A stretch of 64,000 nt of DNA, from the NCBI GenBank assembly GCA_000091205.1, contig AP006494.2; one strand, written 5' to 3'. Positions 1 through 64,000 of this stretch are shown piece by piece (position 1 is the first letter of the stretch; the number at the start of each line of letters is the position of its first letter). This DNA is from Cyanidioschyzon merolae. Lineage: Eukaryota. Both the position numbers and the translations under genes were made by a program. A model generated the notes under the pieces. It did no database searches. It had not been told where the DNA came from and saw only the letters and a list, made by a program, of their open reading frames with translations.

Positions 1-1008
1 GTCCAAAACCATGCACCATTCTAACAGGCGAGATGCGAGCCTCTAGGATCATATCAGTGAGACGCATCATGCTGCTGCCGTTAAAAGGCGTTGCGTCGAT
101 AGCCACACAGAGAAAAAGATTCGCCTTTCAAAGGGAAATTATTCATGGGCATGAACGAGTCCTTGAACTTTCGACATGAGCACGTGAATCAATCGTCAAG
201 AGACGACGCTCAGTTTTCCATTGGTCCATCCAGAGAATCCAATTGCTGCACACACGAGTTGACTTGGCAAAGAGATATCGAGAACTTGAGGAATGCATGA
301 TCTTAGCATGGTAGACGTAAGAAACGTAGAAGCTCGAATGCTTGTACGTATGAATTGGATGATCATATCGGTTATTTTACGATGCCTTGTTCGACGACGT
401 CGTGAATCATCTTGAGCACGGTGACTTGATAAATTCCAGCGGCTCCGAGACGAAGGAGCTTCTCCGAAAACTCCACTGAGCATCCCAAGACTCCGTATGA
501 AAACCATGGCGCTCACAGCTGCGCTTCGAATGTCGAGTCCGCACGTCTTAAACTAGGCCAGAACAAACTCGAAACGCTGGCGCAGAGCGAGCACTTCAGA
601 GGGCCATTTTATTCTGATAAGTGTGTGTGTGTGTTTGTAGCGTATGCACCAATTGCTCTGAGACAGACGGCTCTCCGAGGTTGTCGTGGAAAGCGCGGGT
701 GGCGACTCCAGTCCGCTTCTCCAGGGGGCATCGCTGCGACCGCGAGCAGCACTGCGAAGCGAGGGTCGCAGCCGGTGTTTGCATCGACAAACGCGAAAGC
801 TGCGACTCGGCAGCCGCACGCCATGCAACTTGAGTGCTCGCTGATGTGGTGGTGGCGGCGGCGGCGGCAGTCGCTGTCTTGGTGTCGAAGCTAGAACATC
901 GTTGCCCGCAAACACCAATTTCAATACCAGAAAGATGGACCTGCGTCAGATCAATTGTTTGCAGCTCACCCATGTGGACCAGGCTGATTGGAAACCTCGC
1001 TACCCGAG

Positions 1009-1617
1009 TCACGTCGACGTGCAGCCTGGATCATCGCAAGTATCTGCTAATGCTGCCTCGACAAGCTTACCAAGTCTTTTCTGTTCCCTTTTCAGTAGTT
1101 TCTTCTGCTCTTTCTCGCGCGCTCTAGCTTGCTCCTCTTCATAATCGGCAAGAGCCTTTCGAGCGGTTCGTAGCATGTCCAAGAGCTCTGGCCGTTTGCC
1201 CCTTGTTGCTTCAAGTTGCCGCTCTGCGTCCGCAAACGAGAACCAACGCCTCGGCCGTTCCCTGGACTCTTGCCACAGGGGATCACCGGGTCTGCGTTCC
1301 AGTTCCACGAGCATCAGAAACATAGTATGTTGTTCCCCGCTCCAAGGTCGCCATGTGCCAAGTTTAGCGAGTACTGTACCCTCGACACCGGCTTCCTCGC
1401 GCGTTTCGCGAACCGCAGCTTCTTTGGGGCTCTCTTTTCGCTTCACTCCTCCTTTCGGAAACAGCCACACTCGCGGGTCGTACTTGGAGCGAACCAGCAA
1501 AACCTCATACCGGTCACAGGGTCGCGCACTGGCTCCGGCAACTGGCTCGGCAACAGCGCTCGAAGCCACGGGCCTCGTGGGGACACAGCCCGCGACTTTT
1601 CGCCCTGAGCCGCCCAT
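1009..1617 (-). CDS. Nudix hydrolase, diphosphoinositol-polyphosphate phosphohydrolase (DIPP/Aps1)-like
   Basis: Canonical Nudix box GGVKRKESPKEAAVRETREEAGVEG (GX5EX7REUXEEXGU). Context LLVRSKYDPRVWLFPKGG resembles NUDT3/DIPP. ATG at 1617 confirmed on the minus strand. Confidence 0.8.
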   Translation of the reverse strand: MGGSGRKVAGCVPTRPVASSAVAEPVAGASARPCDRYEVLLVRSKYDPRVWLFPKGGVKRKESPKEAAVRETREEAGVEGTVLAKLGTWRPWSGEQHTMFLMLVELERRPGDPLWQESRERPRRWFSFADAERQLEATRGKRPELLDMLRTARKALADYEEEQARAREKEQKKLLKREQKRLGKLVEAALADTCDDPGCTST

Positions 1618-1879
1618 GTACTAAAAACATTCACTGTTTCGCTTCGAGATTATATGTAAGAAGTACAAACTTCCATGAACGACCAGGGTTTGCAAAGAAA
1701 GCCCTTGCCGAGTGAAGAAGAGTCCCTGGAGTACTCAACAGCGGTGCATACGCATACCAGGGATCGTGTCTGAGCAACGAAACGCTGAGGCGTAGCGGTG
1801 TCGGGATCCCCGACGATTAGCTGGTGGACCTCGCACCGCGCGATGCAATGCCCTCTGGAATGCTCGGTACCCTAAACGC

Positions 1880-2311
1880 ATGGACATGATGGGTATCGCA
1901 TTGCTCCGGATACTCCGCGATCCTTTGATACTCTCGATCACTTTCGAGGCATGGACATGATGGGTATCGCATTGCTCCGGATACTCCGCGATCCTTTGAT
2001 ACCCCCCGATCACTTTCGAAGCATGGACATGATGGGTATCGCATTGCTCCGGATACTCCGCGATCCTTTGATACCCCCCGATCACTTTCGAAGCATGGAC
2101 ATGATGGGTATCGCATTGCTCCGGATACTCCGCGATCCTTTGATACTCTCGATCACTTTCGAAGCATGGACATGATGGGTATCGCATTGCTCCGGATACT
2201 CCGCGATCCTTTGATACTCTCGATCAATTTCGAAGCATGGACATGATGGGTATCGCATTGCTCCGGATACTCCGCGATCCTTTGATACTCTCGATCACTT
2301 TAGAAGCAGAG
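1880..2311. repeat. 72-bp minisatellite, about 6 tandem copies; last copy degenerate
   Basis: Unit atggacatgatgggtatcgcattgctccggatactccgcgatcctttgata(c/t)(c/t)c(c/t)cgatcactttcgaagc begins at about 1880, 1951, 2023, 2095, 2165 and 2237. It lies between the divergent genes at 1009-1617 (-) and 2403-3878 (+). Track ORFs across it (1735..2187 -, 1951..2175 +, 2237..2509 +) are repeat artefacts. Confidence 0.9.
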
Positions 2312-2402
2312 ACATCATGGGTGTTACGCTTTCGTTCAGCTTGCGCTCGGGCAGCGACGGCTACGATGCGACGCTCGCGGGCGCTGACGAGATCTGGGCG
2401 AT

Positions 2403-3878
2403 GTGCTGTGGCCTGCAGCACAGAGGAGTTGCTTGCTAGCACTGAAAACGTGGTTGTTGAACTGTGGTCTCGAACGTTGCGCCAAACAAATGCAGTCATT
2501 CACTGTTGACGGACTTGAGTCTGTATTGAATGATGGATCGAAGTTTGCATTCGTACTTAGCAACCCGCGATGCTCGCTGGTGAGCCAGAGCGTTCAGCTG
2601 GAGCGAGCGCAGCTCACGCGCCGTCCTATTCGAAGACGCCGGTGCGTGCTCAAAATCAACAGCCTAGCGCAGCTTCTCTTCGCATCGTCTTGGGCAGCTT
2701 ACGGGTTCCGCGAGCTTGAGCGCCGTTTAGAAGGGCGCCTCGTAACAGCGGGTGCCAGAAGACCCGTGCACGCGGGCGGCGTCGGGGTACCACCCTCGTT
2801 TGCCGGTTCGCAGTACCAGACTGTGGTCGTGTGGCTTCGAGAAGGTGAAAATCTAAGGCTCCACGACAATCCAGTCATAGAAAAGGCACTAGCACTCTCC
2901 AGAGAGGGAGCCAGTACCCCCGATGCGGGCAGATCGTCAGGTCCCGACCAGTCTTCGTGGTTGCCGACACGTTTGTTGCCCATATTTATCGAAACGCCCT
3001 GGGACAAGCATGGACGACTGCGCACCTGGCGACAGCAGAAACAAGTTAGGGAATGCGTTCAGTTCCTTGGGGAGGCGCTCCACCAAACCGGCAGTGGACT
3101 TGTGTGGGTTCGCGTCTCTGACACACACCTGACGCGTCTCGAGGATATGGCCAATTTGAGGACTGCTGCGCTCGTGGAGACCCTTGCATCCCTTGAGCTT
3201 CACTCTCTGACTGCGGTGACGTATCCTTGCGGCGGGACCCGATTACAGGGTCTCGAAGAGGAGATACTCGTTCAGCGCCTTGGCTCCAGCACAGATGCTG
3301 ACGCAGCAGCGAATGCTCTGCAACGCCGTGCTATGTGTCGCGCGATTCGGCTCGTCAGCGTTCAGGATACTGCGAATACGCTGTTCGCGTTGGCGCGGCT
3401 CCCGTTCTCGATTGCAAAGATGCCCGATGATTGCGATGCGTTTGCGCAGGCCCTGGACACACTGGGAGAGCCCGAGCCAAGCCAGCATGCACCGGTCTCA
3501 TTACCGCCTCTGCCCCGCGAAGCACTGGATTCTCCTTTTTACTACAATCCCGAAATCGTATCCGGAAAACCCCCGATGGTCGATTCCCCTGATGCACACC
3601 AACCCTTTCATGAGCAATTCGTTCTCGAAGCGCTTGAAGCGTATGCCAAATCCGAGACGCCGCTCGTCATGATTGCTGATGATACGATTCAAACACGGAG
3701 CCAGGGCATCCTTGGGGTCGCCATGGAGCTGGGTTGCCTCTCGCCGCGGCGCTTCTGGCACGCTATTCGAGAGCATCTTCCGACAACATCCATTCGTCGC
3801 CAGTGTGCGTGGTTTGATATCATCCTTCACGATTTCGTACGTTTATTGACATGGAAACGTGGTATTCACCCAGCATGA
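2403..3878 (+). CDS. Hypothetical protein, 491 aa as tracked, no recognisable domain
   Basis: Long uninterrupted ORF with coding-like composition. The tracked start is GTG; the first in-frame ATG (MQSFTVDGLESV...) is at about 2490. Confidence 0.4.
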   Translation: MLWPAAQRSCLLALKTWLLNCGLERCAKQMQSFTVDGLESVLNDGSKFAFVLSNPRCSLVSQSVQLERAQLTRRPIRRRRCVLKINSLAQLLFASSWAAYGFRELERRLEGRLVTAGARRPVHAGGVGVPPSFAGSQYQTVVVWLREGENLRLHDNPVIEKALALSREGASTPDAGRSSGPDQSSWLPTRLLPIFIETPWDKHGRLRTWRQQKQVRECVQFLGEALHQTGSGLVWVRVSDTHLTRLEDMANLRTAALVETLASLELHSLTAVTYPCGGTRLQGLEEEILVQRLGSSTDADAAANALQRRAMCRAIRLVSVQDTANTLFALARLPFSIAKMPDDCDAFAQALDTLGEPEPSQHAPVSLPPLPREALDSPFYYNPEIVSGKPPMVDSPDAHQPFHEQFVLEALEAYAKSETPLVMIADDTIQTRSQGILGVAMELGCLSPRRFWHAIREHLPTTSIRRQCAWFDIILHDFVRLLTWKRGIHPA

Positions 3879-4054
3879 ATCTTTCTGATACGCTCCGTGT
3901 CGCTCAGGAGCGTCGCCTGATTGCATGCGTACGCAGTGGATTGTGCTAGTGCATCTGAACAACATGTTGCCTCATCTAACTGGTTTCTAAAGCAATTACC
4001 GGGACGCATTCGTCGCTCGTGAAGAGCGCCATCGAAATCGAGTGCTAAGCGTCA

Positions 4055-4573
4055 CTACTGGTGCCTCTGGTCCATTGCGTGCTCGCGGAGGAGCGCAAGC
4101 GACACCACACGCAACGCGTTCTCGTGACAAGCCTCGAGGATGACCGGCGGTGCGACCCCTGCGTCATACGCTTCCTTCCATCGCGATGCGCATAGACACC
4201 ACTTGTCCCCTGGTCGAAGTCCGGGAAAGCCAAATTGCAGGGCAGGCGTCGACAAGTCGTTCCCGCGCGACGCAGTGAAAGCCAGAAACTCCGCCGTAAC
4301 GCGAGCGCACACCGTGTGGGACCCGATGTCCTCTGGACCTGTTGCACAGTAACCGTCGCGATAGAACCCTGTCCGAGGCTGGAAGCAGCAGGGCGCGAGC
4401 GGCCCCCCTAAAACGTTGCGAGGCCGGTCTGTGTTGCCGTTCGGGGCAACCATGCGCACTGGCTGGAACGCGAGCGCCCGCCACGATGAAGCTGCCCAGT
4501 CAGCCGAGCTCAGTGTCTGCCGAGCTGGCGGGAAAGAAAGCGAGTTAGCGAACGGTAGCGCGTTACTTCTCAT
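4055..4573 (-). CDS. DUF2237-family conserved protein
   Basis: 172-aa ORF. The central region GGPLAPCCFQPRTGFYRDGYCATGPEDIGSHTVCARVTAEFLAFTASRGNDLSTPALQFGFPGLRPGDKWCLCASRWKEAYDAGVAPPV matches my memory of the bacterial-type DUF2237 domain. I could not verify this against a profile. Confidence 0.5.
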   Translation of the reverse strand: MRSNALPFANSLSFPPARQTLSSADWAASSWRALAFQPVRMVAPNGNTDRPRNVLGGPLAPCCFQPRTGFYRDGYCATGPEDIGSHTVCARVTAEFLAFTASRGNDLSTPALQFGFPGLRPGDKWCLCASRWKEAYDAGVAPPVILEACHENALRVVSLALLREHAMDQRHQ

Positions 4574-6423
4574 AGAACTGGTTTCTTAGGCCAATGAAAC
4601 CCAGAAAGTCCCACGAAAGCGATTTTATGGAGCCCACGACTGTTATTGCACCCGAGGTTCGTTCGTCGAGCTCGTCGGCCAGCGTTGCATCCGGTGAAAC
4701 GATGCGGCTCCCGGTGCCGGTATCCTGTCAGGCAGGCAGGCGCGCGTGGGTGCAAAGCCTCGACCCGGGATTCCTGGGGCAGGTCCCGCTCGCTGGGATG
4801 TTCGAAGCTCATGACGTTTGCTGGTATGTTTGGCTGTATCTTGATCCAATGAGAAACGAGCGCCCATTTCAGGTACCTGGCGAATATTCCGCAGCAACAC
4901 GAGATGTGCTCGTTTCGGATGCCTGCTGGTGCGCAGTATTGCTCGTTCTCCACAAATTTCGATGCAGTCTGGGGGCACCACTGTCGGAGCAATTGCAAGG
5001 CTGCGCATGATGCTCGCACAACGGATGCTTCCATGCTCTGCGACGCCGAGCCGGTGCTCCGCGGAGTCCTGATATATACATACGCTGGAAACCAGTGCTC
5101 ATGGAAGCATTGCATCCGAGCTTCGCATTGCGAGCGACGCACAGGCCTGTGCACCGACCTGGGAGCGGTTGCCGCGTCATCTGGAGATACACGCAGTAGA
5201 GCATCTCGAATCAGCTGTATGTATCCATCGAAAAAGCAGCAAATATGGTGGAAAATCCGCATAGTCACGTCGATGGCAAGCAGGGCGCTCGTTCGCACAC
5301 GCCAAAAGCATTTCGTACGACCTGAAACATCGTCGCCGAGGGCATTCGAATCATAAGCATCAACACTTCCCGAAATAGCCATAAGTGTTGCGCATTCGCG
5401 AGATCACCGGCTCAACGCACCATGCCTACACTGCCAGCGACTGGTGCCTCGATTCCGAGCGGCGTGATGCGATCGATGGGTAGTGCTGGTCGCCTGTTCG
5501 TTACTTACGTGCAGAGCGTTGCGGGAAACGCGGATTACGCGTCGACGTGTACTGCTGACAGGATCATGAACGCCAGAGAAAACAAACATAGATGATTGCC
5601 ACCAGGAATACGGCATGATTGAGTGGCATTCATCGGGTCTGTTTTTCTGGCTTTGAATGCCCTCGCTGCCGTACCTGTCGGGTCTGCTGCTGATGGGCAT
5701 GTTTGATTTCCGGAAGCAGAAGCCCGCTGAACAAGCAGTGAAGCATGTAGGGGAATCCATACGCACGGATGTCAAGTCTTCCTAGTCGTTATGATCTGAA
5801 TGGGAATATCTCGAGTGCAAACGGCCGGACACGGTAGCGCCCTGAGTGCAGGTCAACAGCAAGATGCAGGATCTCGCGATGCAACCTGGTTCAAGGTCGA
5901 TGCACATCCGCGGTTCTTCTGTCACTAGTCAAACACATTCGCACCCATTGATTGCAGGAATGAAGATTCATGGATGTAGACGCTGAATCTACCTGCATCG
6001 TTGCGATAGCGGAGCGCTTTCAATCGATGCAGTCAGCACACGTGTGTGGCTGGAGTATCTCGGGGAAAACACTGCGACGTTGCGTGCGCAGATGGAGCCT
6101 CTCTTCCCAGGGGCGAAATACGTATGGTGATTCTGCACGGTCGAGTAGAGGATCATGGCAATATTCTGGGAAACGCAAGCGTTCATGGCTTCGTGCGCTG
6201 CGTACGTGTCCCAGCGTGGATGGATACGCACACGTGTGACTCCAGACACTTCAAAGTAGCCCTGTTTCTGAACCTAATCGCTCTGGAATGGAATCACAAC
6301 CCAAACCATGGCAATCGCGTACCGAGACGATCGATCAATCCCTGAACATACGGCTGTGCCGAATCCATCTGTCCCTTGATTCATAAAACGAATACGGAAC
6401 CACTAACGATTGTAGCATTTTGC

Positions 6424-6556
6424 AACAACAATAGTCCTCATCGAAGATACTCGCACCTCGATTCATGATACGTATGCCTGGCGAACAACAATTGCGGTAC
6501 TGGGCAACAAAAGTCCTCATCGAAGATACTCGCACCTCGATTCATGATACGTATGC
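6424..6556. repeat. Two copies of a 46-bp element agtcctcatcgaagatactcgcacctcgattcatgatacgtatgc, period about 79 bp
   Basis: Exact 46-bp duplication at about 6431-6476 and 6509-6554, each preceded by caacaa(c/a)aa. It sits about 250 bp upstream of the gene starting at about 6803. Confidence 0.85.
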
Positions 6557-6661
6557 TCGACAACTGACAATTGCAGCATCACGCATCATCTGTTTGAGAT
6601 ATCGTGCATTAGGAGGCAGCATCAATGTACGCAGTACGAACAGCAGGCGGATCACCCGTAC

Positions 6662-8743
6662 GTGGACACTCCAGCGGGGCGTGGCGGCTCAAGCGCGGGA
6701 TTCTCGGCAGCGGTTGCGCGCTCCAACGCCACCCGGGTTCGTGCGTGGCTGGGGCCTCCTCACGGGTCTTACAAAGGGTTCTCGGCACTTTTGTTCTTGT
6801 TTATGAATCACGATCCTAGAAAAAATTCTTTGCATAGTATAAGACGGCATGGAGGAGAAGTTTCACCCGTGAGGCTTGATACTCGGCAGCAATCACGTAC
6901 GAGGTTTCTGCGTCCTGTGCGCAGGTGGTACGTTTGGCTGGGACTGCCTCTTCTGGGACTGGCCCTACTCTGTGTGCGGTGGTGTCCCTCCTATAAAATT
7001 GGAAACCTTTTGGATGATCATCAGGACTTGAGGATCATTTCGTACGCGTACCGAGAAAGCTCGCCACATGAACTTCGGAACCTGGAGTTCTTCCTTCGAC
7101 ATGGAGTCTATGCTGACCCGAAGAGTCTCTTTTTCATCATAGTAAACGGTGGGACTTGCACACCCTGTGAGTCCGCTGACGCCAAGCGGCCAAACGTGCA
7201 CGTACTAAGAAGAGAAAACTACGGCTATGATTTTGGTGCACACGGACACCTACTGAACCAGCTTGAGATTCAGGGACAGCTGCAACGTCTGAAGCGCCTC
7301 TACTGCATCAACGCTTCTGTGCGGGGTCCGTTCCTGCCCAAATTCTTTCGTGATCGGCCATGGACTGCTGCGTTTGACAGCCTCATGCGAGGAAATGTAG
7401 CAGCTGTTGGAGCCTCGCTCGTCTGTCTGCCAAAACAGGATGCTGGTGGCCCAGGGGCGCGGCTTGAAGGTTTTGCTTTCGCGTTGAGCGCAGAGGGCAT
7501 GCTGGCCGCTCGACGAGCAGGTGTCTTCCGATCGTACCCTAGCAAAAGGGACGCTATACTATACGGTGAATTTGGCTTGACGCGAGCCCTTTTCCAAGCC
7601 GGTCTCTCTGTGGACACGCTCATGACCAAATACCAGCGAATATGGAACGCATCCAATGAGCTGGTAACCTGCAACCGTAACGTGTTCCCTAGTCGCCACG
7701 GAGCGGTCGATGGCGTCGATCTTCACCCCTATGAGACACTATTCATGAAAACACAATGGATGATGAGCTACCCGTACGTGCTACTGTACTCAGAGTGGAT
7801 GGATCATCCGGATGCACCGGAGCTTCCAGATATTCATAGGTACTACCACTTTCAGCATGATGATCAGGTGCATCCAATTGAACCTCCACGAGTCGCCTCG
7901 CCCCTGATCGGCGATAAGAAGCTCGTTCTGGTGATCTGGGATACGCCCAATTCGTCGGTTGAGTGGGAAAATATCGAGCACTTGCTTGCAAGTATACGGC
8001 TCTCGGACAGCATAGACTACCTGTTGGTTATTCGCGATGGCCAGGTCGCTGCACGCGTTCGAGAAAAACGTGTGGATAGGCTTCCGAACGTGCGTATCGT
8101 CTCCGAAATCCGTAGTTCGTTGAACAGTCTTTGCATGCAAGGCCTCACGATTTTGCGCACGAACAGCCGATATTTAGCATACAATTTTTTTGTCTTCATC
8201 ACACAACATGCGCGCGGACCTGTAGGTGTCTGGAGCAGCAACGACCAGTGGATAGTTTCTTTGGAAGAACACCTTCGCACGAAACAAGTTGGGCTGCTGT
8301 TCTCATTCATTCATCTTTCGGGTGAAATGCTCCAGCCGGATCCGAGTTTTTTCTGCATGGACCATCGCGGCCTGCATCTTTTGCTTCGAGGTAGCGTTTG
8401 TGACCGCACCGACGTGGCAGGCACGCTACTTGGTATGAAACGAGTGGCTTCTGATGTATTGGGTCGCTCGATCGGGTTCAGTTCGTTGCAGCCCGGAACG
8501 CCTGTCCTGCAGAATACGGCGAGCCTGATGGAACCGAATTTGAGACAGATCTTCAGTCGTCCTTTAACCGAGCTATCATCAGAAGAACTTTCAGATCTGA
8601 TCTTTGTTCCCGTTGCGACCATCAACAAGCAGGATTCGGATTCTGAGCGGATCATTGCGGAACGACTTCGAGAGCTTCCCGGTCCCTTTTCGACGAAGCT
8701 GTCCACACAAGTCGCCACGAACACAACGTCCATGATTTCATGA
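6662..8743 (+). CDS. Hypothetical type-II membrane protein with a large lumenal/extracellular domain, possibly glycosyltransferase-like; function unknown
   Basis: 693-aa ORF. The likely true start is MNHDPRKN at about 6803. One hydrophobic segment WYVWLGLPLLGLALLCVRW follows a basic stretch, which fits a signal-anchor. No motif I can name. Confidence 0.45.
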   Translation: MDTPAGRGGSSAGFSAAVARSNATRVRAWLGPPHGSYKGFSALLFLFMNHDPRKNSLHSIRRHGGEVSPVRLDTRQQSRTRFLRPVRRWYVWLGLPLLGLALLCVRWCPSYKIGNLLDDHQDLRIISYAYRESSPHELRNLEFFLRHGVYADPKSLFFIIVNGGTCTPCESADAKRPNVHVLRRENYGYDFGAHGHLLNQLEIQGQLQRLKRLYCINASVRGPFLPKFFRDRPWTAAFDSLMRGNVAAVGASLVCLPKQDAGGPGARLEGFAFALSAEGMLAARRAGVFRSYPSKRDAILYGEFGLTRALFQAGLSVDTLMTKYQRIWNASNELVTCNRNVFPSRHGAVDGVDLHPYETLFMKTQWMMSYPYVLLYSEWMDHPDAPELPDIHRYYHFQHDDQVHPIEPPRVASPLIGDKKLVLVIWDTPNSSVEWENIEHLLASIRLSDSIDYLLVIRDGQVAARVREKRVDRLPNVRIVSEIRSSLNSLCMQGLTILRTNSRYLAYNFFVFITQHARGPVGVWSSNDQWIVSLEEHLRTKQVGLLFSFIHLSGEMLQPDPSFFCMDHRGLHLLLRGSVCDRTDVAGTLLGMKRVASDVLGRSIGFSSLQPGTPVLQNTASLMEPNLRQIFSRPLTELSSEELSDLIFVPVATINKQDSDSERIIAERLRELPGPFSTKLSTQVATNTTSMIS

Positions 8744-9261
8744 CAACCCAGTCGGCGTCTTGCCGAAACACAAGCAGCGCTTGAGCGTTGTTGATGGCAC
8801 TGCGTCGGCCTACGGGTGCGGAGCGTACATCCATCGCCGTCGCCGATCTGTTCATGTTCGCTTTGAGAGTCGCCTATGAGACAGGAGCAGCGATTGCCAT
8901 CGCTCGGATTCTCGTCCATGTTGTACCCTGCAAGAATGGAGCGCAGCTTTTTGTACAGGAGATGTGATAAAAACCTCCTATATCTGTTACGAAGCATGCG
9001 TCACGTGCAGCACGCAACATTGGTGGTGTCTTCCATCTCCGCGGACGGATCCCGTCGCTTTTCTCTGTTCAGCAACCTGAACCCGATTCCACGGAATGCG
9101 GCTTGTTTCAGCATCGTTCAGGACAGCATCACGATCGTCATCAGCATCACGATCATCATCAGCAGCAGCAGCAACGGTGGTAGCTGTCGTGTCCCCGTGG
9201 AGACCATACCTCCGGCAACGCGTAGCCGACACACCCGCTGGTGTACAGTTTGTCTGTAATT

Positions 9262-10215
9262 TCAAGAGCGCTCACCGAAACGCACTGGCAGCAAATCAGA
9301 CAGCGATGCAGGAGATGCAGCGAGGGTGTCCATCTGTTCTCGCCAACCGCAAAGATCCACGAGGCGCTCCACTGAATGTTGCGCATCATCGGCGATCCAC
9401 AAATCCAGTGGACGTCTTCCGATAGATCCCGAAGGCGAGCGGTTCAACAATATACGCGGTGTTCGCTTCGGGAGCTGTTCCGGGATCCATCGAACAGGTG
9501 CGACCGTGAGAGATGTTCCCATAATTAGGCACAGGTTGCAGCGCCACAGGTCTGTCATGAGCGATCGAAATACACGCCACGGCAGCTTCTCCCCGAAGAA
9601 AATAATGGCCAGTTTGACATAACCAGCCTGGCAACGCGAGCAACGCGGAGGAGCTGCTACAGCCTCTCCCGAAACAACCTGGCGTAGAAGCAGCTTCGCA
9701 TCATAAGCGGCACCACAACCGGGAGCTGTGCAGTGTGCCCGTTGCATCGTGCCGTGCGCCTCAACAAGCAACGATTCTGGGATGCCAGCCAAACGCTCGA
9801 GGCCATCAACGTTCTGCGTATAACATCGCACCAGATAACCACGTTCTGCGAGGCATCGCACGAACCAGTGTGCTCGAGTGGGCTGTAAACAGCCGCCGGT
9901 CTCCCGCAAGAGCTCGTGTGCTAGTGAATAAAACGCCTGCGGCTGTGTCCGAAAATAGTCAATATCGAAAACACGAGAAGCGTCCAGCTGTCCCTTTGTT
10001 TCCAAACGAGCGTATAGACCCGTGGTCGGTGAGCGGAAATCCGGGATTCCCGCTGCAGTCGATACGCCAGCTCCAAGGATAACCAGCACCCGCGGTGTCC
10101 GGTCACGTCGCGTAAGCGCTGTCGCCACGTCTTCGAGCTGGGTGAACGATTGCCGCCTACCGTCTGCTCTGGGTGCTGACTGGCACACCCACTGCCAGAA
10201 GTTCGCGACCCACAT
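9262..10215 (-). CDS. NAD-dependent protein deacylase, sirtuin (SIRT2/3-like)
   Basis: Sirtuin motifs GAGVSTAAGIPDFRSP, TQNVDGLE, HGTMQRAHC and a CxxC zinc ribbon (CSRCQAGY). The tracked ORF runs 9262..10302 from a GTG; the first ATG is at 10215 (MWVANF...). Confidence 0.85.
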   Translation of the reverse strand: MWVANFWQWVCQSAPRADGRRQSFTQLEDVATALTRRDRTPRVLVILGAGVSTAAGIPDFRSPTTGLYARLETKGQLDASRVFDIDYFRTQPQAFYSLAHELLRETGGCLQPTRAHWFVRCLAERGYLVRCYTQNVDGLERLAGIPESLLVEAHGTMQRAHCTAPGCGAAYDAKLLLRQVVSGEAVAAPPRCSRCQAGYVKLAIIFFGEKLPWRVFRSLMTDLWRCNLCLIMGTSLTVAPVRWIPEQLPKRTPRILLNRSPSGSIGRRPLDLWIADDAQHSVERLVDLCGWREQMDTLAASPASLSDLLPVRFGERS

Positions 10216-11149
10216 TTTCAAAGCAACGCAACACACGTTGTCTCGTCGAAAGGAGCGCTCCCAGGCGAGCGACACCCAGATCGCGAACGCAAGGGTTTCC
10301 ACTCGACAGAACGTTGACGCAGATCAGCGTTCTCTGATTTCCTATTCAACAGAGCGTTTACGTGGACCGTGGATCCCAGATTGCGTGATGCATATTGGTC
10401 ATCGAAATAGCGTCCGTCATGCTGTACGCTACGTCCAAGTCCCATTAGCCATATTTAACCTTGAATGTGCTCGTCGTTTCGTACGTTCTGTTACGCGTCG
10501 AGTCTGAGGCGATGGTCCGCCATGGCGCCCACAGCGCTGGTGTGGATGCGCCACAGAGACAGAGCGGCATTGCCACATCACTGGAAGCGACAGCTCGTGA
10601 GCATCTCGACCGATACGAAGCTGGAGATGCCGGAGCAATCACCCGATGGCGCTGCTGCAATCACGCCCGCAGACAGTTCTCGCACGGGATACGCACCGCG
10701 TATACAGTGGATCGCCGAGTCCAGCCCATCTCGTGATAGAACGCACCAGTGAGCGCGCAGTTAAACCAGCATAACCGACGTTGCCTGGATGAATCCTGTG
10801 CCTCTTCTGGACTCGTATGGAGTGCGCATGAAAACGGCACAACAGGTGTTACCTCAGAGATACGGATTCGTGATATCGCCATGTACCAGCTTAGAACCGC
10901 ATGTAGTTCCGCAAAGCATACCATCACAGATGCACTGCTTCGGCAGTATCCACACGGAAGCCTCACGTGCCGCTGCGGAAAAAACGCGGGAAATTGCGCG
11001 CGATCCATTTTCCCTTCGATGATTCGAATCGCGTCCATCGCTGCGACACGCCCCCGAGGCCTACAACGCGTTGCCGAATATCTCATTCTAAACGATTCGT
11101 TAGCGAATAGTTTGTCCGTGTCAGCTCATTCGTTGACGAGTACTGGATC

Positions 11150-13462
11150 ATGGGTGAGGCGGTCGCACGGAGCACGAATGCTGCTCAGCAGGATCTATTG
11201 CCCTCCGACGGTACGACGAGAGCCCGGGTGCTTCAGTCAGAGAGTGCGCAGACAAGGTCATCAATCTCGGAGAAGCTGCTGCATATGACTCTTAGAAAAG
11301 GTGTGCGTTGGTATCCGAAGGCTCTTTTGCACAAGACAGACGAGCCACCGTCTCAGCCAGAGGGCGAACTCGCTCCGAAGCGAACCACAAAACTGTCGCT
11401 GTTCGAGCGTTTTCGTGACTTATGGAGCAAATGCAGCCTCAAAGAGCAACAAGTTGGTATGTGCATTCTCTACAAGGTACGTGTATTGCGTCTTGAACCA
11501 CTTGAGGGACGCAGTGTGCCACCGCCCCTGTTCCAGGCGCTCCGCGTTGGCTCCAAGGACGTCGACGGCGGAGACGCCGGATCGCACGTACAAAGGTCGC
11601 TATGGCCGTCGACTTTGTGGAGAATCTGCCTTGTAGCCATCTGGGACACCTCTCTTTTGGTCATGGAGGGTGTAGATTCCATCATTCTAGCGATGCCTGT
11701 GGTTGCCCCGGCTCTTGACTGGGGCCAGTTCGATTCCGGCCGCGACGCCGATGGCCGCCTTCGCACGCTGCCGCTGAGCGTCTGTCAGCTCATTTCGGAC
11801 CAAGCTGGGCCAGGGAGCCTGCACGAGGACTTTATCGGGGCCAGCACTGAATTAGAAGATGAAAAAAAGGCATCCGGGTCACCGATTCTGGTTCTCGAGA
11901 CTCCGTTCCTCGGTTTGGTGCTACAGTTTTCCTGTGAAGCAGAGCGCTCGCGATTTGCCGCGGAATTCGATGCAAAGAAGCGGGCCGCCATGCGATGCGT
12001 CCAACTCTATCACAGCGCTGTTCGCTTCGTGGAGTGCCTGTGGCTTCGGTATCGCTGGCGAACGCTCGTGGATGCTTCTGCAGTTCGCTTCGAGAGATTC
12101 CGGGGTCGTAGGGATCGTTCGTTCGCCACGTCGACCAAACCGATGCCCGCTGTGGTAGTGGCGGAGCGTTTCCAAGCGCTCTATCGCGCGGTCCAGGCGA
12201 GAAAGCTCAGAGCGCGTCTGGCAGTGGCATGGCAGGTTGCTCGCCAGAAGGGCATGAATGTTCGCATTGAAGGACAATGTCACGTTGGCGCTTCGCTGGT
12301 TACGAAAGCCTGGCTCAAAGCGGGGCGCGCTCAAGTCCAGTGGCTCCGCGCTGGACATTGCGATTCAGGCCCAGACTCATCTAATCGTGCGGATCCCATA
12401 CCCGGCGCCAACGGCAGGGTCTACACATGCAGCGGGGAGGACCTCTCGCACGCCCTCATTGCACGGTGGATCGTGTGCAGCCCCCGAACTGGGGAAACCA
12501 TAGACCAATTTGAGGTGCAGACAAGGCCGGTGACGATCTCCGCTTCGAGCAAAGAGGGGCTCCTGCTCCAGCGCTTGTTCCAACTGCCACAATGCCGAGT
12601 GCGCTGCGTCTACCATCAGCTCGGCGACCAGCAATCGACAACGTTGAAGGACAACGAGACATATCTAATGGTTCTCCGCTCGGATGATATCTGTCTGTAT
12701 CCTCAGGAACCCGAGCGTGAATCACGAGATTCTGCGGAGAACAGCTGCCAGCGACCATTATCGGTGTCCACTGGAGCGGACGTGGCCGGACCTTGCCTGT
12801 TGCGTTTCCCCTATCGAGCGCTGTATACCAGCTCTGATGTGTTCGTGCCTGCATCAGGACCACTTCTGCTCGTTGCGGACCTCACGCATCATATATATTT
12901 GGTGCTGGCAGCGCGCTCCTTTGCTGAGCGCAACGTGTTGATTTGCATCATCCAGCAACTGGTGCGAACCGCTGCGCCTTCGGTGCACGTCATGATGCCA
13001 CCAGCAGGAATCGCCCGTTTTGCTTTACAGGCAGCAGAAGCTGCTCAACGCCTTACAGCGAGTAGCCCTATGCGACGTCAACACCAGCCACAACAACCAC
13101 AAAAACAAGCGCCGCAAGTTATTCGGCAGAGCGATGCCGAGGACTCCGACTCGGAACCCTGCCCCAGTTTTGAGTCGAGTGGCCTCTGGGATGCGCCCAT
13201 GCTGCGAATCAGCCGAGACGACCCAGAGATGCGTCGAGAAGGTCGTTCCATGGAACTGGCCCGTGCCGGTTGGCAAGCCTTGGGTCGCGGCTTCGCAGGA
13301 CTCATGCACACAGGCAAGACCATTGCGTCGCGAACATCCTCGGAGCAATTCCGAAGTCTCGCGTCCAGAACGCGCGCCAACGATACGAGTCAGCGCGTTC
13401 GTGCCGCGATCCGGAAGCTGTATCAGGAGCATGTACGTGGCCCGCAAACCCGAGTCTCCTAG
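11150..13462 (+). CDS. Hypothetical protein, 770 aa, with an IQ-like basic helix; no confident domain
   Basis: Long ORF starting at a verified ATG at 11150. Contains RFQALYRAVQARKLRARLAVAWQ, which is IQ-motif-like. Confidence 0.45.
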   Translation: MGEAVARSTNAAQQDLLPSDGTTRARVLQSESAQTRSSISEKLLHMTLRKGVRWYPKALLHKTDEPPSQPEGELAPKRTTKLSLFERFRDLWSKCSLKEQQVGMCILYKVRVLRLEPLEGRSVPPPLFQALRVGSKDVDGGDAGSHVQRSLWPSTLWRICLVAIWDTSLLVMEGVDSIILAMPVVAPALDWGQFDSGRDADGRLRTLPLSVCQLISDQAGPGSLHEDFIGASTELEDEKKASGSPILVLETPFLGLVLQFSCEAERSRFAAEFDAKKRAAMRCVQLYHSAVRFVECLWLRYRWRTLVDASAVRFERFRGRRDRSFATSTKPMPAVVVAERFQALYRAVQARKLRARLAVAWQVARQKGMNVRIEGQCHVGASLVTKAWLKAGRAQVQWLRAGHCDSGPDSSNRADPIPGANGRVYTCSGEDLSHALIARWIVCSPRTGETIDQFEVQTRPVTISASSKEGLLLQRLFQLPQCRVRCVYHQLGDQQSTTLKDNETYLMVLRSDDICLYPQEPERESRDSAENSCQRPLSVSTGADVAGPCLLRFPYRALYTSSDVFVPASGPLLLVADLTHHIYLVLAARSFAERNVLICIIQQLVRTAAPSVHVMMPPAGIARFALQAAEAAQRLTASSPMRRQHQPQQPQKQAPQVIRQSDAEDSDSEPCPSFESSGLWDAPMLRISRDDPEMRREGRSMELARAGWQALGRGFAGLMHTGKTIASRTSSEQFRSLASRTRANDTSQRVRAAIRKLYQEHVRGPQTRVS

Positions 13463-14948
13463 GCGAACGCAAGCACTCCTCAGCTTTTTTTCTGTTATTG
13501 GCGGTACATATGGAGCTCACGAGAGGCCTTTCGAAATGATGTAGCATCGAAGGAGAGCTCGCCCTTGGCACCTCTGGTGCACTGCAAGTATGACACGGAT
13601 TGCTTTGGCGGGAGCTTCCTATCCCTACTCGATCTCTGTACGAAGAGGAGCACTGCATGACTGGGCGTATTTCCTGTGTGTCTGCGCGTACCTGAATCAT
13701 TCAGGAACGAACGCTCTGATCAAGATCCATGTTTCTACTCGACATCTAATCGAAGAGGCTTCGTGCATGACTTGCCAGAGATCTCGTACTTGCCTGAACG
13801 CGAGCCATTCTGGAACGAATACCCCGTTTTCGAAAAGCAGTTGCGGGCACAATATTGAATGGGATACCAACTTCTTTACTCGCGCTATTCGTCTCGGAAC
13901 ATCAAGATTTGATCCAGCAGGATACGCTCTTGGAATGCACGCGAGGCTTCGTCTAGCTGAAGAAGCGATACTGAGCGCCGAGCCCCCGAGCCTTCTTCCG
14001 TTTCGTGCATTGAGGCCTCTGGTCGCTCTCACGCCTCGACGTGTTGGTGCTGCGCGAGTACGCGCGCACGGTGCTCTATGCGAGGCCTGCTCCGACCCCG
14101 ATCCTGGGTTGCATCCAACCGCCGTATGTGTGGACGGACCCGGTGCATCTTGAGTACTGCGCCCTAAAAAACGGAACACTGTGCGGCACAGTTCATCCTC
14201 ACAAGCGAACTGCTCGCGAAACGTGCTCGCATTTCGGCGTGATTTGCATGCACCCACTGCGCATATTGCTGGGGTGCAGACGCCCTGCCCTGGCGCTCCG
14301 CTGCGCTGCAGGTGCCAGACTCGCTTGTTGCGAAAGCAGTTCCTCGAGTTGCCTTGCGCGGACGGACGCCAACAGTCCGAGCAGCTTTGCGCTGGCCTCC
14401 CGTCCAACCAGATAACAGTATCATCGGCAAGCGATACCAAAGCAATCGCAGGCCTCGTGGGCGTTTCCGAGGACTCGCGTTCGAGCCCTGTCTCTGGCGT
14501 GGGACAGGGGCGCCACGCGTGCATGGCCATCATGACCCATAACTGCCCAATTGTTCACATCATTGTTCGGTGAGCCTCGTTGCCGCACACACGTTTCCGA
14601 ATCAAGCGACTCGACCGGGTCCATGCCAATCCTGCCGCGTATACCCCGTCCCTGTTCCTGTTACGAGCGAGATGCAAATGTCGATCTCCTTCACAGAAGC
14701 GCCGTTGCATGGGTGGCGTCCAGTGCGGACTCCTGCCGATTCGTGCTGCTGCCGCCACGCGGCTCGACGTCGCAGCGATAGGCGGCGAGCCGATGTCGAT
14801 GAGGCGCACGATGCTGGCGAGCATGGTGAGATATATCCATTTATAATCCTAAAAGTTCTGAATATACCGTTTCATACTGTTTTTCGATTTGATCGAAAGG
14901 CGTCATCACCCGTTTCTGTCATCCTCCGATTTGGACGACAGGCATCTT

Positions 14949-17114
14949 ATGGCAGCCTGCAAACTCGAAACCTTTGAACCCGACTGGGATGGTCATGGAC
15001 TCTGGTGTATTTTTGCAGACGGCAGTCTCTCTCTGGCGTTAGTCCAGAAGGACTCTGGTCTACCAGTGCCTCGGCTTCATTTAGACGCAAAGCTTGTGAC
15101 CCAGGGTTGCCGTTTAGCGGCGTTCCCCAACGGCTGCTTTGTTGCTGAGCGCTCTGGTAGAGTTGCAGCCTATGTATTGGACGTTGCCGATGCAATCAAG
15201 GCCAAAAAACTGGTAAAGGCATGCTGTATGGTTGTCGAGAACGGTCGGACGCCCCAGGTTCTCAGCGTTGCAGTTTGCCCACAGCAGCCTCGTACTGGGA
15301 ACCTTCGCCTAGCACTTCTCTATGTGAGTGGTGCCCCTGATCCAGTCATCTACGCCGCCCATTGGGACGTTCCGACTGCGCGTGGCAGGCCGCAGACGCA
15401 AGTGTGGCAACGTTGGCGAGAGGCACCCATACTCGACGGATTTCTGGGCGTCGACGACGGATACACCTGGCTGCTGTGCGCAGACGGTTATCTGCTTGTC
15501 CTAGACCAGCAGCTGCGAATTTGCAAACGCTTCGAACTGCCGAGTGCAGCGCCCTGGGATCGCATGCGCCCTGACACACCGTCTCAGCGACTTGTTCTGG
15601 GCTCTGCCACAGGCTCGATACTCTGTTGTTCGGTAATGTTGACCCGCAGCAACAGCCTCGATGCGCATAACGTATCCGATTCAATGAACGGCCTTGAACT
15701 GGCATCTAGGGTGATTTGTAACAGGGAAAGCGGTGCAGGTACTCTGGCCGATACATCGACCAGGCTGCTGAGCGATTTCTGTGGCGCACGAGGATTCGTC
15801 CTCGCTGGTTTCAGCGACGGTACGTGCGAATTGCGGAGCGAGGCATTCGATGTCGAGTTACAAGGCGAGCGTGCTGGAGCCTACTGGTCCTGGCGCCAAG
15901 AACCGGTCCAGATGCTGCGCGTGGATCGCCAGCAAACCAGAATCTGGGCCTGGTGTCCGGGCGCTGCCATTCTACTCTGCTGGAACGCCAGCTGTCTGCC
16001 GGTTGTGGCTTCGCATGGTGCTCGGGACGGTTCTTCAGTGGCCGCTAGCCGAGAAACGACGACGATGAGTGCGTTCGAGTCGCAGCGTCAGCGAATGCCG
16101 ACCGATTTCGTTGTATCTGCATCCAAGGTCGTGACTGCTTCGGACTGGCGTCGCACGAGCATGCACCATACGCACGAGACTGGATCCGGTGCCGATGAAA
16201 GAAGCACGCCACCAATGCACACCGGATCGGAACGCGAACGCCATGACACACGCCAGCTGGCGAGTGCTGCGGAGGCCAGCCCGCGAAGCGGCTGCACCCT
16301 CTCGCCGGAGCCTTTCCAATGCCTTCAGGAGCTCGCAACAATTCTGGATACCCAGCGGGCAGCCATCAGCACATCGCTCGCAACATTGGACCGGCGCCTT
16401 CAGCAACTGGAGGGCGCGCCCCGTCTACAACGTCATCCAAGAGCAAGTACCGCTGCGGACGCCGCCGCGTCTGCACAGCAGTCCGAGCAACTTCCCGGAG
16501 CGTGCTGCGGTCCAAGTGACGAATACTCGCTGTCGTGGAACGCCATGGCGCTGGTAATCCGTGATTTGCGCCTAACGCTCACGGAACTGCGCATCCAATA
16601 CGAAGCCCAGTGTCAAACGGTGTATCGATCTATCGATGCGCTCAGATCGGGCAATAGCATCGCCGGCCCGAACTCGGTGCCTGTGAGTGGTGCTCGTTCC
16701 CCAACAGAGGCGTTGGGTCAAAGCGAATCGACCGTATTGCAACTTGAGCGTAGCCTGCTTTTGCCGTTACAGCAGAGCCGTCATTTGCAGCATGAACATG
16801 ATGAACTCTTCCAGGAATTACTCCTGGAGAACGAAGCACTCCGAAATCGGATGCGGGAACTCAACGAGGCCCTGGAGACAGTTGCTGCAGCCAATCAGGC
16901 GCTGCGTCGGGAGCATGCCCAGCAAGCGCGGCAACTCGCTGACATCCAAGCAGAGCGCTGTCGCCTCGTGCAGCAGCTCCGAAGCGCTGTCCGTGCTGCA
17001 CGATTCTTCTCTGAAACGCGTCCGGAGCGCGCTGAATCCGAGCTGCGTGAACCCATCTGCGTTGTCCATGGATCCACAAAGACGGCAACGAGTCGAGAGG
17101 ACTCGTTTCCCTGA
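14949..17114 (+). CDS. Hypothetical protein with a C-terminal coiled-coil region
   Basis: 741-aa ORF tracked from a TTG at 14889; the first ATG (MAACKLETFEP) is at 14949. The C-terminal roughly 200 aa are heptad-rich (LQQLEGAP...ELLLENEALRNRMRELNEALE...). Confidence 0.45.
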   Translation: MAACKLETFEPDWDGHGLWCIFADGSLSLALVQKDSGLPVPRLHLDAKLVTQGCRLAAFPNGCFVAERSGRVAAYVLDVADAIKAKKLVKACCMVVENGRTPQVLSVAVCPQQPRTGNLRLALLYVSGAPDPVIYAAHWDVPTARGRPQTQVWQRWREAPILDGFLGVDDGYTWLLCADGYLLVLDQQLRICKRFELPSAAPWDRMRPDTPSQRLVLGSATGSILCCSVMLTRSNSLDAHNVSDSMNGLELASRVICNRESGAGTLADTSTRLLSDFCGARGFVLAGFSDGTCELRSEAFDVELQGERAGAYWSWRQEPVQMLRVDRQQTRIWAWCPGAAILLCWNASCLPVVASHGARDGSSVAASRETTTMSAFESQRQRMPTDFVVSASKVVTASDWRRTSMHHTHETGSGADERSTPPMHTGSERERHDTRQLASAAEASPRSGCTLSPEPFQCLQELATILDTQRAAISTSLATLDRRLQQLEGAPRLQRHPRASTAADAAASAQQSEQLPGACCGPSDEYSLSWNAMALVIRDLRLTLTELRIQYEAQCQTVYRSIDALRSGNSIAGPNSVPVSGARSPTEALGQSESTVLQLERSLLLPLQQSRHLQHEHDELFQELLLENEALRNRMRELNEALETVAAANQALRREHAQQARQLADIQAERCRLVQQLRSAVRAARFFSETRPERAESELREPICVVHGSTKTATSREDSFP

Positions 17115-17309
17115 CAGGCATGCGGTACGAGCGTTCGTTTCGTGCAATGGAGTGATCGGTCGGTGTTCCGAGTAAGCTTCGCTTGTACTGATTCTGATCT
17201 GCAGCGTTTTGTAGTATGTGAAGCATGAACACGAACTGAGCGATCACGCACCTACTCGTGACGAATATGAACGACGCAACAACTTGTGCCGAGTCCATAC
17301 CGTGCACGC

Positions 17310-17310
<1 letters not shown>

Positions 17311-17340
<30 letters not shown>
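17311..17340. repeat. (GTT)10 microsatellite
   Basis: gttgttgttgttgttgttgttgttgttgtt, read directly from the sequence. Confidence 0.95.
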
Positions 17341-17696
17341 GAGATCATACGCTAAGCTCGAACCGGCTGGCGCACTTGGCGATCGATCAGTCTATCGCAT
17401 GGTGATAGCGTTCAGCTTGACAAGTGCTTGCGCTGCCTCGGAATGGTCAACGTGCACATAGAGACACCGTCGGTGTTTAGAAATCATGCGCTACAATAGA
17501 TAGAGAGCTAGATGGATAGGATGCGTCACGAGCAGTGCACTGCTGCTCGCATGCCATCAACAGTACGGTGTCAAAGTCATGGTGCTGGGTGAGCTTCACT
17601 AGGATCACCTCAAAAGGCGCCTTTCCCAAGGAGCGACTCACCACCAGGCTTGATCGCTGCACTGGACCAGCGCTGGGTGCAAATGCTCAGCGCCAG

Positions 17697-19289
17697 TCAA
17701 ATCGCATCGAGGTCTTCTGGATCCATTTCTACGAAATGTCGGTGTTTGTCGTTGAATATATAGATGCCAGTCAAGGGGTCGAGCTCAAAAAATTGAGGTT
17801 GCCACGTCTCTCCGGTCTGTTCGCGAAGGCTTCGAAGCTCACGCTCACACGCCTCAACTCGACGTTTCTCGACCGTCGCTCGTTCAAAGTCATTTCGTAG
17901 AAGCGCATCGGCTGTGGCCCGCCATACCGTTCGCGCAAACTTGGGAGGTTGCTGGGGTTCCGGTGGTATCCAGACCTGGATGCGACACCGTTCATAAACA
18001 TCACCTGCATTGTAGAGCAATCGAGTCTCACCATTGGTAAGATCCTTCAAATAAATACAATCGTCCCAACGTCCGTAGAAGCGGTAGCGTTTTTGCTCAT
18101 GGACGTACAACTTGCCTTCTACAGCGTGTTCGCTGCCACGGAGTCCAGCAAGAGACACTCCGCTGAAATCGAATTTGGCGAGAAAACCGAGCTTGGGGCA
18201 ATGAAAGATGCACTTTCCGATGCACTCTAGCTGCTGTTTGCCTACACCCAGAATGCCCGAGAATACCATCGCCGGGCGCGTCAGAATGTATTGTTCAACG
18301 TCTTGGGCGTGGGTGAGCTCCATGAGCGCGTGCCCAGCCATTTCAATCTTGAGAGAGTTTCCGCCGAAACTCGGGCGCGGCTCCATAACCGTATGGATAC
18401 GAACGCCAAGTCGACTATTCCGCATGTGCATGGCGGTTCGCGGTGGATGGTGCGATACCTGTTCGCAAAACAATGACGTAATGCCATGCGACGCCTCTCG
18501 GTGGGGAAACGCACACATGAACGTCTCGCCGAGGACGGGGTTAAATGGTTTCCGCAGCGAGCACTGGTTCGGAAGCCCGGATAGAAAGTACTGCATGCCC
18601 TTCAGAAAACGCTCGAAAGGATCGGGCTCGGTGGCCCAGGCTGCGAGCAGCTCTCCGTAGCGCATCGCGAGTGCTACCTTCTCTGTCGCTGAGAGCGGCT
18701 CCAGCAACCATGCCGGTAATGAGATGCTTGGCAAGAGTTCGCCAGCTTTGAGGTTCCGGAGAACCTGTTTGGCTATCTGGACAATGGAGATAGGCGTTTG
18801 TTCGACGGTTGCGCTAAGGCTCGTCGTGATGCGCTCGTCTCGTCGAAAGCCCCGTTCGTAGAGCGCTCGCTCGGTGGCGCTCCACGACTCCGAAACCTCT
18901 GCAGGCGTCTCTGGTGTCTGGGTCACAAGCGGCAGTCTATCGGCATCAGAAACACTGGCATCGGCATCGGCATCGGGGGAACACGAGCCAGGTCTCGGGA
19001 ACGGACTTGCTATGAAGGCACCCGCACCCGAAAGATTCGCCAAATCACTGTCTGACAGCGGTTCGTCGGCTGCATCCAGAAACTCCGTCAGTGTCTGAGA
19101 CAAATCTTCGGTTTCTAGTGTCTCGGCAGTCAGCTCCTCGCCACTGTCGCTGCTGTCGAGTAGGTTGCCGTCCGCCTCCAAGGCGGCCAAGACTTCGCGC
19201 CAGTCGCTCGCAGTCAAGAAACGCTCAAGACTCCGACTATGTCCCCGAGTCCTGACGTCATCGACCGGGACTCTGACTGTGGAGTCCAT
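17697..19289 (-). CDS. Oxysterol-binding protein (OSBP/ORP) family lipid-transfer protein
   Basis: OSBP fingerprint EQVSHHPP is present (FCEQVSHHPPRTAMHMRN) within an ORD-like region. The tracked start at 19334 is GTG; the ATG (MDSTVRVPVDD) is at about 19289. Confidence 0.85.
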   Translation of the reverse strand: MDSTVRVPVDDVRTRGHSRSLERFLTASDWREVLAALEADGNLLDSSDSGEELTAETLETEDLSQTLTEFLDAADEPLSDSDLANLSGAGAFIASPFPRPGSCSPDADADASVSDADRLPLVTQTPETPAEVSESWSATERALYERGFRRDERITTSLSATVEQTPISIVQIAKQVLRNLKAGELLPSISLPAWLLEPLSATEKVALAMRYGELLAAWATEPDPFERFLKGMQYFLSGLPNQCSLRKPFNPVLGETFMCAFPHREASHGITSLFCEQVSHHPPRTAMHMRNSRLGVRIHTVMEPRPSFGGNSLKIEMAGHALMELTHAQDVEQYILTRPAMVFSGILGVGKQQLECIGKCIFHCPKLGFLAKFDFSGVSLAGLRGSEHAVEGKLYVHEQKRYRFYGRWDDCIYLKDLTNGETRLLYNAGDVYERCRIQVWIPPEPQQPPKFARTVWRATADALLRNDFERATVEKRRVEACERELRSLREQTGETWQPQFFELDPLTGIYIFNDKHRHFVEMDPEDLDAI

Positions 19290-20101
19290 AGCACCAAACC
19301 GGCGCCCACCGCGACTAAGCACCTGGGAGCCCACTGCGGTTGCCGCTCACAGGCTGTATTGGCAAGTTGCGTGAAGAATCCCGGGTACGGTTTTGAGCGC
19401 TTGGCGGCGTTGGGTGGCGTCGTTTCGACATCCCTGCTGCCTAGCTGCAACCAGCGAGGATTATGGGTTTGTTTAGGGACTTTCAGCTCAAGTTTGTTCC
19501 ATTCTCGTCGCGTATCATCGAGCGCTTTTTCGTAGTGCATGGCAGGAGATCGTAATCACCATGCAACGTGTTGTATAGAGAGAAGGGAAATTGAATGAAG
19601 GACATTGATTCTTGACTGAACTGAGCAAGGAGGACTGCGTTCTTCACTCAGGTCAGTCATACTGCAGTACTCTTACGGTTGAGGAACACTGCAAGAAAGA
19701 CGTGTATAGGCTTCAGAGCAAAAACCGATAGTATGAAAGACTGCTCGTGGTCAACGGCAGAAAACGACCCGTTGATTGTCTTTTTCGGAAAGCAAAAGCG
19801 ACAATAGGAGACGCCACGGGGTCTCTATTCCTCACCAGCTTCTTCGAGTTGTTCGAAAACACTGGGATACAGTCGCGAAAAGTCGAGTCCTAGTTTACGC
19901 ATGACTATCTTCCATTAATCAGAAAGTCAACGTTCCTGGGACGTCATTGTCGGTATGCAGCACCGGGACGTCGCTTTGTTTGTTTCAGTGGATGAGACGT
20001 CATTCGGACCAGAGGGTCGGTAATCACACGAGTACTCGCGGAGAGGGAGCCTGTGTTGTGTTCAAGGGAACTGTTAGAGAACGATGACGTCAGGTATTCT
20101 A

Positions 20102-20935
20102 GGGATGTTGGATTCTTTTGGATGTCTCAGTTTCATTTGTAGAGAAGGCTCATACGATCGCTGTCTCGAATCATTGAGGTCTTTTCCCAGGCACCTGGTG
20201 ACGTCCCTCTATTGGAAAAAATGGTATTTCACCGTTCCCGTGCGTACGAACTGTTGCTGATTCTATCGGGGGTAGAGCTGCTTTTCATTCCAAGGTGCTC
20301 TCCGTAGTTCAGCCCCATCGATAGAGTGTTTTCCATTGTGGACCAAAATTGATCGCTCCACTCGGCGAAACGCAGAAGCGTTCAGCATACGGTAACGCAT
20401 CGGGAGTACACGTTTTCTTTCTTCTGGAAGCCCTTCCCCATCCGGAAAACTCCTTACCTAAGGGCATAAAGAAGTTCGCTCATTTGAAAAATGAAAAAAT
20501 TTACGTGAATGCTATGCATCTGGAAGTCGAGGGTGCTGAAAGTTACTCATCGCCGGTTTTGGCGAAAATTAGGAAAAAAATCCTCTTCACGCCAACCACC
20601 AAGCGAGCAAGAGCAAGTGATGAAGAGCAAGAAGAAAAGAACAAGAGCGGATATGAGCGAGAAAAGGTGTTTGTCCGACGGGACAATGACGCGAATGTAG
20701 TGGCACAGAGGGTGCGAGTTCTAGCAATTCTCGCTTTGGTGCGTTCAACCAGCGGCAATGCACGCGAGGAGTCCATGAATCGTGACTTCAACGCCGCCAT
20801 CAATACCAGATGATACGCGGTGTTAAAGTCAAGACCCGAGGAGCTGACGAAATCGAACTTTGTATGGCAGCCTCTCAAGGCCACAGTGAGCAAGTAGAAA
20901 CTGAGGCCGATAGCAGGCGCCGGTCAGAAACCACA
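20102..20935 (+). pseudogene. Degenerate TnpB/Fanzor-like RuvC-nuclease gene remnant, copy 1, including a conserved roughly 120-nt 3' flank
   Basis: ORF 20349..20813 ends ...VRVLAILALVRSTSGNAREESMNRDFNAAINTR*; RDFNAAINT is the TnpB-superfamily RuvC-III motif. Upstream in other frames: a RuvC-I-like GMLDSFGCLSFICREGSYD at about 20105, and a RuvC-II-like NAMHLEVEG at about 20510. An in-frame stop lies upstream at about 20322. The 3' flank is homologous to the flanks of copies 2 and 3. Confidence 0.5.
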
Positions 20936-23900
20936 GGGAAGCGCCTGTGAGTAGGTTTCAGTTTACCCTACGGTGGTGGCATGTTTTCGCTCCGTTAAAC
21001 TTTTGGAAATGCTCAGTAATATCGAACTACAGATCACTATGAGATATCATGAATTCCCTGAAAAAAATCGTCTGCGTGTATGTGCACGGCATTCAAGTCT
21101 TGCTGGAAGGCTGAAACGCGTACCTGACCGGTGCCTTGCTCCCAGCAGGCACCGAATACACGCTCTCCTGGCCACTGATTTTCTGTATCACAAGCCTTCC
21201 AAATTTCAGCACAATCCCCGAAATGAGTACTGAACGAATCTTTCTCAAGTTCGGTCGCCCCAAAGTCGCTGGGCGCTTTGCAAGCACGAGGCGTTCTCGA
21301 TGCCGACCGAGGCGTTCAGGTTCCAATGACGAAAGCGCTCGAGCGTACCGTTGTCAGTGCAAGCACACCATACCAAGCGTCTAAGCGCTTCGATTGTCTC
21401 GCAATATGAATTTCAGTCTTCGAACAGGATACCATATCAGGTATATTGCTCCATTCTGTTCTCTTGTTCTCTATCTGTTTCAGTGAGCACCCGTGCTCAC
21501 TGATGCTTTTATGTTATCCTGAACGCCTCGAAGGGAATCAGACAGAATCGAATCCAGGACCTGTTCTACGACCTCGTCGACGGTACCGCATTCCAGCCTT
21601 TTCGCACTGCAACACGTCCAGCCCTGTGGGCTACCATCAAACGGAACGATTCGTCGGTCACTTGGTTTTCCAACGCATCATGCTCGTTGGCGAATGCATG
21701 CTTTCTGTCTCCATATAACAGATAGCGTTGGCGACCCCAGCGCTCTCCCAGGTATTCCAGCCAAAGATCGTCTCCGAGCGTCCTCTGGACGCACAAGTAC
21801 TCTCTAGACGAAGCGTACATAGCAATTCGCTCTGCGCAGTAGGGTCCACGGAGCGTCGGCAAGACTCTGTTCAAAGTCATTCCCCTTGCTTGTATGCCTC
21901 CTGGCGCCGATTATGTGCGAATGTCGTAAATATCGAGCCCAGGAAAAGTTGAGCAGCTTCATCTGCTTCTCGTTTACATCGTTGCCTGCCTCCGTGCCCC
22001 AGCCCTGGCGATATGGCGACAGCTGTGATGCCCGTCAACCCGAGATCTACACCCTCGTCGAAGTCTCTCTTGTCGTCTACCTTTAGCGGTTGATCATGAC
22101 TTTCGTTGCTCGACTCAGACCTGATTTTTTAGAGACTGAATGCAGTATGACGTTCCGTCAGTCTCCATCGTTTCTGCGAGCCTCTTTTCATTTCTGCCAT
22201 GTAATCGAGCAGCGTTGAACGAGCGCCGTCAAAGCTCCTCGTAAAGTTTTTCGGATGCTTCACGCTTTGTCGCAGAGGGACGATCTTGCTTCGCAGTGTG
22301 CTTTACTCGGCGAGGTGGCAGGGTTGTGGTCACTCTACTCCATAATCGATCTTTGTCTCCTGGAAAAATACGCACTGAGTGGAACGTTGGATTGGAACCT
22401 GGCTCGTCTATCTGTGTATTCACGTATATGGACAAATCCTCAAATCCTTGTTCGTAACCTTCCCCGTCGTGAACACGCCCAAGGATCGAAGCGCCTTATT
22501 CGGTACCCTCCCGCGCACCATGAGCAGTAGCGCAACACAGCATATTAAGGCTAATCGATGAAGAGAACGAAATGTCGAAGAAATTCCGTGTCATGGTTGC
22601 GAACGGCTCGTGAATTCAACTGTGAGCTCTAAAACAGAGTTCGGCAACAGAGCGCATACCTTCGACTGGATGCAAACTGGGCGAATGTGTCTGCGCGAAG
22701 AGCAGCTCACTGCCAGTATGCGCTGCATACGCCATGAGCGCTTTTAGTCATGGAACGCCACGTTGTCCAGAATAAGGGCGGAGGAGTGTGCGAAGCGGAA
22801 GTCACAAAGTGTGCCTCGACGAAACATGCGGTTTTGAACGATCCTATCTATTTGGCGACTGGCAGATGATCACAGACTGGCATCGCCGCTGGCGCGGATG
22901 TTGTCGGATACTCGCTTGTTGCTTCTTCACGATCAGCAGCCTTCCCTTCTTTCAATACACATATTGAGGTCTGCTTTTTCCCCAGAATGAATTCTCATTG
23001 AATGAGACCATCATTCGTCTTATGAGTTATAAGCGGTCGCAGATCAGTGTGTGAAATCTGTAGTGCATTTGCCAGCGCACGACCGTGTCGCAATAGAGGC
23101 GAGCATTTTTCTTCGTCCGTCGATGTCTCTTCTTCACCGCTCGAGTTAACGGTACGGACACTGCATATTCTGCGGCTGCTCTGGTTGTAATTGTTCGAGA
23201 ACACATGCATTGGAATGGATAGAGGACAAGGCAGTAATGTTCATGGAGTTTAACTTGTTCTTTCGCGGATACACGACGTTTGGAACGAGAACCATCAGAG
23301 GGGCGCTTCAACCACTTGCTGACCGCACAATGACTGGCCGCAACGAGTAATACCGTTTTTCGCGTGCCTGCAACGACAGGATCAGGTCTTTCCGCTGACT
23401 TTCTCCAATCCATTGGATATTTTTTCTGCTGAATATTTGCCAGGAAACCAAACCAAAACAAAAAGCACATTCTTATTCACGTGTTCGAGAATGCACTCCT
23501 CTAAGCATACTGCTTTAGCGAACAGTGGTTCAAGCACTGCTGCTGAGCTTGGTACTTGCAGCAGCGAAAAGGCGTTATTTACCTGTAAAGTGCGTTCGAT
23601 TCGAAGGAGGCACGAGGCTTGCACAAGCGCGTCCAGTGCGGATTCAGCGAGTCTGTTCAGATTCGGTGCATCGGTCACTAATCGAAACCATAGCTTTGTC
23701 CTTCGGTCAGGCTCGCGTGAGCGCAGAGCGCGAGGACCGCTTCGGCCTGAAAGGCTGGATCTAGCGGCCCTCTACGAGCGTCCACAACAACGACTCAGTT
23801 CCTCGAGGGGTCCGACTTCGATCCAGAAGTTTTCTCTTATTCGCCCCAGTGCAGTAACGGGAGACAGAGAGGAAGCGCGGCGACACGAAGATCGCACCAC

Positions 23901-24236
23901 TGTTGGCGACTTGGTTAGACCCTTGAATCTGGGACGCTTTCTACTTGCAATAACTTTGCTTCAAGAACTTTGGAAACGGGTCTGAGTGTTTTTCGCGCGC
24001 TGCGTGCGGTGACGGGTCTTGCGAGACAGCTCGCAAACCAGCCGAAGCTGGTGAACACGGTGGAGGGCATTTGCTGCCCAGACACGCACTAACTGCTTCT
24101 GCACCTGCAGCTGTTCAAGCTGACTCCGGTTTTGAGGAACACATATCGACTGGGGCGTGTTACCGTGCTCGCTCCCCAGCAGGGGAAGAACGGTCCCAGA
24201 GCCCGCCCCTCATCTGCAGTACCAACGAGGCCTGTA

Positions 24237-24554
24237 CACCCTATGGGTCTGTACTACTGCAAACGCTGCGGTGAAGTGCTCTTCAGCGCCAAGGACCTCG
24301 TGGGGCACAGCAACGGTCGTGACCAGCAGAGCGGAACGTGCACATCGCTTTTTACAGAGCCCTTGGACTGGGTCGATGCGGTCGGAAGAAATCAAGGTCG
24401 CATCTACTGTCAGCGGTGTACGTTTTGCGTTGGCCGTTTCTGCTGGAGCGGCATGCCCTGCTCGTGTGGTGAATGGGTTCGGCCGGCTTTCCAGTTCCAT
24501 TCTGCTCGCATCGAAGTACGTGGTGTGGTCAAGCTGGTTCCGAAGCAGCACTAA
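24237..24554 (+). CDS. Small Mss4-like/Yippee-like zinc-binding protein (tentative)
   Basis: MGLYYCKRCGEVLFSAKDLV...(about 50 aa)...RIYCQRCTFCVGRF gives two CxxC pairs spaced as in Yippee/MsrB-type Mss4-like folds. The tracked ORF is 24132..24554. Weak evidence. Confidence 0.3.
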   Translation, partial: HPMGLYYCKRCGEVLFSAKDLVGHSNGRDQQSGTCTSLFTEPLDWVDAVGRNQGRIYCQRCTFCVGRFCWSGMPCSCGEWVRPAFQFHSARIEVRGVVKLVPKQH

Positions 24555-25500
24555 CGCGTTCTACTGCCCACTTTTCGAGCTCATCGAGCACTTGTTCCTC
24601 TGAAAGGTGCGATTCAGGTCCGAGCACCTCCTCAACAATGCTGCGCACACAATCGGCAAACTCCGCAAGCCAAATGGCGTTCTCTGCTTCTCGCTGCAAT
24701 TGGCGTATGCGTTCCGGGAGTAAACGGTAATCAGGTACTTGAAGCATGATTTGCAAGTCGGTGACGAGTTGTCGGAGCTCCTGGTGCCAGTCAATCTGCG
24801 AATCAATAGTGCCTTCTCGTTGGGGCGCCCGAGCTTGCGGCTGTAATGATCCACCGACTCGCTGCTCCTGTTGCGACTGCCGTTCGGGCTGTTCTCGCTG
24901 CCGCTGCTGCTGCTGCTGCTGCTGCTCTTGTTGTTGTTGTTGTTGTTCTCGGCGTTCTCTTCGCTTACGTTCGATATATGCACGATATTTGAGCAGTTTA
25001 GACTTGAGCCAGGCAACCTGTCGATTGCTTTTCAGAAGGGCTTGCTCCATTTCCATTAGTGCAGCCTCAGCAACTCGAGTTCGGCTGTCTGCAGGCGGCG
25101 ACTCGCTGAGCAGACTCTGAAGCAGCATTCCTCGCCGCTCGTACTCAGCAAGCACTTGAGCGAAAGCAGCACGCACGGCAGCATCTGATGGCGCGTCCTG
25201 CAGACCTCCGCTTAAAGGCAAAGCTTGGAACCCCGCTTGACCTAACAGTCGATTGATGATGCGCCAGGAAGGTTGCTGCTGCTGCTGCTGCTGCTGCTCC
25301 TGCTGTGCGTTGTTGTACGTGGTGCTGCGACCGGCACCCGGGAGGTCTAGCCCAGCGCGAGCAGCGTCTCGAGGTGGACCCAAACCCCCAAATCCTGTGC
25401 GACTTTGGAAAGCGCCGCCACCGCTACTGATTCCAGTCGTCTCGCGGGGCAAGGGAACGGCTGGCGCAAGCATGAAACTATGCCAACAGCCTGTACGCAA
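24529..25500 (-). CDS. Hypothetical coiled-coil protein with two poly-glutamine tracts
   Basis: 323-aa ORF. Runs of Q are encoded by CTG/TTG repeats on the plus strand at about 24901-24950 and 25270-25300, and heptad-like regions lie between them. Confidence 0.45.
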   Translation of the reverse strand: MRTGCWHSFMLAPAVPLPRETTGISSGGGAFQSRTGFGGLGPPRDAARAGLDLPGAGRSTTYNNAQQEQQQQQQQQPSWRIINRLLGQAGFQALPLSGGLQDAPSDAAVRAAFAQVLAEYERRGMLLQSLLSESPPADSRTRVAEAALMEMEQALLKSNRQVAWLKSKLLKYRAYIERKRRERREQQQQQQEQQQQQQQRQREQPERQSQQEQRVGGSLQPQARAPQREGTIDSQIDWHQELRQLVTDLQIMLQVPDYRLLPERIRQLQREAENAIWLAEFADCVRSIVEEVLGPESHLSEEQVLDELEKWAVERVSAASEPA

Positions 25501-27263
25501 GAAGGCGGTGCTGGGAACTGCGTAACGGCATTGGCGTTGGAGGGCGCGAAATCTTCCATCGCATTTGCGTCTTGCGGCAGCGGCGACGCTACCTCGTTAC
25601 GCGAATGGCGCGCGCGAAGCGTGCGGGTGCGCGGCGGTCCCGCCCGCCCCCGTGAGCAGCACCAGAAAGCGATATATCGGCGGTAGAGAAACAGAGGAGT
25701 TCGGGTCTTTACGCGGATACAGGGGAAAGATAAAGCGTTCATGGAGGCATTGGGGTACCTTTTTCTACTATATGTTGAAGACGGGCGACTGGGGAGGTCT
25801 CGTCAGTGTCATCGACGTTGTGTCCATGGAAAGCGTGTAAAGGTTACAGGATAAACGTAGGAGCATATACAGAGTAACTGGGGCTTCTTCCTTGCTGTCC
25901 GTAGAAGAGGGGAATTTCGGGAGGCCTGGGTGGTTCTCACCATCTATTATTACGGAAAATGCGAATACGTTGCTGCGCAAACAACTCGAATGGTGCAGCG
26001 CCGGATTTCATCGATAAACTGCACAGTTCAAACTTTATCACTCGTATTCTGGATATCGTTCTCTAACCGGAGCAAGAACACAGCACGCGCGACAATGCAC
26101 ATGTATGAACGTCCTGTGTGCTCTTTTATTGATGGAATGAGCTCCTTGCGTATCATCAGACGCTCGTGGGTGCACATGTGCAGCCGCATCTCTCGCTGCA
26201 GGTAGCGCAAGCGATGTACAAGCGTCAGGGCTCGCGAGAGACGTGAGCACGCGCTACCAAGGCGCCTCGCAGTGCCGCGTATCGCTGGTGTGGATGCGTC
26301 GTGCCATGCAGACGCTGCGGATGCGCTTCGGAACAGAATCTGGACCTTGGTTCGTATGTTTTTTTTCGGCCCTGAAAGTCCTACAGCATCAAGTACCAGC
26401 ACAATCGATAGTTCGTGTGCTCTCCAGCTCGATTGACTGCCCCGGGTATGTATCAACAGCGAGGGCGAAGGGTATGGTGAGGATTCGGGCCCGCCACAAC
26501 GCGTCGAAGCCAGAGCAATCACCCAAGCACGTCCTTCGTATGCGGCGGAGAAAGGCGCAGCCTGATACGCAACGATGTTCTTGTGCGCTGAGCATTTGGA
26601 ATCTCAACTAGAATATTTCCTTCCACTCTTAGGCAGAAAGAAAAAGGATTTATTGCAGGACGCTCTGTATACAGCTTGGGCACTAGAATGTGCATCGAGA
26701 CAAGATTGAGACGCTTTGAACCCTAGCAATATGAGCAACCATGTATGTGCCGAGTCCCTGTAGAGCCGGTCTAGATCAGGGCGCTTGCATTGTGTTTGCA
26801 AGGGTGCCGCGCGATCCCGGAAATGTTCGCTGATATCGCAATCCTGCTGCTGGATATGATTTCGCCCTGAGAACATTTCTCCCATTTGAGGTGATCGATG
26901 GAAAGTCTCTTGGTTCCCGCTAGAGAGACATTGAAAATTTGGAAGAGCCGCGCTAAATGCCGAGGAGAATGAATCATACACAGCAAGCATGAGCCAAGGC
27001 GCCGAGAGATAGCACGTCCGCACACAGAGACATTGACCTTGATGCAATGGTTATGAATCTGATTGTATGGATTTTTCGGAACCGGCACAAGGAGTCCATT
27101 GCAAGTCCAGCTCGCTGGGCCAGGTCGCCATCAAGACGCGCTTACAGGCATCGAATACCAAGAAGCCAGTGACGCGGACTTGTAACCGAGATACCTATTC
27201 AGTAAACGCGAGTTTCCGAATGGCGACTACTGCAGAACGCAGACTGAATCGTGAAGACATGCG

Positions 27264-27286
27264 CACACACACACACACACACACAC
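27264..27286. repeat. (CA)n dinucleotide microsatellite
   Basis: cacacacacacacacacacacac, read directly from the sequence. Confidence 0.95.
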
Positions 27287-27575
27287 TCCGAGACACTGTC
27301 CAATGTGAGGACGCATCGAGCTGCGGCCTCGACTGGAATACATTGCATCGCGTATCTGCGACGACGCTCTCGTCGAAAACCCGGCAGGCACACGTGCCAC
27401 ACACACATACACCCGCACATCAGTAACCGCTCGCATGGAACAATGTACCCGGCACCATCACACATGGAACGAGTGAATGGAAATGCCCATCATCTCGCTT
27501 ACTGTCAACGTGCCTTATTCGCAACAGATATGGGCATGTGATCGAATTCCCAGCGCTTCAGAGCGCATCGAATCT

Positions 27576-28715
27576 TTACAGATCCGCAACGAGGAGCGAG
27601 TGCAGGACACTGGCGAGCGCTTCCACATCGCCTCTTGCGATCGAAGCCATGAGCTTGCCACCGATAACGATGCCGTCGGCGCCAACGTCACGTAACTGTT
27701 CAACTTGTTCAAGCGTCTCAATGCGTCCACTGCCGAGGCACACTGCTCCAGCGTTGCGCAAATCTACCCGGTACTTGTCCATCAAGTCAACAGCGCGACC
27801 CTTAACAACTCGTCGACGAGCGCGATCCACATCCGTAAACACGTAGATACCGGCTCCTGCCTCGAAAGCGTACTGCAGCTCCTCTTCCGTATGGACCTCT
27901 ACGAGCACCTCCATCCCGAGAATGTATGCCGCGTTCAGGAGTTTCTCGAGGTCCGGCAGGCATGCACCGGCGACCAAACAGGCGGCCTTGGCACCGGCCT
28001 CTGCGGCCTCCGCCAGCTGCAGTTCGTGGACGATAATGTCCTTGTAGATGATAGGGGGTGCTGTGCTCGGGTCCTCTCGGTGAAAATACCTCCAGTGGCG
28101 CGCAAAGTCTGATAGACTTGCACAGTCTTGATCGTAGAGTTCCGAATCGACGCTAACCATAATCCCGTCGAGTCCAAATTTGCTTCCAAGTGGTATTTCC
28201 GCTCTTAGATCCGAAAGTATCTCGGCAGCGGCGTACATATTCAAGGCGTGAAACTCTCGCGCAGGTTCAGAGGTTGCTGAACGTCGCTTGAGGTCGACCA
28301 CCACGGAGAGACGACCGCGACGTCTTCGCAACTTGGCACGGATATCTCGCGACGGTGCCTCTGACATGTAGCTTAATCGAAACGACAGGGGCTCTCTATT
28401 GCTCAGTTCATCGCGCACGTACTCGAACTTGCGCATGACGTCCTTTTCGAGCGCACCAGCAGGCAGCCAGTCCACTAGCTCCTCCTGTTGCGCCGCAAGG
28501 GGCTCTGTCATCATGAGGGTGCCTCGCTCTTGTCCAGCTCGCAAAGAACAAGTTCGCTTATGGAATCGTATCCGAAAACACGCTCCGACACCTTTGGGGT
28601 CTGTTGGACACAGCGTTACGCAGTGTCGGTGTGCTTTCCGGGCAGGCCGAGCTCCGACCAGACCAGCGCTGGTAACCGCAAAAGCAGGTGAGGCTCGGTG
28701 TTGTAAGGTGTTCAT
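27576..28715 (-). CDS. Indole-3-glycerol-phosphate synthase (tryptophan biosynthesis) with an N-terminal extension of about 100 aa
   Basis: IGPS blocks: VVVDLKRRSATSEP (IAEIKRASPSKG-like), PIIYKDIIVHELQLAEAAEAGAKAACLV (LRKDFIIDPYQI..GADAVLLI-like), LVEVHTEEEL, and C-terminal SGRIETLEQVEQLRDVGADGIVIGGKLMAS. Confidence 0.75.
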   Translation of the reverse strand: MNTLQHRASPAFAVTSAGLVGARPARKAHRHCVTLCPTDPKGVGACFRIRFHKRTCSLRAGQERGTLMMTEPLAAQQEELVDWLPAGALEKDVMRKFEYVRDELSNREPLSFRLSYMSEAPSRDIRAKLRRRRGRLSVVVDLKRRSATSEPAREFHALNMYAAAEILSDLRAEIPLGSKFGLDGIMVSVDSELYDQDCASLSDFARHWRYFHREDPSTAPPIIYKDIIVHELQLAEAAEAGAKAACLVAGACLPDLEKLLNAAYILGMEVLVEVHTEEELQYAFEAGAGIYVFTDVDRARRRVVKGRAVDLMDKYRVDLRNAGAVCLGSGRIETLEQVEQLRDVGADGIVIGGKLMASIARGDVEALASVLHSLLVADL

Positions 28716-29036
28716 GAGGCTGCGTGCACAGTCATACGCTCTTGAGCGACATAAAATACCCGTTACAATGTAGCAAGGAAGCGCGTTCGCTTGTCAGGTC
28801 CCACACAAGCGTGCGACCGGGTCGTTTCGTTCTGCAATGAAACGCGTCAAGCCAGGCGCCTCGTGGCGAGCATGACGCCCACAGCTGGAGCGAGGAGAGC
28901 GTCTGTCGCGTTTCCAGTGCGCTTTTCAGGAGCCGTGGATCCCGCTTTCCGTCTCGCTTGTAGAACGTTCACAGAACCTCTGAAAACAGGAGAGTTTGTA
29001 TCTGTACGTCTGGTAGGCTGGTGGCCTATGCGGTAG

Positions 29037-32000
29037 ATGCCGTACTTTGTGCAAGGGAGTGCGCGAACGTACGTCGCGGTAGCCACCAGCGGGACCGGAA
29101 CACCGGCCTCTACTGCTGGCTCTCCGGTAAGTCTTGACTTGGGACCACGTTCGTGGCATGCGTATCGGGGACAGAACGGGGAAGACAACTGCCCCGTCCA
29201 CCGACGAAATGAAGCAGGTGCAGTTTGTTCAGAGCAGTCAGCGCCAACGCATGCAACGGACGCGGTTCCTGATTCTATTTGGAGTCGTCTGCTATGGAAA
29301 GCGCCAACCACAGCGACAAGACGTCGCACAGGCGAGGAAACTAGCGGAAGCGTATTCGGAGCGTTCCTCGCAAGCGGAAGCGACCAGCGAACACCGTGGC
29401 AGTCCGCAGCGGCACTGGCACTATTTTCTGAAACGTTGCTGCTGGTTGCCAGCACCGATGCAATGTCCATCTGGCTCGCTGAGCGCATACTTCAGCCGGT
29501 TAGCCACTTTACGGATCAAGAATTACAACTTTCACGATATGGTCGAATTCGACAGGCTCTGTGGGGCCCATCGTGCCCATCTCGGCTCTCTGGAATCGGC
29601 CTTAGTGCCAGTGTTGCACTGCTCACGGAGAAGGGCATTGTGCTGCTGCTGACCCTGTCGGCGAAGGACGCCCCAGCGAGCCCCGAGGAAGCACTGCGCC
29701 CATGGTGGAAACTCGCTGACGACGACGCAGCTGTAGAGGTAGACGATTGGCGTCCAGATAAAGCTGACGGGGGTGCTATCAGCGGCATCCAGCCAAGTGC
29801 CGAGGCGCGGAACACGTCACAGGCGCAGCCTCTGGACGAGTCCCTGCACACTGATCATATTCGGTGCACTTGGACGCTTGCTTTGGAACATGTCGCATCG
29901 GTGGCATTGTCGGTTGCCAAGGAGGACGCCTCTTTGACGTCACATGCACTAGCGATGACAGCATGTCCAGCGGGGGTGATCGTAGCCAGCGCAAGCGGCT
30001 GGGTCGAGTGCATCAGCTGGAACGCGAGCACCATATGGAAGGTCGAAATCTTTGGGGAGACCCTCACAGACGAGCAGCTACTCCTCGAGGATATTTCCAT
30101 TTCCTCCAGAGAGGTACACGTGCACTACGATCAACAGCTGCGTTTAGGAGTCCTGTGTTTCCAGCAACAATGGTTGGTGCTCCTCCAGCTCGATTGTGGA
30201 GGATACTGTCGACCACATTGTGCAGCCCCGAGCGTTCGTTTCTATCGATATCCTGGTTTATGTTGCGTCGCCTTGGAGCCGCGGCACGGACTCGTTGGCT
30301 TAGGCATGGCAGACGGCAGTGTTCGTGTGCACCACCTGGAGTCCATGGCGCTCGAGTCGGTTTGCTCGGGCGCTCCGGGGCAGCAGCACGCTGCCCAAGT
30401 CACTCGACGCGTCAGGTCACTTTCCTGGGCCCCAGACGGTGAGGCTTTCGCACTCGCCTGGGATGAGCGAGGCCTGGCGATATGGAGTCGCCACGGCTGT
30501 CGACTGTTCAGCTCCAGCAGCTGGATAGGACCGCAGTCGCAGTCGCAGTCGCAGAAACGCCTGTCTGCAGTTGCGGTTCCCGCTACTCCCGAGCAGGACC
30601 CGCTACGTGTCCGTTCAGTGCACTGGCATCCTACAGGATTATCGATTTTTGTACAGTTTGCAGGAGAGGCTCCGAACGCGAACGCAGCGCTCTTTGGCGT
30701 ACTTCCTCTGCTGCGCCTGACGGGAGAGTTTGGAGGCTCCAGTGTCTGGGAAGGTAACCGCATCTATCCAACCGCATGTGCTGTCACGGACGATGCGGTG
30801 GGTATCGTCTCTATCCAGCGGGAGTGTGCAGATTACCGAACCTTAGGTGCACAGGTCGCACAACTATTGCTCCAACAGTGCGCTGAAGGTGTTGTGCATG
30901 GGCGTCGCTCCACGGCTACCGGGTGGCACTGGATGACGCTTGACGAAGCGTATTTGCGACGAGCCTGGCCGATTCGCCATGTTGCCTGGCAGGCTGCGTC
31001 ATCGTTTCTCGCGGTTTCTGGAACAAGTGGGGTAGCGCTCTGGAACCCTCAGCGTCGACGCTGGCGCTGGACGGAGCCAACTGTACGCGGTGCAGCGGGC
31101 ATCTGCATCGGCCTCGCTTGGCTGGGGCCGTTCCTGCTAACAATTTGGCGAGAAGATGCACCCTATGAGCTTCTCAAAGAAGAACGTTTCAGGTACTATG
31201 CACCTACTAACGTGCTTGCGCAAATCGATGATGCCGACTCGAGAATGTCGGCACGGAAGACGAGTTCTTATACGCTTCGTGTTTTCCATCGCAGTAAGCT
31301 AGGTGAAGAGCGGTTATCGAAACCGCTGCGTTTCCGCCACCGTCCTTTGAAGATTGATGTCCTAGAGTCCGGAATCGTATGGGTATACAATAGCGACTCT
31401 GTGATGCGAGTCTACAGGTTCAGCTGGGAGCAGCGGCGGCCTTGGAGCAGTTCCGTAGACTGGCGCTTTGTCCATTCTCTGCCTCTTCGTGTGGACTACG
31501 GCATCCAGCAGACCAGTGTTGACGGAGAGTGGCTCGAATCCTTTCGAGTGCTACCTTCACGGGTCCTGTCGCAGGGCGGAGAAACAGAGCACGCTTTTCT
31601 GCTTCCATTCGGTGCATGGCCTGGCTCGATTCTGCTGAGTAAGCCTCACAGAGCGGCTACAGAAACCGCAGAATCGCTGGCGAGCTCGCGAGCTGACCAG
31701 CCGTTTTCGACGCAGCATTCGCCACCGTCTGCTGACTCGGGCAGCATGACGAGTCCTTTGGACGCGAGTCGCGAACACAGCGCACTGTCTCAGGCTCCGG
31801 ACGGCATTCCCCGAAGCATGCTCCTAGTCCTAGGCAGTCGTGGGACACTGTTTATTGTGGATCCCCTGACCCAAGCAGAGGACGTGCTTGCGAGCGCGGT
31901 CATCCGTTACTGGTTCACCGCTGACTTGCGGAAACGACACTCGGTGCCTCAGCCTGCGCTTTGGGTCAGCACAGCAAACGGAGTCTATGCCATGAGCAGC

Positions 32001-33542
32001 GCACGTTTCACACTGCGACATTGCATCGAGTTTGATGCGGAAACCTTTCTATGTGGTATGATGAGCTCCATCGATGCCCTGGTCGGGGTCACGGCAACTC
32101 GTGTGCGCTACTGGGACCTTGCCGACCTTGACGGGCAACCGTTTCTCTACGAGGCATCCCTGAAAGCGTGGCCCGTACTCCCGATGATCCTGAAATTGCT
32201 GTTAGAAGATGGTGCTGACGATCTCGGCGTCACACACGTTGCTTTGCGAAACGCCCAGCAGCCGCAGTTCATGGATGCGCTGGAATGGCTCCTGTATCGC
32301 ACAGCAGTAGCGGAGTCGAAACCAAAAGGGGACGACCAAGAACAGCTTTCCCTGCGTGTCGTGCGTATGCTTCGCAAGTTCGGTGAATACGAGGACATTG
32401 TGGTGCACTGCGCTCGCAAAACCGAGGCATACAAGTGGCCGTCGCTTTTTGCGCTGGTTGGCGAACCCACTGCCCTTCTTGAACAGTGCTTCCTTAGTGG
32501 CCGCCTGCGTACGGCAGCTTGTCTGCTCATTGTGCTTCAGGAGCTTCACGGATTGCAAGCGAGTGCCTTTCAAGCGCTGCGACTGTTCCAGGCTGCATTG
32601 AGTTGTGAGGATGACGCACTCGCCAGGGAACTGATGGGTTACCTGGCTAGGATATCCGCTGATGAAGTCATGTCATCCGGGAGTTGTTCCGCTCGCGAAC
32701 ATGCCTCAGCACACATTCCGCAAGGCGGAGCTGCCCGTTCCGAGAAACGAGACCACACCGCAGGGCAGAGCGCCTCGCGTGCTGGGAAAGTCTCCGGTCA
32801 ACTCGTAGAATCGGGAGTGGATCACCAGTTTTTCCGAATGGCGGAAACGTCGTTGTTTACGTACGCAACGGAACTGCTCTGGCGATTCGAGCTCTATCGG
32901 CTGTGTGTGCTTGCTGAGCGGTTGGGTTTCTCGCTGACCGAGTGGTTGCGTCGCAACTCCACCAGTCACCGGGAGTTTCGCGACTTGTACCTGGGTATCA
33001 CTTCAGCACGGCAACAGTTCCGGGTTGGTACGCCATCATCAGCAGCCGTCCAGCGCGCCATACTGGATATCCAGCATGCACGAGAAAAGCAACATGTCCT
33101 GTTATCGGAACTCGAGGCGACCCGGCGAAGACTGCAAGCTCTCAACCCGAGTCTGGAACATGCAGCCAAGAACGTGCAGAAAACTGCCGCTGCTGTTGAT
33201 CATTGTAGGAATGATCGCGATGACCATGGAAATGATGTTGGCACTGGCACTGATCACACCACTGGTATGCGTTGTCGCCATGACTTTGCCGCTGACGCAG
33301 CAACTGCCTTGGCGATAAGCATTCCATCGCTGATCTACCTGAAACGACTCGCGCAGGCCGCGTACGACGTGGACTATCCCAGTCTCGGGCTCATTCTTGA
33401 TACTCTTTTGCTGCATGGGCAGCGAATTTACCTGGTACTCCAAAGCCATCCTCATTACCAGGAGCCATACCTGCTTGCACTGCGCAAGTTTGATGAACCA
33501 AGTATGAGCGCATTGCTAGGGGCGCTTCAGCAAGCGCTCTAG
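29037..33542 (+). CDS. Large (1501 aa) conserved protein, candidate RIC1-like Rab-GEF complex subunit (identity tentative)
   Basis: Uninterrupted 4.5-kb ORF. The N-terminal half is WD/beta-propeller-like. The C-terminal block VVHCARKTEAYKWPSLFALVGEPTALLEQCFLSGRLRTAACLLIVLQELHG resembles what I recall of the RIC1 family C-terminal domain. Not verified. Confidence 0.4.
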   Translation: MPYFVQGSARTYVAVATSGTGTPASTAGSPVSLDLGPRSWHAYRGQNGEDNCPVHRRNEAGAVCSEQSAPTHATDAVPDSIWSRLLWKAPTTATRRRTGEETSGSVFGAFLASGSDQRTPWQSAAALALFSETLLLVASTDAMSIWLAERILQPVSHFTDQELQLSRYGRIRQALWGPSCPSRLSGIGLSASVALLTEKGIVLLLTLSAKDAPASPEEALRPWWKLADDDAAVEVDDWRPDKADGGAISGIQPSAEARNTSQAQPLDESLHTDHIRCTWTLALEHVASVALSVAKEDASLTSHALAMTACPAGVIVASASGWVECISWNASTIWKVEIFGETLTDEQLLLEDISISSREVHVHYDQQLRLGVLCFQQQWLVLLQLDCGGYCRPHCAAPSVRFYRYPGLCCVALEPRHGLVGLGMADGSVRVHHLESMALESVCSGAPGQQHAAQVTRRVRSLSWAPDGEAFALAWDERGLAIWSRHGCRLFSSSSWIGPQSQSQSQKRLSAVAVPATPEQDPLRVRSVHWHPTGLSIFVQFAGEAPNANAALFGVLPLLRLTGEFGGSSVWEGNRIYPTACAVTDDAVGIVSIQRECADYRTLGAQVAQLLLQQCAEGVVHGRRSTATGWHWMTLDEAYLRRAWPIRHVAWQAASSFLAVSGTSGVALWNPQRRRWRWTEPTVRGAAGICIGLAWLGPFLLTIWREDAPYELLKEERFRYYAPTNVLAQIDDADSRMSARKTSSYTLRVFHRSKLGEERLSKPLRFRHRPLKIDVLESGIVWVYNSDSVMRVYRFSWEQRRPWSSSVDWRFVHSLPLRVDYGIQQTSVDGEWLESFRVLPSRVLSQGGETEHAFLLPFGAWPGSILLSKPHRAATETAESLASSRADQPFSTQHSPPSADSGSMTSPLDASREHSALSQAPDGIPRSMLLVLGSRGTLFIVDPLTQAEDVLASAVIRYWFTADLRKRHSVPQPALWVSTANGVYAMSSARFTLRHCIEFDAETFLCGMMSSIDALVGVTATRVRYWDLADLDGQPFLYEASLKAWPVLPMILKLLLEDGADDLGVTHVALRNAQQPQFMDALEWLLYRTAVAESKPKGDDQEQLSLRVVRMLRKFGEYEDIVVHCARKTEAYKWPSLFALVGEPTALLEQCFLSGRLRTAACLLIVLQELHGLQASAFQALRLFQAALSCEDDALARELMGYLARISADEVMSSGSCSAREHASAHIPQGGAARSEKRDHTAGQSASRAGKVSGQLVESGVDHQFFRMAETSLFTYATELLWRFELYRLCVLAERLGFSLTEWLRRNSTSHREFRDLYLGITSARQQFRVGTPSSAAVQRAILDIQHAREKQHVLLSELEATRRRLQALNPSLEHAAKNVQKTAAAVDHCRNDRDDHGNDVGTGTDHTTGMRCRHDFAADAATALAISIPSLIYLKRLAQAAYDVDYPSLGLILDTLLLHGQRIYLVLQSHPHYQEPYLLALRKFDEPSMSALLGALQQAL

Positions 33543-34971
33543 TTTTGCGGTGTCTTGGAGATACCAGGTTGCGCGTATCTTGGCACCGTTCGCGCACTGG
33601 CATACCATGACTGTCTAAAGCTTGCACTGGTACGAGCAGAGCACATCGACGGTCAGGTTCAGTTGCATCAGACACGGGTCCTTCTGGGAACAGCACGCGC
33701 TCGGCAAACGAATCGGATTACCCGAGACTGCTCCAAAGGCTGGGGATACGGTCTCTGAACCCAGTCTGGGACGTTGTTTGCATAGTGGTGTGCGGCTCGA
33801 GCGCAAACCTGCACTCGCTCGAGCGAAACCTAGCGCAGCCACCGAGCCTGTAAAGAATACCTCAAGGCCGCAGGTTCTCCATCCAGAAAAAAAACGTCGA
33901 GACGAAAGCCATCGAAGAGGTGCACTTCGCGGGCTGCTTGCCTAAGTGAGTTCGTTTGTTCTTGCGTTCTGCGTATGAGCTACCCTCGTCCATCCTTGTC
34001 GCGAGATGCAGTGCCTTCTTGGATACCCTGCGCGGGACAACGACTCGGATACGGGATACCGAGTCCTGTGCACCGACCTCGATGGGTGCAGGTCCACCGA
34101 CGGTTGTATGAGCACCGGGTGTGCCCATTTCGAGACGAACGACCACAAGTTTAACGTTCGGTCATTGTTGTTGTCCTCGGGTGACGCGAGCTGACGTTCC
34201 GAACTTGTGTCCACCGGCGCTTGAGTGCCTCATGAGTATTCCGCCTCGAATCCAGGTATCTTCCTGGGCGCTGGGATTCCGGCGAGGTACGAATGACAAG
34301 GAGTGCTGCACAGATAGTGCAGGCAGGTCTCTCTTAGAAGAACCTGTGGCACCACATTCGCGAAGCAGCGTTGTTCATTGTGGCTCTTCAAAGGCACACG
34401 TCCGTTGCGGGCGATAACGAAACGAGACTCGTTTCACTATCGTACGCATCGTTCGACACCTGTGACGTCAGTTGTGCTCCATTGCAGCTCGCCAGGCGCA
34501 AGACATCACCGCGGGTAGAAAGCACGCTGATATTAAGAAAAAAGTGGCAAGCTTCCAGAAGCGCTCTCGTGACTGCAGCACGCTGCGACGCTACAACACG
34601 ATGCGCCCTGCTCTCTGCGAAACGATCCATGAAGAAAATAACTCAAGCCTCACCAATTGCTTTTCTGGCAACAGACACATAGATACTCCGGAGCAAGAGT
34701 GCCGCTTTGCTATGTTGAGAGCATCATCCTGCTGAGGTGTTTTCTATAACCAACACCAATCACGTCGCGTTCTTTTCCCTTATACGCTTCAGCGTGCAGC
34801 CGACGACGAATATGTATCCGAGAACATTCACGTTCTAGTCCACTTTTTTCCCCTAAATACTGGAAAGCGCTGCTGACGAAAAATCTCTATCCTAGCATAT
34901 CAAGATTAAGTCTGTTCTTCTCCCTGTATGCTGTACAATGCTCCGGAACCGGACACTGTGTCCGAAAACAC

Positions 34972-36543
34972 TCAATTCCGCTTGTTTTCCCTGTATGCTT
35001 GATAGCGCTTCTGAAGAAGCGATGCACATTCCGTTGGCGTCAGTGCCGGATTTGCTAGCTGCTCCTCGATCTGGAATTCCATGATTTCCCCAAGCAGAGG
35101 TCCGACGGGCAGTCCAGGAAGTAAACGACGTACTGCGTGACCATCAAGAAGTGGTTGCAGCTCGCAAGCTCGATCCAAGCCGGTCTCCTTGATCTTGTCA
35201 CGAAACACGAGATACTGCTGCACGATGGGTGTCTCTGAAGCGGTGGACTCTGTCGAAGCAGCTGCGCTAGCCATTGATGCGCCAGAATCGAGCCGCTCGT
35301 CCAAAGCCAGCTGAAGGAGCAGCGCTGCTTGCCACCAGGAACCAAGCGATCGAATCAGGAGTCCTACTTCAACCCGACAGGATCGCTCATTCCAAGCGAG
35401 CGGCTGCAGCACGAGTGTCCTAATCTTGCTGCACGCGGATAGCATGCTGAGAATCGCTTTCTTCTTCTGTTGTTGTACGCGCAGCGCATCATGCAGTATG
35501 TAAAACACAACAGAGCAGCGTTGATCCCTTTTGATTACATAGGAGATATCGAACAAGGGACTGAGGCAGGCTCCCAGAAGTAGCATCTGTCGAGTTCCGT
35601 CCTGCTGCCAAAGTTCAATACCCTCCTTGAGCCAAACGCTACCGAAGCGCTCCAGTCGCTGCACTCGCGTGAGTGCAAGCTCTGTCCAACGGTCGGGATA
35701 GGCGGATTCAGGAATCGACGGCGGCAGCGGAAAGAGGCACTTTGCCAGGCCCATGTCAAACAACAGCGAAAGTGCCATCACGGGTTGCGGGCCTCCCAAC
35801 ATCAGTTCCAGCTCCGTTGCGATACGCTCGCGACTCACCTTGCTGAGGAGCGCCTCTCGAACCCGGGGGCTAGAGGCCGCCTCCAGAACCTCCGGTACGA
35901 CGGTGAAGCCGAATCGACTTGCAAAGCGAACTGCTCGCAAGGCTCGCAAAGGGTCCTCCAAGAAAGTCGTCAACGGTGGCAGGGGTGTACGGATCAGCCC
36001 GGCAGCCAGATCCGTAAGCCCCATCCGAGTCCAGTCTTCCACCTGCTTCGTGTTGATGTTGTAGAAGAGGGTATTGATCGTGAGGTCCCTGCGAAAGGCG
36101 TCCTCCTCGGGGGTGCCGATCGCCATCGAGGGAATACGCGAGTCGGCAGCATACGATTCCTTCCGCAGGTTCACAAAGTCGATCCAGTGATCAAAGAGAC
36201 GCATACGGGCAGTCTCTAGGTGCTTGCTTTGCGCAGGGTTCACGCGGATCACGTGAACGGACCCTTGCTTCTGACCGCGCTCAGCGAGGAAAGCGTCTAC
36301 GCGCTCTGCAAACTCCCTTCCGAGCATGTTGTCGAGTGCGATATCAAGGTCTATCTGGTCTGCGCAGATACCGAGCAACTTGTCGCGAACCCAGCCTCCG
36401 GCGACTCGCAGCGTGCAGCCAAGGCGATAGGATGTATTCACTTCGAGCAGCAGAGAGAAGATTTGTTGTTCAATAGAACTGAGCTCGATCTGCACGAGCA
36501 ACGGACGGTTCAAGTTCCGTTCAGTTCCTGAAACACGTTGCAT
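34972..36543 (-). CDS. CCA tRNA nucleotidyltransferase / poly(A) polymerase-family enzyme (PolyA_pol head domain)
   Basis: Motifs GCTLRVAGGWVRDKLLG (GGxVRD), DIDLDIA, and RRDLTINTLFYNI (RRDxTIN). The tracked ORF extends to 37230 with a His/Gln-rich low-complexity N-terminus of 229 aa. The ATG preceding the catalytic domain (MQRVSGTERNL...) is at 36543. Confidence 0.75.
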   Translation of the reverse strand: MQRVSGTERNLNRPLLVQIELSSIEQQIFSLLLEVNTSYRLGCTLRVAGGWVRDKLLGICADQIDLDIALDNMLGREFAERVDAFLAERGQKQGSVHVIRVNPAQSKHLETARMRLFDHWIDFVNLRKESYAADSRIPSMAIGTPEEDAFRRDLTINTLFYNINTKQVEDWTRMGLTDLAAGLIRTPLPPLTTFLEDPLRALRAVRFASRFGFTVVPEVLEAASSPRVREALLSKVSRERIATELELMLGGPQPVMALSLLFDMGLAKCLFPLPPSIPESAYPDRWTELALTRVQRLERFGSVWLKEGIELWQQDGTRQMLLLGACLSPLFDISYVIKRDQRCSVVFYILHDALRVQQQKKKAILSMLSACSKIRTLVLQPLAWNERSCRVEVGLLIRSLGSWWQAALLLQLALDERLDSGASMASAAASTESTASETPIVQQYLVFRDKIKETGLDRACELQPLLDGHAVRRLLPGLPVGPLLGEIMEFQIEEQLANPALTPTECASLLQKRYQAYRENKRN

Positions 36544-37889
36544 TGGGCGGGTTTGGTTTTCGAACGCAGCGAGACACCGCAGTTGCAACCAGGTCTTCCG
36601 GAACCGATGAGCGCTTCTGGTTGCTATGGAACTACACAGGAGACGCTTTCGTGGAAGATTGTGGAGAGACAAGTTGCGGAACCCCGGTATGAGGAAGCAG
36701 CACTGCGTCGTATGCGTCTCGCGATGAACTGGTATGCTAAAAGCGGTATCACGGAAGACCCACGCCACGACTCGTGGCGTTTGCTTCGGTAGCGACAGCA
36801 CCTGCCGCTGCTGATGCTGCTGCTGGTGCTGGCGGTGGTGCTGGTGCTGTGCGTTTCGTAGTGAAACGCTTGAAATGAACGGAACGACTCGGGTGGGTAA
36901 GCCACGCAGCACACGAGTCGTAGCCACTGCGTGTGTCTCCTCAGAGCGGTACTCGCTATGTTTGGTTCTCGGCCAAGAGATGTTTCCGCTCACCTGCTGA
37001 GGATTCAAAGGTGTTTCAGGTCGCCGGGGGACCAACTGAGAGGTCAGCGTTTCCGTGAACCGAGACACGCCTCTCTTGGGGCTCGTCCAAACGCTGTTTC
37101 CACTGGCCTGCTGCAGAGCCAGAGGTGTTTGTGCTCGTTGAATAATCGCTCGGGCCAGTCTCCCTCTGGAACCGCTGCTATCTGTGCCGCTTTCCAAACG
37201 TTGCAACGCTCTACCCAGAGCAGAGTGCATTCAAATTGCTCACGAACTAGCCCGACTGCCGGCCCAAACAAGCCCAGAGAACAGCAGAGCACAGGGAACT
37301 CTTGACGGCATTCGAGCCGTTGGCCTTGACCCGTTTCCAGCCGCGACATCCACCGTTGGCTTTCAACGCCTGGACAAACGGACGTTTTGAGCACTGGACG
37401 TTTCAGGCACCCTTGGGATCGTTCACGAGCACGTAGACCTTTTGACACGAATAAAAGGCTTCTTAAGCGCGGAACTTGTCAAGCACATTCGTACTCGGTC
37501 ACGAGGAAACACAACCTCTCTCTGAACACAGAGTTTTAGAAAGAAAGGAGCTTTGCGACCGTTTTGCTTCATTCCCCCGGACTTTACACCGAAGTGTACT
37601 GCAGACCAAGCTCCAAATAAGTTTCCCGTCAGGCAGTGCGCTTGCAGCCTCCGAGTTACGCTTGCTATTGGGCGTATTACTCGCACAACGCTTTCACGAA
37701 CGACTCGGTTGCGCAGCAGCAGATACTTTTGAGGTCTGCTCGCTCGTACGCACTGGGTACGTTGAACGAGCCGCTCGGTTGGGGATAACATCTGCGTTAG
37801 CGCGCTGCGACTAGTTCGTACCTGTCACTGTCCTCTGTTGCACATTATTTTCTGGTCCTGTTGGGCCACCCGTAACGCGACGCTACCAG

Positions 37890-38501
37890 ATGCGTCTGTA
37901 TGCCCTAACGATACTGCGAAGACGCAGTGATGAAACCGAGCCGACGCTTCTGAGCGCTGCCTACGAACTAAGCGACTTTAACTACTTCCAGCGGAGTAGC
38001 GTACGCGAGTTTGCTGCCTTCTTTGCAAAACTGATTGCGAAGCGAGTCACACTCGGAGAGCGCCTATCTGTGGATCACGAGAACTACGTATGTTACGCTT
38101 ACGCTCGTGTGAATGGCGTGATCGCAGTTGCGCTATGCGATGCGGAATATCCACAACGCGTTGCATTTAGTCTCCTGGGGCAGGTCCTGGATGAGTTTCG
38201 CCGAACCTTTCCCGAGTCGCAGTATCTCCAGGTACCTGCAGAAGCGATCCAAGTACGAGAGTTTCCGTACCTCGCGGATCGTCTCCAGAGGTACCAAAAT
38301 CCCGTGGAAGCGGATCCTCTAATGCGGATCGAGAAAGATCTCGATGAGACGAAATCCACCCTGCATCAAACTATCGACAGTATACTGGAGCGCGGCGTCA
38401 AGCTCGATCAGTTGGTGGACAAGAGTAACGATCTTTCATTGCAGAGCAAGATGTTTTATCGCACGGCACGGAAACAGAATAGCTGTTGCAACCTGTCGTA
38501 G
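37890..38501 (+). CDS. YKT6: R-SNARE YKT6 (longin domain plus SNARE motif plus C-terminal CCxxx prenylation box)
   Basis: MRLYALTILRR...LLSAAYELSDFNYFQRSSVREFAAFFAKLIAKR... lines up with YKT6 MKLYSLSVLYK...LLKAAYDVSSFSFFQRSSVQEFMTFTSQLIVER. The protein ends ...SCCNLS* (CaaX). ATG at 37890 verified. Confidence 0.9.
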   Translation: MRLYALTILRRRSDETEPTLLSAAYELSDFNYFQRSSVREFAAFFAKLIAKRVTLGERLSVDHENYVCYAYARVNGVIAVALCDAEYPQRVAFSLLGQVLDEFRRTFPESQYLQVPAEAIQVREFPYLADRLQRYQNPVEADPLMRIEKDLDETKSTLHQTIDSILERGVKLDQLVDKSNDLSLQSKMFYRTARKQNSCCNLS

Positions 38502-40458
38502 GTGCAGCTGGTTTCGAAGAATGAGCAGAATACGCATCATGGTTTGCTGAAGGTGAGCGCCGTATGAACCTCACCTAGAATAGACCGGCAATGATGCTTG
38601 CAGGTCACTGGCCTTCTTCTCCGAGGAATGCCGTTGAGCGGCATGCTCTTTCCGAAACCGCAAAATCTGCACAGGATCGACGCTTGCCCGTTTCTCGCGT
38701 TGATTCCTGCTAGAAGCTGTGTTTTCTTCCAAGTATGCGCTGTCGGCCCATTACGCGCACGAGCGCAACAGCGCTGTGGCAGTGGACTGCAAAAGCGCCC
38801 GAATTGTTTGACACGTCGAGACTCGAGAGCTGCTCGGAAGGATTGGCCTCGTCGCTTTGTGGAAGTATATACGCGCATGGCGCTGCCGTGCCTGTGTACT
38901 CGGTCCTTATGATGCCGTGGTGCAAAACGCAAACTGTAGCTGCATCCCCGGTATGAGATGCATGTGTGCGAGCCCTGCATAGGGAATCTGTTGCCGGAGA
39001 ATGAGCGGCACTCGCAGCGCGAGCAGCAGCACTTGTATTTCAATCGTTTCCAATATAGATGAGCATGCGTCTTTTGAAGTATGCTCTTTACCAGGGACGT
39101 CTGTTCGCTATCGAGGTGCGCGCTGCGAAGCATCTTATGACCAGTTTCGTGCAGAAGGAGCATGTCCCTTGTCGGAGCGCATGCGGGCATCCCATGACGA
39201 CGCAAGCGGGCGAGCTTGCGTCTGTAAGAATCTACTCCTGGGAGGTGTCCACTGACTTGCCCAGCGATGAACACCTCGGAACGACCATGTTGTTATGGCG
39301 TATCCAAATCCGCTACAGCTGCAAGAATGGAACGTGCTCAGGAAAGTCGTATCTCGCAACTGTCCGAAAGCGTCAACAGCCGAGTTGAGAACTGCATCCG
39401 GATGCGCGCTGTGCACAAATAAAAGTATGAGTTGTTTCGTGCGAAAAAGCTTCAATCACAGCTCTTTCGTAGCAAGTCTCTGGTAGCGTCTACAATGACG
39501 TCAGGGACGCAATCCCCCCCTCAGAGACGCTACGCAGTAGCCAGCCGGCTCCGCGACTGCAGCTGAAGATTCCACACACTTCATATGCGTTTCTCACGGC
39601 GTAGTGGACCAGTCTCCCTCTGTTGCACCAGAGGCGACGCAGCGGCTTTCCGGCGGTTGCACCTGAGCCGGGCCATAATTCCCGTAGATCGGCAGTACGA
39701 ACTGCTACTCGCCAATTCACGATAAAAGTTTTGGGTCGTCCGAACGCTACAAGGGTTTCCGGCGAAGCAGCACGTGAGGCATCGTGAACTGGATCATCCG
39801 ATCTGAACGCATGATCGATCACTGCGAAAGCCTCGAATAGTACAGCGTCCAGGTCACTCGACAGGCATCAGCTTCACGCTCGAATTCAAACCGGATCAGG
39901 TGTGTTACATAGACTGGTATCGTGCCGAAGCATTCTTTCAAAAAACCATCATCAGTCTCTGGGATATCAGGAACAGCGCTTTGCTATGTACAGTGCGCAA
40001 GATCATCATGGAAACGAGCCGTTGTACTGGATACGCTACGCAGGTCATGCTCAGAGTTTCGTTCGTGAAGTTCATGCCTCGATGATCGGTTGCGCTGACG
40101 CACCGCTGCGAGGCTAGGCAGAATCAGCAATCCCGCCACCGGCGAAACGCTGCTTGCTCCTCAACGGCGGCTTAATGGGTAGCCATCGCAAGCGCGATGA
40201 GGTCGGTACCTCGGTGATCGGTGGTGTCCATGCTCCCCGGGCGAGGCTCTGCAGATGCAGCGACGCCGCCGCTTGCTCATTGGACTGTGCTCTGTAGAAC
40301 GCACACCTTTGCTCCTTCAACAGGAATTCCAAGAGAGCCCAAAGACTGCATTTCACAGCGCGTACGCTTCACCGATCGGAACGACAACCAGTCAGGATTG
40401 CGTCCTGGAGATGAGCGCCAACCTCGGTGCTCCCTGCAGGCACGCACCAAAAGCTGCA

Positions 40459-41238
40459 TCAAGATGACGGTTCATAGTCTCGCGAGAGGTCTATGCCCGT
40501 ACCCTCCAGATGCACATTCGTCAAGCGTATTCGTCTCGTGGATGATGACCCAGATGACCTCGCACCGGGTCGAGCGCGCCGTTTCAGCTGGGGTGGTCGC
40601 TGTGCACCGGTCGGTGCCAGAGCAGCTCGCACAGCCTCATGATTGCTTCCTTGCTTCAGACCGCGCTGGAGCAAGTAATCGTACACAACGCTGGAATCTG
40701 GGATTGGAATACTTTGCCAGAGTTTGCGCACTTGTTCACTTATGCGGACGTACAGCGTCGGATCATTTGGGAACAGAATCACTTCCTTCGTGTGTTCGCT
40801 GGGACGAAACGCGAGTATCAGCGGCGGGTTCCGCTCATATGCCAGTTCTCGAATATCTCGCAAGGCGTCCCGGTATGAGTCCTGCAGTTCCGAAACTGGA
40901 ATACCTTCTACCGAAGTTTTGAGCAAGTTCAGCAGATCATCGCGGTTACGCAAATAGTATTTCGAGCGCCAGCGCCAGCGCCCGTCCGACTCCAGTAAGA
41001 CGCGGGGGTTCCCGACCAAGTTCACCCACAGCTCCGAGTCTCGTTGCAAGCGTATCTGCAGGGCTTCCTCTATCTCTTCAGGTGAAACTGGTCTGAGCTC
41101 TTTTTTTAGATACCGTAAAACCTTGTGGAGCTGCGCACCGAGCGGTTCACTTGAAAAGGGACCCGCAACGACTTCGCCCGCAGCAGGCGGGTTGATATCG
41201 CCGTCTCCGGGTAGTGGGGTGCGGGTCAACTGCGTCAT
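40459..41238 (-). CDS. GTF2E2: General transcription factor TFIIE beta subunit (winged-helix)
   Basis: Colinear with human TFIIE-beta: LRYLKK / VNYMK; [37 protein letters not shown] / [58 protein letters not shown] / [29 protein letters not shown] / FQKLWRSVTVDS; and a basic tail KRRARPG...[10 protein letters not shown] / KKRRFKTHNEHL. Confidence 0.7.
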   Translation of the reverse strand: [259 protein letters not shown]

Positions 41239-41700
41239 CGGCGTCAGCCGCTTAATCTACAGCGATCAGTATACAGCTGATGAGATTGACGGCCCAAGTA
41301 GGGTTCTGTGGAGTGCGGTTCCTTCCTGAAGCCCCGGAAGCTCGAGAGACGCCTCGCCACACCCGCGCTCGGCGGTACTCGAGTGCCCTGAGTGATACCA
41401 ACCACCACCACAGTCAGTGTGTGCGTGTGTGTGCAGCGTCCAAGTCAACGTCAACTGCACTGTGGATCGCTCCACTTGATCCACAGCCAGAGTTCTTGAA
41501 CGCTGGCACGTGTCGGCACCCGAACCGCCTCAAAGGTCCAGCGAACGCTGCTATGGCTTGACGGAGCCGGCGCTCGGCGAAACGGAGCGCTGCCCGCCAG
41601 CGTACCAGGCGAACGGCCATTTTCAACGGTATCTGCTGCTGAACATACGTTGTCTATTCTTTACGCTTCGCTGTTGCGTGCCTTGAGCTGCATTCTGACG

Positions 41701-43698
41701 ATGCGGTGGTTGTCGTCAGGTTGGCAGCGGCTAGTCCATAGCGCATTCTCGAGGAGGTTCGGAAGTGTTTCGGGTAAAACCGGTAAAGTTGCCGCTTCTC
41801 GCTTGCCGGTGCTGGCTGCAACCGTAACCACGCTGAGCCTGTCCTACTACTGGGTGCAGCGGGAACGTCTCGTGAGTCGTCAGTGGTTCCTTACAAACCT
41901 CGTTGATGTTCCAAGTGCAAAAATTGGGTACCCCGTGCGAGCTAGTTGGAGTGAGGGTCCCGACACAAACGCAGCCGCAGTGCACTCTTGGCGTCTGCTC
42001 GAAGAAAAACTGCGACGTGAGGAGCAGCGACTTCATGGACCTTCTCCAACGTTTCAGATATACACTGCTGCTGATGGTAAGAGGAGCGTCACGTTCACAT
42101 TGCGCCTTGACGACCCGAAACCGCAACAACCGCATGTTCGCCGTGCTGCTCCCGGTGATGACTTGCTTGCGGCGTTTGCTACCGTGCTAGAAGCTCTACA
42201 GGAACTCCAAAAGTCAACGACAGACAAACAGCCAGGTAAGGATGAGACACCTGCCTATGCGGTCTCTGTGAGTGCTCAGAGCTCTGCAACGTCGACGACC
42301 GTAACCGCACGATGTCCAGAGGGTCAGATGCTGCATGTCTTTCTGCCGCACGTGGGCAGCTTTGCCGCAGAGCTTTGCTACTCGAAACCAGCGGATCAGG
42401 GCGCACTCAGTGATCAGGAGATTACCGCACTGGTCGAGGCGTATCGCATCGTCGCACGAGGACTCAGCAGTGCTGGACTCGAGTTCGCTACCGGTAATGG
42501 AGACAGGGCATCATCGGCAGCCTCTGGAGGCGCGCCTCCATCAAAACGACCCTGGAGACGCTCACGGGATGACGTTAGTGTGCGGATTGTACAGGAAAAA
42601 TTGGAAGCGATGGGCGTGGATGTTTACTTACCGAGCGCATTCCGGCCCAGAGAAGGTGCCGATGAGGAGCCGCCCGCCGCAATCGACTGGACGACACTTG
42701 CCGGCTACGATGACATCAAACAGCACATCGAGGCATCGCTGGTGCTCCCGCTGCGACACCACGAGGTCTATGACGCAGTCGCCAAGGGTACGCGGCGGAT
42801 ATTCAGCCCGAATCGGCCTCGTGCAGTGCTTTTTGCTGGGCCTCCGGGCTGTGGGAAGACCTCCACAGCGCGAATCATTGCGGAGCAAGCAGGAGTCCCT
42901 TTTATCCATGTGACCCTCGAAGCCGTTGTATCGCGCTATTACGGTGCCTCGGAGAAGCAGCTTTCAAGCATTTTCGACCTGGCCCTCGAGCTCGGTGGTG
43001 GCGCCATCCTTTTCATAGACGAAGTCGACGCTCTGGGTACTTCTCGAGATCGCAGCGACATGCACGAAGCGACGCGTCGAACGCTGTCCGTCCTCTTGCG
43101 ACGACTAGACGGTCTGCATCAAGATACTGGGAAGCGTTTGCGCATGCGCAGTTCTTTGTATGATGAGCAGCCGTTCGGTCCGCCGACGTCGTTGGCTCCA
43201 CCGCCACTGGGCTCAACCGAGTACGCAGCCACAGATGCTGACGGCTGGTTTGTCGTTGTCGCAGCCACAAATCGTATGCAGGATCTTGACCCTGCGCTCT
43301 TGAGCCGATTCGATGTGGTGCTGGAGTTCCCTCTTCCTGACTTTGAGACCCGCCTGTCCATCTATGAAATGTACGCCAAGCAGCTGAAACCTGATGATGT
43401 TCGAAAATTAGCGGCCGCCACGGAGGGCTTTTCGCCGCGCGCGATCCACGACAGTTGTTTGGCTGCAGAGCGCCTTTGGGCAGCGGGGATTATTCGCGGC
43501 GAACATGCTCGCAACAGCCTTCCCGACGTTAACGCGTACCTGGCAGCACTAGAACTCCGCAGCGAGCGTTCGTATCCAGGAGCGAGCTCTGGTCGCGCAC
43601 CTCGCCCAGGACTCTGTGATGGTCCAAGTTCTGATGCGGCACAGTACATTCATATGCCGAACTGTCGGTACACTCCACAGGCAGTGGATCAGGTCTGA
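41701..43698 (+). CDS. AAA+ ATPase with an N-terminal presequence-like region and one transmembrane segment (membrane-anchored, possibly mitochondrial)
   Basis: Walker A AVLFAGPPGCGKT, Walker B ILFIDEVDAL, sensor-1 VVAATNR. The N-terminus MRWLSSGWQRLVHSAFSRRFGS is followed by the hydrophobic VLAATVTTLSLSYYWV. The tracked start at 41650 is TTG; the ATG is at 41701. Confidence 0.8.
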   Translation: MRWLSSGWQRLVHSAFSRRFGSVSGKTGKVAASRLPVLAATVTTLSLSYYWVQRERLVSRQWFLTNLVDVPSAKIGYPVRASWSEGPDTNAAAVHSWRLLEEKLRREEQRLHGPSPTFQIYTAADGKRSVTFTLRLDDPKPQQPHVRRAAPGDDLLAAFATVLEALQELQKSTTDKQPGKDETPAYAVSVSAQSSATSTTVTARCPEGQMLHVFLPHVGSFAAELCYSKPADQGALSDQEITALVEAYRIVARGLSSAGLEFATGNGDRASSAASGGAPPSKRPWRRSRDDVSVRIVQEKLEAMGVDVYLPSAFRPREGADEEPPAAIDWTTLAGYDDIKQHIEASLVLPLRHHEVYDAVAKGTRRIFSPNRPRAVLFAGPPGCGKTSTARIIAEQAGVPFIHVTLEAVVSRYYGASEKQLSSIFDLALELGGGAILFIDEVDALGTSRDRSDMHEATRRTLSVLLRRLDGLHQDTGKRLRMRSSLYDEQPFGPPTSLAPPPLGSTEYAATDADGWFVVVAATNRMQDLDPALLSRFDVVLEFPLPDFETRLSIYEMYAKQLKPDDVRKLAAATEGFSPRAIHDSCLAAERLWAAGIIRGEHARNSLPDVNAYLAALELRSERSYPGASSGRAPRPGLCDGPSSDAAQYIHMPNCRYTPQAVDQV

Positions 43699-43745
43699 GA
43701 CGTTTTCGGTCCGGCAGTACGCATCGCGCCTGAGCACTTGTCGAG

Positions 43746-43779
43746 CTGGTGGTGGTGGTCGTCGTCGTCGTCGTCGTGG
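43746..43779. repeat. (GGT)4(CGT)7 trinucleotide microsatellite
   Basis: ctggtggtggtggtcgtcgtcgtcgtcgtcgtggtg, read directly from the sequence. Confidence 0.9.
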
Positions 43780-43860
43780 TGTATCCCGTCGGCTGCGGAT
43801 CAGTTCTGGGCATTCTCGCGCATCGACTCATGTCGGATTCATATAGAACGGATCCATTAA

Positions 43861-44901
43861 CTCTGTCGCACACTCTAGCGTTTGGGCCTCGTTCCCTGGT
43901 CATGAATACCAGCACTTGCGGGTATTTTATGCAACTGCTCCCGCTTTCCTATCCCTATCTCTGACTTTAAATACGCTGGTGTCTCCTTTCCTTACAGCTT
44001 CGTTGTACGAAGACGAAGGATGTTGATCGTGAGATTGGAGCCCCAACTTCGCAGCCCCGATCTGTTGTGCAACTATGCCATGCACACCCGGGAGTTGCGA
44101 TCTACGGTTCGCATGCCACTTGCATCTCCCTAGTATACGGAAACAGTGCGCCCTTCACGGCTGCGAAACTTGAATATGGTCAGGGGTATCCCATGGTTCC
44201 CCGCTGGCCCTCCGAGCACCACTACATGGCGCGTGAACGCCCGTTTCATCGCTCGGTACATGCCCTTGACGGATGTAGGAGGATTGTATGGAAGCGTCGC
44301 TTAGCGTCTGCACCCGGTGGCCGTTCCAAGCGATCACGGGCTGCCTCTGGGTGATACGTGCTCCACTTACGTCCTCGGTGCACTGCATATGCAAACACGT
44401 GTAGTCGCATTTTTATGACGTGACTTGTGGAACGCATCGTTGTCCATCATGCAACAGGTATCGGGAGGAGAATCCAGGTTCGGGATCCAGTCCAGCACTA
44501 CCGATTCGTCTGGACTCCACTCCTGCAATGCAGAGTCAGACGCTGCACCGGCGGCGGTCGCTGTGATGACTCACGTCCGAGTCCGAGGCCACATCGACGC
44601 AAAATGAGGACTTGAGAGCGTCCGGGAGCATCGCCGCTGCGTCGAGTCATGCTGCCGCCACACGTCATTTTGTCGATGCGCGCCACGAGAAAACGACGCG
44701 TGTTTCCAAAGCAAGCGATTGGTTGGAGTGAAAGGTTCAATAAATTAGCTGAATGAGGTTGTGAGCAATTCGTCAACCGCCAATGTCGAGAATTTTTTGT
44801 CGTTCATCCAACGGAGCGAATCGCAGCGTCCTCGAGTTGCCCCGGAATACAATGATCAAAATCGTGGGGTGAACGTGATTCGAGCATGCCACAAGTAAGG
44901 G
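43861..44901 (+). repeat. Dispersed direct repeat, copy A (1,041 bp; roughly 99% identical to 61525-62565)
   Basis: Colinear match from ctctgtcgcacactctagcg... to ...cgagcatgccacaagtaaggg, with about 11 substitutions and no large indels. A weaker similarity continues for about 25 bp beyond the 3' edge. It contains only short ORFs that I cannot place (for example 44067..44354). Confidence 0.9.
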
Positions 44902-45214
44902 GAGAAGTCGAGTGGAGGCTCTTGTATAAAAATTCTATTGTGATCTCCGTTATCTTACGAACTCTTACCCGAGAGGCGTCGCGAATCATCTCAGTTCCTG
45001 TCACCAAACGCGTCCCAGCAACACGGAGTCGGACACGACACTTCAAATCGACGACAGAGCGTCCTAAAACTCGTATAAATCAGTAAACACCAACTGGTCG
45101 CACATCGGATCATGAGAATGCACATGTAAGAGTGAGCGAAAAGAACGAAGTGCAGAAACAGAGCGCCCAGTACAATGGACAATTTTCATTTGAAATAGCT
45201 CGTCGATGAAACAA

Positions 45215-46527
45215 AAGTTCATGTAAGATAAATGAATTCCGGCAGGGAGATGCTTCTCAGCCTTTTCGGTAGGCCCGCTGCTATTGGTTTGCGCTTCTCC
45301 TGGTAATCATCGAGCCTGAGAGGCTGCCCTACGATGTTGGCTCGCGTCAGCTCTGCGGGCTCGTCTCCAGCACCGCACACCGTCTGATATTGAAGGCCGC
45401 GTCAAAGTCCCGGTTCACAAACTCAACGCGTTTCTTTCTGTTGGTGTAACACACCAATTCAATGAGTCCTCGAACTCGTGCCCTCATTGCCATTTGTTCT
45501 CCTGTCAGATCTCTGTACTCTTGTAAATCCTCCGGGCTCCGCTGGCACTTTTCCATCTAGACCTCCTGATGTGTACACCCCAGCTCATGGTGCATATAGA
45601 ACGTTCGGAAATTCATCAATGGGTATTGTGACAAAACCGTGTGCGCACTTCTTATACGTTCTTGTCGTTGGAGCTGGTGTACACCCTTTTTTCGACATCC
45701 AGCGCCCTACTCCGTATGCTACTTCGAGCCTTTGATCCTTGTCCGCCTTGAGGGCGCTAAACTCACTGAAAAATTTCGTGAATGCACCCTCTTTCCTCCG
45801 TACAGTTTCATGCGCAGACGAGTCCACCGGGGCTTTGCGTACTCTTGCCACAACTCCTCGTCATGAGCAGCTTGAGTTTCTATGAATTCTAGAAAAGCTT
45901 CAAAGTCCGCTCCTCTGCTCGCCACCTGGCTGATCACTTCCAGGTGCTCCTTCACTGCTGAACTCAACGTCTCACTTTCCATCGTCGCATTCATTACTCC
46001 CTAGTCTCTATCGTATCTCGCTCTTTCGGACTTTAAGGAAACGTACGTCTTTTGGGGTAAGCTGCCGTCGATACGATATTCCCCATGCTTGGATGCTGCG
46101 ATGGTCATGATAGTCGTGTTCCCGGGGTACGGGCCGATTACGACAAAGGCGTTCTTGTCTATCTCCTGCGTCACAGGACCCGCCTGCTTTTTTTCATCGT
46201 GCTTTGCCGAGGGCGATATCGAAAACACAACAGGACGATCCGCCTTCAACAGCCGATCGTGTACACATATGGCTGTTCCATCGGTTTCGATCATCCCAGT
46301 AAATACCTTTTTCTTGCTCGTATTGAGACGTTTGAAATCGAAGATATTCTTCCAGTCCGTCTCTCGGTTTCCGCCGGTAACTCTGTTTTCCTTACATCGA
46401 ACTCCGGACAGATCTCCTTCATGATGCTGTAAATGGCGCTGGAGTCGATGGTCACAAAATGTGACTTGATGTTGCATAACGGAACGACAGTGAAGCGCTT
46501 CTCCATTAGGAAAGATATCCGTTCCAA
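45215..46527 (-). pseudogene. Degenerate TnpB/Fanzor-like RuvC-nuclease gene remnant, copy 2, with the conserved 3' flank
   Basis: ORF 45347..45556 ends ...MRARVRGLIELVCYTNRKKRVEFVNRDFDAAFNIRRCAVLETSPQS*, which is a RuvC-III motif homologous to copy 1 (RVRvLaiLaLV....NRDFNAAIN). A RuvC-II-like VKEHLEVISQ lies in ORF 45719..45994, and a RuvC-I-like [16 protein letters not shown] in ORF 46291..46527. The parts are separated by in-frame stops and a frameshift. The 3' flank (about 45215-45346) is shared with copies 1 and 3. Confidence 0.5.
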
Positions 46528-46771
46528 TGAACCTGCTTTTTTCTCAAACCCAGCTGCATCCCCGCCTTGCGTTCAAGTTCTCGCTCCGAAGAAAAAAGAA
46601 ATAGCACAGGATGAGGGGATAGCATCTTTTTCCATCTTTCTTCATATCTGATGCCTTTTCTGCAGGGTTGACACGCCCCAAGATTGCACCGTGCTCTTTC
46701 ATAGCCGCACGGATTACAGAAGCTTCATTCTTGCTTCTGCGTGATATCCTCTTGTCAACTAATTCGATCTC

Positions 46772-47412
46772 CTATTCATGCTGGCAATCGTTCGTGATGC
46801 CATCGATGATGGCCCGTATCCATTTGCAAGAGAGGCCCGGGTAGCGTGTCAAGACGCAGCGTATCATGAAGCGTTTGAGATTCACAATCATATGGCTATT
46901 CCGGTTCGTGAGGTCCTTCATCGCCCCGTATTCGTAAATAGGCGAGTCAGCTTTGTATCGAGTGTCGTTGACGCGGTATTCGGCGTAATTTTCGCGCAGG
47001 GCATGCACTCGCTCATCTCTCCACAACAGGTCCCTTGTACCAAGCATCAGGTGGCTGAGAAAGCTCTTGTTGAAAAATTGTTTCGGATTCTCGACTGTTT
47101 TTATGTCCGTTACATCCTCTTCCAGCTCCTTCACCAAATACATTGATCCAGTAGACGCTTTCCAAGTTCAAATCGAGTAAGACGTCACATGTTTATGATC
47201 CACTCTTGCATCTTTTGCTTATAGGGATCCTTGATGTAACCTCCACGAAAAGCTTTGACCACCACCTCGTCGTATTGTCGTCTGCCGTCTAGCTTTCGAA
47301 GGCCGGCCTCCTGCCTCCGATCCTTCGTCTTCTCCTGTTCCGCTTTCCTCGGCACTGTTTTTTCGTCTCCGGCAACTGGTGACATCAGACTACCTGGATC
47401 CTCAGCTTCCAT
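46772..47412 (-). other. Two adjacent coding-like ORFs (47412-47185 and 47143-46772); possibly the N-terminal part of the Fanzor-like copy 2, or an unrelated small gene
   Basis: The first ORF is basic and NLS-like (DEKTVPRKAEQEKTKDRRQEAGLRKLDGRRQ). The second is coding-like and 123 aa. They lie immediately 5' of the copy 2 remnant on the same strand, and the total of about 690 aa would fit Fanzor1 size. Speculative. Confidence 0.25.
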
Positions 47413-48556
47413 GTCCTTAACTTTCCTTTAATTATTTCTGAAAACGAACGCTCTTTGAATGCTTCTGCTATAAATCGCGAAAATCACTTTGATGCCCTAA
47501 TCTGAGAATGGAACACAACTGCATTGAAAAACGATACTTTGCTATGGGTGTAACGCAAATATATGTTGTACGCCAGAGCAACATACTGATAATATGGATC
47601 GGGTTTCTCTTCAACGGGGAAATGCGCTTCGTCTCTCATGCCGGCCAGGTATGAAGGTGCGAGTATATACCGCGCTTTATCGAAAAAAGAACAGAAACTG
47701 ACTACCAACTAGAAACTCGATAAAAACTTCGTTCCAGCACTGAGATACCCATTATAATTGGGAGCATTTTCTGTATTTTCGAAAGTCTTCCTTCTAGACG
47801 AGGGTCCCGCGAGTTGGACGATTCTGCCGGGCTAGTGCATCATGATCCCCAGTGGCGGATGCTGTAGTTAGACCTGGGCAGCTCATCCGAAACGCAATTC
47901 ATTCTGGGGCTATGAGCGGTTATGCCGTGTCTGGGCATCGTTCAGGTCTCAGTGGTCTCCTATCACATGGCTTTGCACCGCTGCATAGAGTACGTCTATT
48001 TGCACAAATTGGAGGCTCTCATCTTGATGATGGATCACGATTCTGTGACTAATGAACCACATCTTGAGCCGAGGCCTTCAGTGGTACAGCAATGCCGATC
48101 TGTATCCGTGCAGCACCGCAGCACCGGAATAAGCGCTATAGCGGGTGCAGGAAAGCGGGTATTCGGTGCACGATAGATCATACAAAACAACCAGTATATC
48201 CGAGAGGAACTACGGATGATAGAACCTCGAGGTGGGACGCAGCTTTATGGACGCTCCCGAATGCCAGTATCCATCCCGCACGCTGGGCTCCGTAGTCTAC
48301 GGAAACGAATCGCCAAACCAAAAATTCAGCAAAAAATCCTCAGGACAAGTCAGTACAAATTTATCAATAAAGATACTAAATGGAACCTGCCGCTGGATCG
48401 CTCCTGTCTGAAGCGCTGACGAAGCACTTGATTCGCAGCGTTGCGTAGCCTCCCCGCTGAGACGCAGTGCAGCGAAGCAGGTCCGTGGCTCCTACCTACC
48501 CGAAATAGGGTTCCTGTTCCGGTTAGGAAAGAGTGAAGGTTGGGTAAGCAGAATTC

Positions 48557-50482
48557 ATGAACGTTTTCGAGGAGGAAATTGCGAGAGCGGTGGCTCTTAC
48601 CGAACGGGCAGTGCTGACGCGGGAGCCGCGCCTCATCGCCCGTGTCCTGCGCTCGCTGGGGAAGCTAAGACGGTGCTGGAACGGAAGACTCTTTGAGCAT
48701 CGTACCAAGAAACTTGAGGCCCTTGTTGCATCTGAAATCATTGCGGTTGATCTCTTTCCAGAGGACGCCGAGGCGCTGAAAGAGGAGCAAAGAAAGAAGC
48801 AGCGGGCACGTCAAACGTCCAGTACCGGCGCTGAGCAGACCGGCACCGACTCGACGAAGACGGGTCAGAAAACAGGAACGCCCGACGAAGCATCAGAGAC
48901 ACCAGTCGAAGAGACTAACGGTAAATCCGAACGAGAGCTTGGCGCTGTTCAGCGTTTCGAGTACGCGGTGAAGGACCCGGTGCTCGCTGCACAGCACGCG
49001 CATGCCGCACTTCGCCGGCTACTGGAGCGGTTGGAGCAAGGCGACCCGAGCGCACACAACGCAGTCTTGCTCGAAGATGTAGATGCGGCACTAGAACCGC
49101 TCTTGTCACGTAACCAACGCGCCGCCGCTGCGGCGAAGGGCCTTGGCGTGGTGCAGCCTTTGGCTGCTACGCGGTCCGAGGCTAGTATGATCTTGTCGAA
49201 CGGGGTTTCGACGGATTCGCAGCCAAACGAAACAGCTGCTGCTGGACTAACGAAGCAAAATGCAAACGCTCGCCAAATGTCTGGAGTATCGTGGCATGCG
49301 CTTCAACCGGAGAGCCTCGTGCTTTTGCATCTGCTTGTCGTCTACTACCTGCTCGACGCACATGGTGACCATAAGCTGCAGCTCCGTGCCGTGGACTGCG
49401 CGGATCGCCTGATTTCGCTCTTGGATCGAAGTCCTCGGCGACATACCATGGACGAAATCGCAGCACGCTGCTACTATGCTTTTACGCTGGCCTACGAATG
49501 CGTTGGACGTCTTTCGGAATGCCAACCGCGCTTGCTGAAGGCTTATCGCACTGCTTGCGTTCGTCGCGATCACGCTGGTCAAGCCGTGCTCTTGAATCAG
49601 CTGCTTCGCTCCTATGTTCTGGAACGGCGCTACGCGCAAGCGGATCAATTGTACAATCGCGCTCCATTTCCCGACATTCGGAGCAACAGTCAGCTGGCTC
49701 GCTATTTCTACTACATCGGACGAGTGAAAGCTATACAACTGGATTACACAGAGGCATTTCGTTGCTTGAATAACGCGCTGCGCAAAGCGCCTCAGCACAT
49801 GGCGACTGCGTTCCGGATAACGATTCTGCGATTGCTGGTACTGGTCCAGTTGCTCATGGGCGAAATTCCAGAGCTCCAAGTATTTCTTGGAGAGCGCTAC
49901 GCTCCTGATGCTGCTGTATTTCGGCGAGCCATGTACCCTTACTTGCAGATTGCAAACGCAGTACGTCGCGGTGATCTCCAACGTTTTCAGCAAGTACTTG
50001 AGGAGAATGCCACCTGCTATGAACAGGACGGCAATGGCTATCTCGTTCGGCGACTTCGCCACAATGTCATCAAGACTGGACTTGCTCGCATCGTGGCTGC
50101 CTACGCCCGCATTCCTCTGAAGGAAGTTCAGGAGATTCTGGGCCTGGATGATAGCTCCAGCACCGAGAATGTGGTGGCGAAGGCCATTCGTGATCGGGTC
50201 ATTCGGGCAAATATTGATCGGGATCAACAGTGTCTCGTGTCGGCGAGCCAAACTGACCAGTACCAAGGTCGCGAGCCGGCACGTATGTTCCATGAACGGA
50301 TTCAGTTTTGTATGGACCTCCATGAAGAGGTACTTCGCGCGATGCGCTTCCCAGACGACAAAAGAAACGAAGCCAACCTCGAGATCTTGCGCGAGATGCA
50401 ACGCGATGAGGCCAAGATCGAGCAGGCGCTCGCTGAAGGAGCAGAACCCGGCGACGAGGACGATACCGATGATATCCTCTAA
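48557..50482 (+). CDS. RPN3: 26S proteasome regulatory subunit RPN3 (PSMD3; PCI domain)
   Basis: [91 protein letters not shown] is near-identical in pattern to PSMD3 [59 protein letters not shown]. ATG at 48557 verified. Confidence 0.9.
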   Translation: [641 protein letters not shown]

Positions 50483-51685
50483 TAGTGCTCAGCTATGACG
50501 TATAAATGATTTCGCATGGTATTCGAGAAGCACACCAGAGGGTCCTGCATCCATGCCGTGCGAAATGCATGGTGACTTCGGCGTTGACCGCACGCCTATA
50601 TTCAGAGCAATGCGGTCTGGAGCACAGCTGCAGTCGCGCGTTTTTGTTGGCTTGGTTTTTTGACGGGCTTTCGGAAGAGAAATCTATCTTTTAGAGTGGA
50701 GAAAACTGGCGGAAAGCTTTTAGGGTGTCATTGCTAGCTGGCGAGAAATGGCCTGACTTGCTCAAGCCAGACATTTTACGGTCAGCAACTGGATGAACCA
50801 ATGTGCTCTTGGTGCCTATTCTGAACGTTGCGTGCCGAAAACGGGGCAAACGGAACCCAGTAAACACATGGTTATCTGCTGATCAATCCATTCCATTGCA
50901 TACGTAATCTGGGAAACACCACAACAGAACGCATAGTTTGTGATACTTCCGTGCCGTTGGTCCCAAACGATGATGAAATGGTGTGGACGGACAAGAAAGA
51001 AAGTACTTTTCTCTTGATGATCGACGAGATCTGAACAACATATGACCGATTTCGTAGTAAGAACGGAACCGCGTACCACAGGAGGCACTAGTCTTTGTCT
51101 TACGTGGCGAGAGTTTATCCGGGAAAAGTGGTAGACCTGCATATGTGTACTGAACTAAAGACAAATCCGATGTTCGCAAAGAAGAGGCAAACGAGCATTC
51201 CGAAACCATCAGCACCAGTGGCGATGCTATCCTATGGTCGTCAACAAGTCGCCAAAAGGATACGATCGTTCTATAGCGCATGCTTCATCGACGCTTTGTG
51301 CGACATTATCTTCGCATACTCCGCTAGTCTGCTCTCAGAGTGCGTATCATTCCGCAACCCAGAAGTATTTGAGGACTATGCTGGTTAGATTGGTGCTCAG
51401 CTGATCTCTGTGCCAGGCTATTCGCGATGGAGCACACCGGTCGAAGGCGAGTCCTCCTATGCCGAACGTCCTTTCTATGCTGAAGAATCAATAGACGGGT
51501 ATTTCGCATTTTATCGAAAGCGAAAGCTACGGGACGCTAGGAATGATCGAGCAGCTTCGTACTCGAGGGAGGCTCATCTGGCATTCCTCGCCTCGACGTA
51601 GCTCGCTCAGCAAATATCCGCAGGAGCTCTGGACGCAGCTCTGCAAGCTGTCCAGATTCTTACGGAATTTATCCATCAAACTTTC

Positions 51686-53035
51686 GTGCTTGAACACAAC
51701 GCATGTTCGAGACAGAAGATGCAGCACGGCCTGACCGTTGGACCAGAGATTTGCACATGCGCTTCGCGGAAAATTCTCGACGCTCCGCAGTGCGACGTTG
51801 CCGGTCGAAGCGTCTCCAGCACAGGTGTCAAAAAGGTTCAAACACGCCTGAAAATCCTAAACTGTATATTGTTCAATGTCGAGGGCGTCGTGAATTTCGC
51901 CTCGTGGGCGTTGCACCCGCAGCACACTGACCCAGACATATGGGCTCTGGAGGAAGGAACTCTTGGCGTGACAACGGGCGCGAATGACGAGCTGTTGCCA
52001 AAAGAGATCAAAGAGGTAGCGAGCATCGACGAGATGTTGCAGCCAGAGCGAGCGTCGCTTCAGATCATCGGATCTTATCGTGTTGCTCTTGATCTCGGAA
52101 CGATGGGCGTCGTATGCAAAGGACGCTTCAAACATGAGGTCTGCCTTCCATTGACAAGCCGTACTATGACGTTTTCCTGAACAAAGCCCTCGAGAGCAAA
52201 CAGGATGTTCGCCCCGATGCCGAGCGCTCGGATCTTGCTCAGGCGTTTATTTAATCTGGTATCTATGTGGCACTTCAAGACCCTGCGGATCAGTGTAGAC
52301 ACTTCTGTATTGTACGGAATGACCTGTTCAATGCGGCACGGCTACTCTCTTGAAGCAAATATAAAGCTTTCGAACAAATTCGCAAGCAGCATTGGCGGAG
52401 ACGATCCAAGTTCCTCGTTTACGAGGGGGGATTCGGAACCGAGTCTCTTTCCAGGAGGTGCGCACTCGCCAACTTGTTCAATATTCTCGAAATGGAAATG
52501 ACCGATAAGCCGCGTCGCTCTTATTGGCAGCGAATGGCGCTGCCCGTGCTGTATTCCACGAAAGCCGCACCCCGACTCTACCGACGACAGCGACAAACGT
52601 TTGCAGGAATCGATTCTGTACGATCTCTGTCGATAAGTACAGGGCGCCGGATACCTCCCATGACCGGAGCATATGACCACGCTGAAACTGGTACAGAAGC
52701 AGAGTCGAAACCGAACCGCAGTCACGAAACGGTCGACTCTCATTTGAGCTAACTCCAGGTATCGAGACAATTTGAGTTTACTGCCCTGTTAAAATGTGAT
52801 TGCGCAAGCAACCAAGCGCACAAGCATATGCTGCATCGAGACCTGAACGCCTCGATCAACATTGCGAAATGTGTCGTGCTGCAGGAGCCTCAAACGGCAC
52901 TGTGTCGATAAAACTTTCGATGGAATCTTCTCGGGCTCCTTACAGGCGTTCTGTTGAAATGGGTAAGACTTTCAATGAGAAACAAAAGTATCAGCCATTA
53001 GAGGGGCGATTCCTTGCCCGACTGTATCCGGGCAC
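51686..53035 (+). pseudogene. Degenerate TnpB/Fanzor-like RuvC-nuclease gene remnant, copy 3, with the conserved 3' flank
   Basis: Hand translation of 52753-52911 gives ...LLKCDCASNQAHKHMLHRDLNASINIAKCVVLQEPQTALCR*, a CxC remnant plus the RuvC-III motif HRDLNASINI. Its tail KCVVLQEPQ is homologous to copy 2 RCAVLETSPQ. A RuvC-II-like FNILEMEMTDKPRRSYWQRMALPVLYSTK in ORF 52474..52752 aligns with copy 1 NAMHLEVEGAESYSSPVLAKIRK. A RuvC-I-like YRVALDLGTMGVVCKGRFKHE lies in ORF 51686..52180. The three parts sit in different frames and are separated by stops. Confidence 0.5.
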
Positions 53036-54184
53036 TGGTATGAACCTGGTCAGCAATCCAGCAAGGCCTGGACGCCGTCTCTCTATATTCGGGGAACGAG
53101 TTTCCCGAGCGACTGGTGAACGACAATCCGAATCCGTTCTGCCATACTACTTAGCGTGCAAGGACCGAGCGTCCACGAAACTGGTCGTCGAGTGGAACCC
53201 ATCGCTTTGAGTACATACGCTCATGGATGGCGTGCGGAAAGCACTCGTGCGCTGCCGGCCCTGTGCAGCATTCATGAGCGACGCATCGCTTCTAATGCTC
53301 TCGCCTCCACGAACCAGATTGGAAGCACTCGTGCTCTGCGGGTATCGTCTTACACCCACGAGAACCCGACCCTGACAGAATGGTGGAAGCAGCAGCGTCC
53401 ACCGCAGAACGATAAACGCACATGGTGTCGCACGAAAGACGCAAATGATCGTTTCGAACGACGTTTGTGTGCTCAGGATCGTCTTGCGAACATCTGTTGC
53501 GAAACCCTTCCCATATACCCACCCGGTTCCATATCCAGAGCATGCCTCTAAGCAGTGCAGAGCTGTAACTGCAAGCGCGCCCTACACAAACACCCGTGGT
53601 ATCTTGCAACGATCAACAGTCGCTGCCGCCTTCGGATGCTTCTTGATGGCACGAATCGAGCAGCCGAAGCGAGCTTCACTGCTCATCCGCGCTTAGTGAG
53701 GTCTCTGCATACACGTGATCCGCTAAACGTTGTTTTCATAGATGCATGTAAAGCGCGTCCACCAGGACCTGGACATGCCCCGCGCCAAAAAGTCTCCGCG
53801 GATTGCGGAGCGCTTTCTGTGAGCTCGCCAGCGACAAGCGCTTCTTGTTGCAGAGTCATGCTGTACTAGGTCTCTTTATTCGTGTGGCGTTGAGCGTGAG
53901 TACGCTTAAAACAGTACCGAACTCGCCATGAGGTTCGCTTGTACACAACGCGCTCCGGTTTCGCGTGGAAAGCTTTATCGCCGGATCTGCATCGAACGCA
54001 GCTGGGCGCCGGTAGAGGGCGCTCATCTCCATTGCCGCCAGCGTCTATGATCCATTGCACATGCAAACTGGCACGCTGTCCAGTCCAGGTAGGTTCCGAC
54101 GCTGTACGCGGCAGGCAGGCAGTTTGGACACTACGAAGGCAACGACCGTCCGAAGCGTGCATCGAAACCACGATAGGTTCGCGT

Positions 54185-56326
54185 TCACACAACGGGTAGC
54201 TCATCCTCTAGATCGGCGTACGAGAACAAAAAGTCTTGCCTCACTCTTTGACACCACATTTGGTGATCAAAGTAGACATATGACCCTGATTCATAGTCAT
54301 CGGTCGTGAACCGGGGCTCTTCATGGCGCTGGAACCACGTCAAGTATCGTTTGTGGAAACGCCAAGCATGGCGTTTCAACTCAAGAGCAGCGAACAACTG
54401 ATGCCGTGGATTCTGTGGGAAGAAGAATATGAAGAACAGTGTGTCTGGATCGAGACGCTCGTACAGCTCTGGACTGTCCAAAGCTGCCAGAGGTGACTGC
54501 GGAAACGACCCGTGAACCGGAAACGGATTTCTAGGCTCATACCGAACTTGTTCTCGTTGCAGGGGCGCTGCAGCAGATTTGTTCTGGCGGGATGCTCCTA
54601 TTCCCGGGTTGGTACCGTTGGCTGAAGGCGCTGTTAGATAGAGTGCACCTTCTTCTAGTTGGCGCAGTGCTGTCAGCAGGGTTCGCGAGGCGATAGGGTC
54701 CGAGTCCACCAGTGCGGCATCGCCTGCGAGAAGCGCTGCTTCAAGTCCGCTACGTTCAGATGCATCCCGACCGGGGTCTTCGGGCGCCATCGATGCTGTA
54801 GCCGCTGTTGCAAATGCGTCACCACGGGAGCCCTGCAGATGGCCAAACTGCTGTGCCAATGGGACGCTTGCTCCGAGTCCAGCTGCCAGGGAAGACACAT
54901 TCATAGACACTGCGGATCCCTCGGGTGCACAGGTTCGCGAGTTCATCTGGTCTCCAGATTTCGATGGGTACGGGGACCGGAAAGGCGTTGCGGCGGTTGC
55001 CACCGTAGCTCCTGCACTCGTCCGAGAGTTCGACTCCAAGGACCCGCGATCAGCGTTGTCGACCTTAGAGACCATCACCGCCGCTAGAGCGTTAGCATGT
55101 GTGTCTCTTCCAGGTGGCAATCGTTGAACACTCGTTGGCATCTGGGGAGTGCTCTGCAACCCGAAAGAACCAAGCAAAGTGCTTGGATCCGTGGGTGTTG
55201 GCGTCTGGGGTGCAGCGCTCTGCTTCGATAACAGTACCGTAACAGGCTGTTGCTGGTTTGCCCAGGCCGAAGTCACTGGTCCGGCGGTGCTGCGCGGTCG
55301 ACCAGGACCTCCGGATGCGCCACCATCCGAGCCCAAAGCTCCGCCAATGGAAAGGTCTTCTTTGGATGCTGCCGCTTTGTTGTTCTCCTGTTCCGATGGA
55401 GGTCGTTTCGACTCGGATACGTCGCTGTTTTTTCGTCGCGAATCCTCTACGGGTGTCTGCGCTACACCTGCGGCTCCTGGTGTCGATGAATCTCGAGGTC
55501 GCCGTCCATCGTCCTCAGATTTGCGCTTCGCCTCACTTTCTTTTCTTTCAGCGTTTTCTGCTTCACTGGGCTTGCTCTCCGGCGCATGCTCCGTATCCTC
55601 CTTTGGCTTTGGAATATGAGAAACCTGAATCTCAACCGGGACCTCGAGCGTAAGCGCGTCGTATATACCCTCATCCTCCAGAAATCCATCTTCCGTATTC
55701 GCCTCGACATAGTACTCAACACTGTCTCTGATTTCATTCACGTCGTCACAATCGGCCGCATCGTTATCGAGCGCCCTAAGAATTCGCTCGAGCATCTCTA
55801 TATGATACTGGTGTCGCGCGATTTTCGCTCGCAGAGCATCCACAGCCATATGATCAATCTTCTTCTTCTTCGCGCTACTGACGGAAGCCTCAATATCCGC
55901 TTCGCGTTCTTCGATTTGAACTTTGAGCTTCTCGATGCAGTCTCTGACCCATTCGCGAACCTCGTTCTTCGACTTTTCAAGGGGGTCTGCCCGGTCCTGT
56001 GCCAGACCTTCCTTGCTGAACGCCTTCGTTTTCGTTTCTCTCTCACAGACTTTAAAAGCTTCCATTTTCTCTTCAATCTTCTTCCGGGCAACATCGATTT
56101 TGCTTTTGTCTTTGATTGAGGGGTCCGCTTGCCACACTTTGATTTGATCGCGAAGACGTTGCAGTTTTTTGATCTGCGACTTCAAGTCCGCTTCAAACTT
56201 ATCCCTTTGTGCAAGGTTTTGCGCAGCGTACACCTTATCCCAGATCTCGTTGAACAGGTCCAGACCTTCTTCGACTTTCTTGAGCGTGCGGTCGATTTCC
56301 GCTTGAAGTTTTCTGTTTGTTGCCAT
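54185..56326 (-). CDS. CNOT3: CCR4-NOT transcription complex subunit 3 (NOT3/NOT5 family)
   Basis: The N-terminus MATNRKLQAEIDRTLKKVEEGLDLFNEIWDKV...QIKKLQRLRDQIKVWQA matches CNOT3 [31 protein letters not shown]...EIKKLQRLRDQIKTW. The C-terminal NOT box is present (LFFIFFFPQNPRHQLFAALELKRHAWRFHKRYLTWFQRHEEP). The tracked ORF starts at a GTG at 56359; the ATG is at 56326. Confidence 0.9.
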   Translation of the reverse strand: MATNRKLQAEIDRTLKKVEEGLDLFNEIWDKVYAAQNLAQRDKFEADLKSQIKKLQRLRDQIKVWQADPSIKDKSKIDVARKKIEEKMEAFKVCERETKTKAFSKEGLAQDRADPLEKSKNEVREWVRDCIEKLKVQIEEREADIEASVSSAKKKKIDHMAVDALRAKIARHQYHIEMLERILRALDNDAADCDDVNEIRDSVEYYVEANTEDGFLEDEGIYDALTLEVPVEIQVSHIPKPKEDTEHAPESKPSEAENAERKESEAKRKSEDDGRRPRDSSTPGAAGVAQTPVEDSRRKNSDVSESKRPPSEQENNKAAASKEDLSIGGALGSDGGASGGPGRPRSTAGPVTSAWANQQQPVTVLLSKQSAAPQTPTPTDPSTLLGSFGLQSTPQMPTSVQRLPPGRDTHANALAAVMVSKVDNADRGSLESNSRTSAGATVATAATPFRSPYPSKSGDQMNSRTCAPEGSAVSMNVSSLAAGLGASVPLAQQFGHLQGSRGDAFATAATASMAPEDPGRDASERSGLEAALLAGDAALVDSDPIASRTLLTALRQLEEGALYLTAPSANGTNPGIGASRQNKSAAAPLQREQVRYEPRNPFPVHGSFPQSPLAALDSPELYERLDPDTLFFIFFFPQNPRHQLFAALELKRHAWRFHKRYLTWFQRHEEPRFTTDDYESGSYVYFDHQMWCQRVRQDFLFSYADLEDELPVV

Positions 56327-58477
56327 AGCACGGACCTCCTTGAAGACGAAGAACTCCACCGATATTCATATAAAACTAGCGAGAGCCGAGGCACCAGCTC
56401 CTACCACAGCGCCACTCTCTAGTCCGTTGCGTCCAGTGCAAAAGCTGCAACCGCGACTTGCAGACCGAAAAGTCCAGTGCCTCGACACGGTACGATGTTA
56501 GCGAGCGCGTATGGGCGGCAAGCATCCGTTTGAAGACTATGGCACTTAAATGGACAAAGCAGTCGATTCTGCAGTTTTGTTTCGCGCATGGTTGCGCTGG
56601 ATCGTCGAGATTGCGCGAGCGGGGCACTTGTCGACGAAACGCGTCCAGCGTAGTCAGCGCTTCGCAGGACATGAAGCATCACTGGACGGCATGGAATGTT
56701 TTTCGCCATGTGGACGGAGTGCGCGAAACGCGGGTGTTTCCATCGCAGCAATGATGACCTCGCTTCAATGAAATGACGCGGCATTTGAAAACTTTTGTCC
56801 AGAGGTTTACACATCGACCGTGCGTGTAATCGTTCGAGGAGCAGCGACGTCACTTGTGACTTTTGTGCAACCGATGCGCCGTTGAATTCGAATGACGCGA
56901 CGCTGTTTCGTTCAGAGGATATTCGGGTTGCTCTCTGGAGAGAGCGTAGGGCGTCGCAGGTTCGAAAACGTCGCATCAAGTCTTGAGCATGGCTTGACAT
57001 GGTACGGATACGGCTGCATCATCAAGCATGAGATGAGCTGCTGTGTGTTCGCGATGCAGGATACATGTGGTTTGGAAAATATTTTAGGTCGGCCGCAGCT
57101 GGTGAAATTCTGGACCGTGACCCAATGAGTCTGTGTTGGGAGAAGTGCAACGAGCATGTTTCTGCAAATCCGTATGGGAGGAAATCGCCCGATACGGAAG
57201 AAACCGGAGGATAAAGACTGACGAAAGTATTCAAGCCCTTGGTCAATACCAAATCGGTGTGTTAGAAAAAGGTCAGCACCGTCCCGAATGGCGACGACTG
57301 CGTTCATCCTGCGCCTTTCCAAACTAGCTACCATACGCGATGCGGCATTGCTCGCTAGACACAGCTCTCCCTGCAGCTGAATGCCCCGATACCACGTAAT
57401 TCGTATCTCGTCTTCCAGTCTACATCAAATGGACTCTTTTCGAGCTTGGAGCGCCCGCCGTCCTCCTTGTGCACCAACGATATACCCATTGGCGAATATG
57501 CAGCACCGGCAGCGGGTGCCGGGCACTGCCGAGCACCCAGCTGCGGCACAACGCGACTCTGCAACCAATCAGTACAGAGATGCCTCGCTGATTTCACATG
57601 CCTCCGCTTCTACTTCGAGACACTGCACTCGTGTATGAATGCCCGGTGCTTCCACGCATTCGAGATTCTTCCAGATTCCAGGGCACCAATCTGCATCTTG
57701 ATGAATCTGCATGGACACTTTCATCCGGTGCTGCACGCATGCACGGATGGATACGTTTCCATGCGTGCACAGACAGCACGCATGGACAGCACGCATCCGC
57801 ATGCTGCAGTGCCGCTTATGAACTGCGTTGAGCTTGTAGCACCTGGGTATGCTCTTTTACGTTAGGAGCTGCTCGCTTAGAGAAACTCTACCAAGGTAAC
57901 CATTCTGGGCATCTGGGTTTTTCTATGTCGCTTCGAGAGACGGTTTTATGCTCTGGCCAAGTACGACATAACGAATGCTTGGTGTTCCATCGAGTCGGAA
58001 GCGCGCTTTGTGCAGCGTGTACAGCAACGGCGCGCTTCTTCGTCGTAGTTTCGGCGCTCGTCAAGCATGACGAACGTCCGCACACTCTAACGTACCGTTT
58101 GTGCGCACCTGCCGCGTATAGCTATAAACCGTGTGCTGACGACGAAATAGTCACGCTGGTGGCAGCGACTCGGCAGCGACCTCTGCAGCGTGCGCCGCAC
58201 TGCCCGTGCGGAGCCTGCGTTCGCGCCCCGCCGCTGGGATTGCTGTTCAGTGCGTAGTCAGCAAGCGAGAAATAGACGGCCTCGCACGTCCACACTTGCC
58301 GGACGTTTGCGAGCTACTGGGCCTGCAGCTTGCTAAAAACACTCTGATGGTCGGTTTGAGTGACTTTTGATCTCGTATCAAAGGCACATCCATTGCCTAG
58401 AGCTTCGGGGTGCGTTCCGGTCCCGATAAGCGCCAAGGCGTTTATAGCGAGCGGGACGCGGCAAGCGGGTGTGCTCA

Positions 58478-60076
58478 ATGACCTCTGCAGGTTCCCGAGC
58501 TAGCACCGATGAGGATGTAGGTTTGGAACGACTCCTGGGACCGGTGCAACGTACCTGTTACGACGCATGGCTGTCCAAATGCCTTGCTGCGCGGTGCGGC
58601 TTCTTCGAGGACGCCTACATCGCGCTACTGGATCCGATCCAGAGGCTGGCAGCTGATTCGGCAACATCGTGCCCGCAAGGGCGTGGAGAGCGGCAGCGGT
58701 TGCCGTGTCAGCACGGCGGTTTGTCAGCAGCGATTTCGGACGGCAGCCAGCGGCACGCATCGATACCCACTGTCGACCGAGGTGGCAAGCCAAGCGGAAG
58801 CAGCGCGCCGCACCCAGGCCGTGGCAAGGCGTTCCGAGAAGCTGCTGGCCCAGATTTCGCGTCATCGCCATATTCAGCGTGCGGCGATGTAGACGACGGC
58901 GAGGGCACGTGTTTGAATGCCGCGGGGCATCAAACGCTGGTAGGAGGCCAGCGAAACGGGCATAACGGCGCTGGGACTGCGCAACTGCTGAGCCTAGGCC
59001 AACGAGTACCGCGGTCGTTGCGTGTAAATAGCAGTGGCTTGGACGCGGTGCTCCTGCACGGCACGTACGCTCGGGTCATGGCGCTGCGTCACATCATGGA
59101 CACAGTCCTCGAGCGCCTGCGGTTGAAAGCGGGCGCGAGCCACCAGCCACCGATGCTGCAGTTGCTCTCGCTCGGCGCTGGACTCGATAGTATGCCATTC
59201 TGGTTACTAGAGCGGTCGCGTCAGGCAAGCGTGGCGGCGTCTTCATCACACCGAGAAGTGCCGCTGCCGCAGGTTCGCTACCATGAACTGGATACCGAGC
59301 AGGTGGCGTCGCTCAAGGCGTTGTGCATTCGACGGCAGGCAGCGCTCGCTCGCGCCATCCAAGCACCTGTCGCCGACGTGCAGGCACGCGGTGCGGGAAG
59401 CGCGGACGCATACGCGGGAGTCGCCGTCGCTGGCGCGCAGGCACCCGATGTTGCAGCCAACGTGCAGGTGGTGCTGGAAACCCCGGTGTATGCGCTGATC
59501 GCAGCGGACCTCTGCAGCGGCCGCTCCGTTCTCGGTGCTGCTCTGGAGCGCCTGCGGCGACATGGAGGCATGCGGCGCGAACCGAGCTTCACGCTCATTC
59601 TCCTGGAGTGCGTTCTGGCGTACCTGTCGCCGGCGGATACCGTGAATGTCCTAGAGGCATTGCGCGAGCAGTTCGCGAACCACCCGGCACTGCTGGTGTG
59701 CTACGATCCGATCGGCCTGGACGACGCGTTCGGTCGCCACATGCAACAACGCCTAGAAGAACGCGGTGCTCCGCTGCAAGGTCTGAATTGCCGCGCGACC
59801 CTGGATGAGGCTGTTCGCAACCTTGAGTCGTTGTTTGCACCTGGAGCGGCATCGAAGCATCCGGGCCGCGGCATGGATATGATGGAGGTCTACCAGCGAC
59901 TCCGGGACGACGCTTGCGAACGGAGCAGGCTCGAGCGCATCGTCGCACTCGATGAAGTCGAAGAGCTGCGCCTCTTGATGCGTCACTATGGACTGATTTG
60001 GGTGAGTAATGAGCATGCAGAAGTATTTGACTTTTTCAAACCTAGCAGATTCCAAGGCTCAGCGGTCGACGCCTAG
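58478..60076 (+). CDS. LCMT1: Leucine carboxyl methyltransferase (PP2A methyltransferase LCMT1-like) with an internal insertion
   Basis: YDAWLSKCLAARCGFFEDAYIALL (N-terminal LCMT block); LLSLGAGLDSMPFWLL (SAM-binding motif I, compare VINLGAGMDTR); ILLECVLAYLSPADTVNVLEALREQFANHPALLVCYDPIGLDDAFGRHMQQRLEERGAPLQGLNCRATLDEAVRNLESLF...MDMMEVYQRL matches LCMT1 [23 protein letters not shown]...MMELYNRL. The tracked start at 58469 is GTG; the ATG is at 58478. Confidence 0.85.
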   Translation: MTSAGSRASTDEDVGLERLLGPVQRTCYDAWLSKCLAARCGFFEDAYIALLDPIQRLAADSATSCPQGRGERQRLPCQHGGLSAAISDGSQRHASIPTVDRGGKPSGSSAPHPGRGKAFREAAGPDFASSPYSACGDVDDGEGTCLNAAGHQTLVGGQRNGHNGAGTAQLLSLGQRVPRSLRVNSSGLDAVLLHGTYARVMALRHIMDTVLERLRLKAGASHQPPMLQLLSLGAGLDSMPFWLLERSRQASVAASSSHREVPLPQVRYHELDTEQVASLKALCIRRQAALARAIQAPVADVQARGAGSADAYAGVAVAGAQAPDVAANVQVVLETPVYALIAADLCSGRSVLGAALERLRRHGGMRREPSFTLILLECVLAYLSPADTVNVLEALREQFANHPALLVCYDPIGLDDAFGRHMQQRLEERGAPLQGLNCRATLDEAVRNLESLFAPGAASKHPGRGMDMMEVYQRLRDDACERSRLERIVALDEVEELRLLMRHYGLIWVSNEHAEVFDFFKPSRFQGSAVDA

Positions 60077-60164
60077 CCGGCAACAGCGGTATTCACAAGC
60101 GGCAGCTGCGGCTCGACACCGTGGACTACGCGCAAGCGGCCTTGTGCGGGCAATGCTCTACCCA

Positions 60165-60194
60165 CAGCAGTAGCAGCAGCAGTAGCAGCAGCAG

Positions 60195-60229
<35 letters not shown>

Positions 60230-60231
60230 GC
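60165..60231. repeat. (CAG)n / (CAGCAGCAGTAG)n compound repeat
   Basis: cagcagtagcagcagcagtagcagcagcagtagcagcagcagtagcagcagcagcagcagcagcag, located 3' of the LCMT gene. Confidence 0.9.
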
Positions 60232-61524
60232 GTCCGATCGTAGACGACATGTCTAGCGATCTCAAGCCGTCCTCCGTGGTGAGGCGGAAGCAGCGATGCA
60301 GGCCTGCGCCTCGCAAAGACTCCGGTAATGACCATGCTGCACAGCATCCTGGATACCTGGTGACGCAGAGGCGGTCGCTGCTGCTCCGGGAATGCACCAT
60401 AGCGAACACGCGCACAGCCGTTCGCAGCGGCGCTGGTCGAATACAACGCCCACCTGCACGGAAATAACACGCTGGAGAAGCACCAGATGGAGTTACCAAC
60501 AGGCTGCGAATTCGCGGTATCCGTTGTCGTCGTCGCACCTGAGACGTGTTCTGCTCATTGACATGCCCGAACGGAAGCATCCGGACTCGATTTCGTTTCT
60601 CCAGTGCACACCGCAGCTGTGAGATCGTTCCCAGCAGGCCATGAAGCTCGTCAGTCTTCGCATCCGCAGCAGTGCTTTAGGCTAGCAGGTCTCAGCGCAA
60701 ACGGCGCTGCGCGTTATGCTCCACTCGACGTCGTTCTAGGCTGCGCGTTGGCGTCAACTGTCGTCGATGTCGGTGCATCGTGCGGCGTCGCGATGTCAGC
60801 CTGTGGCACCCGCCTTGCACCCGTTAGCTTCATTCGAATTCACGCGTGTCTGGGACACAGCTTTGTAGGCAGCGGCGACGAGTCCGGTGGCGCTTCGGCA
60901 CTGCCAGCAGCAAGCTGCGGTGCCGATGCCATTCCTCCCCATGGCGCCAGACGCATCGCTCGTGAGTGCGAGCTTGCACCAGACCGGGTTGGGGACTGCT
61001 TTTCCTTCTGCCTGCTGTTTTGCTCTATGCATTTTCCGCGTTATTCACTATTTCCAATTTCTGTATCTGGAAACAGTGCAGTACCTCGCGGGCATGACGG
61101 ACGCCGCAGCAGTTTTTTCTGCTCGGTGTTTCGCAGGTTCAAGACGCAAAAGCCTTCGGTTTGCTCTGGTCTGCGCCCCAGTTCAGTCTGCGTAAACCTC
61201 ATAGGCTCTGCTTTCGTTGACACCCGTTAGGGCACAAGGTAATACCTTTCAAGTTTCGGAAACTTGTTGCGCATAGCGGAACGCTTTTCCTGTCGCTGTG
61301 GCAAAGCAGTGTCAGGGATTTCGCCGAAGATCAAAACCTTACCAACCAGCTCCTGTTTCCATCGCCCGAAACAGATCCGAACCGGGATCCGGTACGAAGC
61401 ACGTTCGCAACCTGGATAAGAACGCAAGGCCTAGTTAGATGCAGTGCGAAGCCAAAAAACGTTGTTTCTGTTCGCTCCTAACGTATTCCAGCAGTCTCAG
61501 ACGATAACGGAACAGGTCTTCTAG

Positions 61525-62565
61525 CTCTGTCGCACACTCTAGCGTGCGGGCCTCGTTCCCTGGTCATGAATACCAGCACTTGCGGGTATTTTATGCAACT
61601 GCTCCCGCTTTCCTATCCCTATCTCTGACTTTAAATACGCTGGTGTCTCCTTTCCTTACAGCTTCGTTGTACGAAGACGAAGGATGTTGATCGTGAGATT
61701 GGAGCCCCAACTTCGCAGCCCCGATCTGTTGTGCAACTATGCCATGCACACCCGGGAGTTGCGATCCACGGTTCGCATGCCACTTGCATCTCCCTAGTAT
61801 ACGGAAACAGTGCGCCCTTCACGGCTGCGAAACTTGAATATGGTCAGGGGTATCCCATGGTTCCCCGCTGGCCCTCCGAGCACCACTACATGGCGCGTGA
61901 ACGCCCGTTTCATCGCTCGGTACATGCCTTTGACGGATGTAGGAGGATTGTATGGAAGCGTCGCTTAGCGTCTGCACCCGGTGGCCGTTCCAAGCGATCA
62001 CGGGCTGCCTCTGGGTGATTTGTGCTCCACTTACGTCCTCGGTGCACTGCATATGCAAACACGTGTAGTCGCATTTTTATGACGTGACTTGTGGAACGCA
62101 TCGTTGTCCATCATGCAACAGGTATCGGGAGGAGAAACCAGGTTCGGGATCCAGTCCAGCACTACCGATTCGTCTGGACTCCACTCCTGCAATGCAGAGT
62201 CAGACGCTGCACCGGCGGCGGTCGCTGTGATGACTCACGTCCGAATCCGAGGCCACATCGACGCAAAATGAGGACTTGAGAGCGTCCGGGAGCATCGCCG
62301 CTGCGTCGAGTCATGCTGCCGCCACACGTCATTTTGTCGATGCGCGCCACGAGAAAACGACGCGTGTTTCCAAAGCAAGCGATTGTTTGGAGTGAAAGGT
62401 TCAATAAATTAGCTGAATGAGGTTGTGAGCAATTGGTCAACCGCCAATGTTGAGAATTTTTTGTCGTTCATCCAACGGAGCGAATCGCAGCGTCCTCGAG
62501 TTGCCCCCGAATACAATGATCGAAATCGTGGGGTGAACGTGATTCGAGCATGCCACAAGTAAGGG
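61525..62565 (+). repeat. Dispersed direct repeat, copy B (1,041 bp; roughly 99% identical to 43861-44901)
   Basis: Same unit and orientation as copy A. Differences include ttgggcc/gcgggcc, cgatct/cgatcc, gcccttg/gcctttg, gatacg/gatttg, aatcc/aaacc, gagtcc/gaatcc, ggttgg/gtttgg, aattcg/aattgg, gtcgag/gttgag, ccccgg/cccccg and tcaaaa/tcgaaa. Confidence 0.9.
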
Positions 62566-63275
62566 AAGCTGAACTTTGGAGGTTCGCACACAAGTACTGT
62601 ACAGTGATATATATTACTTTACAAATCCTTCGCTACAGGGCGTCACATTTCGTTTCGATTCCCATGACGTAAAGCATGTCAGCAACACCGCGTCCAAAAC
62701 GTCAATCCGAACACAACACCGAGTATTGTTCACCTACAAATGAATCCGTAAGCCTTTCTTCCTGTCCTTGGCATGTCAAGTCCGTACATCTAGAAAAACG
62801 TCGGATTTTATTCTCAAGGCATGAACAGAGCCAGCAGTTTAGCGTTTCGTTTTCATCCGAAACGAGTACTGCAGTGCGATCAAGTGCAGCACCAGCATGT
62901 CAGGCGTCCATAGCAGACCCCTTTCTAGCCATACTCCTCGAAAGGATGTTGCTGCATACGCAACGCTGTCGATTCCGACACCTTCATGGGTGCCGCATGT
63001 ACCAGCTGAGCAAAAGTGCAACCCCACAGGAAACCAGGTGCACGCCATGGCGCCTTCTGTACAAGGACGCGCGATTCATCGAAAAGCCAACATATAAGAA
63101 AAGAAAAATGCGCATAATCGGAGAACGCTGGCCTAAGTAAACGTTTTGTCAATGGAAAATCGAAAAGCCAACGGGCGCCCCTGGATTACCATGCATCGTC
63201 GTCGTTGTGAAAGTTTCGCACTGTGGCGTTTCCTTGGATACTGCTCGGCGACGATTCATAACTTTAGTGTATGTC

Positions 63276-64000
63276 ATGTGTAGCGGTGCCACCTCAGAAG
63301 AGAATGACGGTCACATCATGGAACAGGATAGCTCAGCTGCGGTTGGTGGTAACGAGTCAGCGACGTCCGCTCAGTTGCACGGCATACCTGTGGTTTACCT
63401 CGCAACGGATGATCAGGCTCGCTTCGCAACCGCGGACTTACGCATTCAAAGTGTTCCTGGAGTGCCCCAAGAACTTGCTGACACCTTGGAGCGCGATTAC
63501 GCCATCACGCACCTCTTTCCATTTCAGAAAGAGGTGCTTGCGTATATCCGAAGCACCGCGCTGACGCACTCGGGGGACGTGCTGCTTGGCGCTCCCACTG
63601 GCAGTGGCAAGACACTTATCTACGCACTCGCAGTTCTTCTGGACTTGTATAGCTCTGCATCGCTGTTCTGCGTGCGGGCACTGGTGGTCTTACCTACGCG
63701 GGAACTCGCCCGCCAAGTTGAAGGCATCTTTAGGACTTTGACGGCTTCTGCAAAACTGTCCGCTCGCGTGGCCGTTTTATCACTTCTGAGGGAGCGTGTC
63801 CCTCGGAGCGATCTCTTGAACAGGCAAGCAGTATGCATTACAACACCAGGGCGGCTTGTGGAAGCGTTGGATCGGCATGAGCTCCTTCTTGCCGACTTGC
63901 GATGGCTGGTCATCGACGAGGCTGATCGGCTATTTCGTCAGTCGTACCAAAACTGGTTAGAGCGGCTACTCCAACGAATAGACTGTGCACGGCGGGTGCT
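63276..64000 (+). CDS. DEAD-box ATP-dependent RNA helicase (DDX51/Dbp6-like), 5' portion; truncated by the window end
   Basis: Hand translation gives a Q-motif region LFPFQKEVLAYI, motif I GAPTGSGKT, motif Ia LPTRELARQV, motif Ib TPGRL and motif II VIDEAD. The reading frame is open from an upstream stop at about 63138 to the window end, with ATGs at about 63276 and 63318. It is absent from the ORF track because no stop falls within the window. Confidence 0.8.
   Translation, partial: MCSGATSEENDGHIMEQDSSAAVGGNESATSAQLHGIPVVYLATDDQARFATADLRIQSVPGVPQELADTLERDYAITHLFPFQKEVLAYIRSTALTHSGDVLLGAPTGSGKTLIYALAVLLDLYSSASLFCVRALVVLPTRELARQVEGIFRTLTASAKLSARVAVLSLLRERVPRSDLLNRQAVCITTPGRLVEALDRHELLLADLRWLVIDEADRLFRQSYQNWLERLLQRIDCARRV

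Follow-up and report, generated by a model that had tools for sequence, protein, structure and literature searches.

A decayed, internally deleted Fanzor1 remnant in Cyanidioschyzon merolae 10D, very probably from a non-autonomous transposon of the CMe-1/CMe-1A family

Features of the locus

The remnant of a transposon, here called copy A, lies ~140-185 bp upstream of an oxysterol-binding protein (OSBP) gene of Cyanidioschyzon merolae 10D. The window, by which we mean the whole 64-kb stretch of contig AP006494.2 that was analysed, holds three further Fanzor1 remnants beside it (copies B, C, and D). Fanzor1 has been known in C. merolae since its publication in 2013, and the paper that defined Fanzor lists one Fanzor1 family for this species (Bao and Jurka, 2013; PMC3627910). 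The published element, CMe-1A, has a 3169-bp consensus with about 150 copies at ~80% identity and encodes the 734-aa Fanzor1 protein CMe-1 (CMe-1p below); it lacks terminal inverted repeats (TIRs), and the authors list its TE class as unknown (Bao and Jurka, 2013, Mobile DNA 4:12; PMC3627910). We compared the window with the CMe-1A consensus given in Additional file 2 of that paper. The following features were found:

10349-10628, plus strand: 5′ fragment of CMe-1A, consensus 6-285 (nhmmer, E = 5e-37)
17697-19334, minus strand: oxysterol-binding protein ORF (Pfam, E = 1.3e-53)
~19473-20989, plus strand: whole of copy A, ~1.5 kb, remnant of an internally deleted, very probably non-autonomous Fanzor1 transposon (nhmmer against metagenome loci)
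19961-20394, plus strand: decayed DDE_3 (Tc1/mariner/IS630-type) transposase remnant with frameshifts and four stops (Pfam; DNA homology to metagenome locus L001)
20349-20813, plus strand: ORF of copy A, 154 aa
20471-20695, plus strand: end of the Fanzor 5′ UTR, start codon, and about the first 56 codons, among them the basic N-terminal region, frameshifted (nhmmer, Smith-Waterman, tblastn)
20696-20705, plus strand: internal deletion junction, from codon ~56 to ~643 of the 734-codon ORF (nhmmer, tblastn, alignments to loci L064 and L030)
20706-20954, plus strand: Fanzor1 C-terminal ~90 codons, from CMe-1p residue 645 (tblastn, HMM alignments, translation)
20955-20989, plus strand: 3′ terminal non-coding end of copy A (alignment A5)
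21010-23509, minus strand: copy B, diverged (nhmmer with CMe-1A, E = 2e-10)
48313 to 45241, minus strand: copy C, consensus 6-3089 (nhmmer; 78% identity by blastn)
50597-53157, plus strand: copy D, diverged (nhmmer with CMe-1A, E = 5e-13 and 6e-4)

A preliminary description of this DNA, made from the letters alone, had placed a Fanzor/TnpB-like remnant next to the OSBP gene in an AT-richer, gene-poor stretch. Both the neighbour and the base composition are confirmed: the GC content is 0.49-0.51 from 20 to 24 kb and 0.55-0.60 on either side. The “AT-rich island” (19.5-23.5 kb) is two decayed Fanzor1 elements, copies A and B being arranged tail to tail, ~20 bp apart. The start at 20102 given for the remnant proved arbitrary, as the element extends from ~19473 to ~20989.

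Copy C is similar to the CMe-1A consensus along its full length. It is a pseudogene of near-full-length CMe-1A, interrupted by several frameshifts and stops, and its RuvC-I aspartate has been mutated to tyrosine (GPYPG). Copies B and D show homology to one another that takes in ~900 bp of 5′ module; their protein identity with CMe-1p is only 25-32%. They are nearer to the type found at the metagenome locus L001 (see below), a likeness that in copy B includes the DDE_3 region. An ORF at 48557-50482 encodes an RPN3 that is 100% identical to the C. merolae 10D protein, which assigns the window to that strain.

The 154-aa ORF of copy A ends in ...SMNRDFNAAINTR, directly before its stop codon. Two sites in the 64-kb window fit a degenerate DNA pattern for N-R-D-x-N-A-A-x-N, 20778-20804 (plus strand) and 45389-45415 (minus strand), where 0.01 would be expected from shuffles (a 200-fold excess), and they share ~70% DNA identity across 177 bp. 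The first encodes N-R-D-F-N-A-A-I-N and aligns to CMe-1p residues 670-678, which bears out its earlier reading as RuvC-III. The second lies within copy C, in line with the earlier suspicion that a second copy exists. The proposed tblastn search with a Fanzor protein was likewise positive: CMe-1p residues 645-723 match 20706-20939 with 52% identity over 79 aa and two in-frame stops (E = 1.6e-15). At the DNA level, 20696-20970 (plus strand) matches CMe-1A consensus 2828-3109 (nhmmer, E = 1.9e-24), and an HMM of the family matches 20625-20810 (E = 1.5e-5). The Fanzor HMM gave no match on the plus strand upstream of 20625, and Pfam gave nothing significant, TnpB included, for the ORF. By HMM, tblastn, and nhmmer against CMe-1/CMe-1A, the identification as a decayed remnant of the Fanzor/TnpB superfamily therefore holds.

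The start of the Fanzor gene gives a weaker signal, at ~20471-20583 (plus strand) against consensus ~868-975 (nhmmer, E = 0.0065) and at 20572-20667 against CMe-1p residues 17-48 (tblastn, E = 0.068), the latter being collinear and adjacent. The match, though weak, is real: Smith-Waterman alignment of consensus 860-1070 to 20440-20705 scored 22, whereas 2000 random window segments gave 9.5 ± 1.5 and none of them equalled it. The start codon of copy A is the ATG at 20514-20516, followed by MHLEVEG.... The HLEVEG segment (20517-20534), previously taken for RuvC-II, thus aligns to the Fanzor N-terminus of the consensus (MEKEVEDPG), and the LDxxG segment taken for RuvC-I, GMLDSFG (from 20102), falls within the transposase remnant.

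Copy A has decayed to ~70% identity to the consensus, and frameshifts and stop codons are present in both of its gene remnants. Its C-terminal part contains premature in-frame stops at 20811-20813 (TGA) and 20895-20897 (TAG), ahead of the closing stop of the frame at 20952-20954. Two of the three catalytic residues are gone: the RuvC-I aspartate (expected for Fanzor1 in a D-P-G block 125-275 aa upstream of a [TS][TS] motif) and the relocated RuvC-II glutamate together with the [TS][TS] motif itself (D-E-F-R-T-S) have been deleted, leaving RuvC-III (D672) alone. With in-frame stops, frameshifts, and deleted catalytic residues, the locus is a pseudogene, as had been stated. Copy A is a fossil; it encodes no nuclease and is most likely without function.

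Kinship with the Fanzor1 family

A stitched translation of copy C (minus strand, about 47.2 to 45.2 kb) matched 24 predicted proteins at 46-56% identity (E = 1e-144 to 1e-71). The profile built from these 24 proteins found 74 further relatives, and a scan of 1.84 billion cluster representatives returned 2082 relatives at E ≤ 1e-3. Across a 70-sequence alignment, D-P-G, D-E-F-R-T, and R-D-x-N-A-A-x-N-I are near-invariant, the last followed by R-P; the near-invariance among these 70 relatives holds for both the R and the D of RuvC-III. The catalytic residues of CMe-1p are D431, E603, and D672, the first two being 241 and 69 aa ahead of RuvC-III; these are the true distances, and the spacing of about 135 and 90 aa earlier regarded as the expected architecture does not agree with them. 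The intact 698-aa relative P0024 has its RuvC-I aspartate at D420, and its RuvC-II glutamate, near-invariant in the alignment of relatives, is E591. A conserved G specific to Fanzor1 (AYGxG) is also present in the family, ~33-35 residues ahead of the alternative glutamate; Bao and Jurka (2013; PMC3627910) describe these two residues as G500 and E536.

The fold comparison was made on intact P0024 rather than on the copy A fragment. Its AlphaFold2 model has a pLDDT of 88.7 and a pTM of 0.85, and the top seven Foldseek matches in the PDB are the Fanzor1 structures SpuFz, GtFz, and PpFz, from S. punctatus, G. theta, and P. parasitica (TM-score 0.52-0.71, probability 1.0, E = 2e-16 to 8e-15), with Cas12f next at ~1e-3. 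The predicted fold of P0024 is thus that of SpuFz1 of Spizellomyces punctatus (PDB 8GKH, 9CEZ; E = 2e-16, TM-score 0.61/0.71). P0024 also has the RuvC motifs of SpuFz1, including the relocated RuvC-II glutamate, which in Fanzor1 lies ~45 residues off the canonical position (Jiang et al., 2023; PMC10530073). In contrast, sequence identity to SpuFz1 is only 14-16%, and the zinc-finger cysteines are largely gone in the CMe-1 clade. Intact Fanzor1 cleaves dsDNA through one RuvC site, guided by an omega-RNA (Saito et al., 2023, PMC10432273; Jiang et al., 2023, PMC10530073). Whereas this activity is established for SpuFz1, both activity and guide RNA are putative for the CMe-1 clade, where RNA-guided cleavage by intact members may be expected from the literature, and copy A is without two of the three catalytic residues.

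PDB sequences yielded neither Fanzor nor TnpB, whether searched with one sequence or with a profile of 22. The link to TnpB rests on the fold comparison, on the conserved motifs, and on borderline matches of distant relatives to PF07282 (“Cas12f1-like TNB”, formerly OrfB_Zn_ribbon), which P0070 and P0091 pass at 26.9 and 28.1 bits (cut-off 26.3). The preliminary description had proposed PF01385 and PF07282 as a check, and neither profile matches copy A, stitched copy C, or the closest intact relatives, a silence that would have led wrongly to rejection of the finding. Part of the CMe-1-related family carries the precomputed Pfam label DUF8286 (PF26935). The missing CxxC...CxxC zinc finger of copy A, which indeed has no PF07282 match, had been read as a sign of decay; it is partly a trait of the family, as the stretch between [TS][TS] and RD has only two cysteines in intact CMe-1p (C615 and C625). 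The C4 zinc finger is degenerate in the CMe-1 clade.

Prokaryotic TnpB (IS200/IS605 OrfB) and Cas12f have the RuvC-III sequence R-D-x-N-A-A-x-N-I and the RuvC/TNB core in common with the family, which differs from them in its much larger size (~700 aa), its eukaryotic nuclear transposon context, and its lack of TnpA. Because of its motifs, its Fanzor1 top matches in Foldseek, and the PF07282 matches of distant members, the family of copy A is Fanzor1.

Transposase module, internal deletion, and recurring short form

A metagenome scan with CMe-1p yielded 344 related stretches, and 80 loci were kept. One of them, L004 (274-1577), aligns to window 19607-20988 as a single collinear piece (nhmmer, E = 1e-129), and window 19606-20703 aligns to L064 and L065, both of which run on into a full-length decayed Fanzor gene. 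The 5′ boundary of copy A falls at 19462-19479 across four independent loci with unrelated flanks, and in one alignment (A4) similarity begins at an invariant TTA (19473-19475). At the other end (alignment A5), eight copies are alike through ...GGCATGTTTTCG (TTTTCG, ~20989) and then diverge. Terminal inverted repeats joining the ends of copy A, B, or D were not found, nor was a clear target-site duplication, including TA, for copy A.

Between its 5′ boundary and the Fanzor gene, copy A carries the remnant of a DDE_3 transposase gene. The stitched translation of 19961-20394 aligns to positions 3-135 of the 146 in PF13358 (E = 1.1e-5), its 25.8 bits falling just under the Pfam cut-off of 28.6. 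Window 19970-20464 is also homologous at the DNA level to 781-1276 of L001 (E = 3e-16), where a 177-aa ORF in the matching region is recognized as DDE_3 at E = 7.7e-20. L001 is an intact composite element that comprises 32-nt TIRs starting with TA (420-451 and 3779-3810), a short HTH ORF, a DDE_3 ORF, and the intact Fanzor1 gene of P0024. The arrangement resembles that of the Mariner-Fanzor1 composites PUl-1 (Pythium ultimum) and PGv-1, in which a transposase gene is found directly upstream of Fanzor1 on the same strand (Bao and Jurka, 2013). Copy A differs from these in that its transposase is a pseudogene and that TIRs and TA duplications are undetectable.

The comparison with CMe-1A itself gives a mixed picture. 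Both elements stem from one genome, copy A aligns directly to the consensus in its C-terminal ~280 bp and where its ORF starts, TIRs are absent from both, and divergence is comparable (70-78% identity here, “about 80%” published). However, the published 5′ region of 868 bp, which includes 635 bp like TE-N2_CMe, is missing from copy A and the DDE_3 remnant stands in its place; a search for consensus 1-868 upstream of copy A gave no match (score 13, null 12.7). The 3′ terminal 60-80 nt of the consensus, sought in copies A and C, gave marginal results, up to ~3083 only, and the 3′ alignment to the consensus ends at ~3090-3109 in copy A, in copy C, and in several metagenome copies. Because its 5′ module differs from the published one, copy A, as far as its sequence goes, appears to belong to the same Fanzor1 lineage in a variant subfamily, not to CMe-1A sensu stricto.

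Copy A further differs from CMe-1A by an internal deletion of ~1.8 kb. At the junction the consensus coordinate leaps from ~1050 to 2828, and the ~586 codons lost include RuvC-I (D431) and RuvC-II (E603). It had been supposed that the N-terminal half could no longer be reconstructed; it is mostly missing, as the result of this deletion and not of decay beyond recognition. The absent stretch is present in the full-length locus L064 (2665-4424). The alignment of L030 to copy A runs straight through the junction with high posterior probability, while L004 has its deletion at essentially the same place, the alignment being poor just 5′ of the junction. Loci L016, L017, and L081 contain two inverted short copies each, beginning at consensus 2833-2840.

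It could be that a full-length Fanzor1 inserted upstream of the OSBP gene and was deleted in situ, the short form never having transposed. Resident transposons often suffer internal deletions, and copies B and D of this very window carry different, private ones. The same junction (consensus ~1050 to ~2828-2840) nevertheless occurs in L004 and L030, with two occurrences in each of L016, L017, and L081, and both the flanks of L004 and its neighbouring genes are unlike those of the window, so that we regard a deletion in situ as unlikely. Because the junction recurs at unrelated loci, the short form has multiplied, most simply as a non-autonomous element presumably mobilized in trans, as the literature would suggest.

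The 3′ end, origin, and significance

The retained last ~290 bp and the 3′ end of copy A correspond to the region where the guide RNAs of Fanzor and TnpB are encoded, and standalone “ghost” guide-RNA loci have been described (Saito et al., 2023; PMC10432273). It is conceivable in principle that copy A is such a locus, still functional, whose putative 3′-end omega-RNA would be used in trans by an intact Fanzor1. A small hairpin just past the stop codon in 55 full-length copies, with one compensatory C-G/G-C exchange (18 vs. 15 distinct sequences), is in line with this idea. However, RNAalifold found no substantial conserved structure in the 3′ 300 nt of the same number of full-length copies (-2.4 kcal/mol), Rfam gave no match over 19.3-23.7 kb, and copy A itself is ~70% identical to the consensus in its 3′ part and does not align past ~3109 to the conserved 3′ terminus. 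A functional ghost locus is therefore very improbable.

As RDFNAAIN is short and its ORF has no significant Pfam match, one might suspect that the block arose by chance in an ORF without meaning, or that it comes from some unrelated family of host proteins; the tblastn match of CMe-1p and the nhmmer match of CMe-1A refute this reading (~250 bp or 79 aa of homology to a published Fanzor1 consensus, E = 1e-15 to 1e-24), the 200-fold excess of the pattern over shuffles, the in-frame stops, and the flanking pieces of the same transposon also speak against it, and its probability is negligible. Just as little credence can be given to a prokaryotic TnpB/IS605 or giant-virus Fanzor2 insertion, for which the RuvC-III motif common to all these groups would allow, but against which stand the best structural matches (Fanzor1 SpuFz, GtFz, and PpFz, not TnpB or Fanzor2), the Fanzor1-specific G in the family, and the position of the copies among nuclear eukaryotic genes without TnpA or an IS607 serine recombinase.

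The remnant first described (20102-20935) is thus, very probably, the 3′ portion of copy A, a dead and non-autonomous Fanzor1 transposon of the published CMe-1/CMe-1A family. The history of copy A, which we base on the homology, deletion, decay, and common junction reported above and on the predicted fold of intact relatives, was very probably as follows. In the ancestral element, a small DDE_3 transposase gene of Tc1/mariner type preceded a Fanzor1 gene, which encoded a TnpB-derived, single-RuvC nuclease presumably guided by an omega-RNA. An internal deletion in the lineage of copy A then removed ~586 of the 734 Fanzor codons, RuvC-I and RuvC-II among them; what remained of the gene were ~56 codons at its start and ~90 at its end, and the element kept its two termini. 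The short form multiplied, presumably mobilized in trans, and one copy inserted upstream of the OSBP gene and later decayed.

The general biological weight of copy A is small, as it is a dead fragment and ~150 Fanzor1 copies have already been reported; only its transposase module of mariner type and the recurrence of the deletion derivative are mildly new. For the annotation of this genome, it is of use that the AT-richer “gene-poor islands” of the window consist of stacked decayed repeats, Fanzor1 elements among them, rather than of unknown genes. The CMe-1 clade escapes the standard Pfam TnpB models entirely, so that finding it calls for profile- or structure-based searches. The transposase remnant, together with the recurring deletion derivative, also gives a hint of the transposon class of a Fanzor1 family left unclassified in its publication, and of what this family requires in cis. 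It is possible, and we propose it tentatively, that the C. merolae Fanzor1 elements descend from a Tc1/mariner-type composite of DDE_3 and Fanzor1 like that of L001, of which a short two-end derivative multiplied. Apart from the two ends, this derivative keeps only ~56 codons from the start of the Fanzor gene and ~290 bp from its end. If such a descent is true, the 3′ segment, the presumed guide-RNA region, would be the cis-acting part required for propagation.

Fanzor1 copies and other repeats in the window

Besides element A (19473–20989, plus strand), an internally deleted Fanzor1 remnant, the window contains two stretches related to the published 3169-bp C. merolae consensus, CMe-1A, and two Fanzor1 remnants of a diverged type:

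10349–10628, plus strand: isolated CMe-1A 5′ fragment (first 280 bp of the consensus, E 5e-37)
21010–23509, minus strand: copy B, Fanzor1 remnant (32% identity to the CMe-1A protein, CMe-1p, over aa 502–686)
45241–48313, minus strand: copy C, near-full-length CMe-1A element (consensus positions 6–3089, 78% identity)
50597–53157, plus strand: copy D, Fanzor1 remnant of the same diverged type as copy B

The preliminary description had implied a second copy of the nuclease remnant, and copy C is that copy. It is a pseudogene with several stop codons and frameshifts, in which the RuvC-I aspartate has been replaced by tyrosine (GPYPG). The isolated 5′ fragment probably represents a copy of TE-N2_CMe, a short element that has the 5′ 635 bp in common with CMe-1A. 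Copy B, the second Fanzor1 remnant beside element A, is the more diverged of the two, and they are arranged tail to tail with a gap of ~20 bp. It has a separate 5′ module of its own, whose similarity to the metagenome locus L001 is DDE_3-like (Tc1/mariner-type transposase). A 5′ module of ~900 bp is common to copies B and D (E 2e-64), and copy D is internally deleted from approximately aa 333 to 509. These two copies may belong to a second lineage of Fanzor1 in C. merolae, for which only one Fanzor1 family was listed in 2013 (Bao & Jurka 2013, PMC3627910).

Two further types of repeat were found in the window:

1878–2322: tandem repeat, period ~71–72 bp, roughly six copies (94–97% identity, self-BLAST)
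43858–44904 and 61522–62568 (also 25–360): direct repeat of 1047 bp (98.6% identity)

The tandem repeat lies mostly just upstream of a long ORF (2403–3878) and overlaps its start. The two 1047-bp copies, 17.7 kb apart, belong to another interspersed repeat family, apparently non-coding, which is also found in many metagenome loci (L005, L004, L070, L062, L002, and others).

3′ ends and Pfam label of the family

In an alignment of the 3′ ends of full-length Fanzor1 copies (A6), a short GC-rich hairpin is found just past the Fanzor stop codon (columns ~244–260), with a compensatory exchange between C-G and G-C (18 versus 15 distinct sequences). Its possible identities are a segment of the scaffold of a guide RNA and a terminal hairpin in the DNA; copy A of the window shows no recognisable counterpart. 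Directly 3′ of the element end, several independent full-length copies carry near-identical sequence (...GTTTGTTTCCAGGGGT; last 15 columns), namely those of L044, L049, L041, L013, L004, L032, L045, and L007. This common downstream flank suggests site-specific insertion or homing, or else repeated insertion into another repeat.

Many Fanzor1 proteins among P0001–P0097, the predicted proteins related to copy C, carry PF26935 (DUF8286) as Pfam's precomputed annotation, so that this domain of unknown function appears to correspond to a portion of a Fanzor1 nuclease.

A composite transposon in L001

The metagenome contig L001 carries an apparently intact composite transposon, bounded by 32-nt TIRs with TA at their start:

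420–3810: composite transposon
471–728: HTH ORF
751–1284: DDE_3 ORF
1520–3616: intact Fanzor1, 698 aa

This element would make a good candidate for experiments.

Follow-up and report, generated by a model that had tools for sequence, protein, structure and literature searches.

Ectopic gene conversion is well established as a cause of concerted evolution among dispersed repeats, for example in the yeast Ty/delta elements and in primate Alu and L1. The described transposons closest to the repeats considered here are PUl-1 and PGv-1, which are mariner/Tc1 elements carrying Fanzor1, and CMe-1A, an old Fanzor1 family of Cyanidioschyzon merolae that has TE-N2_CMe as its short relative and whose copies, dispersed in intergenic DNA, are about 80% identical to their consensus (Bao & Jurka 2013, PMC3627910).

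The window analysed here, the whole stretch of 64,000 nucleotides from C. merolae 10D, contains two near-identical direct repeats that lie inside copies of a dispersed 1.36-kb repeat family. As in the Ty/delta, Alu and L1 cases, non-allelic copies resemble each other much more closely than would be expected at their age, the near-identical tract falls within shared homology and lineage-specific variants are found in both paralogues. Unlike in those cases, only a single pair is involved out of a large and very old family whose members share about 55% pairwise identity, the tract of 1 kb takes up much of the length of the element and presumably essential genes lie between the two copies. The family resembles PUl-1 and PGv-1 in combining a mariner-type DDE transposase and Fanzor1 in one element bounded by terminal inverted repeats (TIRs), but differs from them in that only 1.36 kb is left: the transposase has lost its third catalytic residue and C-terminus, Fanzor1 lacks about three-quarters of its length from the N-terminus, and the transposase and Fanzor1 remnants abut at about position 44421. 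With CMe-1A and TE-N2_CMe it shares the host genome, a similarly old age and a dispersed intergenic distribution; unlike CMe-1A as described it has TIRs, and its Fanzor1 remnant is only 24% identical to a CMe-1-type profile. Our preferred explanation, to which we assign a probability of roughly 0.8, is that two members of one non-autonomous TIR DNA transposon family inserted here independently and long ago, and that these copies, both now dead, have been homogenised by recurrent ectopic gene conversion.

A near-identical tract within two decayed repeat copies

A BLASTN self-comparison of the window aligned positions 43858-44901 with 61522-62565 over 1,044 bp at 98.66% identity, with 14 mismatches and no gaps. 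The direct repeat of 1,041 bp and about 99% identity given in a preliminary description is therefore real, although its count of about 11 substitutions was too low. The 14 differences are distributed fairly evenly along the tract, which in copy A starts with TAACTCTG and finishes with AGTAAGGG. The tract starts are spaced 17,664 bp apart, and 16,620 bp of DNA (44902-61521) lie between the tracts. The flanks had been regarded as unrelated except for a weakly similar tail of about 25 bp, but A and B remain recognisably homologous, at 51-62% identity, over a further 27 bp or so to the left (from 43831/61495) and some 295 bp to the right (to 45196/62863), and the DNA beyond these points is unique at both loci. 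At 44901/44902 the identity between the copies falls abruptly from 98% to 55%, with no gradient and no visible cause such as an indel. What had been taken for the element itself is thus a tract, in our interpretation a conversion tract, within two full copies of a longer TIR element, and because the 1,044-bp unit was treated as the whole element no TIRs, target-site duplication or open reading frame were seen. The parts of the three family copies in the window are as follows.

1 to 620, minus strand: element C, the third copy, diverged and truncated where the window begins (nhmmer, model positions 739-1359)
43831 to 45196, minus strand: element A, a full-length decayed copy of 1,366 bp (nhmmer with the family profile, model positions 2-1355; ends from an alignment of 7-8 copies)
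43831 to 43857, no strand: left edge of A, apparently unconverted, with the decayed left TIR TGTCGGATTCATATAGAAC (left-end alignment; drop in identity)
43858 to 44901, no strand: high-identity tract in A, element positions 28-1071 (98.66% identity to the tract in B)
44902 to 45196, no strand: right part ('tail') of A, apparently unconverted, with the decayed right TIR at about 45177-45196 (A-B identity 54%)
61495 to 62863, minus strand: element B, a second full-length decayed copy of 1,369 bp (nhmmer, model positions 2-1359; ends from alignment)
61522 to 62565, no strand: high-identity tract in B (match to the tract in A)
62566 to 62863, no strand: right part of B, apparently unconverted (comparison among copies)

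Element C was matched with E 8e-164 by the family profile and with E 1.7e-33 by A alone (nhmmer), and is 58% identical to A and B over the unit part. Further copies were found by profile search in L006 (one, copy D), L010 = L011 (two) and L012 (two), with ends common to all, so that at least eight distinct family loci, with shared ends and at unrelated positions, are present in about 140 kb of Cyanidioschyzon-type sequence. Pairwise identity among family copies is 53-62%, and A and B outside the tract are no exception: in the tail the A-B value of 0.54 is no higher than those for A-C, A-D, B-C and B-D (0.55-0.57), and the fraction of tail columns identical across the four copies (0.296) equals that expected under star-like neutral divergence (0.297). 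The tract, which spans element positions 28-1071 of 1,366, aligns collinearly with six other copies and leaves out both TIRs. When compared with a leave-one-out family consensus, the tracts of A and B showed 67-68% identity, their own tails 66% and the other copies 65-75%. Given that the tract is as far from the consensus as the tails, and close to the other copies in this respect, it is not young or active sequence. All family copies are dead, drift having left them about 70% identical to the ancestral sequence; no sub-region is preferentially conserved, the decay in the other copies being flat and neutral-looking, and the mismatches between copies lack a consistent 3-base periodicity, which indicates that the copies are not evolving as coding sequence.

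These comparisons bear on whether the 1,044-bp unit could be a young non-autonomous mobile element, or a solo LTR, that inserted twice in recent times. The near-identity of the copies would fit such an origin, as would the lack of an open reading frame and the position of A and B, which lie in the same orientation in two different intergenic spacers 17.7 kb apart. Both ends of the unit, however, run in register into the diverged homology of an older element (copies C to H), the unit itself has no TIRs and has decayed as far as the dead copies, TG..CA termini and a target-site duplication are absent, and only two loci were found in metagenomes, which makes a young element highly improbable. Helitron-type ends were also considered and rejected by eye.

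Termini and coding remnants in the family consensus

A consensus was built from eight copies, and protein domains became visible only there; a Pfam search of copy A alone in all six frames gave no domain match. The coding sense of the consensus is the minus strand, in which the N-terminal two-thirds of a transposase is joined to the C-terminal ~155 aa of Fanzor1. Mapped back from the consensus to element A, the remnants are located as follows.

44756 to 44990, minus strand: HTH remnants (ORF start at about 45095)
44398 to 44683, minus strand: DDE_3 core remnant (first D at about 44666-44680, second D at about 44424-44444)
43965 to 44421, minus strand: Fanzor1 C-terminus remnant, with RuvC-II, zinc finger and RuvC-III motif (the latter at about 44019-44048; stop at about 43900)

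The consensus matched Pfam DDE_3 with E 1.1e-8 and 35.4 bits (cutoff 28.6) over profile positions 3-100 of 146, with additional weak matches to HTH_33 and HTH_32, and its transposase aligned with that of the mariner element PUl-1 (E 2e-5) collinearly up to the second catalytic D, the third catalytic residue being absent. For the downstream part, the consensus peptide was aligned to the Fanzor1 profile A1 with a probability of 96% and E 3.2e-9 (hhalign; motif NRDLNAAINI), and a Cas12f1-like TNB match was obtained with Pfam (E 1.3e-3). The Fanzor1 profile matched the PDB Fanzor1 entries 9cf0 and 8gkh; a 15-sequence profile was required for this, and phmmer searches of PDB gave no match for the decayed Fanzor pseudo-protein or for the intact homologue P0121. 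A complete nuclease reading frame, with RuvC-I and the N-terminal domains, is absent from the consensus, in which the upstream part is transposase-derived.

The two ends of the consensus have TAAAATGGAAC in common, an 11/11 perfect core within an imperfect stretch of about 18 bp, and the TIR score was reached by 0/500 shuffles. The family ends are of the TCAGATAAAATGGAAC type. The earlier statement that terminal inverted repeats are lacking holds for A or B taken singly, where they are too decayed to be detected, but not for the family, since TIRs exist at the true element ends and can be seen in the consensus. Inspection of the end alignments by eye showed a T conserved two bases outside TCAG at most ends, the next base being mostly G/T and not A, and a clear TA target-site duplication was not seen. 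Taken together, the transposase remnant, the Fanzor1 remnant and the termini suggest that the family arose, as a non-autonomous derivative, by internal deletion from a Tc1/mariner-IS630-type element with a Fanzor1 gene. No autonomous parent of the family was found, and an nhmmer comparison of CMe-1A (the 5' 635 bp of which correspond to TE-N2_CMe) with the 1.36-kb consensus gave no match at E <=10.

Other searches with the unit gave no further signals. A protein search with all its stop-free pieces against 5.8 billion proteins returned no match, all frames of A scored alike in tblastn against the other copies, and scans for tRNA and tmRNA found nothing. An internal hairpin-capable pair noted in the preliminary description turned out to be a short inverted repeat at chance level, which lies outside the best pairs found and is not kept in the other copies. 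Because the family retains both TIRs and the Fanzor1 3' end, the site of the guide RNA, it could be imagined as a protein-less, guide-bearing satellite served in trans by Fanzor1, with the likeness of A and B resulting from nuclease-triggered, homing-like copying; we consider this very unlikely.

The bracketed interval and the same loci in other strains

The genes and remnants around and between the two copies are listed below.

41650 to 43698, plus strand: host AAA ATPase gene (Pfam AAA, E 1e-33; syntenic orthologue in Cyanidiococcus)
45241 to 48313, minus strand: full-length decayed CMe-1A Fanzor1 element (consensus positions 6-3089 at 78% identity)
48557 to 50482, plus strand: host RPN3 gene (Pfam; identical to XP_005536777.1 of C. 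merolae 10D)
51519 to 52931, plus strand: fragmentary CMe-1A remnant between RPN3 and CNOT3 (nhmmer, CMe-1A 1108-1765 and 2536-3010; tblastn)
54185 to 56359, minus strand: host CNOT3 gene (Pfam)
58469 to 60076, plus strand: host leucine carboxyl methyltransferase-like gene (Pfam LCM, E 1e-4; syntenic in Cyanidiococcus)

Pfam confirmed RPN3, CNOT3 and LCMT1 in the interval, the last as an LCM-family methyltransferase, and the two Fanzor-like remnants previously placed there, one a full-length decayed Fanzor1 and one fragmentary, were correctly labelled and are members of the published C. merolae family CMe-1A. The AAA ATPase gene stops about 130 bp before element A, and on the other side the 3' end of the CMe-1A copy at 45241-48313, of which a tblastn search with intact P0121 covers aa 1-742, adjoins the right TIR of A. 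The idea that the unit is the 3' end of this neighbouring Fanzor element was rejected, the remnant being a separate CMe-1A copy that ends beside the TIR; copies B and C have no adjoining Fanzor, and a host gene separates copy D from the nearest Fanzor gene. The gene order in Cyanidiococcus is AAA-RPN3-CNOT3-LCM-DEAD with short spacers (950 bp and 1,908 bp) and without the repeats. This indicates that the interval is ancestral single-copy DNA and that A and B lie in spacers that expanded separately.

Both copies were found at the same two loci in four independent hot-spring metagenome contigs, with element A and both of its flanks in L013, the left junction of A in L001 and L002, and element B and both of its flanks in L003; no third locus was found in an exact-match 24-mer scan of JGI metagenomes. 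Since both loci are reproduced in independent contigs, the repeat is not an assembly artefact. Such an artefact, or a recent segmental duplication of host DNA, would be suggested by the high identity itself and by nothing more, and is opposed by the junctions seen in four separate metagenomes, by the description of the genome as completely sequenced in the literature, by the uniqueness of the flanks and by the single-copy gene order shared with the repeat-free Cyanidiococcus; we regard it as scarcely credible. Among the candidates listed in the preliminary description, where none was chosen, segmental duplication, assembly artefact and solo LTR thus fall away, and the two that are retained, a non-autonomous element and homogenisation by gene conversion, apply together.

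The metagenome contigs also differ from 10D within the tract. At unit positions 186, 200 and 927 the sequence in 10D is C, C and T in both A and B, whereas the contigs have G, T and G at either locus wherever covered (L001 and L013 for locus A and L003 for locus B, L001 stopping before position 927). Locus-specific differences remain only at the edge of the tract, at positions 3 and 25. The presence of strain-specific variants at both loci speaks for recurrent ectopic gene conversion. The contigs are short-read assemblies in which A and B variants could be mis-phased inside the repeat, a concern that is lessened, but not removed, by the agreement of three assemblies.

TnpB and Fanzor elements encode guide RNAs in their 3' region. 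The tract includes the Fanzor1 3' region and its identity is unusually high for dead transposon DNA, and one might therefore suppose that it was co-opted as a non-coding RNA, a regulatory module or a source of guide RNA and has been held alike by selection. Divergence between strains speaks against this, as it is about 1.06% in the tract and 0.5-0.8% in the flanks, so that the tract is not more conserved than its surroundings. Rfam searches yielded nothing at the gathering threshold for the whole window and nothing at E <=1 for 43700-45400, a protein homologue was not found in any frame, the other family copies decay neutrally throughout, and strain-specific variants present in both copies are beyond what purifying selection alone would produce. 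Co-option is accordingly a very doubtful explanation.

Probable gene conversion and a possible single late copying

The reading that we favour, a pair of ancient dead transposons kept alike by ectopic gene conversion, would proceed as follows. Two family copies would have inserted independently into separate intergenic spacers, after which intrachromosomal non-allelic gene conversion by homologous recombination would have kept the inner 1,044 bp alike. The process has most likely been running since a time when the copies still resembled each other, and was still active after 10D had separated from the wild hot-spring strains. Conversion would have spared about 27 bp at the left and about 295 bp at the right, which would have diverged as far as in any other pair of family members; once diverged, these edges would have been excluded from further conversion. 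A crossover joining A to B would remove RPN3 and CNOT3 and yield a product that is probably lethal; with presumably essential genes in the interval, survivors should all be non-crossover products. The suggestion that the direct repeats are substrates for deletion of the intervening DNA is in this sense valid in principle, but tempered by the gene content of the interval. An identity of about 55% is too low to start homologous recombination, and on this model homogenisation would therefore have to have been unbroken since the copies were young, with the right 295 bp lost from it very early. The abrupt step in identity at 44901/44902 and the asymmetry of the escaped edges, 27 bp against 295 bp, also count against the conversion model. 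The tract has a GC content of 54.1%, compared to 46-53% in the other copies, a small difference, and the W-to-S rate of 0.27, compared to 0.19-0.24, is a weak signal of GC bias. Efficient DNA integration via homologous recombination in C. merolae is described in two papers (PMC3764038, PMC8504449).

Alternatively, a break in one old copy could have been repaired a single time from the other, about 1% divergence ago, by microhomology-mediated or synthesis-dependent repair and conceivably after a nuclease cut, with a few short conversions afterwards. The abrupt right boundary without a gradient and the fairly even spread of the 14 differences are compatible with such an event, and the distance of the tract to the other copies is equal under both models. 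Before the event, however, the copies would have been too dissimilar for homologous invasion, with an identity of only about 55%, and microhomology gives no reason for ends in register or for a stop 27 bp inside the left end. Furthermore, the variants common to both paralogues after the strain split show that conversion recurs in any case. We therefore judge a single late copying to be unlikely, and return to recurrent ectopic gene conversion as the probable mechanism, acting over a long time.

Explained in this way, an odd repeat in a model alga is the outcome of an ordinary process and need not be considered further as a possible novelty. The pair would represent a clean natural case of concerted evolution, involving two dead transposon copies in a haploid, efficiently recombining organism, and its sharp tract boundaries could be used for estimating rates of ectopic conversion. 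For genome engineering, caution is warranted because two 1-kb direct repeats bracket RPN3, CNOT3 and LCMT1. Finally, the chimeric family of mariner-transposase/Fanzor1 deletion derivatives, which seems to be abundant in Cyanidioschyzon, extends the published picture of Fanzor1 carried within mariner elements.

A long direct repeat between conserved host genes

BLASTN self-comparison of the window revealed a single long repeat, 43858-44901 vs 61522-62565, with the two copies in direct orientation, 16,620 bp in between, and 98.66% identity over 1,044 bp (14 mismatches, no gaps). The coordinates and length (1,041 bp) in the preliminary description were essentially correct, and its count of about 11 substitutions should be 14. 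Given the length and identity of the match, a chance origin is not an issue. The C. merolae genome is described as completely sequenced in published papers. An exact 24-mer of the unit, scanned against the JGI metagenome contigs, matched three of them, of which two (L001 and L002) contain the left junction of copy A and one (L003) contains copy B with both flanks at 98.3% identity; the exact 24-mer revealed no third locus for the unit in the JGI metagenomes. A 28-kb contig from a separate sample (L013) aligns collinearly to window 38554-51916 (99.1% identity) and thus contains copy A with both flanks. Since these assemblies from wild relatives independently reproduce both copies at the same two loci, an assembly artefact was excluded.

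Host genes around the repeat copies (Pfam)
41650-43698, AAA ATPase
48557-50482, RPN3, ORF identical to XP_005536777.1 (C. merolae 10D) over all 641 residues
54185-56359, minus strand, CNOT3
58469-60076, LCM-family methyltransferase

Cyanidiococcus yangmingshanensis has the same gene order, DEAD - LCM - CNOT3 - RPN3 - AAA - TFIIE-beta, with short spacers: AAA and RPN3 are 950 bp apart, and LCM is separated from the DEAD helicase by 1,908 bp. The equivalent spacers in the window measure 4.9 kb and >3.9 kb, with one repeat copy in each. The shared gene order and the short spacers rule out a duplication of host DNA; the repeat copies are insertions into two separate spacers, and the interval between them is ancestral host DNA.

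Beside CNOT3, a 193-aa ORF (56419-57000, minus strand) has no Pfam match and a 199-aa gene was called at 610-1209 of the wild-strain contig L005, also beside CNOT3; the ORF may be a small lineage-specific gene. Shorter repeats in the window include a tandem array at 1878-2322 (some six copies of a ~72-bp period, with 94-97% identity), which overlaps ORFs on both strands and adjoins a Nudix-like gene (1009-1617, minus strand), and a 52-bp direct repeat (6426-6477 and 6505-6556, 98% identical, starts 79 bp apart). Trinucleotide runs are present at 43749-43782, beginning about 50 bp past the AAA ATPase stop codon, and at 60165-60230 and 24897-25331, the last two matching one another on opposite strands.

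A dispersed ~1.36-kb element family

To the right of the unit, a diagonal identity profile showed that A/B identity drops from 98% to 52-62% and stays above background for a further stretch. With nhmmer the homology reached 45196 and 62863, and a third, diverged copy was detected where the window begins. Searches with a profile built from these sequences located further copies on related contigs.

Copies of the family
window 43831-45196, copy A
window 61495-62863, copy B
window 1 to ~620, copy C, cut by the window edge (profile search)
L006 13841-12466, copy D (profile search)
L010 3108-1821, with an orthologue on L011 (profile search)
L010 20794-21677 (profile search)
L012 1704-406 (profile search)
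L012 16548-15365 (profile search)

Both ends are common to every copy, so that the copies make up one dispersed family with a length of about 1.36 kb. The repeat unit corresponds to element positions 28-1071, and what had been taken for the element is instead read as a conversion tract within a longer one. The family copies (A, C and those on L006, L010 and L012) differ at about 45% of sites with very few indels; as a neutral star model otherwise accounts for their decay, the indel-to-substitution ratio in this lineage looks unusually low.

Probable gene conversion between two old copies

Independent family members have 53-62% pairwise identity along the entire element, and no better-conserved sub-region was found along it. 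Over the 295 bp on the right, identity between A and B is 54%, no closer than A-C, A-D, B-C or B-D, and the proportion of alignment columns in which all four copies agree was 0.296 vs 0.297 expected for a star-like burst with independent neutral decay. A and B are thus two old, independent family members. Identity of the 1,044-bp tract to a leave-one-out consensus was 67-68%, compared with 66% for its own tails and 65-75% for the other copies, and the tract includes neither TIR. Given that the tract has decayed as much as its own tails and the other copies and lacks both TIRs, a young active element inserted twice was ruled out.

The tract is in register with the longer A/B homology at both ends, and an in-register tract inside longer homology is the product of homologous recombination and not of insertion. 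Direct evidence came from the strain comparison. Strain 10D has C, C and T in both copies at positions 186, 200 and 927 of the unit, and all covering metagenome contigs have G, T and G at locus A (L001, L013) as well as locus B (L003), these wild-strain variants being read from short-read contigs in which mis-phasing is possible. By our estimate, the same change arising independently at three of about 1,000 sites at 1% divergence is far too improbable, and the variants were therefore copied between the paralogues after the strains split. Only at positions 3 and 25, on the edge of the tract, did differences track the locus in every contig compared. We conclude that A and B appear to undergo recurrent ectopic gene conversion; the GC-bias signal in the tract is weak. 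The candidates listed in the preliminary description already contained this answer, a non-autonomous element combined with gene conversion, with boundaries that were those of the tract and not of the element. Efficient homologous recombination in C. merolae is described in two publications (PMC3764038, PMC8504449).

Because RPN3 and CNOT3 would be lost in a crossover between the direct repeats, non-crossover products alone would persist. To our knowledge, ordinary homologous recombination cannot initiate between sequences that are 55% identical, so that the simplest history would be a continuous homogenisation of A and B since both copies were young, in which the 27-bp and 295-bp outer edges would have escaped early and later diverged beyond rescue. 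The right tract boundary is abrupt and the escaped edges are asymmetric (27 bp vs 295 bp). The main alternative, in which copying occurred once, late and through microhomology, is rated lower than continuous homogenisation, as it gives no reason for the register at both ends.

The tract carries no sign of function, given that the unit region has no Rfam match, no coding periodicity was found between the copies, and divergence between strains is about 1.06% in the tract vs 0.5-0.8% in the flanks. A hairpin-capable pair pointed out earlier in the unit proved to be one of several short inverted repeats at chance level, without conservation in the other copies.

Transposase and Fanzor1 remnants in the family

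A majority consensus was derived from eight copies, with the minus strand as reading sense. In one frame, a helix-turn-helix region precedes a DDE_3 transposase core (Pfam E 1.1e-8, 35.4 bits vs a curated cutoff of 28.6), which has the motifs AIDET...GYAPRGSR...MDNIAFHK, the match ending just past the second catalytic aspartate. In alignment, this part is collinear with the mariner transposase of the Fanzor1-carrying element PUl-1 (sequence from the supplement of PMC3627910). Directly downstream, in a different frame, lie the C-terminal ~155 residues of Fanzor1, with LY..R, GEPSAP, a zinc-finger region and NRDLNAAINI. They match a Fanzor1-homologue profile (hhalign probability 96%, E 3.2e-9), which itself recovers two solved structures of Fanzor1 (9cf0 and 8gkh), and there is a weak Pfam match to Cas12f1-like TNB. 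The consensus ends form an inverted repeat whose core, TAAAATGGAAC, is perfect over 11 bp and was reached by 0/500 shuffles; no TA target-site duplication could be demonstrated in the end alignments.

Remnants in copy A, mapped from the consensus
~45095 down to 44424, minus strand, transposase
44421 down to 43965, minus strand, Fanzor1
~43900, minus strand, stop

These features went unseen in the preliminary description because none is detectable in copy A by itself, in which the TIRs are decayed and which gave no Pfam match in six frames and no match among 5.8 billion proteins. Mariner-type elements with Fanzor1 have been reported as PUl-1 and PGv-1 (Bao and Jurka, PMC3627910). We infer that the C. 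merolae family is non-autonomous and arose by internal deletion from an element of this layout.

Matches to CMe-1A, the published C. merolae Fanzor1 family
48313-45241, minus strand, consensus positions 6-3089, 78% identity
10349-10628, plus strand
20696-20970
21467-22071
51519-52931

The 78% identity of the first copy agrees with the published description of CMe-1A, about 150 copies that are roughly 80% identical to the consensus (PMC3627910). The 3' end of this full-length copy adjoins the right TIR of element A (window 45197-45241). A reading of the unit as the 3' terminus of this Fanzor copy was rejected, since copies B and C have no neighbouring Fanzor. The 280-bp match at 10349-10628 (75% to CMe-1A positions 6-285) is probably a copy of the TE-N2_CMe type, a short element reported to share a portion of CMe-1A that includes these positions (PMC3627910). 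Isolated 3'-terminal fragments of CMe-1A recur in the window (20696-20970 and 52457-52931), possibly as a result of 5' truncation or of preferential insertion or decay. On two metagenome contigs (L007/L008), an intact Fanzor1 gene has a reverse-transcriptase (RVT_1) gene (814-2710) about 1.4 kb upstream of it.

CMe-1A and the 1.36-kb consensus have no detectable DNA similarity and are therefore two different Fanzor1-related families. The A/B repeat is a new example of well-known processes. A modestly interesting by-product of its analysis is that C. merolae has, apart from the published CMe-1A, a separate chimeric family of mariner transposase and Fanzor1, a probable deletion derivative.

Follow-up and report, generated by a model that had tools for sequence, protein, structure and literature searches.

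What fills the unannotated gap between an AAA ATPase gene (41650-43698) and the RPN3 gene (48557-50482) in the nuclear genome of Cyanidioschyzon merolae 10D, and what remains there of a nuclease gene? The question concerns a window of 64,000 nucleotides, the whole stretch of DNA analysed here, whose host was identified through exact protein matches: six of its ORFs are residue-identical to annotated 10D proteins (BAM80730, 80735, 80736, 80737, 80738 and 80741), all of them on one 859,119-bp record and one of them carrying the locus tag CYME_CML120C. Judging from the numbering of these accessions, no annotated protein seems to lie between the two flanking genes. An original prediction had placed in this gap, on the minus strand at 45215-46527, the decayed remnant of a Fanzor/TnpB-like RuvC nuclease. 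That reading stands, and the flagged stretch almost certainly belongs to a single CMe-1A insertion, old and dead; CMe-1A is a non-LTR element without terminal inverted repeats (TIRs), in which Fanzor1 is the only gene. As such, the feature is already known in kind, being a decayed member of a transposon family described in C. merolae in 2013.

Bao and Jurka reported in that year a single Fanzor1 family in C. merolae, listed in Repbase as CMe-1A, with a consensus of 3169 bp and about 150 copies, each around 80% identical to it (PMC3627910). The element has no TIRs, its target-site duplications could not be determined, and it carries one single-exon Fanzor1 ORF of 734 aa, which according to these authors is still intact in some copies; its first ~635 bp are shared with another element, TE-N2_CMe (PMC3627910). 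When the consensus sequence, obtained from supplementary file 2 of the same work (PMC3627910), was aligned with the window, positions 12-3082 of its 3169 matched the segment 48307-45248 on the minus strand with 78.9% identity; the two differ by 644 substitutions and 24 small indels, and their Jukes-Cantor distance is 0.25. Homology thus reaches to within 11 nt of the consensus start and stops at position 3082, and with the 5′ end projected at about 48318, the nearly full-length, 3′-truncated copy occupies 45248-48318 (minus strand). Its 5′ non-coding region (47416-48318, minus strand) is 77.1% identical to consensus positions 12-905.

This nucleotide homology along the consensus, in the very species that defines the family, makes the copy a member of CMe-1A, and a truncated one, with neither terminus (consensus 1 and 3169) complete. 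Copy and consensus share the host species, collinearity from position 12 to 3082, the degree of divergence (78.9% identity versus the published ~80%), the 734-aa ORF (here as a remnant) and the absence of TIRs; the copy differs in having lost the last ~87 nt and in its destroyed ORF. The end-to-end alignment also bears out the view that this is an old insertion, one of several copies that decayed independently. The predicted limits, in turn, were too narrow, since the pseudogene runs from 47415 to 45261 and the element from 48318 to 45248. An AT-richer island had been correctly noticed around the feature, as GC drops to 0.47-0.50 over 45-48 kb versus 0.547 in the whole window, although it had not been recognised as the transposon: because the CMe-1A consensus aligns across 48307-45248, this gene-poor island is the element itself. 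The copy has a GC content of 0.489 versus 0.523 in the consensus, and changes from consensus to copy run from G/C to A/T in 295 cases versus 199 in the reverse direction. The AT-richer, unannotated gap between the AAA ATPase gene and RPN3 is therefore explained by the CMe-1A copy.

When frameshifts are allowed for, alignment to the consensus protein of CMe-1 delimits the Fanzor1 (CMe-1) pseudogene, the remnant of the 734-aa ORF, at 45261-47415 (minus strand), where residues 2-721 of that protein are covered at 63% identity; the flagged stretch (45215-46527, minus strand) corresponds to its 3′ two-thirds. Roughly seven frameshifts (near 47191, 46586, 46551, 46378, 45794, 45610 and 45365) and four in-frame stops at conserved positions (codons starting at 47170, 46774, 46003 and 45559) break the frame, instead of the one stop and one frameshift originally counted, and two of the stops and at least four of the frameshifts fall within 45215-46527. 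No uninterrupted ORF is left, the remaining fragments measuring 69, 91, 158, 123 and 75 aa. The C-terminal 69-aa ORF ending in GLIELVCYTNRKKRVEFVNRDFDAAFNIRRCAVLETSPQS before its stop codon was found, as had been described, on the minus strand at 45347-45556.

All three RuvC motifs can be located in the copy. RuvC-I (46103-46141, minus strand) aligns to the consensus VVGADPGNTNIIT and has its catalytic Asp replaced by Tyr (codon TAC at 46129-46127, GAC in the consensus); this Asp, that of a DPG motif, is invariant in 74 homologues and aligns to the DPG/DPN motif of the Fanzor1 proteins PpFz and SpuFz. RuvC-II, IPIDEF(R)T (45600-45620, minus strand), keeps its Glu codon (45614-45612) and has suffered a 1-nt insertion directly 3′ of DEF; the Glu is invariant in the same 74-homologue alignment and matches DEFRTS of PpFz and DEYKTS of SpuFz. 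RuvC-III, NRDFDAAFNIR (45383-45415, minus strand), keeps its Asp codon (45409-45407), and its R-D-x-N-x-x-x-N residues, again invariant among the 74 homologues, align to NRD of PpFz and SpuFz. Of the D-E-D triad the copy has consequently retained the Glu and the third Asp, with Tyr in place of the first. Two upstream peptides, one starting with TIDSS and the other reading EHLEV, had been proposed as RuvC-I and RuvC-II. Both exist in the order given, in other frames, although neither is a catalytic motif: the former corresponds to a conserved block, hFvTiD, which lies well upstream of the DPG motif, and the latter belongs to a helical region between RuvC-I and RuvC-II.

Could these interruptions be introns, programmed recoding or sequencing errors in a live Fanzor1 gene, given that the RuvC-II Glu and the RuvC-III Asp are intact, that several long ORF fragments remain, and that intact CMe-1A copies have been reported by Bao and Jurka (PMC3627910)? 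The frame changes are 1-2-nt indels within conserved peptide blocks and not intron-sized gaps, and are therefore not introns, in a family whose published ORF is single-exon (PMC3627910); moreover, four conserved positions have become in-frame stops and the catalytic RuvC-I Asp is Tyr. As for errors, the window was compared with contigs encoding near-identical RPN3 proteins from eight independent metagenome assemblies (JGI, ENA). All eight carry the same insertion upstream of RPN3, 99.2-99.5% identical and with 0-1 gap over 3201 bp, with the same lesions, and ORF calling gives the same fragments in them as in the window copy. Eight concordant assemblies mean that the frameshifts are not assembly errors; the lesions are real, and a live gene, already largely refuted by these data, is very improbable. 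What we see is a Fanzor1 pseudogene, whose ORF and 5′ non-coding region are equally diverged from the CMe-1A consensus (79.6% versus 77.1% identity), which fits neutral decay.

The assignment of this pseudogene to Fanzor1 comes from its relatives. Its stitched reading frames retrieved 29 of them from a large protein collection, with E-values down to 3.5e-193, all metagenomic and some near full length. Mapped back by tblastn, they show homology across 47424-45261 and in three further remnants of the window. An exhaustive profile search then yielded 2925 cluster representatives at E ≤ 1e-3, 405 of them at E ≤ 1e-30, and an alignment of 74 full-length members shows an invariant D (in DPG), E (in DEF) and R-D-x-N...N; in the homologue P0027, the invariant triad residues are D420, E591 and D658. 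Against Pfam, neither the stitched remnant nor the intact homologues gave a significant match, the sole traces being a sub-threshold PF07282 at the NRDFNAAINIR motif of the homologue P0001 and a precomputed weak DUF8286. Likewise, neither phmmer with the remnant nor a 10-sequence profile found any match in the PDB, and recognition required the 74-sequence profile. This deeper profile matched exactly three PDB sequences, all of them Fanzor1 and with the three catalytic motifs aligned in each: Parasitella parasitica (9cf0, E = 1e-21), Spizellomyces punctatus (8gkh, 4.5e-16) and Guillardia theta (9cer, 2.6e-13).

Structure prediction followed the same pattern. An AlphaFold model of P0001 made with a 10-sequence alignment was discarded (pLDDT 37); an AlphaFold (AF2) model made with the 74-sequence alignment reached a pLDDT of 88.3 and a pTM of 0.86, this being a model of the full-length homologue P0027, ~36% identical to the flagged copy, and not of the broken copy itself. 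The P0027 model has the WED/REC/RuvC/NUC architecture of the Fanzor1 fold, and its top seven Foldseek matches in the PDB are SpuFz, GtFz and PpFz (E from 2e-17 to 9e-16, TM 0.53-0.72). We therefore hold it as firm that the CMe-1 family is Fanzor1 and that the window copy is its pseudogene. The fold (TM 0.6-0.72 for P0027) and the DPG, DEFRTS and NRD motifs are common to the CMe-1 family and to SpuFz1 (8GKH, 9CEU-9CEZ), G. theta Fz1 (9CER) and P. parasitica Fz1 (9CF0), whereas sequence identity to these three proteins is only 13-15%.

Fanzor and TnpB share the RuvC fold, which raises the alternative that the remnant is a fragment of a prokaryotic TnpB (IS200/IS605 or IS607), arrived by horizontal transfer or contamination. 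Bacterial TnpB (ISDra2, 8H1J) and Cas12f have the same RuvC core and D-E-D order as CMe-1, and Cas12 chains, Cas12f among them, and TnpB do come next in the fold search, although much more weakly (E ~1e-4, TM 0.2-0.35), with the Fanzor1 structures scoring 12-13 orders of magnitude better and remaining the sole PDB matches by sequence profile. CMe-1 further differs from TnpB and Cas12f in a large N-terminal REC/WED extension of ~400 aa, in the lack of a TnpA partner (no TnpA-like ORF is present) and in its eukaryotic nuclear host; the copy has nuclear genes of C. merolae on both sides and is syntenic in the eight other assemblies. A prokaryotic origin is thus hardly credible at all. Fanzor2 and IS607-type TnpB, compact TnpB-like proteins often accompanied by a serine-recombinase TnpA, fit no better: the Mimivirus Fanzor2 chain (9b0l) matched P0027 with only E = 1.8e-3 and TM 0.23, and no recombinase ORF in or beside the CMe-1A copy was found among the ORFs of the window.

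The Fanzor1 family to which the pseudogene belongs shows one peculiarity. In the NUC domain of SpuFz1 and TnpB, a CCCC zinc finger lies between RuvC-II and RuvC-III (PMC10432273), whereas CxxC is absent between the RuvC-II E and the RuvC-III D in 70 of the 74 clade members, as well as in the CMe-1 consensus. The CMe-1 clade of Fanzor1 appears to have lost this zinc ribbon, a clade-level difference that does not outweigh the evidence from fold and profile. The lack of TIRs in CMe-1A is another difference from characterised Fanzor1. Intact members are scarce: 344 stretches resembling CMe-1 were located in metagenome contigs and 80 of them fetched, and an ORF of at least 650 aa occurs in only 3 of 86 related loci, so that in nature, too, most of the CMe-1 family is dead.

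The 3′ end of the element deserves separate consideration. In TnpB and Cas12f systems, the RNA guide derives from the 3′ end of the element. Related copies of CMe-1A (metagenome 3′ ends, L007-L086) share, after the Fanzor stop codon, a structured module of ~75-90 nt. It comprises a stem-loop, GGCGNG-TTT-CNCGCC, in which one pair occurs as GC or as CG (14:12), followed by an almost invariant ACTACTGTAC and by a terminal hairpin that comes in two alternative forms, CGTTTTTC/GAAAGRCG and CGTCGTTCGA/TCGAACGGCG (shuffle z of -2.5 and -2.05); RNAalifold on a MAFFT alignment of the 3′ ends missed this terminal hairpin, the two variants being out of register. Such a conserved module is a plausible candidate for the scaffold of an omegaRNA. 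Among related copies, similarity runs on for ~12-16 nt past the 3′ terminus of the published consensus and begins ~12 nt ahead of its 5′ terminus (TGATTTTTTT), suggesting that the published CMe-1A consensus is slightly short at both ends. A covarying stem formed by the flank is not supported: for the outer stem, the duplex energy of each arm with the flank of the same copy, set against that with flanks of other copies, revealed no copy-specific pairing (p = 0.95), and the extension is taken as conserved element sequence.

In the flagged copy, the last ~87 nt of CMe-1A are missing or unrecognisable. For the 3′ tail, an HMM was made from 56 related copies, with the last 300 nt of each and 40 nt of flank, and its match to the window ends at 45248 (envelope to 45230); an HMM of the 3′ terminal module alone, which matches 75 of the 86 related loci, finds nothing near the copy. 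Where the module would be expected lies an unassigned spacer of 343 bp (44905-45247) with no detectable homology to CMe-1A, and a search for excess fold stability in 45247-45148 found none (z = -0.17). The copy cannot act because of its approximately seven frameshifts and four stops, the Tyr in place of the RuvC-I Asp and the missing 3′ stem-loop module; devoid of an ORF, of one catalytic residue and of the 3′ module, it is inert as a nuclease locus.

Its ancestor most likely worked as the characterised Fanzor1 proteins do. These are omegaRNA-guided DNA endonucleases dependent on a target-adjacent motif, with D383/E541/D606 as the active site (PMC10432273). By extension from them, an active CMe-1 protein would bind an omegaRNA whose transcript comes from the 3′ end of CMe-1A, a role that we infer for the 3′ module, and its split RuvC site (D-E-D) would then cut DNA matching the guide next to a target-adjacent motif; if TnpB is any guide, such RNA-guided cutting would probably help the element to persist. 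It is conceivable, if rather doubtful, that the CMe-1 lineage is a zinc-finger-less Fanzor1 variant, with the ~75-90-nt post-stop module, extended past the end of the consensus, as its omegaRNA scaffold, and with a few intact copies active in thermo-acidophilic populations of Cyanidioschyzon. If true, CMe-1 would be a eukaryotic RNA-guided nuclease naturally adapted to heat and acid.

Two of the related metagenome loci show a particular arrangement at this end: in L037 (2512-2567) and L040 (3642-3697), a 5′ end of the CMe-1A/TE-N2 type comes 56 bp after the 3′ end of a CMe-1A, which suggests head-to-tail or adjacent insertions.

The syntenic contigs also inform on the fate of the copy after insertion. 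Being common to all the sampled assemblies, the insertion predates the divergence of their strains, and it appears to be fixed in related hot-spring populations; an empty, pre-insertion site, sought among these contigs for target-site duplications, did not turn up, the insertion being there in 9/9 genomes. The element lies ~240 bp from RPN3, head-to-head with it, so that its 5′ end faces the RPN3 start codon. This position, together with the fixation in all nine genomes, gives some reason to consider a remnant co-opted by the host, either as promoter or regulatory DNA of RPN3 or as the source of a non-coding RNA. Polymorphism could be read in the same sense, as 1.25-1.33% of the sites in the remnant are polymorphic among the nine genomes, about half the density of the adjacent spacer (2.9%) and of the downstream non-coding DNA (2.7%). 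On the other hand, this density is four times that of RPN3 (0.31%) and similar to that of the spacer at 44905-45247 (1.46%), and the comparison suffers from small counts and from the want of an established neutral baseline. The equal divergence of ORF and non-coding parts from the consensus also argues against co-option, as do the Rfam and tRNA scans, empty over the whole window, and the lack of a structure signal on the 3′ side. Host co-option is, in sum, unlikely. The lower polymorphism of the remnant in relation to two neighbouring spacers (1.3% versus 2.7-2.9%) is not fully explained, and is too weak to indicate constraint. The pattern is not that of coding sequence under selection and gives no solid sign of constraint, and the CMe-1A copy appears to be drifting roughly neutrally.

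Other Fanzor1 remnants occur in the same window. Two homologous copies had been named beside the flagged one, and both were recovered. Copy 1 (20527-20956, plus strand) is a short C-terminal remnant resembling CMe-1, with 55% aa identity to CMe-1 residues 645-726, 69.5% nucleotide identity to the CMe-1A consensus, one frameshift and two stops; its identity to the flagged copy, put originally at about 79%, is 70.6% over 177 bp when 45317-45492 and 20701-20877 are compared. Copy 3 (51512-52917, plus strand) is divergent, with 32-33% aa identity to P0027 and CMe-1, at least five frameshifts and two stops, and its RuvC-III block (52831-52885) matches the family HMM. The list of three was incomplete: a fourth, also divergent remnant (22219-21255, minus strand) had been missed, with 37% aa identity to P0027 residues 366-680, six frameshifts and three stops, which lies convergent with copy 1, their 3′ ends ~300 bp apart. 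At 32-37% protein identity, this fourth remnant and copy 3 either have a much greater age or descend from another lineage of Fanzor1. Downstream of copy 3, on the opposite strand, the CMe-1A 3′ module HMM gives a sub-threshold match (E 0.053) at 53551-53590 (minus strand), which may be another eroded element end, or chance. Finally, a 249-bp segment at 10349-10597 (plus strand), 75% identical to consensus positions 6-253 and with no part of the ORF, probably derives from TE-N2_CMe, the short element with the same 5′ region as CMe-1A, as a fragment of it.

As one of ~150 decayed CMe-1A copies in a well-studied genome, the locus is of little weight by itself. Its value lies partly in annotation, as the reference apparently lists no gene at this place and three more Fanzor1 remnants in the window are unannotated. 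The by-products on the family side, namely the revised ends, the candidate omegaRNA module, the apparent clade-wide loss of the zinc finger in NUC and the rare intact copies from hot-spring metagenomes, are of possible interest for those mining Fanzor proteins for genome editing.

Two kinds of repeats complete the picture of the window. The flagged remnant had been described as lying immediately inside a 1-kb repeat. This repeat does exist beside it, as a direct repeat of 1047 bp with copy A at 43858-44904 (plus strand) and copy B at 61522-62568 (98.6% identity, 15 differences), although the two are not adjoining and 343 bp separate the element from copy A. It was rejected as a part of CMe-1A, having no match to the consensus. 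The two copies stand 17.7 kb apart with host genes between them, and the 86 related loci lack the repeat almost entirely. On the repeat side, the majority of the syntenic metagenome contigs stop some hundreds of bases past the element, roughly at the repeat. At the other end of the window, a tandem array of ~71-72-bp units, 94-96% identical to each other, extends from 1878 to 2322 and overlaps an ORF at 1735-2187 (minus strand).

Follow-up and report, generated by a model that had tools for sequence, protein, structure and literature searches.

The closest described counterpart of the sequences considered here is the Fanzor1 gene 'CMe-1' of Cyanidioschyzon merolae, first described by Bao and Jurka in 2013 (Mobile DNA 4:12; PMC3627910). 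CMe-1 is carried by CMe-1A, an element of 3169 bp with ~150 copies that are ~80% identical to a consensus (supplementary file 2 of that paper), and which was listed without TIRs, with the TSD undetermined and the TE class unknown (PMC3627910). The same paper includes Mariner-associated Fanzor1 elements of Pythium ultimum, such as PUl-1, PUl-2 and PUl-4, for which the supplementary table gives 24-33-bp TIRs and TA duplications (PMC3627910). Solved structures exist for the Fanzor1 proteins SpuFz1 (8GKH), PpFz (9CF0) and GtFz (9CER) and for a bacterial TnpB (8H1J); the intact relatives of the locus described below have the same fold and the same RuvC D-E-D architecture as these nucleases, although they are only 13-16% identical to them.

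The window, by which we mean the whole analysed stretch of 64,000 nucleotides of C. merolae DNA (contig AP006494.2), contains a gap of 3702 bp between the gene for RPN3 (a 641-aa ORF at 48557-50482, 100% identical to the RPN3 of C. merolae 10D) and a homolog of Not3/CNOT3 (ORF 54185-56359, minus strand). The C. merolae genome is famously compact, and in a compact haploid genome the intergenic gaps are simply where insertions survive. A preliminary reading by a model that saw only the letters and their open reading frames (hereafter the sequence-only reading) had placed in this gap the third of three decayed copies of a Fanzor/TnpB-type RuvC nuclease gene, and we retain its label, copy 3. It had called the gap AT-rich, which is barely the case (GC 0.519 as against 0.547 for the window). 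It is very probable that a single composite DNA transposon of ~2.3-2.9 kb, now an inert ruin, makes up this sequence, one in which a DDE_3 transposase gene was followed by a Fanzor1 gene on the same strand. The features recognised in the gap are as follows, with the basis for each in brackets.

50682..51532, plus strand: DDE_3 (Tc1/mariner/IS630-like) transposase pseudogene, directly upstream of Fanzor copy 3 (tblastn, HMM)
51519..52324, plus strand: Fanzor1 pseudogene, N-terminal (REC-like) half, corresponding to CMe-1 residues ~68-334 (nhmmer, tblastn, blastx, HMM)
52325..52456, plus strand: internal-deletion junction, ~130 bp versus ~630 bp in the consensus, nt ~1907-2536 (flanking alignment coordinates)
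52457..52931, plus strand: Fanzor1 pseudogene, C-terminal RuvC half (nhmmer E 4.7e-13; HMM E 4e-5 and 3e-4; tblastn with P0001 E 1.7e-6)
52462-52488, plus strand: ALANLFNIL, just before RuvC-II (matches AFANFFNQL)
52521-52649, plus strand: RuvC-II strand LLAANGAAR...ISVDKYRAP (matches VVAYGAGRW...IPVDEFRTS)
52750-52752, plus strand: in-frame TAA (reading of the sequence)
52792-52803, plus strand: KCDC, where the second half of a zinc ribbon would lie (opposite LLWC, conserved in the wider family)
52834-52863, plus strand: RuvC-III, HRDLNASINI, with its Asp kept at 52840-52842

Judged by its sequence, the stretch at 51.5-52.9 kb on the plus strand is a real Fanzor1 pseudogene. A better-preserved minus-strand copy in the window (45.2-47.4 kb) was stitched and used as the query that brought in 42 intact relatives, and a family HMM made from intact relatives was searched against all stop-to-stop segments of the window. 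The HMM found copy 3 as five collinear pieces, all on the plus strand, three of which are individually significant (52229-52324, E 0.002; 52521-52664, E 4e-5; 52762-52887, E 3e-4); in the first of them RILLRRLFNLVSMWHFKTLRISVDTSVLYGM stands against avLlgkrfnvvplcnikshfvtidsrvlygim. With the published CMe-1A consensus as query, nhmmer aligns nt 2536-3010 with 52457-52931 and nt 1108-1765 with 51519-52205 (E 6e-4). The N-terminal half is also matched by residues 68-333 of CMe-1 (tblastn, E 1e-4) and, in a blastx comparison, by residues 68-344 of P0063, the Fanzor protein of the metagenomic element L006 (E 1.4e-13). Significant similarity to Fanzor models was thus obtained by the profile HMM search that the sequence-only reading had proposed, and its identification of a decayed RuvC nuclease gene homologous to other copies in the window is borne out by HMM, tblastn and nhmmer alike. 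Its translation of 52753-52911, LQVSRQFEFTALLKCDCASNQAHKHMLHRDLNASINIAKCVVLQEPQTALCR*, preceded by the TAA, is present as quoted, as is its RuvC-III motif, within which RDLNASINI (52837-52863) is the sole strict match that a six-frame scan of the window gives for the motif.

The family to which copy 3 belongs is Fanzor1. An exhaustive profile search recovered 1483 relatives, and the profile of an 82-sequence alignment made from them matched the solved Fanzor1 proteins PpFz (E 2e-22), SpuFz (E 3e-15) and GtFz (E 8e-8). The AlphaFold model obtained from the deep alignment has a pLDDT of 84.8, and in Foldseek these three Fanzor1 structures again ranked highest (E 1e-13 to 1e-9), with Cas12 and TnpB behind them. 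A shallow profile of 20 sequences matched nothing in the PDB and gave an AlphaFold model with a pLDDT of 31.6. Pfam yielded only PF07282 (Cas12f1-like TNB), below threshold, for both the raw pieces and the intact relatives, and the precomputed label of the relatives is DUF8286 only.

The likeness to CMe-1A, which occurs in the same genome and belongs to the same Fanzor1 lineage, extends over both the consensus DNA and the 734-aa protein, and the order of the motifs AFANFFNQL, VVAYGAGRW, VDEFRTS and NRDFNAAINI in CMe-1A is also that of copy 3. Several differences set the two apart. The identity of copy 3 to the consensus (nt 2536-3010) is ~51%, compared with the family norm of ~80%; a conserved Cys is kept in copy 3 (LLKCDC), where CMe-1A has LLALVST; and a DDE_3 transposase relic occupies the place of the 905-bp non-coding leader of CMe-1A. 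This leader was undetectable at copy 3 by nhmmer, and a search of the leader itself for a transposase found no trace of one. Copy 3 is, moreover, internally deleted and dead, unlike the published CMe-1A.

The decay of the Fanzor part is extensive. The N-terminal half contains stops and frame switches, and beyond it the RuvC-I region has been deleted (~500 bp), because ~130 bp at the junction stand for ~630 bp of the consensus. The missing sequence encoded the TDG strands and the RuvC-I aspartate (GADPGNTN), and profile positions 430-470 have no positive HMM score anywhere in 51519-52931. A 2-nt insertion after ALANLFNIL moves the sequence into another frame, and the RuvC-II catalytic Glu (VDEFRTS) has been replaced by Lys at 52635-52637 (ISVDKYRAP). 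Where a zinc ribbon would be expected between RuvC-II and RuvC-III, the first Cys pair is absent, and PF07282 reaches only E 0.037, below threshold. Copy 3 cannot be a nuclease because RuvC-I and the RuvC-II glutamate are both lost. The sequence-only reading had counted two frame switches and one in-frame stop; a DNA alignment and a three-frame view raise this to at least five switches and several stops, and the longest open frame in the relic is at most ~190 codons. The start at 51686 that it had proposed was also too late, by ~170 bp for the Fanzor part and by ~1 kb for the whole element.

Not all of the motif assignments made by eye survive comparison with the consensus. The segment ALDLGTMGVVCKGRFKHE (ALDLGTMGVV, 52085-52138), which had been taken for RuvC-I, aligns with consensus nt ~1654-1700, at ~residue 250 in the N-terminal REC-like half, and the copy-1 segment with which it had been paired, MLDSFGCLSFICREGSYD (20108-20158), is non-homologous, being part of a DDE_3 transposase relic. 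In the proposed RuvC-II-like segment, FNILEMEM...SYWQRMALPVLYSTK, the part within ALANLFNIL is homologous; the remainder is out of frame, and the true RuvC-II strand is elsewhere, at 52521-52649. The residue-by-residue alignment of this segment with NAMHLEVEG of copy 1 pairs non-homologous parts because with NAMHLEVEG the Fanzor ORF only begins (MEKEVEDPG), far from RuvC-II. Placements of FNILEMEM at protein residues 319-335 (tblastn, E 3.8) and, by eye, at residues 551-567 were both dropped, since the nhmmer DNA alignment puts it at AFANFFNQL. Two other candidates for RuvC-I were rejected: 'GGDDP' (52388-52408) is without statistical support, and DFVVRTEPRTTG (~51036-51071; E 7) is a chance match inside the transposase relic. 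ERPFYAEES, considered as the Fanzor N-terminus, belongs instead to the transposase alignment.

The partner transposase that the sequence-only reading had suggested looking for was found directly upstream of the Fanzor relic. P0063 is the best match of both copy 3 and a second old relic in the window (copy B, below), and on the L006 contig a DDE_3 transposase gene lies directly upstream of the gene for P0063; the L006 transposase matches Pfam DDE_3 with E 2e-23. In tblastn this protein aligns with 50682-51095 and 51158-51505 at the copy 3 locus (combined E 2.4e-19), and a transposase HMM built from 120 independent DDE_3 homologs gives collinear matches at 50760-50849, 51158-51382 (E 0.0055) and 51395-51532 (E 2.5e-5). 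Pfam DDE_3 gives no direct match to the relic at copy 3 and matches only the L006 protein and the relic of copy 1. The DDE triad is broken: VSVDETSF has become VLRGESLS (VDET to LRGES) and LLDNVAFHHS has become LLSECVSFRN (LLDN to LLSE), PVEG alone being kept where YSPWYNPVEG has become YSRWSTPVEG (51419-51448), and stops are present. The DDE_3-then-Fanzor1 layout of L006 recurs on the metagenomic contigs L007 and L008, which brings the intact elements of this kind to three. Both these elements and PUl-1, PUl-2 and PUl-4 resemble copy 3 in that Fanzor1 comes after a Tc1/mariner-type transposase, with both genes on one strand. The L006 Fanzor is a better match than CMe-1 for copy 3 and copy B, although the amino-acid identity to L006 is only 25-32%. 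The TIRs and TA duplications of the PUl elements were recognised neither in the copy 3 gap nor bracketing the element in L006-L008, and inverted pairs in the gap are at chance level, the best bracketing pair (50607-50626 and 53468-53487) extending over 20 nt with 75% complementarity. Because no such termini were recognised, we infer the ends of the element and its Tc1/mariner mechanism from the transposase alone.

The window contains four Fanzor-derived pieces (20472-20970, plus; 22219-21275, minus; 48313-45241, minus; 51519-52931, plus; tblastn, blastn and nhmmer), one more than the three that had been counted from the sequence. Apart from copy 3 they comprise the following.

19628..20970, plus strand: copy 1, a DDE_3 transposase pseudogene and, after it, a CMe-1A-like Fanzor with an internal deletion (tblastn, Pfam, HMMs, nhmmer)
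19628-20454, plus strand: transposase relic of copy 1 (tblastn E 1.3e-14; Pfam DDE_3 E 2e-5; transposase HMM)
20472-20583 and 20696-20970, plus strand: Fanzor pieces of copy 1 (consensus 869-975 and 2828-3109, respectively), ~69-70% identical
21275..23419, minus strand: copy B, absent from the earlier list, a transposase followed by an old Fanzor1 pseudogene (tblastn, HMMs)
23419-22589, minus strand: transposase relic of copy B (tblastn E 1.2e-11; transposase HMM E 3.7e-13)
22219-21275, minus strand: Fanzor1 pseudogene of copy B, with RuvC-I (GVDLGLTG) still visible (tblastn with P0001 E 8e-18; Fanzor HMM E 1.6e-15)
48313..45241, minus strand: copy 2, a near full-length CMe-1A element (blastn, 3013 nt at 78.4% identity; nhmmer, consensus 6-3089; HMM)

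The nhmmer E values for the Fanzor of copy 1 are 1.9e-24 and 0.0065. The Fanzor ORF of copy 2 has a few stops and frameshifts, and this copy is without a transposase. Each of the three strong tblastn matches to the L006 transposase in the window immediately precedes a Fanzor relic and shares its strand, and all three transposase relics are confirmed by the HMM of 120 homologs.

The four pieces do not form the one homogeneous family that had been supposed: two are CMe-1A-like (78% and ~69-70% identical to it), and two, copy 3 and copy B, are much older (~47-51%). Over ~460 aligned bases the identity is 51% between copy 3 and the consensus, 47% between copy B and the consensus, and 56% between copy 3 and copy B, and these two copies share three indels as well as the conserved Cys that is lost from CMe-1A. 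Because of this mutual identity and the shared indels, copy 3 and copy B seem to represent a branch that is older and bears a transposase, and not worn CMe-1A; this is the least secure step of the analysis, the ~460 bases that carry it being short, near-saturated and poorly alignable. Copy 1 is ~69-70% identical to CMe-1A and yet bears a transposase, which suggests that CMe-1A may have arisen from a composite element by replacement of the transposase.

The neighbourhood of the gap is conserved in two relatives, Cyanidiococcus yangmingshanensis and a related metagenomic genome, both of which keep the gene order RIC1, poly(A) polymerase, longin, TFIIE-beta, AAA ATPase, RPN3, Not3, LCM and DEAD helicase. 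The orthologous RPN3-Not3 gaps measure 784 bp and 978 bp, respectively, as against 3702 bp in C. merolae, and contain no Fanzor and no CMe-1A signal; when the C. merolae gap was aligned directly against them, no similarity emerged. The excess of 2.7-2.9 kb is consistent with one element, of which 50682-52931 is the detectable relic, and the view that the gap was enlarged by a transposon insertion is upheld. Since the orthologous Cyanidiococcus gaps are short and empty, the insertion is most simply regarded as specific to the C. merolae lineage; the synteny comparison that had been called for, as run here for RPN3-NOT3, showed the same adjacency with empty gaps in the relatives, and it is possible that the element was lost in Cyanidiococcus rather than gained in C. 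merolae. The related proposal that such gaps are long-standing landing sites for one transposon family is only weakly supported, the orthologous gaps of 784-978 bp being empty.

Several other accounts of the gap can be weighed against a single composite transposon. The most serious is that copy 3 is a very old, transposase-less CMe-1A copy and that the transposase relic next to it was left by another, unrelated insertion. Its DNA similarity to the CMe-1A consensus is, after all, significant, CMe-1A is abundant in this genome (PMC3627910), and a genuine CMe-1A element is found only 3 kb from it. We consider this account improbable, however, given an identity far below the family norm, the closer affinity of copy 3 to copy B and P0063, the retention of an ancestral Cys that is missing from the consensus, and the presence of a transposase relic in place of a leader that has no trace of a transposase itself. 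Copy 1 and copy B, like L006, L007 and L008, have the same adjacency of transposase and Fanzor, and because the window thus offers three instances and other DNA another three, it is also unlikely that the two relics represent separate insertions brought side by side by accident. A merely compositional or chance origin of the motif similarity, with no real Fanzor remnant present, could be argued from the sub-threshold Pfam match and from the several residue alignments of the sequence-only reading that proved spurious, but the probability of this is negligible: in 500 dinucleotide-preserving shuffles of 51400-53300 the summed collinear HMM chain never exceeded 8.4 bits, as compared with 55.0 bits for copy 3, so the similarity is not compositional, and chance is already refuted by this result together with the nhmmer alignment at E 4.7e-13 and the collinearity of five pieces on one strand.

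A different kind of objection is that the relic might still be functional, whether by yielding a guide-like RNA, by serving RPN3 or NOT3 as a regulatory or 3'-UTR element, or by encoding a domesticated fragment of a protein. The relic lies immediately downstream of RPN3, and from its position part of it is probably within or beside the RPN3 3' end. The lack of a longer open frame, the loss of the catalytic residues, the lack of any Rfam or tRNA match in the gap, the absence of conservation in the orthologous gaps of the relatives, and a divergence that is near saturation, as neutral decay predicts, nevertheless make such a role very improbable. With both genes broken, the catalytic residues gone and no conservation across species, copy 3 is expected to have no function now.

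For the single composite transposon, the following history may be proposed. The element would have landed a short way downstream of RPN3, the simplest timing being after the C. merolae lineage had split from Cyanidiococcus, and would have come from an older, transposase-bearing branch of the Fanzor1 lineage that also gave rise to the transposase-less CMe-1A. In its active state the transposase would have moved the element by cut-and-paste, as characterised relatives do, and the Fanzor, by analogy with characterised TnpB and Fanzor systems, may have cut DNA with a guide RNA encoded by the transposon. Neutral decay would then have degraded the transposase catalytic motifs, removed ~450 bp around the boundary between transposase and Fanzor and a further ~500 bp that included RuvC-I, changed the RuvC-II Glu to Lys, and introduced at least five frameshifts and several stops, and neither protein can now be encoded.

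Copy 3 on its own matters little, since it is dead and its transposon family was known from C. merolae before. What is new, to a modest degree, with respect to the literature consulted is that three independent relics within 33 kb combine a DDE_3 transposase with a Fanzor, which points to a likely Tc1/mariner classification for a lineage left unclassified in 2013, and that an older and more divergent layer of elements lies beneath the CMe-1A family of ~80% identity. A broader proposition, for which we judge the chances to be evenly balanced, is that an autonomous Tc1/mariner-type (DDE_3) transposon, extinct in C. merolae today and surviving there only as relics such as copy 3, was the ancestor of its Fanzor1 lineage, and that CMe-1A lost the transposase, kept the Fanzor and went on to reach its ~150 copies. 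If this were true, CMe-1A would have spread either by means of a transposase supplied in trans, since dead, or by a Fanzor-dependent route. The older layer implies that transposon-derived DNA in C. merolae has probably been under-counted, and the empty Cyanidiococcus gaps provide a clean presence/absence marker for dating.

A single 5-kb gap (window 19.5-24.5 kb) holds two composite relics, copy 1 and copy B, each consisting of a DDE_3 transposase followed by a Fanzor and arranged tail to tail, with facing ends at 20970 (copy 1, plus strand) and 21275 (copy B, minus strand), which implies that the same intergenic space has been hit by insertion repeatedly. Other pieces related to Tc1/mariner-like DDE_3 transposases, or to CMe-1A, the published Fanzor1-carrying element of C. 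merolae, are scattered elsewhere in the window:

214-537, minus strand: DDE_3 transposase N-terminal relic at the left window edge (HMM positions 4-106, E 6.6e-10)
10349-10628, plus strand: CMe-1A 5' leader fragment (about 75% identical to nt 6-285 of the consensus, E 5e-37)
44525-44412, minus strand: short DDE_3-like fragment in the first copy of a 1047-bp repeat (DDE_3 HMM E 0.003)
62189-62076, minus strand: short DDE_3-like fragment in the second copy (DDE_3 HMM E 0.01)

The similarity of the second piece to CMe-1A is confined to the 5' leader, and this fragment may come from TE-N2_CMe, a short element that, according to Bao and Jurka (2013, PMC3627910), has the first 635 bp of CMe-1A in common with it. 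The 1047-bp sequence occurs twice on the same strand, at 43858-44904 and 61522-62568, with a spacing of 17.7 kb and an identity of 98.6%; a long ORF is absent from both copies, and the repeat is probably a young non-autonomous element derived from Tc1/mariner.

The layering of young and old copies is not unique to the C. merolae window, since the metagenomic contig L001 carries an intact Fanzor like CMe-1, the CMe-1A protein, and, about 5 kb apart, an old relic:

L001, 4429-5118, minus strand: old Fanzor relic (nhmmer E 1.3e-5; HMM E 1.3e-6)

The sole precomputed Pfam label on the intact proteins of the family (P0001-P0042 and those of contigs L001, L002 and L006) is a weak PF26935 (DUF8286); profile and fold comparison show that the proteins so labelled are Fanzor1.

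Between ORFs at window 1878-2322 there is also a tandem array of about 6 units, each about 71-72 bp long and 94-97% identical to one another by self-blastn.
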